Shown: positions 1 through 64,000 of the stretch, piece by piece
How the letters are laid out: the number at the start of each line of letters is the position of its first letter
Position numbering within the stretch: the stretch's first letter is position 1
Origin: an uncultured Gemmatimonadales bacterium
GTDB lineage: Bacteria; Gemmatimonadota; Gemmatimonadetes; Gemmatimonadales; GWC2-71-9
Direction of reading: 5' to 3'
NCBI GenBank assembly: GCA_963748815.1
Contig: CAVVKJ010000005.1
Coordinates: 256,001-320,000 of the forward strand
DNA: 64,000 nucleotides
The notes under the pieces: model-generated
What the model saw: only the letters and a program-made list of their open reading frames with translations
Told to the model about the DNA's origin: nothing
Databases searched by the model: none
Position numbers and translations under genes: made by a program

Positions 1-443
1 ACGAGCGGGTGCGGCGTGCCGTGGCCGGGGCACTCTGCAAGATCCAGTCGACGGAGGCGCTCGAGGCGCTGCGGCACCTGCTGAACGACACGGAGCCGGT
101 GGTGCGTCTGCAGGCGGCGCAGGGCCTCGACGGCGACTGGGCGCGCGGGCTGGTGATGTCGATCGCGGTCCGTCTCCCGGAGGAGGGGCACGCGGACGTA
201 CTGCGGGAAATGCACCTGGCGCTCGGGCGGGTGGGGACGGCGGAGGCGGTGCAGGTGTTGCGGTCGGCGGCGGCGCCCGCGAAAGGGCTGCTCGCCCGCA
301 AGTCCGCGGCGGCTCGGCTCGCCGCGGTCGAGGGGCTGGCGCTCGCCGGCGGCGCGGCGGCGGCGGGCGCGCTGCAGGAGTTGTTGCGCGACTCGGACGC
401 GGCGGTGCGGAGCGCCGCCGAGCGGGGACTGTCGGGCGGCTGA
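1..443 (+). CDS. HEAT-repeat protein, 5'-truncated by window edge
   Basis: Repeated helical units such as 'LRHLLNDTEPVVRLQAAQGL' and 'LLRDSDAAVRSAAERGL'. Confidence 0.75.
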   Translation, partial: ERVRRAVAGALCKIQSTEALEALRHLLNDTEPVVRLQAAQGLDGDWARGLVMSIAVRLPEEGHADVLREMHLALGRVGTAEAVQVLRSAAAPAKGLLARKSAAARLAAVEGLALAGGAAAAGALQELLRDSDAAVRSAAERGLSGG

Positions 444-454
444 CGCCCCGGCGG

Positions 455-1522
455 CTACTGCGGGGCGAATCCGGTGCCGGGCTTGACCGAGCGGGCGAAC
501 GCCGCCAGCAGCCGGGCGGCACGGTCGAGGTCCTCGAGCTGCACCAGCTCGTTGGGGCTGTGCATGTACCGCAGCGGCACGCTGACCAAGCCGGTCGCCA
601 CCCCGCGGGCGGCGGTAAAGATGTGGTCGGCGTCGGTGCTCGTCATCCGCGGGGCGGCCTCGACAGTGTAGGGGATCTTTTCCTTTTCCGCCGCCCGCAC
701 CAGGTGGTCAAACACGGCGGCGTTCACCGCGCTGCCTCGGCTCAGGACCGGCCCCCCGCCAAGCTTGTAGTCGCCGTGCCGCCGCTTGTCGATGCCCGGA
801 TAGTCAGTGGCGTGCGTGACGTCCACCACGATGGCCACCTGCGCATCGAGTTCCGTCGCGCTGGTGCGCGCCCCGCCGCCGGTGTAGCCGATTTCTTCCT
901 GGGTGGTGCCCACCGCGGTGACCCGCGCCGCCAGCTTCTTGCCCGCCAGCAGTCGCAACGCCTCCAGGACCACGTAGGCCCCGATCCGATTGTCGAGTGA
1001 GCGGCTGGAGAGCCGGCCGTTGGGGAGCCGCAGCACGTTCGACGTCAGTACGCCGGGGTCGCCCACCTTTACCCGGGTCAGCGCCTCCTTCCGGTTCTTC
1101 GCGCCGATGTCCACCCACAGGTCCTCCACCTTCGAGACTTTTTCCCGGTCGTCCTTTTCCATCAGGTGAATGGCCTTCTTGCCGATGACGCCCTCCACCG
1201 GGCCGGCGTGGCCGAGGAGGGTGACCCGCTGCCCGACGAAGACCTGCGGGTCCCACCCGCCGATCCCCGCGAAGGAGAGGAAGCCGTCGTCGTCCACGTG
1301 CACCACCATCAGCCCGATCTCATCGAGGTGGCCGGCGAACATGAGGCGCGGGGATCCGGCGCCGTTGACGGTGGCGTAACAGTTCCCGTGGACATCGCTG
1401 CGGACGTCGTCGGCAAAGTCGGCGGCCTCGGCGCGCCAGAGCCGCGCGGGGGCGGCCTCGAAGCCGGAAGGTCCAGGGGCGTCGAGGAGACGGGTCAGGA
1501 AGTCGTAGGTGCGGGGAGGCAT
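455..1522 (-). CDS. M42 family metallo-aminopeptidase (FrvX-like)
   Basis: Motifs PGPSGFE, GHLDEIG, LDNRIG, QEEIG, VDVT and RYMHSP. Confidence 0.92.
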   Translation of the reverse strand: MPPRTYDFLTRLLDAPGPSGFEAAPARLWRAEAADFADDVRSDVHGNCYATVNGAGSPRLMFAGHLDEIGLMVVHVDDDGFLSFAGIGGWDPQVFVGQRVTLLGHAGPVEGVIGKKAIHLMEKDDREKVSKVEDLWVDIGAKNRKEALTRVKVGDPGVLTSNVLRLPNGRLSSRSLDNRIGAYVVLEALRLLAGKKLAARVTAVGTTQEEIGYTGGGARTSATELDAQVAIVVDVTHATDYPGIDKRRHGDYKLGGGPVLSRGSAVNAAVFDHLVRAAEKEKIPYTVEAAPRMTSTDADHIFTAARGVATGLVSVPLRYMHSPNELVQLEDLDRAARLLAAFARSVKPGTGFAPQ

Positions 1523-1567
1523 GGGAGTCCGGAAGCTGAAGGAACGCGGTGGCGCACGGCGCCAGCG

Positions 1568-1993
1568 CTAGGGGGCGAGTCGTCCAGGAGCCGTGGCGAT
1601 CAGCACACCGAATCCGGCGAGGACCACGGCAAAGGCCGCGACCGGCTGCCCGCCGACCGCCAGCACGAGGGCACCGACGAGGACGGTGCCTTCGCCGATG
1701 GCCCAGACCGCCACCGCTTTCGGCAGGTGCTGGCGCCACCAGGCGTCCACGCCCTGCGAGGCGCTTCGCTCCGGGATGAGTCGGCGAAAGGCCAGTCCGG
1801 CGAGGAGCCCGGAGGCGGCGAGGGCGTAGGCGGCGAAGCTCACCGCGCCCCCGGCTTCGTCCGGGAGCGCGAGGCGGCCGCGGAACAGCCACGCGAGCGC
1901 AGCGAGCACTCCCGCGCTCGCCCCGAGGCTCGCGTGCAGGAGGCGCGCGACGGTGGCGGGGGAAGTCGGAGTGGCGGGTGGCGGCGTGGTCAT
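1568..1993 (-). CDS. Hypothetical membrane protein (about 4 TM)
   Basis: Hydrophobic segments; ATG (MTTPPP) at 1993 chosen within the longer ORF. Confidence 0.6.
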   Translation of the reverse strand: MTTPPPATPTSPATVARLLHASLGASAGVLAALAWLFRGRLALPDEAGGAVSFAAYALAASGLLAGLAFRRLIPERSASQGVDAWWRQHLPKAVAVWAIGEGTVLVGALVLAVGGQPVAAFAVVLAGFGVLIATAPGRLAP

Positions 1994-2033
1994 GGCTACG
2001 GGAAAGTACGGTTTCCCGGCGTTGCCGTCCAGA

Positions 2034-3172
2034 CTATCGCTGATCCAGAAACTCGAGGATGCGTTCGGCGCGACGGTCCGACGACAGGTTCGGCGGCACG
2101 GGTGCAGGCCGCGGCGGAAGCAGCTGGCCGGCCAGCGCCGGCATCCGTAAGGACCCGGGTGATCGCTGCCGCCCACGATTCCGGCGTTGCCTCGGCCACC
2201 AGCCCGCAGGGACCCCGATCGAGGAGATCCCGGATGCCGGGGAGATCGCTCGCCACCGTGGGGATACCGTAGGCGAGGTACTCGAGCACCTTGAGCGGCG
2301 TGCCAATGTGGTTGCGCGGCGTGATGGCCAGAGGGGCCAGTCCGAGGTCGAGACGGGCCTTGATCGCCTCGAGTTCACGCGGCGACAGCCACGCCGACAC
2401 CTCGACACGATCCCCCACCCCCAGGGAGGCGGCGCGTTCTCGCATCGACGTCGCTTCCGCCTCGCTTCGGGCGCCAACCATGAGGAGCCGGCAGCCGGGC
2501 ACCTCGACGAGGCCGATGGAGCGGAGCACCAGGTCGAGGTCGTAGCGGTCCGCATCGAAGCTGCCGAGATACCCGATCGTGGCTCCGCCACTTCCCCGCC
2601 GGGCCCCGCGGCGATTGGATGGTTTGACGCCGCTGAGGGCGGTGAAGAATCGCTGGTTCGGGAAGCTCCGGAGATAGTACTGGCGCTGCGGCGCGGAGAC
2701 GCAGACGACCCCGTCCACCCGGGGCAGCCAGCGCCGCTCCCGCCGCGCCTGCTTCTCCCCCGAGCGCCCGGCGGGATCGTCGCGCAGGCTGGCGTCGGCG
2801 TAGAAGTCGTGTGATTCGAAGATCACGCCGCCCCCCGCGGAGACGACGCAGCACCAGCGCCCAGGGGAGGAAGCCGAGGTTGCGCGTGATGAGGACGTCC
2901 CAGCGGGCGAACCAGAGGTGCCAGAACGCCAGGAAGTGCACAAGGCGGTGGGAGCGGCGGAACGGGCCGGCATGGAGCAGGCGTACGGGCACAGGGGTGG
3001 GAATGCCGAATTCCTGTTCCAGTACGGCGTCGACGCCCGTGGTGGTGTTCGCGACGGTGATCAGTTCGAAATCGGCGCCAAGCTCCGCGAATCCGAAGGC
3101 GTTCCAGGTGACAAACGTCGTGCTGGGGGAGGCGCTCGGCCAGAGACCGTGATGGAAGTACTTAATCCGCAT
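2034..3172 (-). CDS. Glycosyltransferase family 4, frameshifted (at least 2 indels)
   Basis: N-terminus MRIKYFHHG in one frame, 'IFESHD...PLKVLEYLAYGIPTVASDLPG' in a second, C-terminus 'RAERILEFLDQR' in a third. Confidence 0.8.
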
Positions 3173-4360
3173 CGGCCGCGAGCACTTCCCGGTACAGGGC
3201 GAGGAGACGCTCCTCCATCCGTTCCCAGTTCAGCTCGTCCGCAAACAGCCGCGACGCCGCGGCCGACATCGGCCGCCGCGGCCGGATCGGCGGCAAGACG
3301 GTCGATGGCGTCGCCAGCTCCGCCCCAGCGCCCGGCCGCGGGATAGCACGATGCCGCACCGCCCGTCGCGAACGAGGGGACCCATGATCGGGTGCTCCAG
3401 CGTCGACGATCGGGAAGGCCGAACCGGAGGTAGTTGAAGAACTTGTTCGGCGTGCCGGTCAGCGCGTTGGGCGTCTCGTTCAGGCAGAGCCCCGCGTGAC
3501 CGCTGCGCAACCAGTCCGGCACCTCCTGGTAGGGCAGCAACCCGGTGAACGTGGAATCGCTCGCGCCGTGCCGTCCCGCGTCGGTCTGTGCGTTGAACCA
3601 CTCGAGCTCGGCCGACGGGAGGTCACCGATGACCAGGAAGCGCACGCGCGGCGAGCGGAGCAGCCGGGCCGCGTCCACCACGGGCGCAGCCCGCGATCGA
3701 ACAGGAGCCGCCCCTCGTGCACCACCCAGAAGGTGCCGTCTCGGCGGCAGGGCGGGCTCGCCTGCGGGCGAAGAGGCGGGCCGACTGGCTGTTCATCACC
3801 GTCACGACCGGCTTGTCGGTCAGGGTGCGGTAGTACTCGCTGATGAAGTCGCTGACCGTGACCACGCCGTCGGCTGCGGCGAGCATCCGGTTTTCGGTGG
3901 TGACGTAGTGGGGGAGCTTTCGCCGCTTCTCCTCGCTGAGGCGCAGCCGATGCAGGAAGAACTCGTGAAAGTCGAAGATGAGCTTCGTGTTCGGGAGTCG
4001 CTGCCTTCAGCTCCGCCGCCACGTCCATCGTGATGCCGTCCTCGTGGAAGTGGCAGATGTCGGGCTGGATGCGCTCGAGCGCGGCGAGGATGTCGCGACG
4101 AGCAGATGGCGAAGCGCAGTCCGAAGTTCTTCGGAATCCACCGGCGGTAGGGGTAGCTCTCGAAGCGCACCCCCTCGCGGACGAAGCGGGCCGCGATCCC
4201 GGGACCCGATGGTCCTTCCGCCGGCCGAGCCACCTGCCAGAGAGTCCGGGCACGAGAACAACCACCTCGTACCCGGCCCGGGCGAGGGAGGCGCCTCCTT
4301 GAAGAAGATGCGACCGTCGAAAGAGCGGTGCTCGAAGATGACGTGACAGACCCGTTTCAC
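3162..4360 (-). CDS. Glycosyltransferase family 4, frameshifted (several indels)
   Basis: Fragments 'KRVCHVIFEHRSFDGRIFFKE', 'PDICHFHED', 'ADGVVTVSD', 'PNKFFNYLRFGLP' and 'LNWERMEERLLALY' lie in different frames; GTGA overlap with the wecB stop. Confidence 0.8.
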
Positions 4361-5472
4361 GGCGTCGTCCTCCCGCGCGGTGCGCGTGCGATGAGCCGCG
4401 CAATCGCTTCCCCGGCCGCGCCGCCGCCATACATCGCCTGCGCGGGTTCGCCGGGCCGGGGCCGCGCAAGCGCCTCGCGCAGCGCGGCCTCCACCGCCTC
4501 GGCGGACACAGGCGGCACCAGTCGGTTCCACCCCGCCTCCACCAGTTCCGTCCACTCCGTCTCGTGTCGAAGCGTGAGGCAGGGAACCCGCTGGAAGAAC
4601 GCCTCCTTCTGCACGCCGCCCGAATCCGTGACCACCAGCCTCGCGCCGCGCTCCAGCGCCAGCATGTCGAGGTACCCCACCGGGTCGATCAGCCGGAGTC
4701 CGGGCGCGCGTTCCGGTCCGGGGCCCTGTTCGGAAAGTATGGCGCGGGTGCGGGGATGGAGGGGCAGCACCACCGGCACCTCCGACGCGACGGCCGCCAG
4801 GCCGGCGAGAATGTGTCCCAGCCGTTCGGGCGAATCGGTGTTCTCCGCACGATGAACGGTCGCCAGCACGTAGGATCCCGGCTGCAGTCGCTCCCGGGCC
4901 AGAGCCTCGCTCCACTCCGCGGCACGCGGGGCGAGGTGCAGGACGGAATCGTACATCACGTCCCCGACGAGGTGACACTGCTCCCGGGCGACCCCTTCGC
5001 GGGCCAGGTGCGCCATCGCCGTGGGCGTCGGCGCGAAGAGGAGCGACGCCACGTGGTCGGTGACGATGCGGTTGATCTCTTCGGGCATGGAGCGATTGAA
5101 CGAACGGAGGCCTGCTTCGACGTGGGCCACCGGGATGTGGAGCTTGGCCGCCGCCAGGGCCCCGGCGAGCGTCGAGTTGGTGTCGCCGTAGACGAGGACC
5201 CAGTCGGGCCGAGTCGTCGTCAGGACCTCCTCGATCGCCTCCAGCATCCGTCCGGTCTGCTGGCCGTGCGGCCCGGAGCCAATGCCGAGGTTCCACTCCG
5301 GTGCGGGGATCTCAAGTTCGTCGAAGAACACATCCGACATTTGGGCGTCGTAGTGCTGCCCGGTGTGCAGCAGGCGCTCGCGAACTCCTCCGTGCGCGGT
5401 CAGGGCGCGACTCACGACGGCGGCCTTGATGAACTGTGGTCGTGCGCCGAGGATGGAGACGACGTCGGTCAT
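4357..5472 (-). CDS. wecB: UDP-N-acetylglucosamine 2-epimerase (non-hydrolysing)
   Basis: Motifs GARPQFIK, HTGQHYD, YGDTNST, HVEAGLRS, TVHRAEN and TDSGGVQKEA. Confidence 0.93.
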   Translation of the reverse strand: MTDVVSILGARPQFIKAAVVSRALTAHGGVRERLLHTGQHYDAQMSDVFFDELEIPAPEWNLGIGSGPHGQQTGRMLEAIEEVLTTTRPDWVLVYGDTNSTLAGALAAAKLHIPVAHVEAGLRSFNRSMPEEINRIVTDHVASLLFAPTPTAMAHLAREGVAREQCHLVGDVMYDSVLHLAPRAAEWSEALARERLQPGSYVLATVHRAENTDSPERLGHILAGLAAVASEVPVVLPLHPRTRAILSEQGPGPERAPGLRLIDPVGYLDMLALERGARLVVTDSGGVQKEAFFQRVPCLTLRHETEWTELVEAGWNRLVPPVSAEAVEAALREALARPRPGEPAQAMYGGGAAGEAIARLIARAPRGRTTP

Positions 5473-5567
5473 GGCAGGGCTGCCGGGGCGACGAGATGCC
5501 GGGCGCAACCGCGCAGCGTGATGGGAATCATAAGGTTCGGGAAAGTACCGATGGCCGCGCGGCTACG

Positions 5568-6167
5568 CTACCGCTCGTATTTCCAGTTGCGGCGCTTGCC
5601 CTCCACCAGCCACGACACGGTCGTGCTCACCCTCCGCAGGCGGGTCTCCGGACGCTTCGCCTCGGTGATCCATTCCACGTATTCCCGGCGGTGGCTGGCG
5701 CTCGACGCCTCCCAGGTGGATCGCGCCTTGGCGTTTCGGGACAGGGCGGCGCGAAGATCGGCTGGCGTGCGCGGCGCGGGCTTCGGTCGGGCTGCCTTCT
5801 TGACGGGTTGGGCGCCAGACTCGTTGATGCGCATCGCCTGGTGGACGTACCTGGTGAGGGCGCGCGGCGAGGGGAGCTGCCCGACCTCGGTCAGGCGCCC
5901 GAACTGCCCCATCGCCGAGGCGGTCTTGTCGTCGCCGGTCTCCACGACTCGTGCTCCCTTCCAGAACCCGAGCCCGACGTGCTGCTTGAAGCCGGCCATG
6001 AAGCAGAGGATGCCGTGATAGGTGAACATCGGCATGCCCCACTTCACGGTTTCCTCGGCTTCGGGGCAGGCGGTATGCACGACGTCCCGAATGTGTGACA
6101 GGATCGGCCTGGCGAAGGGCGCGGCATTCTTGATATAGGCGGTGACGCGCGAGTCGTGTTTTCCCAT
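5568..6167 (-). CDS. YdeI/OmpD-associated (DUF1801 + OmdA) family protein
   Basis: 'EETVKWGMPMF' and 'SHRREYVEWITEAKRPETRLRR'. Confidence 0.85.
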   Translation of the reverse strand: MGKHDSRVTAYIKNAAPFARPILSHIRDVVHTACPEAEETVKWGMPMFTYHGILCFMAGFKQHVGLGFWKGARVVETGDDKTASAMGQFGRLTEVGQLPSPRALTRYVHQAMRINESGAQPVKKAARPKPAPRTPADLRAALSRNAKARSTWEASSASHRREYVEWITEAKRPETRLRRVSTTVSWLVEGKRRNWKYER

Positions 6168-6171
6168 TTGT

Positions 6172-6582
6172 TCAGCAGCTCCGAGGCGTTTCGTCAGGCA
6201 ACGAGCGACGCGAGACCCGAAGTGACACCACCGCCAACGCTCCGAGCGCGAGACCCAGGGCCATGGGAATGACCCCGAACGCGCCCAGCAGCCCTCCACC
6301 CCGCGCAGCACTTCGGTTCGCCGCCCCGAGGGCGAGCATCCCATAGAGGCAGAGCAGGGCGGCGATCACGAGACTGACCAGGTGGGTCCGCCGGAGCGCG
6401 ATTGCCACGCCCGGGCCCCGGCGCCAGAGGTGGACGCCCAGGGCGATCAGCCAGAGGGACGGGAGGACCAGCAACGGAATGCCGAGGAGTCCGACGACCG
6501 TGGCCAGCGGCAGGAGCAGCAGCCCCATCAGGATGTGGGCGGTACCGAGCAGTCGAGGGCGAACGACGCGGTCGGGAGGCAT
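6172..6582 (-). CDS. Hypothetical membrane protein (about 4 TM)
   Basis: Hydrophobic ORF filling the gap between msrB and the YdeI-like gene. Confidence 0.6.
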   Translation of the reverse strand: MPPDRVVRPRLLGTAHILMGLLLLPLATVVGLLGIPLLVLPSLWLIALGVHLWRRGPGVAIALRRTHLVSLVIAALLCLYGMLALGAANRSAARGGGLLGAFGVIPMALGLALGALAVVSLRVSRRSLPDETPRSC

Positions 6583-6585
6583 TCG

Positions 6586-7065
6586 TCAGCCTGCCGCCGG
6601 GTCGGCGAGCGACGCGACGTTGGCGGCATCGGTGAACGTGAGCGATTCCGAATTCACGCAGTAACGGAGTCCGCTGGGCCGCGGTCCGTCCTCGAAGACG
6701 TGGCCGAGATGCGCGTCGCAGCGGGCGCAGAGGATCTCGGTCCGGCGCATGCCGTAGGACCGGTCCTCGTGAGTCGTCACGTTTTCGGCGGCGATCGGCT
6801 GAAAGAAGCTGGGCCACCCCGTGCCCGAATCGAACTTGGCGTCCGAGACGAAGAGCGGGAGCCCGCAGCAGAGGCAGGCGTACACGCCGTCGCGCTTGTT
6901 GTCGAGGAGGGTGCCGCAGTGGGGCGCCTCGGTCCCCTTGCCCCGGGCAATCCGGTACTGGGTCGGGGAGAGCTGCGCCTGCCACTCTGCGTCGGACTTC
7001 ACGACAGGCGGCGCTTCCACCGGGCCGACCAGCTGACCCTCGCGATTGAACAGCTTGATGCGCAT
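6586..7065 (-). CDS. msrB: Peptide-methionine (R)-S-oxide reductase
   Basis: GTE, two Zn CxxC pairs, [21 protein letters not shown] and RYCVNS. Confidence 0.95.
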
Positions 7066-7075
7066 GGGTGTCCGC

Positions 7076-7603
7076 CTATTCAAACGCCGGCGGGAGTGGG
7101 TTGCCGGGGCGCTCGGCATCCCAGAACACGGACAGGACCCACCAGCGGCTTCCGTCCCAGAGCAACTGGATGGAGTTGATCCCGCGCGCAAACGGCGTTG
7201 TCTCGGTGCCCCGGAAGCTCTGATAGGAACTGAAGGCCTGCGCGATCGTGCCGTACCGCTCGGTCGACCGCTTCAGTTCCAGCTCCCGAAAACCGATCGC
7301 GACCAGGAACGAATCCGCTCGGGTGCGATACTCATCCGGCGTCATGATCCGGACACCACACCGGCCGGCGGTGTCGCACCGGGTGGGCATGAGGCGGGCC
7401 TCGGGATGCATGAGCGACAGGAACCGATCCCACTGCCGCGGCTGGCCCGCGGGGCCGCTGATCACGGCGTACAGCGTCGTGATGATGCTGTCGATCGTGC
7501 CGACATCGGTGGGGCGTGTGGCAGGCCGGTCCTGCGCGGTGCCGGCAGCAATGCCCGTGACGGTGAAGAAGGCGAGGAGGAGCGTCGGGCGAATGCGAAG
7601 CAT
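7076..7603 (-). CDS. Secreted NTF2/SnoaL-like hypothetical protein
   Basis: Signal peptide; '[16 protein letters not shown]' and '[18 protein letters not shown]'. Confidence 0.7.
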
Positions 7604-7639
7604 GTCAACACTTTCCGGGAGGGGGCGGCGCGATCGAGC

Positions 7640-7978
7640 CTACCGGTCCCAGTGCAGGGTATGGAAGAGCCGGTGCAGCAGCGGGGCGAGCAGCAGGCCG
7701 GCGGCAAAGATGAAGACGAGGCCGGCAAAGAGAGCGTAGAGCCCCGCGAACAATTTCCCGTTGTCAGTCCGGGGCGCGTTGACCGGCCCCATGCCCCCAA
7801 GCAGCATCGCCGAATTCAGGAAGGCGTCGCGCCAGGGCAGCTCCTCAAAGTGATGATATCCCGCCATGCCGATGGCGAGGGAAAGGGCCAGCAGCACCAA
7901 CACGGCGCCGAAATGCCTCGCGAGTCGCTCAAGGAACCTGCGGACCGGTAACGGTCGATCCCTGCGTGATTCATACAT
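7640..7978 (-). CDS. Small two-TM ion-channel-like (Ion_trans_2) protein
   Basis: TM, then pore-helix-like 'WRDAFLNSAMLLGGMGP', then 'GKLFAGLYALF' TM. Confidence 0.7.
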   Translation of the reverse strand: MYESRRDRPLPVRRFLERLARHFGAVLVLLALSLAIGMAGYHHFEELPWRDAFLNSAMLLGGMGPVNAPRTDNGKLFAGLYALFAGLVFIFAAGLLLAPLLHRLFHTLHWDR

Positions 7979-8044
7979 GGCTTTTCCCTTCACAACTGCG
8001 ACCGCGACACCAGGTGCATCAACACCGGGACGTCGCACCCCGGT

Positions 8045-8354
8045 TCAGGCGGACACCTCGTGCCAGAAGGTGATGTCCGGCGGACCGGCGAAGATGGCCG
8101 CGGCGCCCTGGATGAACGCCTGGATGTGCGGGGTCTGCATATGGGGCCCGGTGTAGGCCGCCTGGGAGGTCCAGCGTTCGTACAGCAGGAACCGGGTGTC
8201 GTCGGCGGCGTCCTGTAACGTGGTGATGCCGAGGCAGTCCGGCTCCTTGGCGAGCACCGTCCCGGATCAGGGGGGCCAGGGCCGCCCGGGCGGCCGCGCC
8301 CTTGCCGGGCTGCGCGCGATAGAGGATGACGACGGTGACGGGCTGAGCGGCCAT
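8045..8354 (-). CDS. ABM / putative quinol monooxygenase, one frameshift
   Basis: 'VTVVILYRAQPGKG' continues in another frame as 'EPDCL...FLLYERWTS..AY..HMQTPH'. Confidence 0.75.
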
Positions 8355-8378
8355 GCGGGCTCCTGCGCGAGGGGTGGA

Positions 8379-9746
8379 TTACCGAATATTTCCCCCCGCC
8401 GGCGATTCCGCCAGCACCAGGCGCGCCTCCTCGCCCGCGGCGGCAGTCAGGTCCTGATTGCCCATGACCACGCCGACCTTTTTCAGGAATGCGTTCGGCG
8501 GTTCGCCGCCGGCAAACACCCACATCCAGTCGTTCGGCAGCTCGGTGACCGTTCCTCCCGCCGAGAGCAAGATCGATTTTTCCCGAACCTCGGTCGGCTG
8601 GGATTCGAACACCACCCGGAGCTTCTTCCCCTTCACCGCCTCCTGCAGCTTCTGCGCGTTGCGTTCCTTGATCCGGCTGAACTCCGCCTGCCGGTACGAA
8701 AGGGTGACCTGGTTCCCCTTCTGGTACGCGAGGCCGAGCGCCGCCTCGACGGCGCTGTCGCCGCCGCCGACCACGAGAATCTTCGAGTTGATGTAGGCGT
8801 CCGCCTCGATCAGGCTGTACATGACCTTGGGGAGCTCTTCTCCCGGGATGTTGAGCTTCCTCGGCGTGCCCCGACGGCCCAGGGCCAGGACCACATGCCG
8901 CGCCCGGTAGCTGCCCCCAGCACTCGCGATCCGAAACGTGCCGTCGGCCTCCCGGTCGATGGTCTGCACCTTTTCCTGGGTCCGAATGGTGAGGTCGCCC
9001 CGTGCGATCACAGAGGCCCAGAACGCGAGCAGCTCCTCCTTCGAGATCTCCATCTTCTTGAACCGGCCGTGGAGCGGGAACTCCACCGGACTTGTCATGA
9101 CCAGCTTCTGCCGGGGGTACTTGGCCACCGTCCCACCGATCTCCTCCTGCTCGAGCGTCACGTAGCTGAGCGCCCGCTCCACGGCGCGCAGCGAGGCGCT
9201 CAACCCGCCCGGGCCCGCCCCGACGATGCAGACGTCGAGGACATCGGGGGAACTGGGTTGGGACGCGACCCGGCGGGCGATGGTGTCCATGCACTCGCGG
9301 CCCTGGTTCACCGCGTTCTTGATGAGGGCCAGCCCGCCGAGTTCCCCGATGATGAAGAGGCCGGGGATGTTGGTCTCGTACTCGCGCGAGAGCCGCGGCA
9401 TGTCGGCGCTGATGCTCGGGTCGGCCATCACGATCTCGATGGCGCCGACCGGGCAGGCGTCGGCGCAGAGGCCATGGCCGATGCACTTGTGGCCGTTGAC
9501 GATGGCGGCCTTGCCGGCGATCACCGCCAGGACATTCCCCTCCGGGCAGACGTCCACACAGGCACCGCAGCCGATGCAGTGCGACACGTCGATGTGCGGG
9601 TGCTGCGCCCGCGGCCCGCCGGAGTGGAGCTTGCCCCGTTCCGCGGCCGCCAGCGCCGCCCGCTCCCGCTGGCGCGTCTTCCGGATGTGAAGCAGCAGCG
9701 GGCCGATGAGGAAGAGGCCAAACACCGTGTAGATCAGCAGGTCCAT
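8379..9746 (-). CDS. Membrane-anchored 2x[4Fe-4S] ferredoxin fused to a TrxB/YpdA-like FAD/NAD(P)H oxidoreductase
   Basis: N-terminal TM; CIGCGAC..CP and CIGHGLC..CP; GAGPGG (FAD) and VVGGGDSA (NADPH); no TrxR CxxC. Confidence 0.85.
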   Translation of the reverse strand: MDLLIYTVFGLFLIGPLLLHIRKTRQRERAALAAAERGKLHSGGPRAQHPHIDVSHCIGCGACVDVCPEGNVLAVIAGKAAIVNGHKCIGHGLCADACPVGAIEIVMADPSISADMPRLSREYETNIPGLFIIGELGGLALIKNAVNQGRECMDTIARRVASQPSSPDVLDVCIVGAGPGGLSASLRAVERALSYVTLEQEEIGGTVAKYPRQKLVMTSPVEFPLHGRFKKMEISKEELLAFWASVIARGDLTIRTQEKVQTIDREADGTFRIASAGGSYRARHVVLALGRRGTPRKLNIPGEELPKVMYSLIEADAYINSKILVVGGGDSAVEAALGLAYQKGNQVTLSYRQAEFSRIKERNAQKLQEAVKGKKLRVVFESQPTEVREKSILLSAGGTVTELPNDWMWVFAGGEPPNAFLKKVGVVMGNQDLTAAAGEEARLVLAESPAGGNIR

Positions 9747-9976
9747 GGTCGCTCAGTGGTGTGAGTTCATCGGCGATGCAGGCTGCGAAGGGTACGGGCA
9801 GAGTGCACGTGCGGTGGATCACATTCGCCCGACGGATGGTCCGTCCCCGTGACGCGCAACGCACCGTTTGCGCCGTTTCTGCTGCGCATCACGGGTGCTC
9901 GCCGGGGCCGCGGGATCGCCCAGCCCCGCGCTAACCGCATTCCGCGGCCCTTCCTTGAAACACGCCGATACATATG

Positions 9977-9994
9977 TAATGAATCGTTTCACAT
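9977..9994. promoter_or_regulatory. Possible Rex-like operator in an AT-rich divergent promoter region
   Basis: TAATGAA-TCGT-TTCACAT against consensus TTGTGAA-N4-TTCACAA (3 mismatches). Confidence 0.3.
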
Positions 9995-10205
9995 CGGCGC
10001 CTGACCAAACTCGTCAAGTATTGTCTAACACTATGATAAATAAGGCGTTGTGGTGATTTCTTACAATCCAATCGTCTGGGTAGGATCCTTGCTGAATAGG
10101 GCTCCGTATTCCTACGGCCCCGCCCATTCGCGAGTCCACCATGCCACCCCCGCCAGGCGGGGGTCGGGGGGACGGGTCGCCGTCAACCAAACGACCGAAA
10201 GCTCG

Positions 10206-11196
10206 ATGCCTACTTCGAATCTGGCTCCATCCCCTCGGGCCGCCGCGTCGGCGGACCGCCGTCCCGCCACGGGCGGGGCGCCGGCGGTGCGCGTTCACGC
10301 GCCGCGCCGCCCGGTGTCGAAGCCGAAGCGTTCACAGGCCACGACCGCCGCGCTGATCTTCGGGGTCGCTGCTCGTGGCCCTGAATCTATTCGGCATGCG
10401 GTATTACCTGCTTCCGCGCGCCGAGCAGGTCCGGGACCCGCTGCACGCCTGGCTCCGCCCGTCCGGCTATCTCGGCCAGGGCGCCGGTGTGCTGGCGCTC
10501 CTGATCTTTCTCTTTCTCTGGCTCTATCCCCTGCGGAAGAAATTTCGGTGGCTCGCGTTCACCGGCGCCATTTCCAAGTGGTTGAACGTACACGCGCTGG
10601 CCGCGCTGGGCCTTCCCCTGCTGGTGGCGGCGCACGCCACCTGGCAGTTCGGCGGCGTGATCGGGCTCGGGTTCTGGTCGATGATGGTGGTGTGGCTGAG
10701 CGGCATCGTCGGTCGCTACATCTACGCCCGCATTCCGCGCAGCCAGGCCGGCGTGGAGCTGACCATCGAGGAAATCGCCGCCCAGCGCCAGGAACTGCTC
10801 GACGACATCGCCGGGCTCTCGGGGCTCGACGCGAGGGAAGTCGAAGGGCTGCTGGCGCCCGATGCCGCCCCGACCGCCGGCCTCTCGTTGTGGCAGACGA
10901 TGCGGCGGATGGTGTCCGATGACCTCGCGCGACGTCGTGCCGCGGCGACCCTCCGCCAACAGATCAAGCAGCGCCGCCCCATGGCTCGGCGCGACGACGC
11001 GGCGGCCCTGAAAGAAGTCCTCCGGCTGGCCAATCGGGAAATGGCGCTGGTGCAGCAGTCCCGCATGCTCGGCGCGACCCAGAACATCCTCCGCTTCTGG
11101 CATGTCGCCCACCGCCCCCTGGCGATCACCGCGCTCGTGGCGGTGATCATCCACGTCGTGGTGGTCGTGTCGCTGGGCGCCACGTGGTTCCGGTAG
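10206..11196 (+). CDS. Ferric-reductase-like (di-heme cytochrome b) inner-membrane protein, probable extra G at 10362-10365
   Basis: TM His pairs 'VHALAALGLPLLVAAH' and 'WHVAHRPL...IIH'; 'LYPLRK' and 'SGIVGRYIY'; removing one G joins ATG 10206 to the 10375 ORF and restores the TM 'ALIFGSLLVALNLFGM'. Confidence 0.75.
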
Positions 11197-13241
11197 GCCA
11201 GCGGCTCGATGGCCTCCTGCGCGGACTTGCTCGTGCCGGCCTCCTGGCCCTCGGCTGGGGCCTGCTCATGACGGCGCCGCTGGCGGGCCAGATCTCGCCC
11301 GGGCCGCTCGCCGCGCCCCATGCGACGCTCGAGGGGCCGACGCAGTGTACCACGTGTCACGGCAACCGCCGCGACGCGATGACAGGCCAGTGCGCCGCGT
11401 GTCACAAGGACATTGGCCGGTTGCTGGAGCAGGGGCGCGGCTTTCACGGGAGCGCTTCCGTGAAGGGGACGCCCTGCGCCTCCTGTCATCCAGATCACGC
11501 GGGGAAGGATTTCGCCATGGTGAAGTGGCCGGACGGCAGCGCCGAGACCTTCGACCACAAGCGCGCGGGATGGGCGCTGGCGCAGAAGCACGCCGAGGCC
11601 ACGTGCGAGGATTGTCACACCGACGAGTTCCAGGTGCCGGGAGTGAAGCGTCTCTCCGTCCGGAAGACCGGGCAGGGCTACACCGGGCTGGACACCACCT
11701 GCACCACCTGCCACGAGGACATCCACCGCGGCGCCCTCAAGCAGACCTGCACGGCGTGCCATGATGCCGGTTCCTGGACGGTCACCCCGGGGTTCAACCA
11801 CGACACGACCGCCTATGCGCTGACCGACAAGCACGCCGAGGTGAAGTGCGACAAGTGCCACCTCGACGCCCGGCTTGCGCCCCGAAGCGACGGCAAGGGC
11901 CATCTGGTTCCGGTCTACAAGCCGGTGTCGTTCGAATCCTGCGCCGACTGCCATGCCGACCCGCACAATGGCGGGTTGGGGCCAAAGTGCGCCGACTGCC
12001 ATAGTACCAGGGGCTTTCAGGTCATCGACAAGAATCGCTTTGACCATGACCGCACCAAGTATCCGCTGCGCGGCAAGCATGTGACCACCCCCTGCGCGAG
12101 CTGCCACAAGGACTTCTCGACCCCAGCGCTGAAGAAGCCGGTGTTCGCCGCCTGCACCGACTGCCACAAGGACGCCCACAACGGAACGGCCACGCTGGCC
12201 GGCAAGACGGTCGATTGCACTTCGTGCCATTCGGTCAACGGCTTTGCCCTGTCGACGTACACGACCGCGAGTCACGCGTCGACCCCGTACCCGCTCGAAG
12301 GAAAGCACCTGGCGGTGCCGTGTGCCGCCTGCCACACCCGGAGCACCGCGGCCGCCGCCGCGAAGACGCTTGGGAGCGCCAGGGTGGTGATGCGGCCGAA
12401 GTACGCCCGGTGCCTCGACTGCCACTCGGATGACCACGGCGGCCAGTTGAAGTCGAGCGCCGATCAGGGCGAATGCGCCAGCTGTCACCGCGTCACGGGG
12501 TGGACACCGAGCACCTTCGACAGCGCGGCGCACGCGAAAACCACACTGGCCCTCGACGGGCGACACCAGGAGATCGACTGCGTCGCCTGTCATGGCGCCG
12601 GGCGCCCCGGCCTGCCGCCTCTGCCGGCCAGCCCCGCCCTTGGCAAGGCCAAGTTCCGCTTTCAGCTCAACGAGACGGAGTGCTCGGCGTGCCACAGTGA
12701 CCCGCACACCGGGCGCTTCGCCAGCGGCGGAGCCCGAGCGCAGTCCGGCGGCTGCCCGACTTGTCACAGCACCCGCGTCTTCCGTCCGTCCACGACCACC
12801 GTGGCGGTGCACGCCCTCTTCGATTTCCCGCTCGAGGGCGCGCACCGGGCCACGGCGTGCTCGGCGTGCCACGAGGAGTTGACCCGGCCGCCAGCCACCC
12901 AGACGCAATCCACGCTGGTGCTGGCGCGCACCCGGTTCGGCACGCTCCAGTTCACGGCGAAGCGCGCATGCGCGGACTGCCACGAGTCGCCGCACGGCGA
13001 CCAGTTTGCCGCGTGGGACACCAAGGGGAGCTGCGCGGCCTGCCACACGCAGGACGCGTTCGTGCCTGCGGCGGCGTTCAACCACGATACCGATGCATCG
13101 TTCGCGCTGAAGGGCGCCCACGAGGCCGTCCCGTGCGCGCGGTGCCACGTTCGCGATGCGGCGACGCCGTCCACGGCGCCGCTGCGCTATCGCCCGCTCT
13201 CCGGAAGCTGCGAGACCTGCCACGGCAAGGAGTCCCCATGA
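11184..13241 (+). CDS. Secreted multiheme cytochrome c (23 CxxCH)
   Basis: Signal-like N-terminus ending APLAG-Q; 23 CxxCH counted by hand; triheme modules with 'H....(F/Y)PL.G.H' distal His. Confidence 0.93.
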   Translation: MVPVGQRLDGLLRGLARAGLLALGWGLLMTAPLAGQISPGPLAAPHATLEGPTQCTTCHGNRRDAMTGQCAACHKDIGRLLEQGRGFHGSASVKGTPCASCHPDHAGKDFAMVKWPDGSAETFDHKRAGWALAQKHAEATCEDCHTDEFQVPGVKRLSVRKTGQGYTGLDTTCTTCHEDIHRGALKQTCTACHDAGSWTVTPGFNHDTTAYALTDKHAEVKCDKCHLDARLAPRSDGKGHLVPVYKPVSFESCADCHADPHNGGLGPKCADCHSTRGFQVIDKNRFDHDRTKYPLRGKHVTTPCASCHKDFSTPALKKPVFAACTDCHKDAHNGTATLAGKTVDCTSCHSVNGFALSTYTTASHASTPYPLEGKHLAVPCAACHTRSTAAAAAKTLGSARVVMRPKYARCLDCHSDDHGGQLKSSADQGECASCHRVTGWTPSTFDSAAHAKTTLALDGRHQEIDCVACHGAGRPGLPPLPASPALGKAKFRFQLNETECSACHSDPHTGRFASGGARAQSGGCPTCHSTRVFRPSTTTVAVHALFDFPLEGAHRATACSACHEELTRPPATQTQSTLVLARTRFGTLQFTAKRACADCHESPHGDQFAAWDTKGSCAACHTQDAFVPAAAFNHDTDASFALKGAHEAVPCARCHVRDAATPSTAPLRYRPLSGSCETCHGKESP

Positions 13242-15667
13242 GGCGCATCACGCTTCCGGTGCTGGTCCTGCTGGTCGGGCTCCTCGCGGGCACCGCACAG
13301 GCGCAGGACCGGACCACGTCTCCGCACGGCGACCTCAAGCTGGAATGCACCGTCTGCCACCAGTCGAGCAGCTGGAACGCGATCCAGGTGAGCCACCAGT
13401 TCGACCACGGGAAGTTCGGCTTCCCGCTGACCGGCGCCCACGGGGCGACCACCTGCCGCGCCTGTCACGTCTCGCTCGACTTCAAGCAGGCGAGCAGCAG
13501 CTGCGCCGCCTGTCATACCGACAATCACCGCGGCGAGTTCGGCACCGACTGCGCCCGGTGCCACACGACCCGGAGCTTTACCGACCGCGACGCGATGCTC
13601 AAGGAGCACCAGCTGCGCCGCTTTCCGCTCACCGGCAGCCATCTGGCCACGGACTGCACCACCTGCCACAAGCCGGGGGCGCGGGGCCAGCTGCAGTTCG
13701 TCGGCACGCCCGCGACCTGTGTGGCCTGTCACCAGGTGAACTACAACACCGCACCCAACCACCGGGCATCGAACTTCCCAACCACGTGCGAAACCTGCCA
13801 CTCGACCGTGAGCTGGAACACGGCCAACATGGGGGCGGCCAACCACCCCACGGCGCCGATTGCTCTGACCGGCGTGCACAGCAGCAACCTGGTCAGCTGC
13901 GGGCAGTGCCACACGACGACGCCCTATTCGACGGTCCAGACGACCTGTGTGGCCTGTCACCAGGCGGATTACAACGGCGCGAAGGATCCCGATCACGTGG
14001 CGGCGAAGTTCTCGACCACCTGCACGGACTGTCACGGCCTGGTGGCCGGGTGGCTCGGCGCCAAGTTTGACCACCCCACCACGCCGGTGGCCCTGACGGG
14101 CGCGCACAGCTCGAACCTGGTGCAGTGCTCGCAGTGCCATACGAGCATGCCCTACTCGACGGTCAAGCAGACCTGCGACGGCTGCCACCATGCGGAGTAC
14201 GTGGCCACCAGCAACCCGAACCATGCCGCGGCGGGCTACACCACCGATTGCGCCTCCTGTCACCAGGTGGTGGCCAACTGGGCCGGGGCGACGGTGAACC
14301 ACCCCTCGACGCCGATTGCCCTCACCGGGGTGCACAGCTCCAACCTGGTCAGCTGCACCCAGTGCCACACCACGACGCCGTACTCCACGGTGAAGACGAC
14401 GTGTGTGGCCTGTCACCAGACCGACTACAACGGCGCCAAGGATCCCGACCACGTGGCCGCCAATTTCTCGACCACCTGCACCACCTGCCACGGCCTCGTG
14501 GCCGGGTGGGCCGGCGCGACGTTCAGCCACCCGACCACTCCCATCGCGCTGACGGGGGCGCACAGCGCCAACCTGGTGAGCTGCTCCCAGTGCCACACCA
14601 CCATGCCGTATTCCACGGTGAAGCAGACCTGCGACGGCTGCCACCACGCCGACTATGTGGCCACCAGCAATCCCAACCACACCGCGGCGGGCTACGGGAC
14701 CGACTGCGCCAGCTGCCACCAGGTGGTGGCCAACTGGGCCGGGGCCACGGTCAACCATCCGACGACCCCGATCGCCCTGACCGGTGTCCACAACGGCAAC
14801 CTGATCGCGTGCGCCCAGTGCCACACCACGATGCCCTACTCCACGGTCAAGCAGACGTGCGACGGCTGCCACCACAGCGAGTACGTGGGAGCCAAGGACC
14901 CCGATCACGTGGCCGCCAGCTTCTCGACGAACTGCACCACTTGCCACGGCCTGGTGTCGGGGTGGCTCGGCGCCACGTTCAGCCATCCGACCAGTCCCAT
15001 TGCGCTGACGGGGGCGCACAGCGCCAACCTGGTCAACTGCTCGCAGTGCCACACGACCATGCCGTATTCCACGGTCAAGCAGACCTGCGACGGCTGCCAC
15101 CATGCGGACTATGTGGCCACGACCAACCCGAGCCACACGGCCGCCGGGTACTCGACCGACTGCGCGACCTGTCACCAGGTGGTGGCCAACTGGGCGGGGG
15201 CCTCGCTGAACCACCCCACCACGCCCATCGCGCTGACCGGCGTCCACAGCAGCACGGCGGTGCAGTGCACGCAGTGCCACACGACCATGCCGTACTCCAC
15301 CGTCAAGCAGACCTGCGACGGCTGCCACCACGCGGAGTACGTGAGCACCACGGACCCGAACCACACGGCGGCCAGCTTCTCGCTGACCTGCACCACCTGC
15401 CATTCGCTGGCGGCCAACTGGGCGGGAGCGCGGTTCACCGCGCATGACGGCAGCATCTCGCAGTTCCGGATCTACAGCGGCAAGCACAACGGCAAGTGGA
15501 GCCAGTGCTCGGAGTGCCACAAGCTCGGTCAGCCGTACGCGGCCACGCCGCAGCTGCTCTGTCTCAACTGCCATGCGAAGGTGCAAACGGACAAGCACAA
15601 GGGGAAGAACTACACGCCCAGCGATTGCGTGCGCTCGGGCTGCCACGCGAACGGAACGTCGCCGTGA
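13238..15667 (+). CDS. Secreted multiheme cytochrome c (30 CxxCH + 1 CX4CH), 809 aa
   Basis: ATGA overlap with the upstream stop, GGAG SD, signal peptide ending AQA-Q; motifs counted by hand. Confidence 0.93.
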   Translation: MRRITLPVLVLLVGLLAGTAQAQDRTTSPHGDLKLECTVCHQSSSWNAIQVSHQFDHGKFGFPLTGAHGATTCRACHVSLDFKQASSSCAACHTDNHRGEFGTDCARCHTTRSFTDRDAMLKEHQLRRFPLTGSHLATDCTTCHKPGARGQLQFVGTPATCVACHQVNYNTAPNHRASNFPTTCETCHSTVSWNTANMGAANHPTAPIALTGVHSSNLVSCGQCHTTTPYSTVQTTCVACHQADYNGAKDPDHVAAKFSTTCTDCHGLVAGWLGAKFDHPTTPVALTGAHSSNLVQCSQCHTSMPYSTVKQTCDGCHHAEYVATSNPNHAAAGYTTDCASCHQVVANWAGATVNHPSTPIALTGVHSSNLVSCTQCHTTTPYSTVKTTCVACHQTDYNGAKDPDHVAANFSTTCTTCHGLVAGWAGATFSHPTTPIALTGAHSANLVSCSQCHTTMPYSTVKQTCDGCHHADYVATSNPNHTAAGYGTDCASCHQVVANWAGATVNHPTTPIALTGVHNGNLIACAQCHTTMPYSTVKQTCDGCHHSEYVGAKDPDHVAASFSTNCTTCHGLVSGWLGATFSHPTSPIALTGAHSANLVNCSQCHTTMPYSTVKQTCDGCHHADYVATTNPSHTAAGYSTDCATCHQVVANWAGASLNHPTTPIALTGVHSSTAVQCTQCHTTMPYSTVKQTCDGCHHAEYVSTTDPNHTAASFSLTCTTCHSLAANWAGARFTAHDGSISQFRIYSGKHNGKWSQCSECHKLGQPYAATPQLLCLNCHAKVQTDKHKGKNYTPSDCVRSGCHANGTSP
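13844..15439 (+). repeat. Seven tandem 228-bp (76-aa) triheme coding repeats with alternating A/B variants
   Basis: The His codon of 'HP..PIALTG.H' recurs at 13844, 14072, 14300, 14528, 14756, 14984 and 15212. Confidence 0.95.
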
Positions 15668-17892
15668 TCACCGTCCACACGCTCCCGGGGCGCATGCGAT
15701 GGCCGCTTGCCGCGCTCCTGCTCACGTTCCTCGGAGCGGGGCAGGCCCGCGCCCAGCATTTCGGGCCCGACTCCGCCCCGCTCGGGGCGCAGGCCGCGGT
15801 CGGGCCCGCGGTGGTGTACCTCCACGAGGGCGGCTCCATCCGCGGGACGTTGCTGGCCGACAACGGGCCGAACGGTGTCCGCATCCGGAGCCAGAAGTCG
15901 GGCGCGACGTTCGTGGTGCCGGCGTCGAATATCGACAGCGTCGTGCGGGGGCCCTTCGAGCCGTCCGCCGGGCCGGAACCGACGTCCGTAGCTGTGGCGG
16001 CCACCACCCCGACGCAGGCGCCGGCGGTCAATTCGGGTGCGGCGGTGGCGCTGACCCTGACCGCGGTCAAGCCTGCTCAAGTCCCCACGAAGGCTCCACC
16101 GCCGGCCGCACCAGCGGCGTCCAAGCCGGCGGAGTCGGCGCCGTCGTCCATTCCGGCCTCCGCGCCGGTCGCCGTCAAGCCGACGGAGGTCGCTGCCCCG
16201 ACCACACTCCAGGCGGGACTCGACACCCCACCTCCCACATTCCAGATCCCTGCCACGAACGCGGCGCTGCCTGCCGCGGCGCCGGATACGGTGCCTGCCG
16301 TACCGGACACCGTGCCTGCAGCACCCGATACCGCAGCGGTGATTTCGAGCATCACCTTCATCTCCGGCACCGAGATCTACATCGGCGCGGGCCGCCAGGA
16401 CGGCCTGGTGGAGGGGTCGGTGGTGGAGGTCGTTCGGGGAGACAGCGCGGTGGCCACGCTGCGCGTGAAGTTCCTCGCGTCCCACAAGTCCAACACCGAG
16501 CTGGTCAAGGGGACGCCTGAGCTCGCCCTGGGGGACAGTGTCCGGTTCCATCGGCACGTGGCGACGGAGCAGATCGCGATCGGGGGGCCGATTGCCGCAC
16601 CGCGGCCCCGCCGGCTGAGCGGCCAGGGCTTGCACGGCCGCATCGGCAGCCGCTACCTCCGCGCCACCACGAGCACGGTCGCGGAGGGCCAACCGGCGTG
16701 GAGCAACGGGTTCAACCAGCCCTCGCTGGACGCGCGCCTCTATGGGCTGAACATTGGCGGCACGCCGCTCGGCGTGGCCGTCGATCTCCGGGCCCGCCAG
16801 ACGACGACCTCCTCGGCTGGCGGAACGACCGTGGACGGTCACACCCGGGCGTACCAGGCGGTGCTGTTCTGGAACGCGCCGGACGCCAAGTTCCGGATGG
16901 CGGCCGGGCGCCAGTACCTCACCTATATCAGCTCCATCGGCCTGTTCGACGGCGGCCTGGTCGAACTCAATGGCCGGCACCTTTCCTTTGGCGCCTTCGC
17001 CGGCTGGGAACCGGACGCGTCGACACTGCAGTTTTCGAGCACGGTCCACGATTACGGCGCGTACCTGACCGTGCACAACGCGCCGGGCGGCCTGACGTCC
17101 AGCGCGTTCACCCTCGGGGCCGTCGGTTCCTACGAGGGGAGCACCGAACGCCGAGAGTGGGGCATCGCCCAGGCCAACATCAGCAACCGGTACCTGTCGC
17201 TCTACCTGCTGCAGGAAATCGACTACTACCAGCCCTGGAAGCTGGAGGGCCCCAACGCCGAGTCGAGCGCGGTCTCGTTCACGAGCCAGTTCGCCAATGT
17301 GTCCGCTCGTCCGAAGCCGTGGCTCTCGATCAACGCCACCTACGACAAGCGACGCAATGTCCGCCTCATCCGGGACTTCACCAACCCGGAGACGACCTTT
17401 GACGACGCCTATCGCGAGGGCTACGGCGGGGGAGTGCAGTACTCCGGCCAGCGCTTCTACCTGGGTGGCGACTGGCGGCGGAGCACCGGCGCGACCGTGC
17501 TCGGCGCCAACTCCTATACCGCCACGCTGGGCGCCAACCGGGTCGCGCCGCTCGGCCTCGGCTTCTCGGTACGCGCCACCTGGTACCAGAATCAGAACGA
17601 CTCGAGCGCCGTCAACCCCGGGTCGGTCCAGACTGACGGCCACCTCTACTCAGGCCACGTGAACTTCGATCCCACCAACGCGATTCACGTTGACCTGAAC
17701 GGCGGCGTCCGCCAGGAGGACAATCCGGCGTTCGTCGAGCGGCAGAAGTCCACCTGGTACGGCATCGACCTGGACGTCGCGCTGGCGCGGCAGTGGTACC
17801 TCTCCCTCTCCGGATTGCGGCAGCAGGACCCCGCCAACCCCGGCACCAGCCAGCTGACCCAGATCTACAGCGGACTGACCTGGCGGTTCTGA
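15664..17892 (+). CDS. Outer-membrane beta-barrel (porin-like) with N-terminal domains and a Pro/Ala linker
   Basis: GTGA overlap with the cytochrome stop (alternative ATG at 15694); signal peptide; amphipathic strands; C-terminal beta-signal 'YSGLTWRF'. Confidence 0.8.
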   Translation: MITVHTLPGRMRWPLAALLLTFLGAGQARAQHFGPDSAPLGAQAAVGPAVVYLHEGGSIRGTLLADNGPNGVRIRSQKSGATFVVPASNIDSVVRGPFEPSAGPEPTSVAVAATTPTQAPAVNSGAAVALTLTAVKPAQVPTKAPPPAAPAASKPAESAPSSIPASAPVAVKPTEVAAPTTLQAGLDTPPPTFQIPATNAALPAAAPDTVPAVPDTVPAAPDTAAVISSITFISGTEIYIGAGRQDGLVEGSVVEVVRGDSAVATLRVKFLASHKSNTELVKGTPELALGDSVRFHRHVATEQIAIGGPIAAPRPRRLSGQGLHGRIGSRYLRATTSTVAEGQPAWSNGFNQPSLDARLYGLNIGGTPLGVAVDLRARQTTTSSAGGTTVDGHTRAYQAVLFWNAPDAKFRMAAGRQYLTYISSIGLFDGGLVELNGRHLSFGAFAGWEPDASTLQFSSTVHDYGAYLTVHNAPGGLTSSAFTLGAVGSYEGSTERREWGIAQANISNRYLSLYLLQEIDYYQPWKLEGPNAESSAVSFTSQFANVSARPKPWLSINATYDKRRNVRLIRDFTNPETTFDDAYREGYGGGVQYSGQRFYLGGDWRRSTGATVLGANSYTATLGANRVAPLGLGFSVRATWYQNQNDSSAVNPGSVQTDGHLYSGHVNFDPTNAIHVDLNGGVRQEDNPAFVERQKSTWYGIDLDVALARQWYLSLSGLRQQDPANPGTSQLTQIYSGLTWRF

Positions 17893-17905
17893 GCGACAAC
17901 GAAAG

Positions 17906-17928
17906 CGGGGCGGCCACTGGCCGCCCCG
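17906..17928. terminator. GC-rich hairpin between the convergent porin and dacB genes
   Basis: CGGGGCGGCC-ACT-GGCCGCCCCG preceded by GAAAG. Confidence 0.65.
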
Positions 17929-17958
17929 TCGTCATGCCACCTGCCTGCTCGCTTCTCC

Positions 17959-19518
17959 CTAGAACAATCCGAAGCCCACGATCGGTGCCGGCGCCGGCGG
18001 GGCCTCGTCGTCGCCACCCAGCTGGACCGGCTCGATGTCCAGGGAGGTGTCCTCCGGAATCTGCACCGCGTCCGCGCCGAGGGTCCGGAAGAGGCGCCAC
18101 TGCTCCTGGCGGGCCGTGTAGGAATACCCGCCGTTGTACATCAGCGTGACCACCAGCACGCCCTCCGGGCGGCCGAGGTAGCCGACCAGCGTGCTCACGT
18201 TGCCGAGCGTGCCGGTCTTGGCCCGGACCACGCCGCGCCCCGGCATCCCACCCAGGCGACCGAGCGTCCCTTCGCCGTTGGCGGGAAGGAGGAGGGGGAA
18301 GTTCTTCCCTTCGGGCGTCATCGGAAAGCGGGTGAGGTACGACACGAACACCGACGGCGCGATCCGGTCTTCCGTGGAGAGCCCGCTGCCGTCGACCAGG
18401 TGCACCTCGGTCGTGGTGGCACCCGTGATGGCCCGGACGTGCTCCATCAGCTTCTCTGCGGCGTTCGTGGCGCCGCCGGCCCAGCGAAGCAGCAGCTCCG
18501 CGCCGATGTTGAGGCTGCGGGTGTTGACCTCGGAAGCGAGCGAGTCGAGCGTCGGCGATTCGATCTGCGCCAGCACCGCGGTATTGACGGGCGGCGTGGA
18601 GGCGGACGCCAGCGCGAAGGTGTTGTCCCACTGAATCCCGGCGTCGGACAACGCCTTGCCCCAGACCGCGCGCAACACCGCCTCGGGGTTGTAGGCCACC
18701 GAGGTGAGGCGCCGCGCCCGCGCGCCGGTGCCGATATTGCCGGTCAGGACCCAGCCACCGTTGGCGGTGGAGGAGAGCCGGAGCGACGAGCGCCGGCCGG
18801 CGACGGTCCGGGCCTTGTTGGTGATGAGTTGGCTGACCCCGCGAGGCGACTCGCCGATGACGACCGGCCGGGAGCCCGACTTGGAGCCGGGCCGGACGGT
18901 GAACTCGACAGTGTTCTCGTGCAGGGAAATGGCGCCGATCGGGGGAGCGAAGAGGCGACCGCGATGCCGGCTGGCCCACACCGACGGGTAGGTCGCATCG
19001 GCAGGGCCGTTGGCGCTCTGGATCACGAGCGGGCCCTGCAGCCGCGTGATGCCGCGGGCGGCCAGCTGCTGTGCAAGATCGGAGAGCTGCGGGCCCTGCC
19101 GGGTGGCGCGCTCGAGCGAAAGGTCGCCGTTGAGCTCCAGCGCCCACGTCCCCATCCATTGCCCGGTGAACGGGTCCACGCTGCCGGTCCCGACCACCCG
19201 GGTGGCGACGCGGGCATTGCCGCCCAGTGTGCTGCGCGCGAATCCGGTGGTGAACAGCTTCACGGTCGAGGCGGGGAGAAGCGGACGATCCTCGGCCACG
19301 CTCCAGATGATGCGGCCGGTCTGGTCGGCGATGGCGATGCCCCATTCACCGGGTGCGCGGCGCTGCACGCGCTTGTACCAGGTGTCCAGGGCACGGCGCA
19401 CCTCGGCATCGCCCTGCGCCCCCGCCACGGCCGGCAACAGCGACAGCCCGCCCACCAGGGCGAGCAGGCCGAGCACGGCGCGAAGCGTTGGTCGAGGCGC
19501 GCAGAGGAAACGCGTCAC
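17959..19518 (-). CDS. dacB: D-alanyl-D-alanine carboxypeptidase/endopeptidase (PBP4, S13)
   Basis: PASTVK (SxxK), SLN (SxN), AKTGTL and DGSGLS. Confidence 0.9.
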   Translation of the reverse strand: MTRFLCAPRPTLRAVLGLLALVGGLSLLPAVAGAQGDAEVRRALDTWYKRVQRRAPGEWGIAIADQTGRIIWSVAEDRPLLPASTVKLFTTGFARSTLGGNARVATRVVGTGSVDPFTGQWMGTWALELNGDLSLERATRQGPQLSDLAQQLAARGITRLQGPLVIQSANGPADATYPSVWASRHRGRLFAPPIGAISLHENTVEFTVRPGSKSGSRPVVIGESPRGVSQLITNKARTVAGRRSSLRLSSTANGGWVLTGNIGTGARARRLTSVAYNPEAVLRAVWGKALSDAGIQWDNTFALASASTPPVNTAVLAQIESPTLDSLASEVNTRSLNIGAELLLRWAGGATNAAEKLMEHVRAITGATTTEVHLVDGSGLSTEDRIAPSVFVSYLTRFPMTPEGKNFPLLLPANGEGTLGRLGGMPGRGVVRAKTGTLGNVSTLVGYLGRPEGVLVVTLMYNGGYSYTARQEQWRLFRTLGADAVQIPEDTSLDIEPVQLGGDDEAPPAPAPIVGFGLF

Positions 19519-19732
19519 AGGGATACCGCCTGGTTGATGATTGGGGTCCGGCTGGGGGGCCGTCCACCAGAAGGGTAGAGCAAAGACCGTTCCCGGGGGC
19601 CAAAAGGGGGCCGGTCGCCGGCTCAGACAACGAGGCCTGCGGCAACCGCCGCAGGCCCACGTCTCAATACTATGCGCCAAACCCTTGTGGCGTCAAGAGT
19701 TGCCTTGGTGTCCCGTCCCGCCCTGAAACGCC

Positions 19733-19759
19733 GGCCCCCCGATGGCCTTTTGGGGGGCC
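19733..19759. terminator. Hairpin downstream of the acyl-CoA dehydrogenase
   Basis: GGCCCCCC...GGGGGGCC inverted repeat. Confidence 0.4.
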
Positions 19760-19784
19760 CAGGGACCGGGTCCGGGCCGCCCAG

Positions 19785-20948
19785 CTATTTCAGCATCAAC
19801 TTGGCAATCGTCTGAAGCTGCATATTGCTGGTCCCCTCGTAAATCGTGCCGATCTTTGCATCCCGATAGAACTTTTCGGCGGGGTATTCCTTCGAATAGC
19901 CGTACCCGCCGAAGAGCTCGAGGCATTGGGAGGTGATCCGGTCGGCGACTTGCGAGCTGAAGAGCTTGGCCATGGCGGCCTCGCGCAGGAACGGCTGTCC
20001 GGCGCACTTGATCCGCGCCGCGTTGTAGACCATCAGCTTGGCCGCTTCCAGCTCGGTGCCCATCTGGGCGAGCTGGAACTGGATGCCCTGGAACTCCGCG
20101 ATCGGCTTACCGAACTGCTTCCGTTCCTTCACGTAGGCGGTGGCCGCTTCGAGCGCGCCGGTCGCCACGCCGATCATCTGGGCGCCGATCCCGATCCGGC
20201 CCTCGTTCAGTGTCTCGATGGCGATCTTGTAGCCCACGCCGACGGGCCCGAGGACGTTCTCGTCCGGGACGATGCAGTTCTCGAGGATCAACTCCGTCGT
20301 GCTCGAGGCGCGGATGCCGAGCTTGTCTTCCTTCTTGCCGACCTTGAATCCCTCGAAGTCCCGCTCGATCAGGAACCCGGTGATGCCCTTGTAGCCCTTC
20401 GAGAAATCGGTGTTCGCGAAGACGATGAAGAGCTCCGCCTCGGCACCATTGGTGATCCAGAACTTCCGGCCCGTCAGCTCCCAGTGGTCGCCCTTCCGCT
20501 CCGCCTTCGTCTCGAGGGCGAAGGCGTCGCTGCCGCTCGCCGGCTCGGAGAGGGCGAAGGCGCCGAGCATCTCGCTCGCCATTCTCGGCAGGTACTTCGT
20601 GTGGAGTGCTGGCGATCCCCACCGCAGCACGCAGTTGTTGACCAGGGTGTTGTGGACGTCGACGTAGATGGCCGCCGAGGCGTCCACCCGGGCGAGCTCC
20701 TCGATGGCGAGGACGGCCAGGAAGATGTTTCCGCCGGCGCCCCCGAACCGTTCCGGAATCTCCACGCCCATCAATCCGAGCTCGAAGAACTTGGGGATGA
20801 TGTCCGGATTGAACTGGGCGCGGGCGTCCATGTCGTGGACGTGGGGTCGGATCTCGCTCTCGGCAAATTCGCGGACCGCGCTCCGGAACATCTCCTCTTC
20901 CTCGGTCAGGGTCGTGATCGGGAGGGGGGCGGTCGTCAGGTCAGTCAT
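19785..20948 (-). CDS. Acyl-CoA dehydrogenase (short/branched-chain type)
   Basis: FALSEP.SGSD, GRKFWITN, KLGIRASST, RKQFGKPI and IYEGT. Confidence 0.95.
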   Translation of the reverse strand: MTDLTTAPLPITTLTEEEEMFRSAVREFAESEIRPHVHDMDARAQFNPDIIPKFFELGLMGVEIPERFGGAGGNIFLAVLAIEELARVDASAAIYVDVHNTLVNNCVLRWGSPALHTKYLPRMASEMLGAFALSEPASGSDAFALETKAERKGDHWELTGRKFWITNGAEAELFIVFANTDFSKGYKGITGFLIERDFEGFKVGKKEDKLGIRASSTTELILENCIVPDENVLGPVGVGYKIAIETLNEGRIGIGAQMIGVATGALEAATAYVKERKQFGKPIAEFQGIQFQLAQMGTELEAAKLMVYNAARIKCAGQPFLREAAMAKLFSSQVADRITSQCLELFGGYGYSKEYPAEKFYRDAKIGTIYEGTSNMQLQTIAKLMLK

Positions 20949-21014
20949 GGGAGTCCTCCCCGCCTGGCGGGGGCTTTGGGTCGAGCGGGAAGATACCCGC
21001 GGACCCCGAAGCGT

Positions 21015-22847
21015 TCAACGCGGGCCGAGGACCTCCAGCACGACGGGCACCCGCCCAAGCGGCGCGGCGATCTGGACCCCCTGCACGCGCGGGCGGACCG
21101 CCTCGAGCAGTTCCCGGGCGATCTGCACCCCCTCCGCGAGTCCCGCCTCCCGTCCCGCCGCGCTCGCCACCCGCATCCGCTCCAGAATGGCGGGGGGCAC
21201 CGATACGCCGGGGACCTCGTTGGCCAGGAACTCCGCGTTGCGCAGCGACACGAGGGGCCAGATACCGGCGATGATCGGGATGTTGTGCTTCGAGGCACGG
21301 TCGAGAAACCGGTCCAGCTGGTCGAGGTCGAACACCGGCTGGGTGACGGCGTACTCGGCGCCGGCGTCCACCTTCCACGCCAGGCGCGACAGTTCGCGCT
21401 CCATGTCGGGCGCCGTCGGATTCGCGCCGACGCCGATCACAAACCTGGTGGGAGTCCCGATGGCGTTGCCGCCCGGGTCGAGTCCGTGGTTGAGCCGGGA
21501 GACGAGGTTGGTGAGCCCGATGGCGTCGATGTCGAAGACCGCGGTCGCATCGGGGTAGGGGCCCATCTTGGGCGGATCGCCGGTGATGATGAGCAGGTTG
21601 CGGAGCCCCGCGGCCGCGGCGCCGAGCAGGTCGGAGAGCATGCCGAGGAGGTTGCGGTCCCGGCAGGCGTAGTGGACCACCGCCTCGAGCCCGACTTCCC
21701 GTTCGATCATGAGACCGGAGAGGAGTGCGCCCATGCGGCTCTGCGCCCGGGGGCCGTCGGGCACGTTGACCGCGTCGACCCCGGCCGCCTTCAGCGCGCG
21801 TACCTGCGCGAACATCGGCGCGGGATCCACGCCCTTCGGTGGGACGATCTCCACGGTGGTCACGAACTCCCCGGCGGCCAGCTTTGCCCCGAGCCGCGAG
21901 CGTTCCGCGAGCGGCACGGCGGGGACGCCCTGGGCAGCCGCCGGCGCCGCGGCAATCGCCGAGGCATGCCTCGGCGAGACGCTCTGCACGAAGCCGACCA
22001 TCGCCTTGATGTGCTCCGGTGTCGTGCCGCAGCAGCCGCCGACGATCCGGGCGCCCGCCTCCACCATGCGCCGAGCATAGCCCGCCATGTACTCGGGCGA
22101 CGCCATGTACATCTTGCGCCCGCCGACGTCGCGCGGGAGACCGGCGTTGGGCATGGCGCTGAGCGGCAGGGTGACGACCTTGGCCAGGTGTTCGATGGCC
22201 TCGAGGACGCCATGCGGGCCGACGGAGCAATTGACCCCGATGACGTCCACGCCCATGGCGGCGATGGCGGGGCCGAAGGCGGAGGGGGCCGTCCCGTAGT
22301 AGGTGCGGCCGTCCTCCCCGACGGTCATCTGCGCGATGATGGGGAGGTCGGAAATGGCGCGGATGGCGTTGACCGCCGCGCGGAGCTCCTCGACGTCGCT
22401 GAAGGTCTCCAGCAGGAAGCCGTCCACCCCGCCCGCCAGCAGTCCGGCGGCCTGCCGCGCGAACGCCGCCTCCGCCTCCGCCACCGACGTTTCGCCGAAC
22501 GGTTCGATGCGGATGCCGAGCGGCCCGATGGCGCCGACTACACAGGCGCGGTCCCCGGCGGCTTCCCGCGCGAGGTGAGCCGCCGCCTCGTTGATGGCCT
22601 CCGTGTCGGCGGAGAGGCCGTGATGCGCCAGCTTGACGGGGTTGGCGCCGAAAGTGTTGGTCTCGATCAGTTCAGCGCCCGCCCGCACGTACTCCCGGTG
22701 CACGTCGCGGATGACGTCGGGCTGCCGCAGGTTGAGCTCGTCGTAACAGACGTTGAGGAACAGCCCCTTGCTGTAGAGCATCGTCCCCATCGCGCCGTCG
22801 GAGACATGCACGTGGCCGTCGGCCAGCAGTTGGCGCAGGTCAGGCAT
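21015..22847 (-). CDS. yitJ: Bifunctional homocysteine S-methyltransferase / methylenetetrahydrofolate reductase (YitJ-like)
   Basis: DGAMGT, GVNCSVGP and GGCCGTTP, plus MTHFR domain 'HYACRDRN', 'ITGDPPK' and 'TQPVFD'. Confidence 0.9.
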   Translation of the reverse strand: MPDLRQLLADGHVHVSDGAMGTMLYSKGLFLNVCYDELNLRQPDVIRDVHREYVRAGAELIETNTFGANPVKLAHHGLSADTEAINEAAAHLAREAAGDRACVVGAIGPLGIRIEPFGETSVAEAEAAFARQAAGLLAGGVDGFLLETFSDVEELRAAVNAIRAISDLPIIAQMTVGEDGRTYYGTAPSAFGPAIAAMGVDVIGVNCSVGPHGVLEAIEHLAKVVTLPLSAMPNAGLPRDVGGRKMYMASPEYMAGYARRMVEAGARIVGGCCGTTPEHIKAMVGFVQSVSPRHASAIAAAPAAAQGVPAVPLAERSRLGAKLAAGEFVTTVEIVPPKGVDPAPMFAQVRALKAAGVDAVNVPDGPRAQSRMGALLSGLMIEREVGLEAVVHYACRDRNLLGMLSDLLGAAAAGLRNLLIITGDPPKMGPYPDATAVFDIDAIGLTNLVSRLNHGLDPGGNAIGTPTRFVIGVGANPTAPDMERELSRLAWKVDAGAEYAVTQPVFDLDQLDRFLDRASKHNIPIIAGIWPLVSLRNAEFLANEVPGVSVPPAILERMRVASAAGREAGLAEGVQIARELLEAVRPRVQGVQIAAPLGRVPVVLEVLGPR

Positions 22848-22867
22848 TCGGCATCCTCCCGCGTGAC

Positions 22868-26581
<3,714 letters not shown>

Positions 26582-26627
26582 GCGGGGCTCCAACAACGAC
26601 GCCCGGAACCAAAACGGCTCCAGGCGA

Positions 26628-26679
26628 GCGTTTTAGCAGGTTGTTTAACGTGGCCGCAATATGCGCAAATCACCACGAA
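26628..26679 (-). ncRNA. SAM-II (SAM_alpha-like) riboswitch
   Basis: Minus strand reads CGUGGUGAUUUGCGCAUAUUGCGGCCACGUUAAACAACCUGCUAAAACGC: P1 CGUGGU/GCCACG, UGAUUU loop, UUGC and GCUAAA; lies in the metH leader. Confidence 0.75.
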
Positions 26680-26735
26680 TCGATTGGTCAGACCCCTGAA
26701 TTGTACCCGCCGGCCTCTCAATGGCAAGGGTGGCA

Positions 26736-27032
26736 TCAGTCGGGTGGCAGCCCCATCGCAATCACCGCGGCGGCGCGCCCGACACCGCGGATGAGCACGG
26801 TCTTCTGGCGTCCCCCGTGCCCGGCGGTGATTTCCACCGCCCGGTTCGGCACGCCGAGCGTGGCGGCCAGGAAGCGGATCAGTTCCTCGTTGGCCGCGCC
26901 GTCCACCGGCGGCGCCGAGAGCCGGATCCGGACGGTGTCTCCGTGGATGCCTGCCACCTCGGTCCGGGAGGCGCGAGGCTGGATGCGGAGCCGGAGCCGC
27001 ACCCCGTCGTCGGTGCCCTCCACCGGATTCAT
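26736..27032 (-). CDS. DUF167/UPF0235 (YggU) protein
   Basis: 'LRIQPRASR', 'APPVDGAANEELIRFLA' and 'GHGGRQK'. Confidence 0.88.
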   Translation of the reverse strand: MNPVEGTDDGVRLRLRIQPRASRTEVAGIHGDTVRIRLSAPPVDGAANEELIRFLAATLGVPNRAVEITAGHGGRQKTVLIRGVGRAAAVIAMGLPPD

Positions 27033-27601
27033 CGAAGGAGACCGAGCAGGAGCGAGCGCAGGAGGACGAGCGCGAGCCAGGCCACGAGCGGACTGAAGTC
27101 GATCATGCCCATCGGGGGCAGGACGCGGCGGATCGGGGCGACCAGCCACTCGGTGAGCAGGATGATGGGCCGAAATTGACGGTGGTAGATGCCGATGCCG
27201 AACCACGACGCCACGACCCGGATGATCAGCGCGGCGATCAACAGGGAAAAGACGCCGTTGATCAGGAACGCCGCCACGCCGCCCGCGCCGCTCCCGGCCG
27301 CCAGGCGGGCCCGGAACCAGAAGCTGACCAGCCAGTCGGCGAGTGCAATCAGCAGGAGCCCGCCGAGGATCGTGAAGCCGAACAGCCAGAGGGGCGCATC
27401 CTGGGGGTTGCGTCCGGCGCGGGCCAGCCGCGACTCGATGGGGCGGAGGATGGGGTCCGAGAACCGGCGCACCAGGCGGGGCCACGCCCCGAACGGGGCG
27501 ATGTGCCGGGCGCGCACCAGCCAGAAGGTCAGCGCCACGACGGTGGCGTAGATCAGGGCGACGACGCTGGCGCCGCGGGCCAGCAAGCCGATCAGGCCCA
27601 T
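27029..27601 (-). CDS. YggT family membrane protein
   Basis: 'LTEWLVAPIRRVLPPMGMIDFSP'; adjacent to DUF167. Confidence 0.88.
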   Translation of the reverse strand: MGLIGLLARGASVVALIYATVVALTFWLVRARHIAPFGAWPRLVRRFSDPILRPIESRLARAGRNPQDAPLWLFGFTILGGLLLIALADWLVSFWFRARLAAGSGAGGVAAFLINGVFSLLIAALIIRVVASWFGIGIYHRQFRPIILLTEWLVAPIRRVLPPMGMIDFSPLVAWLALVLLRSLLLGLLR

Positions 27602-27608
27602 CGCGGGC

Positions 27609-28091
27609 TCACCGGCCGCTGGCCCGCTGCACCTTGTAGGGAGAGCTCCCGCCGTCGGAATCGGTGCAGGTCACGGTGAAGAGGCCGTCGTTGAGCGCCG
27701 ACTCCTCGAGGAGGTCCGTGGTGCCGCGACAGCTGGTCACGCGGTGGCCGAGCGGATTCCGGTACATCGCGAAGGCCATCGGCGGATTGGCGCGCGTGTC
27801 GATCTGTCGCGCGATGTTCGGCGTGAGGCTGTCGAGCCCGGCGGCGCGGAGCGAGGCCGGATACTTCCGCTGATTGGCGGCGGCGTAGGCCGCCAGGCGG
27901 TCGATGAGAAAGAACACGTCGCGGCCGAGGGCGGTCGCCTCGGCCTGGGCGGCGTCGCCGCTCGCCTGCGCGGGGCGGTTCGCCTGGGCCGGCGGCGCCG
28001 ACGCCTTGTCCTTGCCGCACGCGCCCCCGACTGCCACGAGGACGGCCAGCGCGGCTGCGCGGGTTGCCCCGCTATTCCATCGCGAATTCAC
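27609..28091 (-). CDS. Putative lipoprotein
   Basis: Hydrophobic signal with lipobox-like 'VGGAC'. Confidence 0.6.
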   Translation of the reverse strand: MNSRWNSGATRAAALAVLVAVGGACGKDKASAPPAQANRPAQASGDAAQAEATALGRDVFFLIDRLAAYAAANQRKYPASLRAAGLDSLTPNIARQIDTRANPPMAFAMYRNPLGHRVTSCRGTTDLLEESALNDGLFTVTCTDSDGGSSPYKVQRASGR

Positions 28092-29046
28092 GATTGAACA
28101 CCACCTCGAACGTGAAGGTCTTGGCCCGGCTCCGGGTCTCGATCAGGTCGGCGATGCGGCGCAGGCGCTCGGGGACGGCCATGATGCGCTCCTGCGCCTT
28201 CCGGCCCATTTCGTTCAGCCCGTCGAGCTTCTCGATCTTCCAGAACGCGATCTGCTCCTGGACAATCTTGAGGTAGTCGCGGGGCCCGTAGATCCCGGCC
28301 CGCCGGATCACCTCGGCGAAGTCGCGGAAGCCGGGAATGGTGAGCCCGGGCATGTCGATGCCGGGGAGGATGTGCGACGCCGACTCGAGCCCGCCGTTCG
28401 GATCGCGCTTGAGCACCTCGGCGAACACCGCGCGATAGAAGGTGAAGTGGCGCGCCTCCTCCATGGCCACCTTTTCGAGCACGTCGCCGAGCTGCGGGTC
28501 ATACTCGGCCACGATCTTCCCGGTTTCGGCGTGCGACCGCTGCGTGGCCCGCTCCTGCACCGAGGTATAGACGAAGACGCGGTAGGGGTCCTTGTCCCAG
28601 TCGGGATTGAATCCGGCCCGCATGTACTCGAACTGGATCTCCTCGAGCTTCCGCTGGTCGAGGAGGCCGGTGTCGCGGACGTAATCGTGGAGCACCTGGC
28701 CGTGACGGTCCTCCTCGGCGGTCCACAAGTTGAGCCAGTCCCGCCAGTGGCTGTCCTCGCCGGCGTGCGCCGCGAACACCCGGTGGAAGTGCGGGAGCCC
28801 CTCCTCCGTGAGGAGGTTGAGCGCCACGGCGGCGCGGGCCGGCACGGGAATGCCGTCGGCACGGCTCCGGGCGCGTTTGAGGTGATCGTCCACCGACTCG
28901 TCGGGCCCCGGGCCGATCAGGTCGTGCGGGAACCACAGCGGACGCTTCGCCTCGTGCGCCGCCATCAGCTCGCGCACGGTGTCCTCGAAGTCCCGCAGGA
29001 CCTCGAATTTCGCGATGATGTCCCGCGCGGTGTCACGAATGGTCAT
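28072..29046 (-). CDS. Soluble di-iron acyl-ACP desaturase (DesA-like)
   Basis: LTEEGLP, WTAEEDRHG, QERAT..SH and EEARH. Confidence 0.9.
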   Translation of the reverse strand: MTIRDTARDIIAKFEVLRDFEDTVRELMAAHEAKRPLWFPHDLIGPGPDESVDDHLKRARSRADGIPVPARAAVALNLLTEEGLPHFHRVFAAHAGEDSHWRDWLNLWTAEEDRHGQVLHDYVRDTGLLDQRKLEEIQFEYMRAGFNPDWDKDPYRVFVYTSVQERATQRSHAETGKIVAEYDPQLGDVLEKVAMEEARHFTFYRAVFAEVLKRDPNGGLESASHILPGIDMPGLTIPGFRDFAEVIRRAGIYGPRDYLKIVQEQIAFWKIEKLDGLNEMGRKAQERIMAVPERLRRIADLIETRSRAKTFTFEVVFNREFAME

Positions 29047-29149
29047 GGAGTCCTCCGGGGCTGCCGACCCCGAACGAGTGAGAGCCGGTGCGGTCGCGCC
29101 GCTCCGGCTCTCTAAGCTAACGCCCTGCTGCTGCTACCGCATCACCTGC

Positions 29150-29578
29150 TCAGGAGGACGGCATCGCCTTTTCCATGAGGTACCAGCTGCGGCCGCCGAT
29201 GTACCCGGTGCGCTCCATCACGCGCTGCCACCCCATCGCGACGAGGAACGCCTCGGAACGGAGGTCGTCCGTCCAAAATTCGACCAGATGCGCGCCGTGG
29301 CTCGCCGCACGCTCCTCGAAGGCGCCGAGCAGCCGGTGGGCGTGTCCCTGGCGCCGTTCGGCCGGGGCCACCGCCACCTCGACGAGGTGGGCCACGCCCC
29401 CCTGCAGGGTGTAGCGCAGGCCGCCAACCCAATCGCCGATTTCGCTGGTGAGGACGAGGTAGCGGTCTTCGACGCGACTCGTCGTGCCCTCGGTTTCGTC
29501 CTCCTCGGTCAGGAGGTCCGAAAACCAGGCCGAAAACTCCTCGTCCTGTTCCATTTCACGGATCGTGATTTCACTCAT
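29150..29578 (-). CDS. GNAT family N-acetyltransferase
   Basis: Motif A 'VAVAPAERRQGHAHRLL'. Confidence 0.8.
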   Translation of the reverse strand: MSEITIREMEQDEEFSAWFSDLLTEEDETEGTTSRVEDRYLVLTSEIGDWVGGLRYTLQGGVAHLVEVAVAPAERRQGHAHRLLGAFEERAASHGAHLVEFWTDDLRSEAFLVAMGWQRVMERTGYIGGRSWYLMEKAMPSS

Positions 29579-29735
29579 CGGTCCGGATTCTCCCCGTAGC
29601 GGGTCGGGCGAGAGTGCCCACCCGCAAATGGTCGGTTGCAACTTGGGTGCCACCAGGCATCCATTGCCAGGGGGCAGCTGCGGGCAAATGCCCATCATAT
29701 ATAGATGTTACACCGAATGGCTGTGTTTCGTTCCG

Positions 29736-31091
29736 TCACGACAGCCCGGTGGCGACGGCCGCCGCCAGGGCCACGGTGGCCAGCAGGGTGAGCAGGAGCG
29801 CGATCGGCCCTGCAAATTTCCACCATTCCTCGAGCCGGACCCCGACGGCGGCGACCATGGCCAGGAGCGCCCCGTTGGTGGGATTGACGAGGTCCATGAG
29901 CCCCACGCCGAACTGGTAGGCCAGCACGGTCACCTGCCGCGACAGGCCGAGGAGGTCGGAGAGCGGCACGAGGAGCGGCATGGTGAGGACGGCCTGTCCG
30001 CTGGTGCTGGGCACCGGCAGGTGGAGGAGGCCGTGTGCGACCATCATGCCCAGCGCGGTCAGGGTGACGGGGAGCTCGGCGACCGGGGCGAAGAGTCCGC
30101 GCACCACCGTGTCCACGATGTGCCCCTGGTTCATCACCACGAAAATGGCGCGGGCAAACCCGATGATCATCGCCGCGTACGCCATCGACTTGAAGCCGTC
30201 CACGTACGCCTCGGCGGTCCCGTCCAGGCCGAGCTTGCCAACGAGTCCCACCACGACGCCCATCGCGAAGAAGAGCGCCGACATCTGGTCGAAATCCCAC
30301 TCCCAGCGCAGGACGCCGATCACGAAGAGCGCGAAGCTCCCGACGATCAAGAGGAGAATCGTCCGCATCCGCCAGCCGCTTGCGCCGGCGGCCGCCTCCT
30401 GGGCGGTCGTCGCGACGCCGGCGGTCCGGGTGCGGCTGGCGTAGCGCATCGTGTACCAGATGTAGAGGCCGAGCGCCGGCACCAGGCATGCGACGCGAAA
30501 TCCCGACCCACTGAGGAGGGGCAGGCCGGCCACCTTTTGCGCGATGCCGACCATGAAGGGGTTGATGGGACTGAAGGTGGCCCCGACGACGGCGGCGCCG
30601 ATGCTCATGGCGACGGCGGTCACCCGGTTGAAGCCGAGGCGCGCCACCAGGAGGACGAGAATCGGTGCGAAGGCGATCAGCTCTTCCTGCATCTGGATCA
30701 GGATGCCGCCGAGCGCGAACACCACGCAGGAGATCGGGATGACGAGGGTGTCGTGGCCACGCAATCGTTCCACGAGTCCGTCGAGCAGCGTCCCGAAGAC
30801 GCCGGTGCGCTCGACGACGGTCCAGGCGGCGCCGACCAGGAAGACGAGGAAGATGACGGAGGCGGCGTCGGCCATCCCCTTCGGGATGTCGACCAGGGCG
30901 TCGGTCAGGGAGACCGGTGCCGGGGCGACAGCGCGATAGGTGCCGGGGACCACCACCTGCCGACCGGTGGCCGGGTCCTCCTGGCGGTCGTACTCGCCGG
31001 CGGGAATCACCCAGGTCAGGGCCGCCGCCGCCAGCACGAAGCCGGTCAGCAACACCAGGGGATGCGGGAGGCGAAACCGCAACAGGTTCAA
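29736..31091 (-). CDS. YfcC/DcuC family transporter
   Basis: 'LPHP', 'TWVIPAGEYDR', 'PINPF.VGIAQ' and 'PSTSGQAVLTMP'. Confidence 0.88.
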   Translation of the reverse strand: MNLLRFRLPHPLVLLTGFVLAAAALTWVIPAGEYDRQEDPATGRQVVVPGTYRAVAPAPVSLTDALVDIPKGMADAASVIFLVFLVGAAWTVVERTGVFGTLLDGLVERLRGHDTLVIPISCVVFALGGILIQMQEELIAFAPILVLLVARLGFNRVTAVAMSIGAAVVGATFSPINPFMVGIAQKVAGLPLLSGSGFRVACLVPALGLYIWYTMRYASRTRTAGVATTAQEAAAGASGWRMRTILLLIVGSFALFVIGVLRWEWDFDQMSALFFAMGVVVGLVGKLGLDGTAEAYVDGFKSMAYAAMIIGFARAIFVVMNQGHIVDTVVRGLFAPVAELPVTLTALGMMVAHGLLHLPVPSTSGQAVLTMPLLVPLSDLLGLSRQVTVLAYQFGVGLMDLVNPTNGALLAMVAAVGVRLEEWWKFAGPIALLLTLLATVALAAAVATGLS

Positions 31092-31357
31092 AGCGGCCGG
31101 CACGACTGCGCGACAGGAATCGCCTTGCCGCAGGCGATCGACTCATTCATCCCGGCGATGATGGGGCCGCAGGCCGTCGTCTGCGCCTGCTGCAGGGCGT
31201 CGGACTCTGAGGCCCCCGAGGCGGTCGCGGTGTTGCTGCGGCCGTTGTACTCGATGGTGACGGTGCACTCCACGTTCTGGCTGTTGAGCGTGGAGTAGAG
31301 GAGCATGGCGCCGAAGCCCACGGCGACGGCGATCGTGATCATGGTGCTGCGCTTCAT
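31088..31357 (-). CDS. Small membrane-anchored hypothetical protein with 4 Cys
   Basis: N-terminal TM, GGGGGGA SD-like sequence, stop overlaps the next start. Confidence 0.65.
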   Translation of the reverse strand: MKRSTMITIAVAVGFGAMLLYSTLNSQNVECTVTIEYNGRSNTATASGASESDALQQAQTTACGPIIAGMNESIACGKAIPVAQSCRPL

Positions 31358-31462
31358 GGGTCCCCCCGCGGGATCGAGTTGCCTTCAGAATACCCGCTCT
31401 CGGGTTCCGGCGTAACCGCGTCGCCTTGCTCCAGCCCCCGCGGGGCGGGTACCCTCCCCGTC

Positions 31463-33146
31463 ATGCGCACGTCTCGCCCCGGTCGCTTCCTGCCTCGCCG
31501 CCTGCCGCCGCTCGTCGCGCTGATCTGCGCGGGGTGGGTCTCCCCCGCAGTCGCGCAGCTCGGGTTTCGCGATCTCGACCCCCTGCACCCGGTGCCGGTG
31601 GAGGACGCGAACCCGGTGGCGCGATACGCCTTCGAGGCGCTGCTCCCCTGGGACTACGCCCAGCCGGCGGGGGGCGCGGGGGTGAACGTGATCGACCTGG
31701 ATCTTGCCTACGGGGTGGCGCTGAATTGGCACGCCGGCGTGCGGCTTCCGGTCGGGCTGGGGCCGGGCGGCGAAGTTGGCCTGGCAGGGGTCGGGGCCTT
31801 TGCGCTCTACAACCCGATCCGCGAGGGCGCCGCCGTGCCCGCGGTGTCGCTGCGGGGCGACTTCTTCTCGCCGAGCGGTCTTGCAGCGCGCGGCGGCCTG
31901 ACGGCAATCGCGACGCGGAGCCTCGGAGCCGCTCGGGTGCACCTGAACCTGGGCGCGGCGATCGGCGGGGACGAGGGCGAGGACCTCCCCTGGTGGCGCG
32001 GCGGTGTCGCGCTGGACTACACCTTCTTCCGGCCGAGCGTCCTCGTCGTCGGGGCGCTGGCGGCCTCCCAGGCGGGAGCGGACGACCCGACGGTCACCGA
32101 GGTGAGCGGCGGCGTGAAATGGCAGTGGACCCCCGGCATGGCCGTCCAGGCGGGTGCAGGGCGGCGGCTGAGCGCGAGCGGTCCCGATCTGCGGCTGACG
32201 TTCGGCGTCTCGAGCACCTTCGGGTTCCGTCGCCTGGTGCCGGTGCGCCCCCCGTCCGGGCCGGCGCGCGTGCGCGGCCGAGCCGAGCAGTACTACGCCC
32301 CCGGTTCGTTCAATTGGACCTTCCGGCGGGCGTATCCCGATGCCGCGCGGCTCTTCAACGCCTTCGACTACGGGCACGCCATCCTGTACGAGCGACTCAC
32401 TACCGATCCCGACGGCGATCCGGCGTGGCTCGAGGTCGGGAAGTTCGACTACCTCACCACCGACCTGCTGGTCCGCGCCACCGCGACTGCCGATCGCGGA
32501 GGAAGCGATCTTCCCGGCGTACGCCGCCCGCTACTGGCCGGCGGCGCTCGCCTTCGACTGGGCGCACCAGCTGCACCGGCAGGTGTACGACGCGTTGAGC
32601 GACGAACGGCTGACGCCGGAAGCGCGCGACTCACTCGTCGAGCGGCTGACCGACTACTACCTGTCGCGGCGCGACCTTGCGTTCGCTCCCGTGCCGAAGA
32701 GCATGGCGCTCATGCTCGGACAGCCCTATTCCGAGGCGTTTCACCATGCCTTCCCGAAGTTCAACGGGCTGATCTGGGCGTATCACTGGCTGCAGGTCGG
32801 CCTGTATGAACCGCTGATGGTCGAGGAGACCCCGGGGGCGCGCCGAGCCGGCATCAACGCCGCGCTCGCCCGCTTTCACGCGATGATCCCGGACAATTTC
32901 CCGGCCATCATGCCGATGACGCCGATGGTGGCACCCACCTTCACGGCCCGGCATCCGCGCGCCGCCGCCATCTTCGACAACCTGCACAGCCTGCACGACA
33001 TCATCTCCGACATCCTGCTCTCGGACGCGGTGGCCCCCGACAACAAGCGGGCCGCCATCGAGGCGGCCCTGCAGGAGTTCCGGGACGAAACCCGAAACGT
33101 GATGTCGGACGAGGCGTGGCGGGGGATTCCCGGGCACGCGCACTGA
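31463..33146 (+). CDS. Beta-barrel-like domain fused to a His-rich helical domain; one frameshift near 32477
   Basis: Signal peptide and amphipathic strands run without a stop into 'EQYYAPGSFNW..FDYGHAILYE'; the reading continues in the +1 frame 'PPRLPIAEE..FDWAHQLHRQ..DNLHSLHD'. Confidence 0.65.
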
Positions 33147-33147
33147 G

Positions 33148-33873
33148 TCAGCCGCTGGCCATCGCCCCGAGGACGCTCGGCAGCGCGCCGATGATCCAGA
33201 CGATCGCGGCGCCGACCAGCGCCTTGCTCATCGGGATCTTCCCGACGACGCGGAGACCGACCGCGACGAGGAAAGTGATCCAGAGGGTGAAGAGGTCCAC
33301 GCGCAGGAGCATCGCCATCAGCATCGTGGAGGCGGTGTCCGGGTCCAACGGCCGCGCCAGTCCGAGAGAGGTCGAGGCCCGACCCGTCAGCGACTCCTCC
33401 GGGAGGAGAAGCACCTGCGCGCCCGAGACCAGCAGTTCGAGGATTCGCGGAAAATAGCTGTAGGTGGCGATCATCATCGCGGCCCCGAGCGAGACCGCCG
33501 CGCCGACGATCTTGCCGGCGACCCAGGTGGTGAGCCCGAGCAGCAGGACGATGAACGGCACCATGACGAAGACCCCGACCGAGGCAAACTTCTCGGAGGT
33601 CGCACGCATGCTGGTGGCCATCTCCTCGGTCATCTGGGGGTTCTTGGCCAGGGTCTTCGCGATGTTGCGCGAGATCTCGGCGTCCATCATGGGCTGAAAC
33701 GCGCCCTTCAATCCCATGTAGATCGCCACGAACAGCACGATGAGGACGAGGAAGGGAACGAGGAACCCGGCATCCTTGCGGCGCTCGAACACGGCGGACG
33801 GCTTGATGAAGATCTCGAGGAAGTCTTCCCAGAGGGCGGCGCGTTCAGGGGTCGGTGCGGCGGGAGCGGTCAT
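33148..33873 (-). CDS. YIP1 family membrane protein
   Basis: 'EIFIKPSAVFE' followed by about 5 TM. Confidence 0.75.
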   Translation of the reverse strand: MTAPAAPTPERAALWEDFLEIFIKPSAVFERRKDAGFLVPFLVLIVLFVAIYMGLKGAFQPMMDAEISRNIAKTLAKNPQMTEEMATSMRATSEKFASVGVFVMVPFIVLLLGLTTWVAGKIVGAAVSLGAAMMIATYSYFPRILELLVSGAQVLLLPEESLTGRASTSLGLARPLDPDTASTMLMAMLLRVDLFTLWITFLVAVGLRVVGKIPMSKALVGAAIVWIIGALPSVLGAMASG

Positions 33874-34211
33874 GTCGATCCTCCGATTGAGGACGCCGTT
33901 TCGGCGCGAATCCAGGCAAGGTAGTCGGCGCTGCCGGCGGCGATGGCGGTGGCGATGATCTCGGGGTTGTCGTAGCTGTGCGCCGTGCGAACGTGCTGGT
34001 CCAGTTCGGGGTAACGCGCCCGCGTGGTCTTCAGGATGCAGAGCCACTCCTCCGCGGTCCGCACCCGGCCGTCCCATCGAAAGGTGGATTGCATCGGGCC
34101 CACCACCTGTCCGCAGGCGGCGAGTCGCCGCTCCACCGCACTCCTCGTGATCCGGTCCGCCTCCTCACGGGAGGAGGCGGCCACCGTCACCTGGAGGCAG
34201 TCGTCGATCAC
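33870..34211 (-). CDS. cutA: Divalent-cation tolerance protein CutA
   Basis: 'RLAAC', 'STFRWDG', 'LKTT' and 'HSYDNPEI'. Confidence 0.9.
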   Translation of the reverse strand: MIDDCLQVTVAASSREEADRITRSAVERRLAACGQVVGPMQSTFRWDGRVRTAEEWLCILKTTRARYPELDQHVRTAHSYDNPEIIATAIAAGSADYLAWIRAETASSIGGST

Positions 34212-34600
34212 GAGGCCGGCGCGGCCGCCGGGATGCCGGGAGTCTCGTGGCCGCGCCGCCCATCGGCGATCGGATCGACCGCGGTGCGCCAGCCGCTCCG
34301 GAACTGCAGGGTCAGACGGTGGCCCAGGCTGTCCACCGTCACGTTGACGATGTCGGGCATGGTCCGGGCGTAGGCGGCACCGGCCGTCGCCTGCGCCCCG
34401 AAGTCTGCCGGCGTGTCGCCCTGATAGGCGAAGCCGAACTCACGCGCCACGGCCACCGCCTGCGCCTGTTCCGTCCCGTAGCGGGCAAACTGGTCGGGCG
34501 GAATCAGCCCCTTCTGGGAGACCACCGGGGAGTAGCTGTCGTAGCTCGGGCAGCCGGCCAGGGCCAGCACGAGCAGCGGGAGGGCGAAAAGGCGTCGCAT
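34208..34600 (-). CDS. Putative lipoprotein
   Basis: Lipobox LAGC. Confidence 0.7.
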   Translation of the reverse strand: MRRLFALPLLVLALAGCPSYDSYSPVVSQKGLIPPDQFARYGTEQAQAVAVAREFGFAYQGDTPADFGAQATAGAAYARTMPDIVNVTVDSLGHRLTLQFRSGWRTAVDPIADGRRGHETPGIPAAAPAS

Positions 34601-34679
34601 CAAGGGCGTCCTGGGGTCTGGGCGGTCCGCGTAAGCGCCCGGGCCGTTCCAGCCGGGGCGAATCCAACTACCTTAAATA

Positions 34680-35442
34680 ATGCCAATTGCGTGTTCTCCC
34701 AAGGGGCGGACGCTCGCCCTGCTCCTTGGGCTGGTGGTCACGGGCGCACCACCCCCCAGCCTCCGCGCCCAGGACGCGCAGCCTCCCCATCAGATCAAGT
34801 GGTACGAGCCGGTGGCCGTCGCCGCCGGCGTCTCCCTCTTCTTCCTGGTGGACAATCCCGTCCGGAGCTACATGCTCGACAACCAGACGGCGAGCAAGGA
34901 CGATGTGGCGAGCGCCTTCAAGAAGCTCGGGCGAGCCGGAGGTCTGGGCCCTGGTGCCGGCGGTGATGGTCGGGACCGGCCTCGCCCTCAAGAAGCCGGG
35001 GCTGGCTCGGTCCGGGCTCCGCGCCGTCACCTCCGCGGCGCTGGCAGGGGGCGTCACCGCCATCCTGAAGGTTACCTTCGGCCGGGAACGGCCGATCGAG
35101 GCGAGCGCGGAACCGCTGGACTTCGAGCCGTTTTCCTTGTCGACCGACGACGCCTCCATGCCCTCCGGACACACGGCCACGGCGTTCGGCCTCATGGCGA
35201 GTCTGGCCGAGGACGTCCATCCGCTCTGGGCCAAGATCGGTCTCTACACCCTGGCGACGGGCACCGCCTGGTCCCGGGTCTACAACAATCAGCACTGGAC
35301 CAGCGACGTCATTGCCGGCGCCATCGTCGGCATCACCTCGGCCAAGCTCGTCAGCGGGAAGTGGCAGGTCTGGGGAATCCGACCGCCGTCGATCTTCACC
35401 GACGGCCACCAGGTGACGGTCAGCTGGCAGGGCACATTCTAG
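34680..35442 (+). CDS. PAP2 family phosphatase, one frameshift near 34930
   Basis: KVTFGRERP, SMPSGH and SRVYNNQHWTSD; the N-terminus is in another frame. Confidence 0.8.
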
Positions 35443-35453
35443 GAGCTTCGCAC

Positions 35454-36434
35454 GTGCGTTCAACCCTCACGAGGCGGGCCGTGATGGCCGCCGCCCTCCT
35501 CATCCTCGGAGTTCCCGTGCGAGCGCCGGCACAGGACGTCCCCCTGCAGGGCGACCTGGTCGTCTTCAACGCCGGCAGCCTCGGCCTCCCGTTCCGGAAT
35601 CTCCTCAAGGCCTTCAAGCAGGCGAATCCGGAGGTCCGAACCTCCCAGGAATCGGCCGGCAGCCTGGAGTCCGCCAGGAAAATCACGGACCTGGGCAAGA
35701 CCCCGGACATCCTGGCGGTGGCCGACTACGCCATCATCCCCAAGCTGCTCATCCCCGGGCACACCGAGTGGTACGCCACGATTGCCACCAACTCGCTGGT
35801 CCTCGCGTTTCGGGACGAATCGCAGGGGGCGTTCGACATCGACACCCAGAATTGGTACCGGGTGCTGCTGCGCTCCGGCATCCGCACCGGGCGATCGGAT
35901 CCGGCGCTCGATCCGGCGGGATACCGGACGCTGATGGTGTGGCAGCTCGCGGAGCGGTTCTACCGGCAGCCGACACTGGCCCGCCTGCTCCAGAACGCCA
36001 GTCCGCCGCGCTACATGCGGCCGAAGGAGGCCGACCTCACGGCGCTCCTCCAGCTGGGGGAACTCGACTACATCTGGACCTACGCCTCGATCGCTCGGAT
36101 CAATGGGTTCCGCTGGGTGGACCTCCCACCGGAGATCAACCTGAGCGACCCCTCGCAGGCCGCGACCTACGCGGAGGCGCGGGTGGCGCTTCCCGGCGCC
36201 GCGAAAGGGGCGAAGGACAGCGTGGAATTCCGCGGCGAGCCCATCGTGTATGCGCTCACCATCCCGCGGAACGCGCCGCATCCCAAGATCGCCGAGGCGT
36301 TCGTGCGCTTTCTTTTTTCGCAGGACGGGCAGCGGATTCTGGCGGAGGCGGGGCTGCAGCCGGCGGTGCCTCCCGCGCTCGGCGGGCCGGGCCAGCCGCC
36401 GTTATCTTTGCGGGGACTTTTTCCCCATGAGTGA
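35454..36434 (+). CDS. Tungstate/molybdate-binding protein (WtpA-like)
   Basis: FNAGSL, GSLESARKITDL, ADY, GRSDPALDPAGYR, RPKE and IVYALTIP. Confidence 0.82.
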   Translation: MRSTLTRRAVMAAALLILGVPVRAPAQDVPLQGDLVVFNAGSLGLPFRNLLKAFKQANPEVRTSQESAGSLESARKITDLGKTPDILAVADYAIIPKLLIPGHTEWYATIATNSLVLAFRDESQGAFDIDTQNWYRVLLRSGIRTGRSDPALDPAGYRTLMVWQLAERFYRQPTLARLLQNASPPRYMRPKEADLTALLQLGELDYIWTYASIARINGFRWVDLPPEINLSDPSQAATYAEARVALPGAAKGAKDSVEFRGEPIVYALTIPRNAPHPKIAEAFVRFLFSQDGQRILAEAGLQPAVPPALGGPGQPPLSLRGLFPHE

Positions 36435-36440
36435 GCCGAT

Positions 36441-38066
36441 ATGAGCGCCTACCGCACCCCTGCCCCCCGCAACGAACCGGTCCTCAATTACGCCCCGGGA
36501 TCCCCCGAGCGGGCGGCGCTGAAGGCGGCGCTGGCCCGGATGTCGGGCGAGACGATCGAGATTCCCGTCGTGATCGGCGGGCAGGAGTTCCGGACCGGGC
36601 GGACCATCGACGTCGTGTCGCCGCACCAGCACAGTCGCGTCCTCGCCAAGGCCCACCTGGCCGATCCGGCGCTCATCACCAAGGCGGTCGACAACGCCAC
36701 GGCCGCGCAGCGGGAATGGGCGGCCCTGCCCTTTGTCGACCGGGCGGCGGTCTTCCTCAAGGCGGCCGACCTGCTGGCGGGTCCCTGGCGCCAGGTCGTC
36801 AACGCCGCCACGATGCTCGGCCAGAGCAAGACGGCGTACCAGGCGGAAATCGACAGCGCCTGTGAACTGATCGACTTCCTGCGCTTCAACGTGCACTTCG
36901 CCGAGCGGCTCTACGAAGAGCAGCCGGTCTCCTCGCCCGGTATCTGGAACCGGATGGATCACCGGCCGCTCGAGGGGTTCGTCTACGCGATCACGCCGTT
37001 CAACTTCACGGCCATCGGCGGCAACCTGCCGACGACGCCCGCCATTCTCGGCAACGTCGCGATCTGGAAGCCGGCGGCGTCGGCGCTCCTCAGCAACTGG
37101 TACGTCTACAAGCTGCTGGAGGCGGCGGGGCTTCCGCCGGGGGTCATCAACTTCGTCCCCGGCAGCGCTGCGCAGGTGTCCGACCTGCTGCTGGCCGACC
37201 GGCGGCTCGCCGGCATTCACTTCACCGGTTCGACCGAGGTCTTCCAGACGCTCTGGCGGACGGTGGGCGCCAACCTCCCGAACTACGCCTCCTACCCGCG
37301 GCTGGTCGGGGAAACGGGCGGCAAGGACTTTGTGGTGGCGCACGCCAGCGCCGACGTCGACGCACTGGCGGTGGCGCTGGTCCGGGGGGCCTTCGAGTAC
37401 CAGGGCCAGAAGTGCAGCGCGGCCTCCCGGGCCTACGTGCCGGACAACCTCTGGCCCGCAGTGCGGGAACGGGTCGTGGCGATGATGGCCGACATCAGGA
37501 TGGGCGACGTCGCCGACTTCCGGAATTTCGTCGGCGCCGTCATCGACCGGAAGGCCTACACCAGCATTTCCGAGTACATCGCGACCGCCAGGAAAGCGAA
37601 GGGCGTCGAGGTCGTGGCGGGCGGCTCGTGTGATGACTCGGTGGGCTACTTCATCGAGCCGACGCTGCTCCGTGCCGACGATCCGAAGTACCGCACGATG
37701 TGCGAGGAGATCTTCGGCCCGGTGCTGACGCTGCACGTCTACCCCGCGGCCCAGTGGGAGGAAACACTCGCGCTGGTGGACAGCACGAGCCCCTACGCCC
37801 TGACCGGGTCGGTCTTTGCCCGGGACCGCCGGGTGCTCGCGCAGGCCTCGGAGGCGCTCCGAAACGCCGCCGGCAACTTTTACCTGAACGACAAGCCGAC
37901 CGGCGCCGTGGTGGGGCAGCAGCCCTTCGGTGGCGCGCGCGCCAGCGGCACCAACGACAAGGCGGGGTCGATCCTGAACCTGATGCGGTGGATCTCGCCG
38001 CGGACGATCAAGGAGACATTTGATCCACCGACGAAGTACCGGTATCCGTTCATGGATGCGGAGTAG
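36441..38066 (+). CDS. pruA: L-glutamate gamma-semialdehyde (P5C) dehydrogenase
   Basis: NEPVLNYAPGS, HFTGST, GETGGKD, YQGQKCSA, EEIFGP and FGGARASGTNDK. Confidence 0.95.
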   Translation: MSAYRTPAPRNEPVLNYAPGSPERAALKAALARMSGETIEIPVVIGGQEFRTGRTIDVVSPHQHSRVLAKAHLADPALITKAVDNATAAQREWAALPFVDRAAVFLKAADLLAGPWRQVVNAATMLGQSKTAYQAEIDSACELIDFLRFNVHFAERLYEEQPVSSPGIWNRMDHRPLEGFVYAITPFNFTAIGGNLPTTPAILGNVAIWKPAASALLSNWYVYKLLEAAGLPPGVINFVPGSAAQVSDLLLADRRLAGIHFTGSTEVFQTLWRTVGANLPNYASYPRLVGETGGKDFVVAHASADVDALAVALVRGAFEYQGQKCSAASRAYVPDNLWPAVRERVVAMMADIRMGDVADFRNFVGAVIDRKAYTSISEYIATARKAKGVEVVAGGSCDDSVGYFIEPTLLRADDPKYRTMCEEIFGPVLTLHVYPAAQWEETLALVDSTSPYALTGSVFARDRRVLAQASEALRNAAGNFYLNDKPTGAVVGQQPFGGARASGTNDKAGSILNLMRWISPRTIKETFDPPTKYRYPFMDAE

Positions 38067-38107
38067 GCGGGGACGCGGGAAAGCGGGGAAGCGGGGAAGG
38101 AGGTCGG

Positions 38108-38911
38108 ATGGCCACGACAATCCTGGGGGTAGGTGCGCACGGCAGTGCGCTCCTGCCCCAGTTCGTTGTTGCACTGCTGGTCGCGGTGCCGTTTCCCGCC
38201 GCCGCGCAGGCCCCCGCGTACACCGCGGCGACCATCGGCTGCGCGCGATTCGCCGAATCGGTGCGCGGCGAACTCGAGTCCATGGTCGGGTCGGTGCGCC
38301 GGACCGAGACGCTCGGCCGGGACGGGGTCCTGGCCATGCGCGCCGCGGAGGACAGCTCGGGACTCACCGTGGAGTCGTGGTACGAGACGCTCGCGGTCTA
38401 CCGGGAGGGGTCGGAGGGCCGGTTCGCTCCCGGCGCGGAAGGGATTCTCGGGGGGCGGTACCTCGGCACCCTCGACCCGCAGGGGGACTACCTGTCGAGC
38501 GTCACCCCTTTCGTGCCGGTCGCGCTCCGCGACATCTTTGACTTTGGCCGGATCCTGCTCCACTTCTTTCCGCCGCTGCCCCCGCGCCCGCTCGCGCCCG
38601 GCGGCGAGTGGACGGACGGGGCGGAGCTGACGATCTGGCGGCTGGCCGACAGCGCGGGGGGTGGCGGACCCGTCGAGCGCTACCGGTGGATTCGCCGCGC
38701 ATCCTGGGAGGAAGGCGTCGGCGTGGGGGACTCCACTCTCGTGGTCCACCGCACCGAGACGGAGCAGGGAAGTGTGCAGTGGCGGGCGGGTGAGGGCCCG
38801 CTCGGCTGGAGCAGCAGCACGATCGCGAAGGTGGAGTTGACCAACGGCGCGGGCCGGAGTGCGCTGACGCAGGATGTGCGGGTGCGGCGGGAAGCGGACA
38901 CCTGCCGGTAG
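38108..38911 (+). CDS. Secreted hypothetical protein
   Basis: Signal-like segment ending AAA-Q; collinear with neighbours. Confidence 0.6.
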   Translation: MATTILGVGAHGSALLPQFVVALLVAVPFPAAAQAPAYTAATIGCARFAESVRGELESMVGSVRRTETLGRDGVLAMRAAEDSSGLTVESWYETLAVYREGSEGRFAPGAEGILGGRYLGTLDPQGDYLSSVTPFVPVALRDIFDFGRILLHFFPPLPPRPLAPGGEWTDGAELTIWRLADSAGGGGPVERYRWIRRASWEEGVGVGDSTLVVHRTETEQGSVQWRAGEGPLGWSSSTIAKVELTNGAGRSALTQDVRVRREADTCR

Positions 38912-39014
38912 CCACGTGCGCGATGCGATGCAGGCGTTTTCCCGACGCGGATTCTCTTGCGTGGAATTCGAGTCCATCCTAATTTGGTGCAACCTGCCTC
39001 CGGAGGCACCGCCG

Positions 39015-40133
39015 ATGTCGGAAAGCTTTCTAAGCTCCGACGAATACGACGAGAACGCCCATTCCCTCTATAACGAAGGCCGGTACGACGAAGCGCTGGA
39101 TCTGCTCCGCGTCGGGGTGACGCTCTATCCGCACGCGGTGGAGCTGCACGTGGGCATGGCCTACGCCTACCTCGCCCGCGAAGAATACGCCTGGTCGCGC
39201 CGAAGTTTCGACCGTGCGCTCTCGCGCGACCCCGACCACGAAGACGCCCTCGCCGGACTCGGCGAAACCCTCCTCAAGATCGGCGACCGCGGCGGCGCCC
39301 TCGCCGCCTTCGAGCGCGTCGTCGCGCTCGGCTTCCGAGACGATCACGAGCTCATGCTGCAGCTCGGGCGCGCCCTCTTTCGCGAGGGACTGCTCGCCCA
39401 GGCCCACCGCTTCTTCGAGTTTGCCGTCTCCGCCCATCCCGATTCGCCGGAAGCCGCCGCCTGCGTCGGCTACGCGTCGCACCGGCTCGGGAACGAGAGC
39501 GGCGCGCTCTACTGGTTGCGGCGCGCCCTCGAAATCGACCCCACGTACGCCGAAGCGCGGGTCTACCTCGCCAACCTCCTCTACGACCGGGGGGAATCGG
39601 AGGCGGCGCTGCACCATCTGGAGCGGACCCAGCCCGAGGAGCATTTCGACGAGCTGGCGCTCTGGCGCTACATCGAGCTGAAGAAGTCGCTCTTCCGGCT
39701 GCCCGACGACGACCCCGAGCTGGTGCCGTGGCTGGCGCGGCTGGGCGAGGTGGCCGCCGAGCCGGACAGCATCGACATGCTGCTCGCGGAGATGGAGGCG
39801 CTCCTTCCCGACGGCACCCTCCGCGATCCGAACCAGCTGGAACTCTTCGGCACGCTTCTCACCGAGCTGCAGGCGATGCAGAAGCGGCCCAACGTCGGGG
39901 AGTCGCACCTGGTGGCGACCCTCTCGGGGCACCTCTTCAACGGCACGTGGGAGGAGATTCTCCTCCAGATGAAGGCCGCCGACCAGGACGGCTCGTCGGC
40001 GTCGCTGGTGGAGTTCATGGCGGGCCTGGCCCGCCGCGGGCAGGCGGAAACCGGCATCGTCATTCCGGTCACCGACGCCGAGGCGTTCATTCGCGGCAGT
40101 TCCGAAGCCGGGGTCCTGCGCATCATCCAATAG
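39015..40133 (+). CDS. Tetratricopeptide repeat protein
   Basis: TPR units 'ALSRDPDHEDALAGLGE' and 'ALEIDPTYAEARVYLA'; GGAGG SD. Confidence 0.85.
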   Translation: MSESFLSSDEYDENAHSLYNEGRYDEALDLLRVGVTLYPHAVELHVGMAYAYLAREEYAWSRRSFDRALSRDPDHEDALAGLGETLLKIGDRGGALAAFERVVALGFRDDHELMLQLGRALFREGLLAQAHRFFEFAVSAHPDSPEAAACVGYASHRLGNESGALYWLRRALEIDPTYAEARVYLANLLYDRGESEAALHHLERTQPEEHFDELALWRYIELKKSLFRLPDDDPELVPWLARLGEVAAEPDSIDMLLAEMEALLPDGTLRDPNQLELFGTLLTELQAMQKRPNVGESHLVATLSGHLFNGTWEEILLQMKAADQDGSSASLVEFMAGLARRGQAETGIVIPVTDAEAFIRGSSEAGVLRIIQ

Positions 40134-40155
40134 CATCCCTCCGTTACCTTTCGGC

Positions 40156-42774
40156 ATGTCCACTACGCCATCCTGGACCGCGGGCGTCGTCCGCGAAGTC
40201 CTGCCGAACGGCCTCACGCTGCTCGCCCAGCGCGATCCTTCCGCCCCTGCCGTGGCGGTCGTCACCCACGTGAAAGCGGGCTTTTTCGACGAACCCGATC
40301 GGTGGGCGGGGATCAGCCACGTCCTCGAGCACATGTTCTTCAAGGGGACGCCGACGCGCGGCGTGGGTGAAGTGGCGCGGCAGACCAAGGCGGCGGGCGG
40401 GTATCTCAACGCGGGCACCGCCTACGACTACACCACCTACTATGTGACGCTTCCCGCCGAGGCACTCGAAACGGCGCTCGACATCCAGGCCGACGCATTG
40501 CAGCACGCCACGCTGGACCGCGACGAACTCGCCCGCGAACTGCAGGTGATCATCCAGGAGGCGAAGCGGAAGCTCGATTCGCCGGGGTCGCTGGCGCACG
40601 AGACGCTGCACGAGGTGCTATTCGACCGGCACCGGATCCGGCGGTGGCGGATCGGGACGGAGGAGGCGCTGGCGGGCTTCACGCGCGAGGATGTGGCGGG
40701 ATACTACGGCTCGCGCTACGTGCCGGACCGCACCATCGTGGCCATCGTGGGCGACGTCGACCCCGCGGAGGCGCTCCGCGCCGCGCGGGCGCGCTACGCC
40801 GCCTGGCCGGCACGCGTCGCCGGCCGCGATCCGTCGCCCGCGGAGCCGGCGCGGCACGATGTCCGCGCCCGCACGCTCCGCGGCCCCATCGCCCTCGCGC
40901 AGCTGGCGCTCGGCTGGCGCACGGTGCCGCCGCTGCATCCGGACGCGCCCGCGCTCGATCTCGCGGCTGCGGTGCTGGGCAGCGGGCGCGGATCGTGGTT
41001 GTACCGTGGCGTCCGCGCGCCGGGGCTCGCCACCGGCGTTTCGGCGTACCACTACTCACCCACCGAGGTCGGGGTGTTCAGCATCGGGGCGGAGCTCGAG
41101 CCGGAGCGGCTTCCGGCCGCTCTCGATGAAATTGCGAAAGCGGTGCTGGCGCTCCGGAGCGGGGGGCCGACCGACGCAGACATCGAGCGCGCTCGCGCCC
41201 TCCTGCTGACCCGATTGGGGCGCCAGCTCGAGACGATGGATGGGCGCGCAAGCGCCCTCGCGTCGGCGGAGGCCCTGCGCGACATCGGTCTGCTCGATGA
41301 GGAGTTTGCCCAGCTCGCCGCCGTGACCGCCGCCGACGTCCAGCGCGTCGCGGAGTTGTACCTGCGGCCGGACAGCGTCGGCGCGGTGGCGTACCTGCCC
41401 GAGGAGCGTGGCGCCGATCTCTCCGCGGCCGCGCTCGGCGCGGCCTTCGGCAAGCCGGTCGGTGCGCGCGCCGTTCCCGCCGCCCAGCCGGTTCCGGTCG
41501 CCCGCAGCGTCAATGGCCGCCCGCAGGGCCGGACCACCGCGGGCGTCCTGCACGTGGCGCTCGAGGGCGCCGATCTCCTCGTGCGCCGGAAGCCGGGCGT
41601 GCCGGCGGTGTCGCTCGGCCTGTACGTCGCGAGGGGCGGTACTGAATTGCCCGCGGAGGCGGGGCTGGGCTCGCTGGCGCTCCGCAGCGCCATTCGGGGC
41701 GCCGGGGCATACGACGCGGAGCAGCTTGCCCTCGCCTTCGAGCGGCTGGGCGGGAGCCTCGGCGCATCGGCCGCCACCGACTGGCTCGGCATGGGGACGA
41801 GCGTGATGTCCGCGCGACTGGCCCCGGCGGCCGCGCTGCTGCGACTGGCGCTGGAGGAACCCCACCTGGCGGCGGCGGAGGTGATCCGCGAGCGCGAGCT
41901 GATGATGGAAGAGGCGCGCCAGGTGGCCGACGACACCTTCCGCTATCCGTTCCAGCTCGCCTTCCGCGGCGCGTTCGGCGAAACCGCCTACGGGTTGCCC
42001 GCCAACGGGCTCGAAGAAACCCTCCGGGACATCGTTCCGGCGCGCGTGGCGGAGTGGCATCGCGCCGCGGTGCGTGGCCAGCGTCTCACCGTGGTCGCGG
42101 TCGGCGATCTTGAACCGGAGCGCGCCGCGGATGAGCTGGCCGCCGTCTTCCGCGACTGGCAGAGCGCCTCGCAGGCTCCGCTCTCACCGCTCCGTTGGGA
42201 GCCGGGCAGTTCGCCGGTCGCGCAGGTGGTGCCCCTCGGCAAGGCGCAATCGGCATTCGCCATGCTGTTCCCCGGGCCGGGCCGTCGGGACTCCCGGCAC
42301 TACGCCGCGGAGGTGTGGGCCGCGGTCGCGAGCGGGCTCGGTGGACGGCTCTTCGACGCGCTGCGGGAGCGGCGCTCGCTGGCGTACACCGTTCTCGCCT
42401 TCGCCTGGCCGCGGCTCCGGGGCGGCGCGCTCGGCACCTACATCGCCATGGCGCCGGAGCGGGAGGTCGAGGCGCGGGAAGCGATGCTGGCGGAGCTGGC
42501 GCGGTTCGCGGACGAGCCGGTCACGCCGGACGAATTGCGCGGCGCCATCGGCTACCTTGCGGGGCAGGCGGCGGTCCAGCGCCAGAGCGCCGGCCACCTG
42601 CTGTCGGAAATCGTGGACGCGTGGATGCTGGGGGCGGGGCTCGACGAGCTGGAGGATCCGGGGGCGCCGTATCATCGCGTGACGGCCGAGGCGGTCTGGG
42701 AGGTGGCGCGGGAGTCCCTGCGGCCGGAGCGCCGCGCCGAGGGGGTCGTGCGGGGCACCGGCGGCGGGCGCTAG
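40156..42774 (+). CDS. M16 (pitrilysin) family zinc peptidase
   Basis: HVLEH (HxxEH), 'LPNGL' and C-terminal 'RLFDALRERRSLAY'. Confidence 0.92.
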   Translation: MSTTPSWTAGVVREVLPNGLTLLAQRDPSAPAVAVVTHVKAGFFDEPDRWAGISHVLEHMFFKGTPTRGVGEVARQTKAAGGYLNAGTAYDYTTYYVTLPAEALETALDIQADALQHATLDRDELARELQVIIQEAKRKLDSPGSLAHETLHEVLFDRHRIRRWRIGTEEALAGFTREDVAGYYGSRYVPDRTIVAIVGDVDPAEALRAARARYAAWPARVAGRDPSPAEPARHDVRARTLRGPIALAQLALGWRTVPPLHPDAPALDLAAAVLGSGRGSWLYRGVRAPGLATGVSAYHYSPTEVGVFSIGAELEPERLPAALDEIAKAVLALRSGGPTDADIERARALLLTRLGRQLETMDGRASALASAEALRDIGLLDEEFAQLAAVTAADVQRVAELYLRPDSVGAVAYLPEERGADLSAAALGAAFGKPVGARAVPAAQPVPVARSVNGRPQGRTTAGVLHVALEGADLLVRRKPGVPAVSLGLYVARGGTELPAEAGLGSLALRSAIRGAGAYDAEQLALAFERLGGSLGASAATDWLGMGTSVMSARLAPAAALLRLALEEPHLAAAEVIRERELMMEEARQVADDTFRYPFQLAFRGAFGETAYGLPANGLEETLRDIVPARVAEWHRAAVRGQRLTVVAVGDLEPERAADELAAVFRDWQSASQAPLSPLRWEPGSSPVAQVVPLGKAQSAFAMLFPGPGRRDSRHYAAEVWAAVASGLGGRLFDALRERRSLAYTVLAFAWPRLRGGALGTYIAMAPEREVEAREAMLAELARFADEPVTPDELRGAIGYLAGQAAVQRQSAGHLLSEIVDAWMLGAGLDELEDPGAPYHRVTAEAVWEVARESLRPERRAEGVVRGTGGGR

Positions 42775-43229
42775 AACATCGACATCGCAAGAATGGAGCG
42801 GAGGTTGTCGTTGGTAGCGCGGAGCCGGATGGAGAGCAGGCGCACCATGGCGCGCAGGACCTTGCCGGCGAGCTCGGGGTCGAGGTCCAGCACGATCTCG
42901 AGGTCGGCCCGGCTGATGGTCAACAGGCGGCAGCCCCCGTTGCTGATGGCGTCGGTCGAGCGCTCGGAGCGGTCGAACACGGCCATTTCGCCGAAGCAGG
43001 CACCCGGCTTCAGGATGGCCAGCGCCTCCTCTCCGCTGCCGGGGATGTCGCGGCTGATGCGGACGTCGCCCTCGAGGATGAGAAAGAGCCGGTTGCCGGG
43101 CTCCCCCTCCTTGAAAATCGTCTGGCCCGGGTGATAGCTCTGTTCCCTGCAGGTCTCGGCGATCTTGGCGAGCTCGTCGTCGTCCAGCGTGGCGAAGAGC
43201 GCGACCTGGCGAAGCAGCGGCTGGTGCAT
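42771..43229 (-). CDS. Stand-alone cyclic-nucleotide-binding domain protein
   Basis: 'IFKEGEPG', 'FGEMA' and 'RSTDA'. Confidence 0.88.
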   Translation of the reverse strand: MHQPLLRQVALFATLDDDELAKIAETCREQSYHPGQTIFKEGEPGNRLFLILEGDVRISRDIPGSGEEALAILKPGACFGEMAVFDRSERSTDAISNGGCRLLTISRADLEIVLDLDPELAGKVLRAMVRLLSIRLRATNDNLRSILAMSMF

Positions 43230-43258
43230 GGGCGTCTCGTGGCTCGAAGGGAGAGGAG

Positions 43259-43807
43259 ATGACCGAAGCTAGGCCCGATGCCAACGGCGAGCAAGCGCGC
43301 CGCAGCCGGTTTACGGTGGCGGATTTCTTCACTGTCCTCCGCCTGCCGCTGGCCGTCGCCTTTCCGCTGGTGAGCGACGGCTGGCGCCTCGTCGTGCTGG
43401 CGGTGGCGGCGGGATCCGACCTGCTCGACGGCTTCCTCGCGCGGCGCATCGGCAGCTCACGCTTTGGCCCTGTCATCGACCCGGTGGCCGACAAGCTCTT
43501 CATGGCCGTGGCGTTCGGCACCGTGCTCTTTTCCGGGCAACTCGCCTGGTGGGAATTGCTGGGTGTCCTGGCGCGTGACATCGCCGCGAGCGCCGCGTTC
43601 TTCATCACCGGCGTCCGGGGGCGGGCCAGCGCCATCCCGGCCCGCGCCGGCGGCAAGGCGGTCACGGTGCTGCAAGTGGCCACGCTCTTTGCCTTCGTCC
43701 TCGGCTCGCCGCTCCTTCGCCCACTCGCGTGGGCCACGGCTGCCGTCGCCTTGTACGCCATCTGGGATTACACCCGGGCGGCGGCGACCTCCTCACGACC
43801 ACTCTAG
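43259..43807 (+). CDS. CDP-alcohol phosphatidyltransferase
   Basis: DLLDGFLARR..S.FG..IDPVADK. Confidence 0.88.
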   Translation: MTEARPDANGEQARRSRFTVADFFTVLRLPLAVAFPLVSDGWRLVVLAVAAGSDLLDGFLARRIGSSRFGPVIDPVADKLFMAVAFGTVLFSGQLAWWELLGVLARDIAASAAFFITGVRGRASAIPARAGGKAVTVLQVATLFAFVLGSPLLRPLAWATAAVALYAIWDYTRAAATSSRPL

Positions 43808-43817
43808 GAACCGTCCC

Positions 43818-44234
43818 ATGACTGCCGCACCAGAAACCAAGCAGGTCACCCTTCGCTGGCTCGACGAGCTCCGCTTCGAGGGAGGGGAGCCCGGCGGCCC
43901 GCAAGTCCTCATCGACGCCGACAATGTCCAGTCCCCCGGACCGATGCTGCAGCTGCTCCTAGCCGCCGGCGCCTGCAGCGGGGCGGACGTCGTCTCGATC
44001 CTGAAGAAGATGCAGGTCCAGCTCGCGTCGGTGGAGATCGCCATGTCAGGCGTCCGGCGCACCGAGCACCCGAGGCGGTACACCGCCATTCATTACGCCT
44101 GGACCATCCGCGGCGCGGGCGTCGACGAGACCAAGGCGCGGCGCGCCATCGACCTCTCGATGGAGAAGTACTGTTCCGTTCTCCACTCGCTGGCCCCCGA
44201 CATCGCGACGAGCTATGCCCTTACCCTGGTCTAG
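43818..44234 (+). CDS. OsmC/YhfA family protein
   Basis: 'PMLQLLLAAGACSGADV' and 'KYCSV'. Confidence 0.85.
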   Translation: MTAAPETKQVTLRWLDELRFEGGEPGGPQVLIDADNVQSPGPMLQLLLAAGACSGADVVSILKKMQVQLASVEIAMSGVRRTEHPRRYTAIHYAWTIRGAGVDETKARRAIDLSMEKYCSVLHSLAPDIATSYALTLV

Positions 44235-44703
44235 GGGCCTCGTCCTGCTGGCGCTGGCCGGCGGGGTGGGCGCCTCGCCGCTCGCGGGGCAGGGGGGCGC
44301 GGTCCGGGAACTGGGGGCGGAGGCGGTGGCCACCGGGTCCGATCCCGCGACCTACACCGGCGGCGTCACCGCGTCGATCCGGCCGAGCGTGCGGACCCGC
44401 ATCGGACTTTATGCGGGGGGCGGGGTGAACGGTGATGGGGAGGGGGTGGGGCGGGCGGAACTGCTCGGCCAGTTCCTGCTCAATCCACGGAGCACGCACC
44501 TCGGGTTCTACGCCGGCGGGGGGCTGGCCGGGGCGTTCGCCAGCGGCGCGGCCAACGGGTACCTCGTGCTGCTGGTGGGGCTGGAGAGCCGCCCTGGCGG
44601 GACCGGCGGGTGGTTTGTCGAAGCGGGGGTGGGCGGGGGCGCGCGGGTTGCCGCCGGATACCGGTGGCGAAAACTCCCGCCGGGCTGGCGGGCGGAGCGT
44701 TGA
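44215..44703 (+). CDS. Secreted small beta-barrel-like hypothetical protein
   Basis: Signal peptide, Gly/aromatic strands and 'AGYRW'. Confidence 0.55.
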   Translation: MPLPWSRGLVLLALAGGVGASPLAGQGGAVRELGAEAVATGSDPATYTGGVTASIRPSVRTRIGLYAGGGVNGDGEGVGRAELLGQFLLNPRSTHLGFYAGGGLAGAFASGAANGYLVLLVGLESRPGGTGGWFVEAGVGGGARVAAGYRWRKLPPGWRAER

Positions 44704-44709
44704 TGCCAA

Positions 44710-44738
44710 ACCGCCCCGGGAGCGTGTCCCGGGGCGGT
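44710..44738. terminator. Hairpin between convergent genes
   Basis: ACCGCCCCGGGA-GCGTG-TCCCGGGGCGGT. Confidence 0.7.
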
Positions 44739-44743
44739 GTGTG

Positions 44744-45016
44744 CTACTCGGCGGATCCGCTGCCGACGGTCTCGGCCTGGCGCTGCACCACGGGCCGACA
44801 GTACCGCTCGCCGAGGAGGCGGAGGTTGGCGCGATCCTCTTCCGCGAGGTCGGGATAGCGCTCTGTCAGATACTGCATGGTGTCGTCGAACCAGTCCTTC
44901 TGGTGTTCGAGCTCGGCTTCCATCACGCCGCACCGAAGGATGTGGCTGAAGAGTTCGTCGCGCGCCTGGTCGAACGAGGCGGGCGGCGCCGACCGCGGGG
45001 TCTTTTTCTTGGTCAT
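44744..45016 (-). CDS. Hypothetical protein
   Basis: 90-aa ORF with AGGAAGG SD. Confidence 0.65.
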   Translation of the reverse strand: MTKKKTPRSAPPASFDQARDELFSHILRCGVMEAELEHQKDWFDDTMQYLTERYPDLAEEDRANLRLLGERYCRPVVQRQAETVGSGSAE

Positions 45017-45220
45017 GCACCTTCCTCTGGGTGGAACTCGGCCCCGGTATCAAATGCGCCGGGCGTGCTGAAACATAACAGGGGACGGGGTGAATTCGCA
45101 AAGGTTTCGGCCCGAGCGCTGGGCCTGTAATCCATTACATTCCAGTCGGTTGATGCCGCTGGCCGGCTCGCCGGCCCGCCCGTTCGCGACACCGTGTGAC
45201 TCATTTGAGGACGACCTCCC

Positions 45221-45904
45221 ATGGCTGGATCCACCTCCCTGAACCGCTTCTATCTCATCTTGCTGGCCGTCGCGGTTGTCGGCGGCGGGCTGCTCTTCCG
45301 GCAGGTGCGCCGCGGGGGCCCAACGATCTCCCCCGATGTCGTGGTGACGGTGGCCGACACCGCGGGGTTCTCGGGCTACTACCTCGGGAATCCGAACGCC
45401 CCGGTCGTCATTACCGAGTACGCGGACTACCAGTGTCCCGCCTGCCAGAGTTTCGACATGGTCCAGTTTCCCGACATCGTTCGGCAGATGATCGAGACCG
45501 GCCAGGTCCGGTGGCGGTACCGGGACTTCCCGCTGAACATGCACCCCTTCGCCTGGCTGGCCGCGCACTCCGCCGCCTGTGGCGACGACCAGGGCAAGTA
45601 CTGGCCGCAGCACGCCGCGATTTACCAGGGCCAGGGAAACTGGTCGCGCGAGACGGAGCCGTCGGGGACATTCCGCGATTACGCGGAGCGGAACGGACTC
45701 GACATGAAGGCCTACGATGCCTGCATGCAGTCGGCGAAGTTCGCGGGCCGCATCAAGGCGAGCTATGAGGAGGGGGCGGCCGCCGGGGTGGGTGGCACGC
45801 CGACCTTCTTCGTCAACGGGCGCCTCTTCAACGGCACCTCGTCGTCCGACGCGCTCAAGCGCATCGTCGACTCGCTGGCTCCGGCGCCCGCCCCGGCGCC
45901 ATGA
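45221..45904 (+). CDS. DsbA family thioredoxin-fold protein
   Basis: EYADYQCPAC, RDFPL and GTPTFFVNG. Confidence 0.9.
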   Translation: MAGSTSLNRFYLILLAVAVVGGGLLFRQVRRGGPTISPDVVVTVADTAGFSGYYLGNPNAPVVITEYADYQCPACQSFDMVQFPDIVRQMIETGQVRWRYRDFPLNMHPFAWLAAHSAACGDDQGKYWPQHAAIYQGQGNWSRETEPSGTFRDYAERNGLDMKAYDACMQSAKFAGRIKASYEEGAAAGVGGTPTFFVNGRLFNGTSSSDALKRIVDSLAPAPAPAP

Positions 45905-46326
45905 AGTATCGGATGGGGGTGGCGCTCCTCAGCCTGACCGGCGTCCTGATTTCCGCCTACCTCTGGATGTTCAAGCACGGCTACATCGGGTCCCTCGCCT
46001 GCGGCAGCGGCGAGTGCGCCACCGTCCAGCTCAGCGAATACAGCAGTTTCCTCGGCGTGGACGTGGCGCTCCTCGGGGCGCTGGCGTACCTCGCCCTGCT
46101 GGGCCTGGCGATGCTCGGCCTCCAGCCGGCCTGGCTGGACCGCCGGGAGCCGACCCGCGGCATCCTGCTGCTCGCCGGCGGCGGGGTGCTCTTTGCCGGC
46201 TACCTGACCTGGCTGGAGTTGTTCGTGATTCACGCCATCTGCCGCTGGTGCGTCGGATCGGCGGTGATCATCGTGCTGGTCCTGACGCTCGCGACGCTCG
46301 ACCACCGCCGCCTGGCCCGCCGCTGA
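45901..46326 (+). CDS. Vitamin K epoxide reductase (VKOR) family protein
   Basis: CGSGEC loop and CRWC active site. Confidence 0.9.
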   Translation: MKYRMGVALLSLTGVLISAYLWMFKHGYIGSLACGSGECATVQLSEYSSFLGVDVALLGALAYLALLGLAMLGLQPAWLDRREPTRGILLLAGGGVLFAGYLTWLELFVIHAICRWCVGSAVIIVLVLTLATLDHRRLARR

Positions 46327-46327
46327 G

Positions 46328-48262
46328 ATGAGCGCCCCCGACGACGCCGGCCACGCCCAGAAGGCAGGGCTCACCGCTCTCGCGCTCGGGGCTCTCGGCG
46401 TCGTCTACGGGGACATCGGCACCAGCCCGCTCTACGCCATGAAGGAGGCATTCACCGGGGCGCACGGCCTGCCTCCGACGCCCGAGAATGTCTACGGTGT
46501 CCTCTCCCTCATCTTCTGGTCGCTCAACTTCGTCATTTCGTTCAAGTACATCGGCTTCGTGATGCGGGCCGACAACCGGGGCGAGGGGGGGATCATCGCC
46601 CTCCTCGCCCTGGTCCGCTCCAGGAAGGCCACCGGACGAGGGCAGGCGATCCTCGTGGGGCTCGGCCTGCTCGGCGCGGCGCTCCTGTATGGCGAGGGGA
46701 TCATCACCCCCGCTATCAGCGTCCTCGGCGCCGTCGAGGGCATCGCGGTGGCGTCGCCGACCTTCGCGCACTTCGTGGTGCCGGTCGCGCTGGTCATCCT
46801 GGTCGGGTTGTTCTGGTTCCAGCACCACGGCACCGACCGGATCGGGAAGGCATTCGGGCCGATCATGGTGGTCTGGTTCCTCGTGATCGCCGTCCTCGGG
46901 GTCCGGGGCATCACCCTGCACCCGGAAGTGCTGCGCGCGGTGAACCCCTGGTATGCGGTGGAGTTCTTCATCAACGACCGGCTGGAGGGGTTCCTGATCC
47001 TCGGCGCGGTGGTGCTGGTCATCACCGGCGGCGAGGCGCTCTACGCCGACATGGGCCACTTCGGGCGCAGGCCGATCCGACTGGCGTGGTTCGCCTTCGC
47101 CCTGCCGGCGCTGCTGCTGAACTACTTCGGGCAGGCGGCCCTGCTGATCCAGAGCCCCGGCGTCGAGAATCCCTTCTTCGCGCTGGCGCCGCAGTGGTTC
47201 CTCTACCCGACCATCGCGATCGCGACGCTCGCCGCCATCGTGGCGTCGCAGGCGCTGATTTCCGGGGCGTTTTCCCTGACCCGCCAGGCGGTGCAGCTCG
47301 GCTACAGCCCGCGCGTGACGATCGTGCACACCTCGCGCACCGAGGCGGGGCAGATCTACATCCCCGAGGTCAACCAGGCGCTCGCCGTCGGGTGCATCCT
47401 GCTGGTGCTCGGCTTCCGGAGCGCCACCAACCTGGCGGCGGCGTACGGCATCGCGGTCACCGGCACCATGGCCATCTCCACGCTGCTCTTCTTCCGCGTG
47501 GCGCGTGACCTCTGGCACTGGAAGTTGATCGCCGCCGCCACGCTGTGCGGCGTCTTCCTGATCGTGGACCTGTCGTTCTTCGGGGCCAACGTCATCAAGT
47601 TCGCCGACGGCGGATGGTTCCCGATCGCGGTCGCCGCCGTCGTCTACACGCTGATGACGACCTGGAAGCGCGGGCGGGCCAAGCTCACCTCCCTCACCCA
47701 GCAGACCAGCCTCCCCATCGACCTCTTCCTGGCCGACGTGGCCAAGCGGCCCCCGGTCCGGGTGCCCGGCACGGCGGTCGTCCTCACCTCCACGCTGGAC
47801 ATCGCGCCGCCCGTCCTGCTGCACCACCTGAAGCACAACAAGGTCCTGCATCAACGGGTCATCCTCCTCTCCATCGTGACGGAGGAGGTGCCGCAGGTGT
47901 CGGCCGCAGACCGGGTCGAGTCCCGCGAACTTGGCGAGGGGTTCTGGCGGGTGGTGGGGCACTACGGCTTCATGGAGAGCCCGGATGTGCCGGCGTTCCT
48001 CACCCGGCTCGGCGAGTCAAGCATCCCGGGGTCCCCGGAGCCGGTCTTCCTCACCCAGACCTCGTTCTTCCTCGGGCGGGAGACGCTGATCGCCACGCCG
48101 CGCGGCAAGCTGCCGAAGCGGCTCCCCGGTGACCCGCGGCCGATGCCGTACTGGCGCCGCAGGCTGTTCATCATCATGACGCGCAATGCGCAGTCCGCCG
48201 CTGCCTTCTTCGGGCTGCCGCCGAACCGGGTCGTCGAATTGGGAGCGCAGATCCAGATCTGA
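46328..48262 (+). CDS. kup: Potassium transporter Kup (copy 1)
   Basis: GVVYGDIGTSPLY, ADNRGEGG, EALYADMGHFG and GQIYIP. Confidence 0.95.
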   Translation: MSAPDDAGHAQKAGLTALALGALGVVYGDIGTSPLYAMKEAFTGAHGLPPTPENVYGVLSLIFWSLNFVISFKYIGFVMRADNRGEGGIIALLALVRSRKATGRGQAILVGLGLLGAALLYGEGIITPAISVLGAVEGIAVASPTFAHFVVPVALVILVGLFWFQHHGTDRIGKAFGPIMVVWFLVIAVLGVRGITLHPEVLRAVNPWYAVEFFINDRLEGFLILGAVVLVITGGEALYADMGHFGRRPIRLAWFAFALPALLLNYFGQAALLIQSPGVENPFFALAPQWFLYPTIAIATLAAIVASQALISGAFSLTRQAVQLGYSPRVTIVHTSRTEAGQIYIPEVNQALAVGCILLVLGFRSATNLAAAYGIAVTGTMAISTLLFFRVARDLWHWKLIAAATLCGVFLIVDLSFFGANVIKFADGGWFPIAVAAVVYTLMTTWKRGRAKLTSLTQQTSLPIDLFLADVAKRPPVRVPGTAVVLTSTLDIAPPVLLHHLKHNKVLHQRVILLSIVTEEVPQVSAADRVESRELGEGFWRVVGHYGFMESPDVPAFLTRLGESSIPGSPEPVFLTQTSFFLGRETLIATPRGKLPKRLPGDPRPMPYWRRRLFIIMTRNAQSAAAFFGLPPNRVVELGAQIQI

Positions 48263-48264
48263 CC

Positions 48265-50199
48265 ATGACCTCTCACGACAATCGACCGGGGCATGATCAT
48301 GGCACACGGCTGGGCGCGCTGGCGCTCGGCGCCCTCGGCGTGGTCTACGGCGACATCGGAACGAGCCCGCTCTACGCCCTGAAGGAGGCGTTCACCGGGA
48401 CACACGGTCTCTCTCCGACCCCCGCCAACGTGTTCGGCGTCCTCTCGCTGGTTTTCTGGTCGCTCAACTTCGTCATCTCGTTCAAGTACATCGCCTTCGT
48501 GATGCGGGCCGACAACCGGGGGGAGGGGGGTATTCTGGCCCTCCTGGCGCTGGTGCGTGCCCGCGAGTCGGGCGGACGCGGTCAGGCGGTCCTGGTCATG
48601 CTGGGACTCTTCGGCGCGGCGCTCCTCTACGGCGACGGGGTCATTACGCCGGCCATCAGCGTCCTCGGCGCCATCGAGGGGCTGGAGGTGGCCGCGCCGG
48701 CGCTCGCCCATGTTGTCGTGCCGCTCTCCGTCCTCATCCTGGTCGCGCTCTTCTCGGCCCAGCGGCACGGCACCGACCGGATTGGGAAGGCCTTCGGGCC
48801 CATCATGCTGGTCTGGTTTTGCTGCCTGGCGCTGCTCGGATTGCGGGGTATCGCCATGCATCCGGAAGTGCTCGGCGCGGTGAATCCCTGGCATGCGGTG
48901 CTGTTCTTCGTCGAGGACGGGTGGCGGGGTTTCCTGATCCTCGGCGCGGTGGTGCTGGTCGTGACCGGTGGCGAGGCGCTGTACGCCGACATGGGGCACT
49001 TCGGACGGCGCCCGATCCAGCTGGCCTGGTTCGGCGTCGCCCTGCCGGCGCTCCTCCTCAACTATTTCGGGCAGGCGGCCCTGCTCATCCAGACGCCCGG
49101 CGTGGAGAACCCGTTCTTCGCGCTGGTGCCGGCGTGGTTCCTCTACCCGATGGTCGTCATCGCCGCCCTGGCGGCGGTGGTGGCCTCCCAGGCCCTGATT
49201 TCGGGAGCGTTCTCGCTGACGCGGCAGGCGGTGCAGCTGGGGTACAGCCCCCGTGTGACGATCGTGCACACCTCGCGCACCGAGGTCGGGCAGATCTACG
49301 TCCCCGAGGTGAACCAGGCGCTGGCGGTGGCGTGTGTCCTCCTGGTCATCGGCTTCAAGAGTTCCACCAACCTGGCCGCCGCGTACGGCATCGCGGTCAC
49401 CGGCACGATGATCATCACGACCATCCTGTTCTATCGCGTGGCGCGCGACCGGTGGCACTGGAGCGTTCCGGTGGCGGGGACCCTCTGCGGGCTCTTTCTC
49501 GTGGTCGACCTGGCCTTCTTCGGGGCCAACATCATCAAGTTTGTCGATGGCGGGTGGTTTCCGATCGTCGTGGCGGCCGTGGTCTATACCCTGATGAGCA
49601 CCTGGAAGCGGGGGCGCGACAGGATCAGGGCGCTCGCCGACGAGTCGAGCCTTCCGATCGATCTGCTCCTCTCCGATTTTGCGGCGCATCCGCCGGTGCG
49701 GGTCCCCGGCACGGCCATTTTCCTGACTGCGGTCACCGGCATCGCCCCGTCGGTCCTGCTGCACCATCTGAAGCACAACCGGTCGCTCCACCAGCGGGTC
49801 ATCCTGTTGTCCATGGTCACGGAAGAAGTACCGCAGGTCGATGCGGCAGCTCGACTGGAATGCGCGGACCTGGGGCAGGGATGCTGGCAGGTGATCGGGC
49901 ACTACGGGTTCATGGAGACGCCGGATGTCCCGGCGCTGTTGATGCAGATGGGCGAGGTGGATTCACCGGGGGTGCCTGCCCGGGTGTTCCTGACCCAGTC
50001 CTCGTTCTACCTCGGGCGGGACACGCTCATCGCGACGCACGCGCCGCGGGCCAGGCGGAGCCCGGGAGCGCCCCGGCCGATGTCCTATTGGCGGCGCATC
50101 CTCTTCATCGTGATGTCCCGCAACGCGCAATCGGCGACGACGTTCTTCGGCTTGCCGCCGAACCGGGTCGTTGAACTGGGGGCCCAGATCCAGATTTAA
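48265..50199 (+). CDS. kup: Potassium transporter Kup (copy 2)
   Basis: Same motifs and the same length (644 aa). Confidence 0.95.
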   Translation: MTSHDNRPGHDHGTRLGALALGALGVVYGDIGTSPLYALKEAFTGTHGLSPTPANVFGVLSLVFWSLNFVISFKYIAFVMRADNRGEGGILALLALVRARESGGRGQAVLVMLGLFGAALLYGDGVITPAISVLGAIEGLEVAAPALAHVVVPLSVLILVALFSAQRHGTDRIGKAFGPIMLVWFCCLALLGLRGIAMHPEVLGAVNPWHAVLFFVEDGWRGFLILGAVVLVVTGGEALYADMGHFGRRPIQLAWFGVALPALLLNYFGQAALLIQTPGVENPFFALVPAWFLYPMVVIAALAAVVASQALISGAFSLTRQAVQLGYSPRVTIVHTSRTEVGQIYVPEVNQALAVACVLLVIGFKSSTNLAAAYGIAVTGTMIITTILFYRVARDRWHWSVPVAGTLCGLFLVVDLAFFGANIIKFVDGGWFPIVVAAVVYTLMSTWKRGRDRIRALADESSLPIDLLLSDFAAHPPVRVPGTAIFLTAVTGIAPSVLLHHLKHNRSLHQRVILLSMVTEEVPQVDAAARLECADLGQGCWQVIGHYGFMETPDVPALLMQMGEVDSPGVPARVFLTQSSFYLGRDTLIATHAPRARRSPGAPRPMSYWRRILFIVMSRNAQSATTFFGLPPNRVVELGAQIQI

Positions 50200-50204
50200 G
50201 AAAA

Positions 50205-50265
50205 TGGACCCCGGCTTGTGCCGGGGTGACGGCTTGTGCCGGGGTGACGGCTTGCGCCGGGGTGG
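50205..50265. repeat. CGTC-type REP-like palindrome followed by 18-bp tandem repeats (3 copies)
   Basis: Reverse complement CGTCACCCCGGCACAAGCCGGGGTCCA; unit CGGCTTG(T/C)GCCGGGGTG(A/G) at 50212, 50230 and 50248. Confidence 0.7.
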
Positions 50266-50300
50266 CGGCCGTCGCATCTGCTTCCCCGCTTCCCCGCTTC

Positions 50301-52258
<1,958 letters not shown>

Positions 52259-52652
52259 GCGGAGAATTCCTCCGGTCGGGTCGGGTCCGTGCCGGTCGGC
52301 GGCCCTTGCAGGCCAGCCGCCGGGCGGGCGGAGTGCGGGAGACGCGGGCGCTGAAAGCCCTTGCAGTCTCGGTCCAAGCGACGGATTGACAACGCGTTAG
52401 ATCGATGGCACCAATTTCGCCTTTTCCAGCGGCGGGAGGCATCTTGCCCCCCGGAACAATACAACTGATCCGCCCGATAATAGCACACCCGGAGCGATCC
52501 GGGGCCGCAAAACTGGAGGTCTCATCCGAAGTCGGATGAGATAGCTCGGTGCCGAAGGTGGAATGCACACGACTCGATGAGCGTGGCGTTTCGGCCGGTT
52601 GGCGTGGCGAAACGACCACGCTTTGCTTATGTCGGGCCAGGGAGAACACCGC

Positions 52653-52967
52653 ATGGTGCCCGACACCCAGACCGTCCGAGAACTGACCGCGCCGCCGTCG
52701 CTCGGACTTGAAACCCGCGCCACTTTCCGCCAGGCCGCCGTCGGCGTCCTCGAGGAGATGCCCGAAGGGGAGAGCCGCCTGGTCATCGACCTGGCTGGCA
52801 CGCGCCACGTGGATTCGGCCGGCCTCGGCGCCCTGATGCTGGTGCAGCGACGCGCCGGCGAGCGGCGTCAGCGGGTGACCCTCCGCTCGGCGAGCGAGGA
52901 ACTTCGGTTCCTCCTCATGCTCACCAAGCTGGAGGACCTCTTCGAACTGGAACCGAAGCAGGTGTAG
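52653..52967 (+). CDS. STAS anti-sigma-factor antagonist
   Basis: 'IDLAGTRHVDSAGLGAL'. Confidence 0.88.
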   Translation: MVPDTQTVRELTAPPSLGLETRATFRQAAVGVLEEMPEGESRLVIDLAGTRHVDSAGLGALMLVQRRAGERRQRVTLRSASEELRFLLMLTKLEDLFELEPKQV

Positions 52968-53027
52968 TCTTATACTCCGTGGACGCCCGCCGCTCCGGCA
53001 GGCGATCCGTGCCTTCCGGGCGGGGTG

Positions 53028-53396
53028 ATGACCGAACCGCGTGCACCACGCCGGGTGTTGTTCATCGAAGATGAGCCCGCCCTGCGCATCAGCTACGAAC
53101 GCTTCTTCCGGCCGCGCTACGCCATGGCGTTTGCGTCGTCGGGGGCGGAGGCGCTGGCCCGGGTCGCCGAGGGGCCGCTGGACGTCGTGGTGCTCGACAT
53201 GCGTCTCCCCGACACCGACGGCGTCGAGCTGCTCCGGCGCATCCGCGAAACCCATCCGGACATCCCCGTCATCATCACCACCGCCTACGTGAGCGTGGAG
53301 CCGCAGCTTCGCGTCCTCGACCTGGCGCACAGCGCCTACCTGATCAAGCCCTTCGACCTCGACGAACTCGGCGCCGCCATTGATCGAGCCGGCTGA
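53028..53396 (+). CDS. Single-domain response regulator
   Basis: IEDE, LDMRLPD, ITTAY and IKPF. Confidence 0.9.
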   Translation: MTEPRAPRRVLFIEDEPALRISYERFFRPRYAMAFASSGAEALARVAEGPLDVVVLDMRLPDTDGVELLRRIRETHPDIPVIITTAYVSVEPQLRVLDLAHSAYLIKPFDLDELGAAIDRAG

Positions 53397-54099
53397 CGCA
53401 CCCCTCCTGGCGGCGCGCGGCCTGGTGCGCGCCTTCGGGGCGTTGCAGGTCCTGCGCGGCGTGGATCTCGAGGTGCGGCGCGGCGAAATGCTGGCGGTCG
53501 CCGGCTCGAACGGCGCCGGCAAGACGACGCTGCTCCGGCTCCTGGCGGGGCTCATGCGCCCCAGCGCTGGCGAGGTGCACATCCACGGCCGGCGGCTGAC
53601 CCGCGACGACCCGGCGCCCCGGCGCGCCATCGGGCTCCTGTCGCACCACACCTTTCTCTACGACGACCTCACCCCGGCGGAAAACCTCCTCTTCACGGCC
53701 AAGCTGTACGGCCTCCCCGACGCCGCGGCCGCCACCCGTACGGCGCTCGACGAAGTCGGGCTTTCCGCGCGCGCCAACACCCCCGTGCGCCACCTGAGCC
53801 GGGGCCTCCTGCAGCGCGCCGCGATTGCCCGCGCGCTGCTGCACCAGCCCGACGTCATCCTCCTCGACGAGCCGTTCACCGGGCTCGACGCGCCGTCCGC
53901 CGACCGATTCCGGGGGCTGCTGGCGTCGCAACTGGCCCGGGGCCGGGCGCTGGTGCTGGTCAGCCACCATCTTGCCGAGGCGTGGGAACTGGCGACCCAC
54001 GTGGCGGTGCTGGCCGGCGGTCGCTGGGCGCTCGAGGGCGAGCGCCCCGCCGACCTCGCGGCCTTTCACGCGCGCTACGCTGAGTTGGTCCATGGTTGA
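53380..54099 (+). CDS. ccmA: Heme exporter ATP-binding subunit
   Basis: GSNGAGKT, LSRG, LLDEPFTGLD; followed by ccmBC. Confidence 0.85.
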   Translation: MIEPADAPLLAARGLVRAFGALQVLRGVDLEVRRGEMLAVAGSNGAGKTTLLRLLAGLMRPSAGEVHIHGRRLTRDDPAPRRAIGLLSHHTFLYDDLTPAENLLFTAKLYGLPDAAAATRTALDEVGLSARANTPVRHLSRGLLQRAAIARALLHQPDVILLDEPFTGLDAPSADRFRGLLASQLARGRALVLVSHHLAEAWELATHVAVLAGGRWALEGERPADLAAFHARYAELVHG

Positions 54100-54772
54100 G
54101 TTCATGCGCCTGGCCTTCGCGATCGCCGGCAAGGACATCCGGCTCGAGCTGCGCAGCCGCACCGCGCTGCTCTCGGCCATCGTCTTTTCCGCCCTGGTGC
54201 TGGTGGTCTTCAACTTCGCGCGCGATCCCACCGCGCTGGCCGCCGTGGATCTCGCGCCGAGTGTCCTCTGGGTCACCTTCGCCTTCGGGGCGGTCATCGC
54301 GCTCAACCGCGCCTTCTACGTGGAGCGCGAAAACGCCGCGCTCGATGGCATCCTCCTCGCGCCGGTGCCGCGGAGCGCGCTTTATGTCGGCAAGCTGCTC
54401 GCCAACCTGGCGTTCGTGGGTGTGGTGGAGGCGGTGGCGCTGCCCCTCTTCGTGCTGTTCTTCAACGTCTCCCTGGGGCATGCCCTTCCCGGCATTCTCG
54501 GCGTCACCGCGCTCGCCACGATCGGCTTCGTGGCGGTCGGCACCATTTTCAGCGCCATGGTGGTGCGGACCCGCTTTGCTGAACTGATGCTCCCGGTGCT
54601 GCTCCTGCCGTTCATGGTCCCGCCGCTGGTCGGCGCGGTCCAGGTGACGGCCAAGCTCCTGGCGGGCCGCCCGTTGAGCGAGATGATGGGCTGGCTTAGG
54701 TTACTGACGCTCTATGATGTCGGCTTCGTGACCCTCTGTATCCTCGTCTTTCCGGCGGTCGTCGACGAATGA
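54092..54772 (+). CDS. ccmB: Heme exporter membrane subunit
   Basis: 'KDIRLELRSR', 'ERENAALDGILLAP' and 'LPVLLLP'. Confidence 0.9.
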   Translation: MVEFMRLAFAIAGKDIRLELRSRTALLSAIVFSALVLVVFNFARDPTALAAVDLAPSVLWVTFAFGAVIALNRAFYVERENAALDGILLAPVPRSALYVGKLLANLAFVGVVEAVALPLFVLFFNVSLGHALPGILGVTALATIGFVAVGTIFSAMVVRTRFAELMLPVLLLPFMVPPLVGAVQVTAKLLAGRPLSEMMGWLRLLTLYDVGFVTLCILVFPAVVDE

Positions 54773-55470
54773 CACCCGAACTCCTTGCTGCCACCCGCAT
54801 CGTCCGCCGAGGCCAGGTGCTCACGGCCCTCGGCCTGCTCGCGGCCGCGGTCGTCTATGTCATTGCGCTCTGCTACACCCCGGTGGAGGTGCGGCAGGGA
54901 CTCGCGCAGAAGATCTTCTACGTGCACGCGCCGGCGGCGTGGGGTGCCCTCGTGGCCTTCGCCGTCGTCGGCATCGTGAGCATCCTCTACCTCTGGCTGC
55001 AGGACGAGCGGCTCGACCTCTTCGCGGCCAGCTCGGCGGAGGTCGGCATCGCCTTTTCCCTCGTGATGCTGACGACCGGCCCGATCTGGGGCAAGACCGT
55101 CTGGGGCACCTGGTGGACCTGGGACGCGCGCCTGACCCTGACCCTCTTCCTCTTCTTCCTGTTCATCGGGTACCTCGCGCTGCGGGCGGCGGTGCAGGAC
55201 CGCGGCGAACGCGCGCGGTTCAGCGCGGTGGTCGGGATCATGGGCCTGGTGCTCGTGCCGTTCATCCACCTGAGCGTCTACCTCTTCCGGACCCTGCATC
55301 CCCAGCCCGTGCTCCTGAAGCCGAGCGCGCCGTCGATGCCGCCGGAAATGCTGCGCGCGCTGCTCTCGGGGATGGCCGCATTCACGATCCTCTACATCGG
55401 GTTCGTCGTCCTGCGCTACGGATTGGCGCGGCTGGACAACCTGCGGGAAGGAGCCGGCGATGCCTTTTGA
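54769..55470 (+). CDS. ccmC: Heme exporter / cytochrome c biogenesis protein
   Basis: IFYVHAP, WWD motif WGKTVWGTWWTWDARLT and RTLHP. Confidence 0.92.
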   Translation: MTPELLAATRIVRRGQVLTALGLLAAAVVYVIALCYTPVEVRQGLAQKIFYVHAPAAWGALVAFAVVGIVSILYLWLQDERLDLFAASSAEVGIAFSLVMLTTGPIWGKTVWGTWWTWDARLTLTLFLFFLFIGYLALRAAVQDRGERARFSAVVGIMGLVLVPFIHLSVYLFRTLHPQPVLLKPSAPSMPPEMLRALLSGMAAFTILYIGFVVLRYGLARLDNLREGAGDAF

Positions 55471-55615
55471 CACTCCGCAGAACGGCGGATTCCTGGCCGC
55501 CGCCTACATCGTGGCGGCGGTGATTTATGTCGCATACGCGACCAGTCTCTTCCTGCGCGCGCGTCGGGCCATGCGACAGGCGGGGCAGGGGGGCAGCGGG
55601 GCAGCGGGGCCGTAG
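55460..55615 (+). CDS. ccmD: CcmD-like small membrane protein (51 aa, not in the ORF track)
   Basis: MPFDTPQNGGFLAAAYIVAAVIYVAYATSLFLRARRAMR...; GGAG SD; directly after ccmC. Confidence 0.7.
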   Translation: MPFDTPQNGGFLAAAYIVAAVIYVAYATSLFLRARRAMRQAGQGGSGAAGP

Positions 55616-55653
55616 GGGCGCGACGAAATCCGCGCAGCGTCACAGGCACTCAA

Positions 55654-55689
55654 CAAACGGTCCCCCGGTCAAAACCGGGGGACCGTTTG
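55654..55689. terminator. Bidirectional terminator-like hairpin
   Basis: CAAACGGTCCCCCGGT-CAAA-ACCGGGGGACCGTTTG. Confidence 0.8.
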
Positions 55690-55717
55690 CATCGAGACCA
55701 GCGGGACCGCGACGTCG

Positions 55718-56398
55718 TCAGTCGGTCGCCTTCGCGAACAGCACCTTTTCCCAGAGGAACGCCGCCACGAGCGCCCCGAGGATCGGGCCGACCCAGTAGA
55801 CGCCCTGGCTGATCCACTGCCCGGAGACGAGGGCCGGGCCGAAGGCGCGCGCCGGATTCAGGGCGGCGCCGGTGAGCGACCCGCCGAAGAGGATGCCGAG
55901 GAAGAGGGTGAGCCCGATCCCGAAGCCCGCCACCTTCGGGGCCTCCGCCGAGACGGCGGTGCCGAGGACGGCGCTCATCAGGAAGAAGGTCAGGATCGCC
56001 TCGATGAGGATGGCCTGCCCGAGGGTGATGTTGGCGGCGATGGCGGGAGTCCCCAACGCGAGCACCTTGGTCACGCCGCCGGGAAGGAGCGACTTGAGCA
56101 CCAGCGCGGCAAGGGCGGCGCCGATGAGCTGCGCCACGACGTACAGCGCCGCCGACTTGGCGTCGATGCGCCGGATGGCCAGCATGCCGGCCGTCACCGC
56201 GGGGTTGAGGTGGCCACCGGAAATGTTCATCGTGGCGGTGACGCCGATGGCGAGCGCGATGCCGTGGGCGAACGCGATCCCGAGGAGGCCGAAGTCGGCT
56301 TTCGGGAAGTTGGTCGTCATCACGGCGCCGGCGCCGAAGAAGACGAGCATGAATGTGCCGAAGGATTCGGCGACCAGCCGACGGGACAAAGGATGCAT
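55718..56398 (-). CDS. Aquaporin (MIP family)
   Basis: SGGHLNPAVT and LNPARAFGP. Confidence 0.93.
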   Translation of the reverse strand: MHPLSRRLVAESFGTFMLVFFGAGAVMTTNFPKADFGLLGIAFAHGIALAIGVTATMNISGGHLNPAVTAGMLAIRRIDAKSAALYVVAQLIGAALAALVLKSLLPGGVTKVLALGTPAIAANITLGQAILIEAILTFFLMSAVLGTAVSAEAPKVAGFGIGLTLFLGILFGGSLTGAALNPARAFGPALVSGQWISQGVYWVGPILGALVAAFLWEKVLFAKATD

Positions 56399-56451
56399 CC
56401 TGCTACCTCGCGTATCGGGGAAGAGGGCCGTCCAGATGGCGGCGAATGTAA

Positions 56452-57696
56452 TCAGTCGATGCGGCGGAGCACCAGCGCGGCGTTGATGCCGCCGAACCCG
56501 AACGAATTGCTGAGCAGGTAGTCCGGCGCCGCGGTCCGGCCGCCCGTGGCAAGATAGTCGAGGTCGCAGGCGGGGTCGGGGTCCCGGAGGTTCAGCGTCG
56601 GCGGGAGCCAGCCGCGGTGGCTCGCCAGGGCGCAGATGGCCGCCTCGATGGCGCCGCTCGCGCCCAGCGCATGGCCGTAGTACCCCTTGGTGCCGCTGAT
56701 GGCCAGCCGCCCGGCGTGCTCGCCGAATACCTGCTTCAGCGCCCCGGTCTCGGTGGAGTCGTTCAGCGGCGTCGAGGAGCCGTGGGCGTTCACATAGCCG
56801 ATGCTCGCGGGCGCCACCCGGGCTTCCGCCAGCGCCAGGCGCATGGCGCGCGCCGCCTGCGCACCGTCGGCTCGGGGGGCGGTCATGTGGTAGGCGTCGT
56901 TCGTCAGCCCGTAGCCGCAGAGTTCCGCGTAGATCCGCGCGCCCCGCGCGAGCGCGTGCGCGCGTTCCTCCAGCACCAGCACCGCCGCCCCCTCGCCCAT
57001 CACGAAGCCGTCTCGCCCGGCGTCGAAGGGCCGGCTGGCGGTGCCGGGGTCGTCGTTCCGGGTGGACATGGCGCGGATGATGGCGAACGCTCCGAAGCTG
57101 AGGGGGGCGAGCGGCGCCTCGGCGCCGCCGGCGATCATGACGTCGGCGTCGCCCCGCATGATGGCGCGGAAGCCGTCGCCGATCGCGATGGTCCCCGAAG
57201 CGCAGCTCATCCCGTTGGTGCTGTTGGGTCCCGTCACGCCGAAGGTGATCGCCACGTTGCAGCTGGCCGCGCCCGCAAAGACCATCAGCGCCAGCCCGGG
57301 ATCCACCGCCCGGATCCCCCCGTCGACGTAGCGCGCGTGCTCCCCCTCCGCCATTCCGATTCCGCCGAGGGCGGTGCCCATCATGACCCCGACCCGGTCG
57401 CGGTCCTCCCGCGCCAGGTCGAGTTCGGCGTCGGCCACGGCCATCCGGCTCGCCGCCACGCTGAACTGGCCGAAGCGGTCGATGCGCCGCGCCTTCCGCT
57501 CCTCGATATGGTCGGTGGCGTGGAAGTCGTCCACCTGCGCGGCAATCCGCGTGCGGAACGGCGCGGGATCGAACCGGGTGATGGTTCGCACCGCCGACTC
57601 GCCCCGCTGCAGCCCCGCCCAGAGTCCCTCGACCCCGATGCCGATCGGCGTGATGGCGCCGATGCCGGTGATGACCACCCGCCGCGCGTCAGCCAC
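56452..57696 (-). CDS. fabF: Beta-ketoacyl-ACP synthase II (FabF-like)
   Basis: MSCASG (Cys), NAHGSST, GHALGASG and SNSFGFGG. Confidence 0.85.
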   Translation of the reverse strand: MADARRVVITGIGAITPIGIGVEGLWAGLQRGESAVRTITRFDPAPFRTRIAAQVDDFHATDHIEERKARRIDRFGQFSVAASRMAVADAELDLAREDRDRVGVMMGTALGGIGMAEGEHARYVDGGIRAVDPGLALMVFAGAASCNVAITFGVTGPNSTNGMSCASGTIAIGDGFRAIMRGDADVMIAGGAEAPLAPLSFGAFAIIRAMSTRNDDPGTASRPFDAGRDGFVMGEGAAVLVLEERAHALARGARIYAELCGYGLTNDAYHMTAPRADGAQAARAMRLALAEARVAPASIGYVNAHGSSTPLNDSTETGALKQVFGEHAGRLAISGTKGYYGHALGASGAIEAAICALASHRGWLPPTLNLRDPDPACDLDYLATGGRTAAPDYLLSNSFGFGGINAALVLRRID

Positions 57697-58153
57697 GGGA
57701 CGACTCGACCGCGCGGGCGAGCCCCGCCAGCGTGCGTGACGCGATCCCGTGCACGAAGACCGGCCCGATGACCCACTCGGCGGCCGGCACCCGGATCAGC
57801 GGCCAGTTCGGTCCGTCCCATGTGTGCACGATTGTCACGTCCGTTTCCGCGGGCCCGCGTGGCGCCACGCTCCAGAGCACGTCCATTCCCCGGGTAATGC
57901 CGCGGACATGCCGGTACCGGACCTCGCGGCGGGCTGCGTCGATCCACATCTCCGATTCCCACCACACCGGCCAGCCCAGCGGACCGAAGGGGCGCACCGC
58001 GGCCATCTCGACCACCCCGCCGTCGGCGCGCCGGCCGTTGAAGCGTACCCAGCGATAGTGGGGCAGCCGCTCCGGCCATCGTTCGACATCAGCGGCGGCC
58101 TCGAACATCTGCGCGGCGGGGGCACGGACGATGGCGCGGTCCACCGTGCGCAT
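57689..58153 (-). CDS. SRPBCC / polyketide cyclase-dehydrase family protein
   Basis: 'AADVERWPERLPHY' and 'YRHVRGITRGMDVLW'. Confidence 0.8.
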   Translation of the reverse strand: MRTVDRAIVRAPAAQMFEAAADVERWPERLPHYRWVRFNGRRADGGVVEMAAVRPFGPLGWPVWWESEMWIDAARREVRYRHVRGITRGMDVLWSVAPRGPAETDVTIVHTWDGPNWPLIRVPAAEWVIGPVFVHGIASRTLAGLARAVESSRG

Positions 58154-58872
58154 CAGCCCGTGCTCCAGTAGGCCACGACCCGGAAGCCGGGCCGACGGCA
58201 TACATGGGCCGAGTGGCCGGCACGGGCCACGAGCGCCGTCAACTCCCCGACGTCGTACCCCCGGCGCACCGAGGTGATCCCATCGGCCCGGGTCACCGCG
58301 TCGAAGCCGAGCAGCGCGCTGCCGATCCGGAAACTTGCGACCGCCAGTTCGGAACGCCGGAGGTCGGCCACCACCACGCCGATCCGCGCGAGCCGGCTCA
58401 CCGCACGGAACAGGTCGACCGCGGCGTCCGCCGCCAGGTGATGCGCCACCTGGCTGAGCAGGACGATGTCGACGGCGCCCGGGCGCACGGGCAGGTGCCC
58501 GGCGCAGCCGAGCAGGGTCGGGACCCCGCGCGCGGAGGCGAGTCGCGCCGCCACGGGGCTCCGCTCGAGGCCGAGAGCGCGCATCGACCGGCCGCGGCGT
58601 GCGGCGCGTTCCACTGCCGCCACCGGGAGGTCCCCCGCGCCGGTTCCGATGTCCAATAATGTCACGGGGTGGGCATGCCGTAGGGGCAAGGCATGCCTTG
58701 CCCCGACGGCACGCCGCAATAACTGGTCAATGCCCCACAGCGCGGCGGCGCGGCCGCCGAACCACCAGTTGGCGCGGGCGATGTTGCCCAGGGAACGCGC
58801 CACGACGGCGGGGTCGGCCCCGGGATCGTCGAGCAGCTCGGTGCCCAGCGGCGCCACGGCGGGGGCGGTCAC
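58153..58872 (-). CDS. SAM-dependent methyltransferase
   Basis: ELLDD, LLDIGTGAGD, HH and DGITSVRRGY. Confidence 0.82.
   Translation of the reverse strand: MTAPAVAPLGTELLDDPGADPAVVARSLGNIARANWWFGGRAAALWGIDQLLRRAVGARHALPLRHAHPVTLLDIGTGAGDLPVAAVERAARRGRSMRALGLERSPVAARLASARGVPTLLGCAGHLPVRPGAVDIVLLSQVAHHLAADAAVDLFRAVSRLARIGVVVADLRRSELAVASFRIGSALLGFDAVTRADGITSVRRGYDVGELTALVARAGHSAHVCRRPGFRVVAYWSTG
58672..58715. repeat. GTAG-type REP-like palindrome inside the methyltransferase CDS
   Basis: GGCATGCCGTAGGGGCAAGGCATGCCTTGCCCCGACGGCACGCC, a near-perfect inverted repeat. Confidence 0.75.
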
Positions 58873-59357
58873 CCGTGCTGGAGTCCGGTGTAGCCGCCGC
58901 GGAAGTACACCAGCGGCGCGCCATCGGTCGTGGCGCCGCGCACCACGCGGCCCACCACGATGGTGTGGTCGCCGCCGGGAAGGGTGGCGTGCGGCACGCA
59001 TTCGATCGAGGCGAGGACGCCGTCGAGCACCGGCTGGCCGCCCGGGGAGGTGTGGTATCCCACGCCGTCGAACCGGTGGAGGTGCTTCGTCGCGAAGCGT
59101 CGCGAGAGCGACTCCTGCGACGCCTCGAGGATGTTGATCACGAACCCCGGGGCGTCCAGCAGGCTCGCGTACAGCTCGGCGGCGTGGTCGATGCAGAGCG
59201 ACACCAGCGGCGGGTCGAGCGACACCGACGCCAGGCTGTTGGCGGTCATCCCGGCCGGCTCGCCATCGGGCAAGGTCAGTGTGACGATGGTGACGCCGGT
59301 GGCGAAGCGGCCGAGCAGCTGGCGGAAGTCGGCGGGGTCGAGGTCGGGCCGGCTCAT
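58869..59357 (-). CDS. Flavin reductase family protein
   Basis: FATGVTIVT, SVSLDPPLV and GGDHTIVVG. Confidence 0.9.
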   Translation of the reverse strand: MSRPDLDPADFRQLLGRFATGVTIVTLTLPDGEPAGMTANSLASVSLDPPLVSLCIDHAAELYASLLDAPGFVINILEASQESLSRRFATKHLHRFDGVGYHTSPGGQPVLDGVLASIECVPHATLPGGDHTIVVGRVVRGATTDGAPLVYFRGGYTGLQHG

Positions 59358-60571
59358 AGGATCATCCGGGTGAGGAAGCGTGGATTCAGGATGCGACCGG
59401 CGGGGACGAAGTCGCCGGTGACGCCGATGAGGGTATGCGCCATCTCGGGGTGGCGACCGAGCCGGCCGACCGCGCGATCGAAGATGGATGGAAGGTACAT
59501 CCCGAAGCCGATGAGCCGTTCGACCGCCCACTTGCCCGCGAACGCCTGTCGGCGGAGTTGCCGGTACGGGGCGAGGGCTCCGGCCCCGGGCACGCCCGGG
59601 CGTTCGAGCGCGCCGCAAGCCGTGTCCGCGGCCATTTCGGCGCCGCGGAGGGCGGAGTAGATCCCCTGGCCGGTAAAGGGGTCAAAGAAGTCCGCGGCGT
59701 CACCCACCAGCAGCGCGCCGTCGGTCGTGACCCGGCCGGCGCGGGAGGCGAAGGGGCCGGTGACCAGTACCTCGCGTTCGAGGCGGTGGCGATCGACACG
59801 ACCCCGCACCCCGGGAAAGCCTTCGAGAGCGGCGAAAAAGAAGCTCCGTGCGTCCCCGCGCGCGCCGGCCGCGAGAACCTGCGGCACCACGAGCGCCACG
59901 TTGTAGAGGTCGCCGCCGATCCGGTTGAGGCCGACGTAGCCGCCGGCTCCCACGTGCATCTCGGCAGTGGCGCCCATTCCACGCACCCCGCTCACGTGGG
60001 CCACGAGCGCCACCCGACGCGGGAGCGTGCTGATGCGGCGGCCGATGCGCCGCGCCACCAGGGAGCCGAGCCCGTCAGCTCCGATGGTCAACCGGGCGCG
60101 AATCGGGGAGTGTCGGCCGTCGGGTCCGCGCACGAGGACGCCGGCCACCGCCCCCTGGTCGTGGAGCAACCCCTCCACCCGGGTGCGCTCCCGCACTTCG
60201 GCTCCCGCCTCGCGGGCCGCCTGGACCAGCCGCGCGTCGAGGATCCGTCTCGGGAGCGAGAGGCCGGCCGGGCGGAAGGGCCGAGGCGTCGCCTCGCAGA
60301 AAAGTCCGGTGAGCCGGCTGCCGTGCGGGGCAACTACGGTGGTCCCCGCCAGCGCCACCGCGCCGGCGGCTTCGAGGTCCGGTACCACGCCGAGACGGTC
60401 CAGCAGGCGGACCGCCTCGGGACTCATGTATTCCGAGCACGGTTTGTCCCGGGGAAAGGCCGCACGGTCCACTACCACGACGCGCCACCCGGCACGCGCG
60501 AGGTGCGCGGCGGCGGCGCTGCCGCCAGGGCCGGCACCGGCGATCACGACATCGGCGTCGGTGGCGCTCAG
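59354..60571 (-). CDS. FAD-dependent oxidoreductase (geranylgeranyl-reductase-like); start uncertain
   Basis: GAGPGG, FPRDKPC, GADG and LVGDAADFFDPFTGQGI. Confidence 0.88.
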   Translation of the reverse strand: MSATDADVVIAGAGPGGSAAAAHLARAGWRVVVVDRAAFPRDKPCSEYMSPEAVRLLDRLGVVPDLEAAGAVALAGTTVVAPHGSRLTGLFCEATPRPFRPAGLSLPRRILDARLVQAAREAGAEVRERTRVEGLLHDQGAVAGVLVRGPDGRHSPIRARLTIGADGLGSLVARRIGRRISTLPRRVALVAHVSGVRGMGATAEMHVGAGGYVGLNRIGGDLYNVALVVPQVLAAGARGDARSFFFAALEGFPGVRGRVDRHRLEREVLVTGPFASRAGRVTTDGALLVGDAADFFDPFTGQGIYSALRGAEMAADTACGALERPGVPGAGALAPYRQLRRQAFAGKWAVERLIGFGMYLPSIFDRAVGRLGRHPEMAHTLIGVTGDFVPAGRILNPRFLTRMIL

Positions 60572-61338
60572 GGCAGCGGTCCGATCCAGCCGAACGCGAC
60601 CCACCCCGCGGCCGTGGCGGCCAGCGTCACCAGCGCGTTGACGCCGTCGTTGCCGAGCATGCTCCACCCTCCCATGTGCCGCGTGGGGTTCCCGCACCGG
60701 TGCCGCCGGCGTTCGCTCTCCTGGTCACACTGCGCACAGCGAAACCTGCCCTGCACGCCGGCACCGAGGAAGGAGTCGAGGAGCATCCCGGCCATGCCGA
60801 TTCCGAAGCTTACCAGTGCGCCGGCCCCTCCCACGAGCGGGACAGCCGACGCGCCGACGAGCGCGGCCCCGACGCCGGCGCCCGCCGTGCCGAGCAGGGA
60901 GACGCCGCCGCTGGTCCCCGGGGGCACGGGCTGGCCGGTGAGGATGTGCCGGGGAGGAGCGGCGCTGTGGGCGCCGATGCCGGTGGCCCAGGTGTCGGCG
61001 GCCGCCGCGGCGAGTCCCGCCGCGAAGGCGAGGAATGCCGCGGGGCCTCCCAGGAGGAGTGCCAGGGCGGGGGCGCCGCCGTTGGCGAGCACCTGCCGGG
61101 CGTCGCGCCGGTCGCCTTTGGAATCGAGGGTGAATGGGGGGCCCGGCCAGATCCGGGAAATTGCGCTGCTGGGCAGGAAGAAGGCGATCAGGACCACGCC
61201 AGCGGGCCACCCTCCCGCGCCGAGCGTCACCATTCCGACGCCGGCCGCGGCGATGGCGCCCGAGGGGGCCAGCATGCCGGCACGCCACGCGAGCGCCGCC
61301 ACGGCTCCCGCCGCCAGGGCGGCTGTTGCGATGCCCAC
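60568..61338 (-). CDS. DUF92 (TMEM19/VTE6-like) membrane protein
   Basis: RDARQVLANG, ADTWATGIG, GTSGGVSLLG, DSFLGA and NDGVN. Confidence 0.88.
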   Translation of the reverse strand: MGIATAALAAGAVAALAWRAGMLAPSGAIAAAGVGMVTLGAGGWPAGVVLIAFFLPSSAISRIWPGPPFTLDSKGDRRDARQVLANGGAPALALLLGGPAAFLAFAAGLAAAAADTWATGIGAHSAAPPRHILTGQPVPPGTSGGVSLLGTAGAGVGAALVGASAVPLVGGAGALVSFGIGMAGMLLDSFLGAGVQGRFRCAQCDQESERRRHRCGNPTRHMGGWSMLGNDGVNALVTLAATAAGWVAFGWIGPLP

Positions 61339-61340
61339 GG

Positions 61341-61589
61341 TCAGGCCGGGGAGTCGTTCCGGAGCGCCTGCCGGATGCGCGAGACGACGGCGTCGGGACA
61401 GCGCACTCCCCTGGCCGCGCGCTCGAGCGCCGCAAGAAAATTGCGCTCGAAGTGGGCGTGCTCGAGGCAGTGCCCGCAGGCGGCGAGATGGCCCGCCACG
61501 CGAGCCTGGTTGTCGGGGGTCAGCTCCTCTTTCAGGTAGTCCTGGAGCAGGAGCAGCGCCTCGCCGCAGTCGAGCTGTCGGTCGTTCAT
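61341..61589 (-). CDS. Zinc-finger (zf-HC2) anti-sigma factor
   Basis: MNDRQLDC...HLAACGHC (HxxxCxxC). Confidence 0.8.
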   Translation of the reverse strand: MNDRQLDCGEALLLLQDYLKEELTPDNQARVAGHLAACGHCLEHAHFERNFLAALERAARGVRCPDAVVSRIRQALRNDSPA

Positions 61590-62153
61590 GATGCCTTCCC
61601 CGGGCGCACGAGGCCCGCCTCGATCGCCATAGTCCAGCAGCGTCCCCTGCAATTGCTTCCGCGCGCGGAAGAGCCGGGACTTCACCGTCCCGACCGGCAC
61701 GCCGAGCGTGTCGGCAATCTGCGCGTAGCCGAGTCCCTCCACGTCGCTCAGGACTACGACCTCGCGAAACTCCTCCGGGAGCGCATCGATCGCGGCGAGG
61801 ATCCGGTCGTCCACCAGGGCGTGAAAGAACTCGCCTTCCGGGTCGTGCCCCGCCTCCGCGTGCACAAGGGCGTGCTGCTCCGCCACGTCGAGGTCCACCG
61901 TGACCGGGGCCCGGCGCCGCCGTCGGTAGTCGTTGATGAAGGTGTTCCTCAGAATGGTCAACAGCCAGCCGCGGGCGTTGGTTCCCTGGCGGAAGGTGTC
62001 CCAGGCGCGAAAGGCCTTGAGGACGCTGTCCTGGACGAGGTCTTCGGCGTTGGCGGGCTCCCCCGTCAGCCGCAGTGCCACGCGGTACATCAGGTCGAGA
62101 TGCGGGAGCACATCGTGTTCGAAAGCATCCTGGGTCGCGGGGGCGGGGGCCAT
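61586..62153 (-). CDS. ECF sigma-70 factor, probable 1-bp insertion near 61627
   Basis: AEDLVQD, WLLTILRNTFIN and GTVKSRLFRAR. Confidence 0.88.
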
Positions 62154-62269
62154 CGATGGAATTTCCCCGCGCGCCGCAGCGTTCGCAAGCGCCTCTGGTT
62201 CGCGAGCCGGTCCGTGGGTAACTTCTGCGCGTCTATGTCGAGGAACCCCCGTCCTTTCCCGCGCCAACG

Positions 62270-62899
62270 TTGAGCGACACCGAGGGCCCACCGGCCATCG
62301 TGCCGCTCAGCCTGCTGGAGGCGCTTCGCAACCTCGACACCCCGGTCGGTGACGGGCTCGAGGAAGTGGCGGGGGAAATCGTCGCCAAGCGCTTCGGCTT
62401 GAGCTCCACGGTGGCCGCCCAGATCCGGCGCTACGAGGATGCGTATCGCCGGGGGTTGCCGGTGCCGCTCGATGAGACCGTCGGCGTCTTCCGGCTGGTG
62501 GGACGCCGGCCCGATGCGGCGCTCGTGTACGCCGACGCCGGGCGGCGGGCCGCCCGGTACGCCGCCCGCGGAGTGTCCCTTCCTGCCCGGCTGCTCCTGG
62601 CCACGATGCCGGGGTTCATCCGCCGCCGGGTGGGCGCGAGGGCGGCCATCCGCGCCGCGCGCCGGGTGTTCTCCGGGTCGCTCGTCATCCGTGGCCGTTC
62701 CGCCGAGGCGACGATGGCCCGCCCGCTTTCCCTGCTCGCACTGCCCGAGGGGCAGGCGTGCTCCTTCTATGGCGCGGCGTTCGCCGAACTGCTCCGCGCC
62801 CTCACCGGTTTCGAAGGTGCCATGGTCCACATGCGCTGCCGGGGCCGGGGAGACGACACTTGTCGGTGGCAGGCCGCCGCCGCGGAGGGTTACTCATGA
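62270..62899 (+). CDS. Hypothetical protein with a V4R-like C-terminus
   Basis: 'CSFY.....ELL...HMRCRGRGDDTCRW'. Confidence 0.6.
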   Translation: MSDTEGPPAIVPLSLLEALRNLDTPVGDGLEEVAGEIVAKRFGLSSTVAAQIRRYEDAYRRGLPVPLDETVGVFRLVGRRPDAALVYADAGRRAARYAARGVSLPARLLLATMPGFIRRRVGARAAIRAARRVFSGSLVIRGRSAEATMARPLSLLALPEGQACSFYGAAFAELLRALTGFEGAMVHMRCRGRGDDTCRWQAAAAEGYS

Positions 62900-64000
62900 C
62901 CGCCCACGCACTCCCCGATCGCCGGCAACTGGCCGAAGGTCTCGACGCGGTCGGCGCCGACGGCTGGCTCCTCTTCGACTTCCACGGCCTCAATCCGGTG
63001 GCCGGGCGTGTGCTCGGGCTCGGCGGGATGGGGAGCCGCCGGCTCTTCGTCCTGCTGCCGAAGGAAGGGGAGCCGGTGGCGGTGGTCCACAAGATCGAGA
63101 TGCAGCCTCTCGAGGGGTTTCCCGGCAAGCTCCTTCCCTACGCCCGGTGGGAGGAACTCCACGCCGCGCTCGGTTCGATCGTGAAGGGCCGGACGCTGGC
63201 CATGGAAATCTCCCCGGACGACGCCGTCCCGTATCTCGACCGCGTCCCCCACGGGGTCATCCAGCTCATCACCAGGCTCGGGGGCACGGTTGTCCCGTCG
63301 TCCTCGCTGGTGACCCGCTTCGCGTCGCGCTGGAGCGACGCCGAACTGGCGGACCATCGCTACGCGGCGGAGGCGCTCGCCGACATCGCCCGGAGTGAGC
63401 TGGCCTGGGCGGTGACCCAGGGGGGCAAGGGGCTGACGGAGACGGCGCTGCAGGCGCGGGTGGTGGCGGCGATGGAGGGCCGCGGGCTGAAGCTGACGAC
63501 CCTCCCGATCGTGGGCTTCGGCGCCAACGCCGCCAATCCCCACTATGAGCCGGAGGCGGGCAGGGACGCCACGCTGGCCAAGGACCAGGTGATTCTCCTC
63601 GACCTCTGGGGGGGGAAGGGGAGCACGACCACGGTCTTCGCCGACCAGACCTGGATGGGGTACTCGGGCACCGCGGTGCCGGCCGAGGTCGAGCGGGTCT
63701 GGACCACGGTCCGGGATGCCCGGGACGCGGCGATTGCCGCCGTTCAGCAGGGGGCCAGAGAGGGGCGGGAGGTGGCGGGCTTCGAGGGGGACCGGGCAGC
63801 TCGCGGGGTCATCGAAGCGGCGGGGTTCGGGGAGTACTTCGTGCACCGGACCGGCCACTCGATCGACCGGGACCTCCACGGTTCGGGCCCGCATCTGGAC
63901 GATTACGAGACACATGACGACCGGAAGCTGATGCCAGGGGTCGGATTCTCGGTGGAGCCGGGCATCTATATATCTGGGCGGATCGGGGTCCGGAGCGAGA
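62896..64000 (+). CDS. M24 family (Xaa-Pro aminopeptidase) peptidase, 3'-truncated; not in the ORF track
   Basis: ATGA overlap; ANPHYEP, LLDLW, FADQTW, HRTGHSID, HG and FSVEPGIY. Confidence 0.9.
   Translation, partial: MTAHALPDRRQLAEGLDAVGADGWLLFDFHGLNPVAGRVLGLGGMGSRRLFVLLPKEGEPVAVVHKIEMQPLEGFPGKLLPYARWEELHAALGSIVKGRTLAMEISPDDAVPYLDRVPHGVIQLITRLGGTVVPSSSLVTRFASRWSDAELADHRYAAEALADIARSELAWAVTQGGKGLTETALQARVVAAMEGRGLKLTTLPIVGFGANAANPHYEPEAGRDATLAKDQVILLDLWGGKGSTTTVFADQTWMGYSGTAVPAEVERVWTTVRDARDAAIAAVQQGAREGREVAGFEGDRAARGVIEAAGFGEYFVHRTGHSIDRDLHGSGPHLDDYETHDDRKLMPGVGFSVEPGIYISGRIGVRSE

What the first reader, a model, noticed from the sequence alone, without database searches (positions are those of the whole stretch)
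8379..17892. Candidate NAD(P)H-to-exterior electron conduit: flavo-FeS reductase, cytochrome b, 53(+1) c-hemes and a porin
Seen: a four-gene operon with overlapping starts and stops (13 bp, ATGA, GTGA). It encodes a His-paired ferric-reductase-like membrane protein, secreted 23-heme and 30(+1)-heme cytochromes, and a beta-barrel ending in TWRF. It shares a divergent promoter with a TM-anchored 2x[4Fe-4S]/FAD/NAD(P)H oxidoreductase. Known: porin-cytochrome complexes such as MtrAB/MtoAB move electrons across the outer membrane. The set of inner-membrane protein, two large multiheme cytochromes and a porin recalls the predicted PCC3-type clusters. Inference: this is a complete path from NAD(P)H through FAD, FeS, heme b and a c-heme wire to the porin, possibly without quinone. 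It sits in a probable Gemmatimonadota genome, a group not typically studied for extracellular electron transfer.
Basis: partly seen in the sequence, partly recalled or inferred. Interest (0 to 1): 0.9.

Follow-up and report, generated by a model that had tools for sequence, protein, structure and literature searches.

The report
Flavoprotein-fed PCC3 heme wire operon
This is a real five-gene set that looks built to pass electrons from NADPH inside the cell, through both membranes, along about 54 hemes to the outside; four parts match a predicted but untested system called PCC3, and the fifth, an iron-sulfur flavoprotein, appears to be an overlooked standard partner of that system.

Summary
The genes are real. 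They encode a five-helix membrane protein with both WX3HX13H motifs, 23- and 30(+1)-heme secreted cytochromes and a 22-stranded barrel. This is a PCC3-type cluster (He 2017), predicted but never tested. One correction: the membrane gene starts at 10207, and its frameshift near 10368 is an assembly error.

The divergent flavoprotein is not a local accident. In 47 long loci from many phyla it lies beside the membrane gene in 46 and a large cytochrome in 47. In 91 Gallionella-family genomes the two genes co-occur in 45 and are both missing in 45. They are fused in both orders; one order gives an NADPH-oxidase-like layout. The flavoprotein is a circularly permuted YpdA/TrxR-fold enzyme without CxxC, with an NADPH-type site and a His at one cluster position.

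Best reading (0.55): NADPH to FAD, FeS, two b-hemes and a c-heme wire, running outward. That step would spend membrane potential, so it suits a redox valve or outside reductase rather than respiration or iron oxidation. Binding, direction, acceptor and quinone independence are not shown. I found no paper naming this partner. This scan noted the same system before on other DNA.

The parts
8379..9746 (-). Membrane-anchored flavo-iron-sulfur oxidoreductase (455 aa): N-terminal helix, ferredoxin domain (C57/C60/C63/C67 and C88/H91/C94/C98), circularly permuted YpdA/thioredoxin-reductase fold, NADPH-type site (GGGDSA, SYR), no CxxC
   Evidence: Pfam/NCBIfam; PDB sequence matches; conservation
9808..9823 (.). 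Conserved CRP-like palindrome about 60 nt upstream of the reductase start; function unknown, label recalled
   Evidence: 18 of 25 intergenic regions against a shuffle mean of 0.8; pattern chosen after seeing the alignment, kin not independent
9956..9991 (.). Two tandem imperfect 17-bp palindromes, candidate regulator site
   Evidence: looser pattern in 16 of 25 intergenic regions, strict one in 12 of 25; post hoc
10083..10108 (+). Candidate ECF-sigma-type promoter (GGATCC, 16 nt, CGTA) ahead of the operon; the ECF label is recalled
   Evidence: 15 of 25 intergenic regions, all close kin; post hoc; no sigma-70 site found
10207..11196 (+). PCC3-type inner-membrane protein (about 329 aa, five helices, predicted two b-hemes, about 120-residue helical insert on the cytoplasmic side); one-base assembly error at about 10363-10370; His motifs at 10579-10635 and 11098-11154, SGxxG at 10699
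   Evidence: defining motifs from PMC5566968
11184..13241 (+). 23-heme cytochrome c with a signal-peptide-like N-terminus; orthologue of the periplasmic PCC3 cytochrome; 24 further His, enough for bis-His ligation
   Evidence: 28-31% identity over about 570-710 columns, E 1e-53 to 1e-68, to the 21-27-heme cytochromes of 10 proteobacterial loci
13238..15667 (+). 30(+1)-heme cytochrome c with a signal-peptide-like N-terminus, about seven 76-residue three-heme repeats and a conserved C-terminal cap; repeat number varies among kin; candidate outer wire
15664..17892 (+). Outer-membrane beta-barrel, 22 strands, preceded by a signal peptide, a small genus-specific domain, a Pro/Ala-rich linker and a small beta domain
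   Evidence: AlphaFold model of residues 221-742, pLDDT 85; fold searches; HHalign to proteobacterial PCC3-layout porins 98.3%, E 2e-14
17904..17928 (.). G+C-rich hairpin between the barrel gene and the convergent dacB-like gene; terminator-like on the minus strand
   Evidence: (4 such sites found in the region, 4.1 expected by chance)

Best explanation
A split, NADPH-oxidase-like electron exporter wired to a PCC3 heme conduit. The membrane-anchored flavoprotein takes a hydride from NADPH on FAD and passes single electrons through its ferredoxin domain to the cytoplasm-side b-heme of the five-helix protein. The second b-heme passes them to the 23-heme periplasmic cytochrome, then to the 31-heme cytochrome, which reaches or threads the 22-stranded barrel and reduces something at or beyond the cell surface (Fe(III), humic quinones, other metals, particles or cells). 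Shown here: the parts, motifs, barrel fold, co-occurrence, synteny and fusions. Inferred: cofactor binding, contact between partners, order of the cytochromes, outward direction, surface exposure. Moving electrons outward across the inner membrane discharges the membrane potential, as NADPH oxidases do (established knowledge), so the likely role is a redox valve or an assimilatory or protective outside reductase, not energy-conserving respiration.
For: Partnership: reductase-anchored loci hold the membrane gene in 71 of 80, and in 46 of the 47 loci of at least 20 kb; those 47 hold a cytochrome of 10 or more hemes in 47 and a barrel in 46. Reverse test in 91 genomes of the family of a Gallionella-labelled genome: strong membrane-gene match in 45, reductase in 46, both in 45; 43 of 48 reductase genes lie within 1.5 kb of a membrane gene. 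Own kin: 27 of 61 and 28 of 61, all 27 shared. Joint absence in 120 of 121 genomes of a Bacteroidota class. Fusions in both orders, reductase-membrane (L136-L138, P0003, P0004) and membrane-reductase (L133-L135). A second module pairs a distant membrane homologue with an unpermuted YpdA-like reductase plus Fe-S domain in 5 of 5 loci examined. Four His are invariant in 106 of 106 membrane proteins. The reductase has no CxxC in 0 of 86 rows and keeps an NADPH-type site. In Sideroxydans ES-1 both PCC3 clusters were lower on Fe(II) than on thiosulfate (PMC8788666). MsrQ is a precedent for a cytosolic NADH oxidoreductase feeding a membrane heme protein (PMC12525009 abstract).
Against: Nothing biochemical has been measured for this cluster or, in the papers seen, for any PCC3. 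11 of 56 strong membrane-gene copies in the Gallionella-family sample have no reductase within 10 kb, and 2 of 21 genomes with the membrane gene in the phylum of G062 show no reductase at E<=1e-70. Fold matches of the membrane model to di-heme proteins are only middling (Z 7.8-8.6). Neither cytochrome shows a lipoprotein signal by eye, and the 31-heme protein resembles the periplasmic PCC3 cytochromes more than the 'extracellular' ones, so surface exposure is not shown. MsrQ also binds ubiquinone, so a quinone site cannot be dismissed. One PCC3 membrane gene in Sideroxydans CL21 rose when cells oxidised iron (10.1101/2025.02.27.639646). Many genomes are kin, so the counts are not independent events.
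Confidence: 0.55

Rival explanations
1. Published PCC3 model with a side branch: the membrane protein exchanges electrons with the quinone pool (inward from Fe(II) or other outside donors, or outward from quinol), and the flavoprotein is an accessory NADPH entry to the same hemes or to quinone.
For: He 2017 proposed a quinone-active cytochrome b. MsrQ binds ubiquinone. Some membrane-gene copies lack a nearby reductase (11 of 56). A CL21 PCC3 membrane gene was up in iron-oxidising cells.
Against: Near-perfect co-occurrence and fusion in both orders are more than a dispensable branch would need. Every genome with a strong membrane-gene match in two samples also has the reductase (45 of 45, 27 of 27). 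ES-1 PCC3 fell on Fe(II).
Confidence: 0.2
2. Periplasmic store or oxygen-related role: NADPH charges a large heme capacitor, or feeds periplasmic repair or oxygen/superoxide chemistry; the barrel anchors or secretes the cytochrome but electrons do not leave the cell.
For: The related porin-less module shows that the reductase-membrane pair can end in a small periplasmic cytochrome. The best named fold matches are superoxide oxidase, STEAP4 and NOX5. A stress-type promoter motif is conserved in close kin. Hoover 2023 mentions a capacitor role.
Against: The barrel is kept in 46 of 47 long loci. The second cytochrome varies from about 7 to 64 hemes while the first mostly stays at 17-24, as expected if one spans a fixed gap and the other is free to extend.
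Confidence: 0.15
3. Inward conduit: electrons from very low-potential outside donors (partner cells, conductive particles, metals) are taken in to reduce NADP+ through the flavoprotein acting as a ferredoxin:NADP+ reductase.
For: The fold is that of TrxR-type ferredoxin:NADP+ reductases, which are reversible (established knowledge). The cluster is common in iron oxidisers that need NADPH.
Against: Inward flow to NADP+ runs against the membrane potential and, from Fe(II), against the redox gradient too (inference). Hosts include many presumed heterotrophs.
Confidence: 0.08
4. The flavoprotein is a stand-alone bacillithiol-type disulfide reductase that is only co-regulated with the cluster.
For: Closest solved relatives are YpdA/Bdr enzymes (E 1e-50), which also lack an active-site CxxC.
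Against: Score 176 against the TIGR04018 cut-off of 340; permuted, membrane-anchored, ferredoxin-fused; YpdA's GYY with the gating Tyr reads GRR here; fusions to the membrane protein.
Confidence: 0.02

Closest known systems
PCC3 porin-cytochrome c cluster (He et al. 2017, PMC5566968; Hoover et al. 2023, PMC9900912)
   Same: Five-helix membrane protein with SGxxG and two WX3HX13H motifs; about 21-27-heme periplasmic cytochrome; repeat-rich second cytochrome; 27-30 residues per heme; homologous porin; same gene order.
   Different: The passages read list four parts and a quinone link, with no flavoprotein. Here the barrel is a 22-strand form with a small beta domain rather than the longer TPR-bearing proteobacterial form; the second cytochrome has its own C-terminal cap and is closer to the periplasmic type; the host is outside Proteobacteria.
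NADPH oxidase / ferric reductase superfamily, including the two-component MsrQ plus flavin reductase system
   Same: Works like it: cytoplasmic NAD(P)H flavin module, paired H-x13-H helices for two b-hemes, outward one-electron transfer. The membrane-then-reductase fusions (L133, L134) give membrane helices followed by a cytoplasmic dehydrogenase.
   Different: The dehydrogenase is a TrxR-fold enzyme with a ferredoxin domain, not an FNR-family domain (recalled for NOX). No Pfam ferric reductase match. The acceptor would be a multiheme wire, not oxygen or MsrP.
MtrCAB / MtoAB porin-cytochrome complexes
   Same: Barrel plus multiheme cytochromes across the outer membrane; MtrB matches the barrel model at Z 14.9, rmsd 5.6, 361 aligned, as do many unrelated barrels.
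   Different: No decaheme MtrA/MtrC orthologue over the cut-off (TIGR03508 31.6 against 192 bits); no CymA-type quinol oxidase in the cluster; 22 strands against MtrB's 26 (recalled; He 2017 gives 28).
YpdA/Bdr and TrxR-type ferredoxin:NADP+ reductases
   Same: Fold, FAD and NADPH motifs, no CxxC.
   Different: The segment that normally follows the NADPH domain lies before the FAD motif (circular permutation); N-terminal membrane anchor and ferredoxin domain.
PCC4 and the porin-less cytochrome-plus-membrane-protein clusters of He 2017
   Same: Related membrane motifs; the paper says these clusters often carry 'another redox protein'.
   Different: PCC4 has 4-, 5- and 10-heme cytochromes. I could not see which redox domains the paper's Supplementary Figure 4 shows.

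Membership tests
PCC3 | About 300-aa inner-membrane protein, five helices, SGxxG on helix 4, WX3HX13H on helices 3 and 5 | tested here: met
   definition
PCC3 | Periplasmic multiheme cytochrome of about 21 hemes | tested here: met
   23 hemes; best BLAST matches are the 21-27-heme cytochromes of proteobacterial loci; location inferred from the N-terminus by eye
PCC3 | Second large, repeat-rich, T/S/A/G-rich cytochrome with 22-39 residues per heme | tested here: met
   30(+1) hemes, 27 residues per heme, 40% T+S+A+G, 76-residue repeats
PCC3 | That second cytochrome is extracellular | not testable with these tools
   signal-peptide-like start, no lipoprotein motif seen; variable length is only suggestive
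PCC3 | Outer-membrane barrel homologous to the PCC3 porin | tested here: met
   22-strand model; HHalign 98.3%, E 2e-14, 387 columns against 9 proteobacterial porins chosen by cluster layout, not by published locus tag
PCC3 | Conserved four-gene organisation | tested here: met
PCC3 | Extracellular electron transfer and quinone exchange (proposed, untested in the papers seen) | not testable with these tools
   needs experiments
Ferric reductase / NOX superfamily | Two H-x13-H pairs on helices 3 and 5 | tested here: met
   four His invariant in 106 of 106
Ferric reductase / NOX superfamily | Match to the ferric reductase transmembrane profile or fold | tested here: inconclusive
   no Pfam match; STEAP4 Z 8.1, rmsd 6.8, 166 aligned; NOX5 Z 7.8, rmsd 5.3, 149 aligned; superoxide oxidase Z 8.6, rmsd 3.6, 134 aligned; all in the range of common helical bundles
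Ferric reductase / NOX superfamily | FNR-family dehydrogenase domain (recalled) | tested here: not met
   the partner is of TrxR/YpdA fold; it works like a NOX at most and is not filed as one
YpdA/Bdr bacillithiol disulfide reductase | TIGR04018 cut-off | tested here: not met
   176 against 339.9 bits
YpdA/Bdr bacillithiol disulfide reductase | Gating Tyr and unpermuted domain order | tested here: not met
   GRR for GYY; permuted
Thioredoxin reductase | Redox-active CxxC in the NADPH domain | tested here: not met
   0 of 86 rows
MtrAB/MtoAB | Decaheme DmsE/MtrA-family cytochrome | tested here: not met
   31.6 bits against cut-off 192; 23 and 31 hemes

The most novel reading that the evidence does not exclude
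PCC3 is not a quinone-linked iron oxidase but a widespread NADPH-driven electron exporter: a two-part NADPH-oxidase analogue, built from a circularly permuted TrxR-fold flavoprotein with a His-ligated cluster and a di-heme membrane protein, plugged into heme wires of up to about 85 hemes. It would let bacteria of ten or more phyla send cytoplasmic reducing power outside the cell without quinones, at the cost of membrane potential.
Probability: 0.4. Interest if true: 0.85.

Novelty: new variant of a known kind. Interest (0 to 1): 0.62.

Why it matters
PCC3 clusters are counted as possible iron oxidases in several genome surveys but have no tested function. A near-constant NADPH flavoprotein partner gives a specific input, a favoured direction and a simple two-protein assay. 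If right, it adds a quinone-free route for extracellular electron transfer in Gram-negative bacteria and changes how PCC3 is read in iron oxidisers, sludge, soil and sediment genomes. Cultured or named carriers exist among the loci fetched (Yeosuana marina, Thermobacterium salinum, Novosphingobium aquae, Undibacterium sp.; a Myxococcus sp. fusion protein), so it can be tested. This particular locus is one more copy of the system.

Tried and rejected
Complex prediction of membrane protein plus reductase gave no answer (scores 0.07 and 0.02, mark 0.32); it is not evidence either way. Foldseek found no match for the membrane model at E<=0.001 and a profile search of PDB sequences found none below E 0.5. 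No RNA holder was listed among sequencing runs, so expression is unknown. A Rex box at 9975-9994 (11 of 14 recalled consensus bases; the genome has a Rex-type N-terminal domain) was rejected because relatives conserve a different palindrome there. A regulon could not be built: 4 strict ECF-like sites and one other palindrome site in the genome, with no clear link. Pseudogene status of the membrane gene was rejected. msrB and the two small genes downstream of the reductase travel with it only in some same-genus loci and are not counted as parts. P0001, P0002, P0232 and P0272 are long membrane-protein hits that look like misread frames and were not counted as fusions. Text searches of He 2017's supplements for reductase terms found nothing, but its tables and figures appear not to be held as text. 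A search for Melioribacter or myxobacterial work on such clusters gave only listings that I did not open.
Full report
Observation. A script counted 23 CxxCH motifs in 11184-13241 and 30 plus one CX4CH in 13238-15667. Each cytochrome has enough extra histidines for bis-His ligation, 24 and 38. The membrane gene needs a correction: its real start is ATG 10207, and the window has one extra base near 10363-10370. Two same-genus genomes lack that base and so do contigs from 4 of 4 short-read runs of two studies. The gene is intact in nature. The genome encodes cytochrome c maturation genes. The closest named loci are labelled Gemmatimonadota. Holders of half or more of the sampled words are biofilter and activated-sludge metagenomes (3 of 21 runs).

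The four-gene operon is PCC3-type. He et al. 2017 (PMC5566968; I read sections 15 and 16 whole and passages of section 17) define PCC3 as a porin, two large cytochromes and a five-helix membrane protein with SGxxG and two WX3HX13H motifs. The window's protein has all of these, as do 16 of 16 loci from kin and 96 of 110 full-length representatives from a search that found 4,042 relatives at E<=0.001. The four histidines are invariant in a 106-row alignment. An AlphaFold model of an intact relative (pLDDT 90) has five membrane helices and a helical insert of about 120 residues between helices 4 and 5; charge bias puts the N-terminus and this insert in the cytoplasm (inference). Fold matches to di-heme proteins are middling and tied with unrelated bundles, so membership of the ferric reductase superfamily is inconclusive. 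The 23-heme protein is most like the 21-27-heme cytochromes of proteobacterial loci. The last gene models as a 22-stranded barrel behind a small beta domain (pLDDT 85), matches outer-membrane barrels (FyuA Z 18.1, rmsd 5.3, 396 aligned) and is homologous to nine porins from proteobacterial clusters of PCC3 layout (98.3%, E 2e-14). One Amphritea locus has 63 and 21 hemes, the numbers He gives for an Amphritea species.

The flavoprotein is a standard partner. Among 61 genomes of own kin the membrane gene was found in 27 and the reductase in 28, all 27 shared. Of 16 loci fetched, 14 show the reductase: 11 divergent upstream and 3 convergent downstream; the other two end at contig edges. They are labelled Gemmatimonadota, Acidobacteriota, Bacteroidota and Ignavibacteria, Calditrichota, Marinimicrobia, Zixibacteria, Nitrospinales, Myxococcota, Verrucomicrobia and alpha-, beta- and gammaproteobacteria. 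The membrane gene is in 71 of 80. In the 47 loci of at least 20 kb it is in 46, a cytochrome of ten or more hemes in 47, two such in 44 and a barrel in 46. The reverse test used 91 genomes of the family of a Gallionella-labelled genome. Counting the 56 membrane-gene matches at E<1e-35 and setting aside 23 weaker rows, 45 genomes have both genes, one has only the reductase and 45 have neither (8 of these have a weak match). 43 of 48 reductase genes lie within 1.5 kb of a membrane gene, while 11 of 56 membrane genes have no reductase within 10 kb. In a Bacteroidota class sample both genes were found only in the centre genome, 1 of 121. In 71 genomes of the phylum of a Myxococcota-labelled genome the membrane gene was in 21 and the reductase in 22; all 18 genomes with a reductase at E<1e-130 have the membrane gene, three weaker reductase matches have none, and two membrane-gene genomes have no reductase match. 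Kin are not independent, so these are tallies and not tests.

Fusions. A search for longer relatives gave 4 proteins, two of them reductase-membrane fusions. A search with one fusion returned a large family; of 121 proteins held, 109 have at least 700 residues and 107 of those keep both His motifs; they are top hits to one query and largely kin. Six loci picked because both matches shared one reading frame show both orders: reductase first in L136-L138, membrane first in L133-L135, the last with a shortened membrane part. Five of the six have large cytochromes within the stretch fetched. Opposite orders imply at least two fusion events. The membrane-first form places membrane helices before a cytoplasmic dehydrogenase, as in NADPH oxidases. 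Five distant membrane homologues that I fetched (four of the 23 weaker rows and one from another genome) all sit beside an unpermuted YpdA-like reductase fused to cNMP-binding and Fe-S domains and a 9-10-heme cytochrome, with no barrel match. The pairing of this membrane family with a flavin/Fe-S reductase thus appears in two architectures.

The enzyme. Its core is closest to YpdA/Bdr and TrxR-type ferredoxin:NADP+ reductases but scores below the YpdA cut-off. The segment that follows the NADPH domain in the paralogues (E 4e-13 to 2e-17 in 5 of 5) lies in front of the FAD motif here, a circular permutation. There is no CxxC (0 of 86). GxGxxA and the Ser-Tyr-Arg motif (Arg in 86 of 86) point to NADPH (the rule is established knowledge). 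His91 replaces a cluster cysteine in 86 of 86, which means either a His-ligated [4Fe-4S] or a [3Fe-4S] cluster; such sites often serve as exit points (recalled).

Mechanism. Anchor, ferredoxin, two stacked b-hemes, a fixed-length first cytochrome (mostly 17-24 hemes) and a variable second one (about 7-64 hemes, 21-33 among same-genus loci) read most simply as a chain from NADPH outward. Outward flow is downhill in redox terms and favoured by the membrane potential, which it discharges. Inward flow from Fe(II) to NADP+ is uphill on both counts. So if the flavoprotein is the working partner, the system exports electrons and costs energy at the inner membrane (inference). This fits the fall of both ES-1 PCC3 clusters on Fe(II) (PMC8788666, passages and supplement rows) and their low to middling protein levels (PMC11429942, passages). 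It fits less well the rise of one CL21 membrane gene in iron-oxidising cells (10.1101/2025.02.27.639646, passages). MsrQ is fed by a cytosolic NADH oxidoreductase yet also binds ubiquinone (PMC12525009, abstract only), so 'without quinone' is open. The acceptor is unknown. The intergenic region keeps three motifs among close kin, including an ECF-type promoter candidate; the patterns were drawn after seeing the alignment and two duplicate rows were dropped from 27.

Novelty. Four parts are known from prediction. In the passages read from PMC5566968, PMC9900912, PMC13386937 and the three Sideroxydans papers, PCC3 has four parts and no flavoprotein. Seven literature searches listed no title or abstract on it; most listed papers were not opened. 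The library lacks most subscription journals, and I could not see He 2017's figures or supplementary tables. That paper does note further redox genes in PCC4 and in porin-less clusters, so partial prior notice is possible. For YpdA I read passages of 10.1101/2020.12.02.408641. This scan's earlier notes describe the same five-part system in at least ten other findings; I reached the reading before looking and treat them as leads only. Not seen in the short notes shown: the fusions in both orders, the permutation, the paralogous module and the energetic argument.

Verdict. A real, intact PCC3-type operon with a conserved, apparently undescribed NADPH flavo-iron-sulfur partner: a new variant of a known but untested kind. 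Interest 0.62.

Noticed in passing
L132:2456-9114 (G000:C10 about 1006455-1013113): A second multiheme cluster in the same genome: 8-, 18- and 16-heme cytochromes with an unmatched 556-residue frame between the last two, possibly a barrel of another family. The same trio lies beside the PCC3 cluster in L039.
   Followed up: partly
window 53380-55470: ccmA, ccmB-like and ccmC genes lie in the window about 36 kb from the operon; a second cytochrome c assembly gene lies at G000:C10:994058, about 12 kb from the second multiheme cluster.
   Followed up: partly
window 2375-4469, 8259-8262, 9932: Several more single-base insertions: short-read contigs lack a base at 8259-8262 and 9932-9935, and the glycosyltransferase-like frames at 2375-4469 look frameshifted. 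The assembly seems to carry homopolymer errors.
   Followed up: partly
window 15664-16323: The barrel's first 220 residues hold a small domain and a Pro/Ala/Thr-rich linker of varying length, seen only in close kin; repeated three times in L091.
   Followed up: no
L079:11254-13254, L093:11311-13329, L113:11239-13389: In several gammaproteobacterial loci a Sel1 plus ankyrin-repeat protein follows the reductase directly; a possible sixth component there.
   Followed up: no
L118, L119, L125, L126, L128: A porin-less sister module: YpdA-like reductase with cNMP-binding and Fe-S domains, distant membrane homologue, and an FHA-domain 9-10-heme cytochrome; may be cyclic-nucleotide regulated.
   Followed up: partly
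L130 (G000:C5:114436): A near-perfect copy of the 17-bp palindrome lies upstream of a secreted-looking protein and a sigma-54-type regulator-like frame.
   Followed up: no
window 6586-8038: msrB, an unknown 175-aa secreted-looking protein and a small membrane protein follow the reductase in some same-genus loci only.
   Followed up: partly
L042, L091: Two Gemmatimonadota loci appear to carry tandem second copies of parts of the operon.
   Followed up: no
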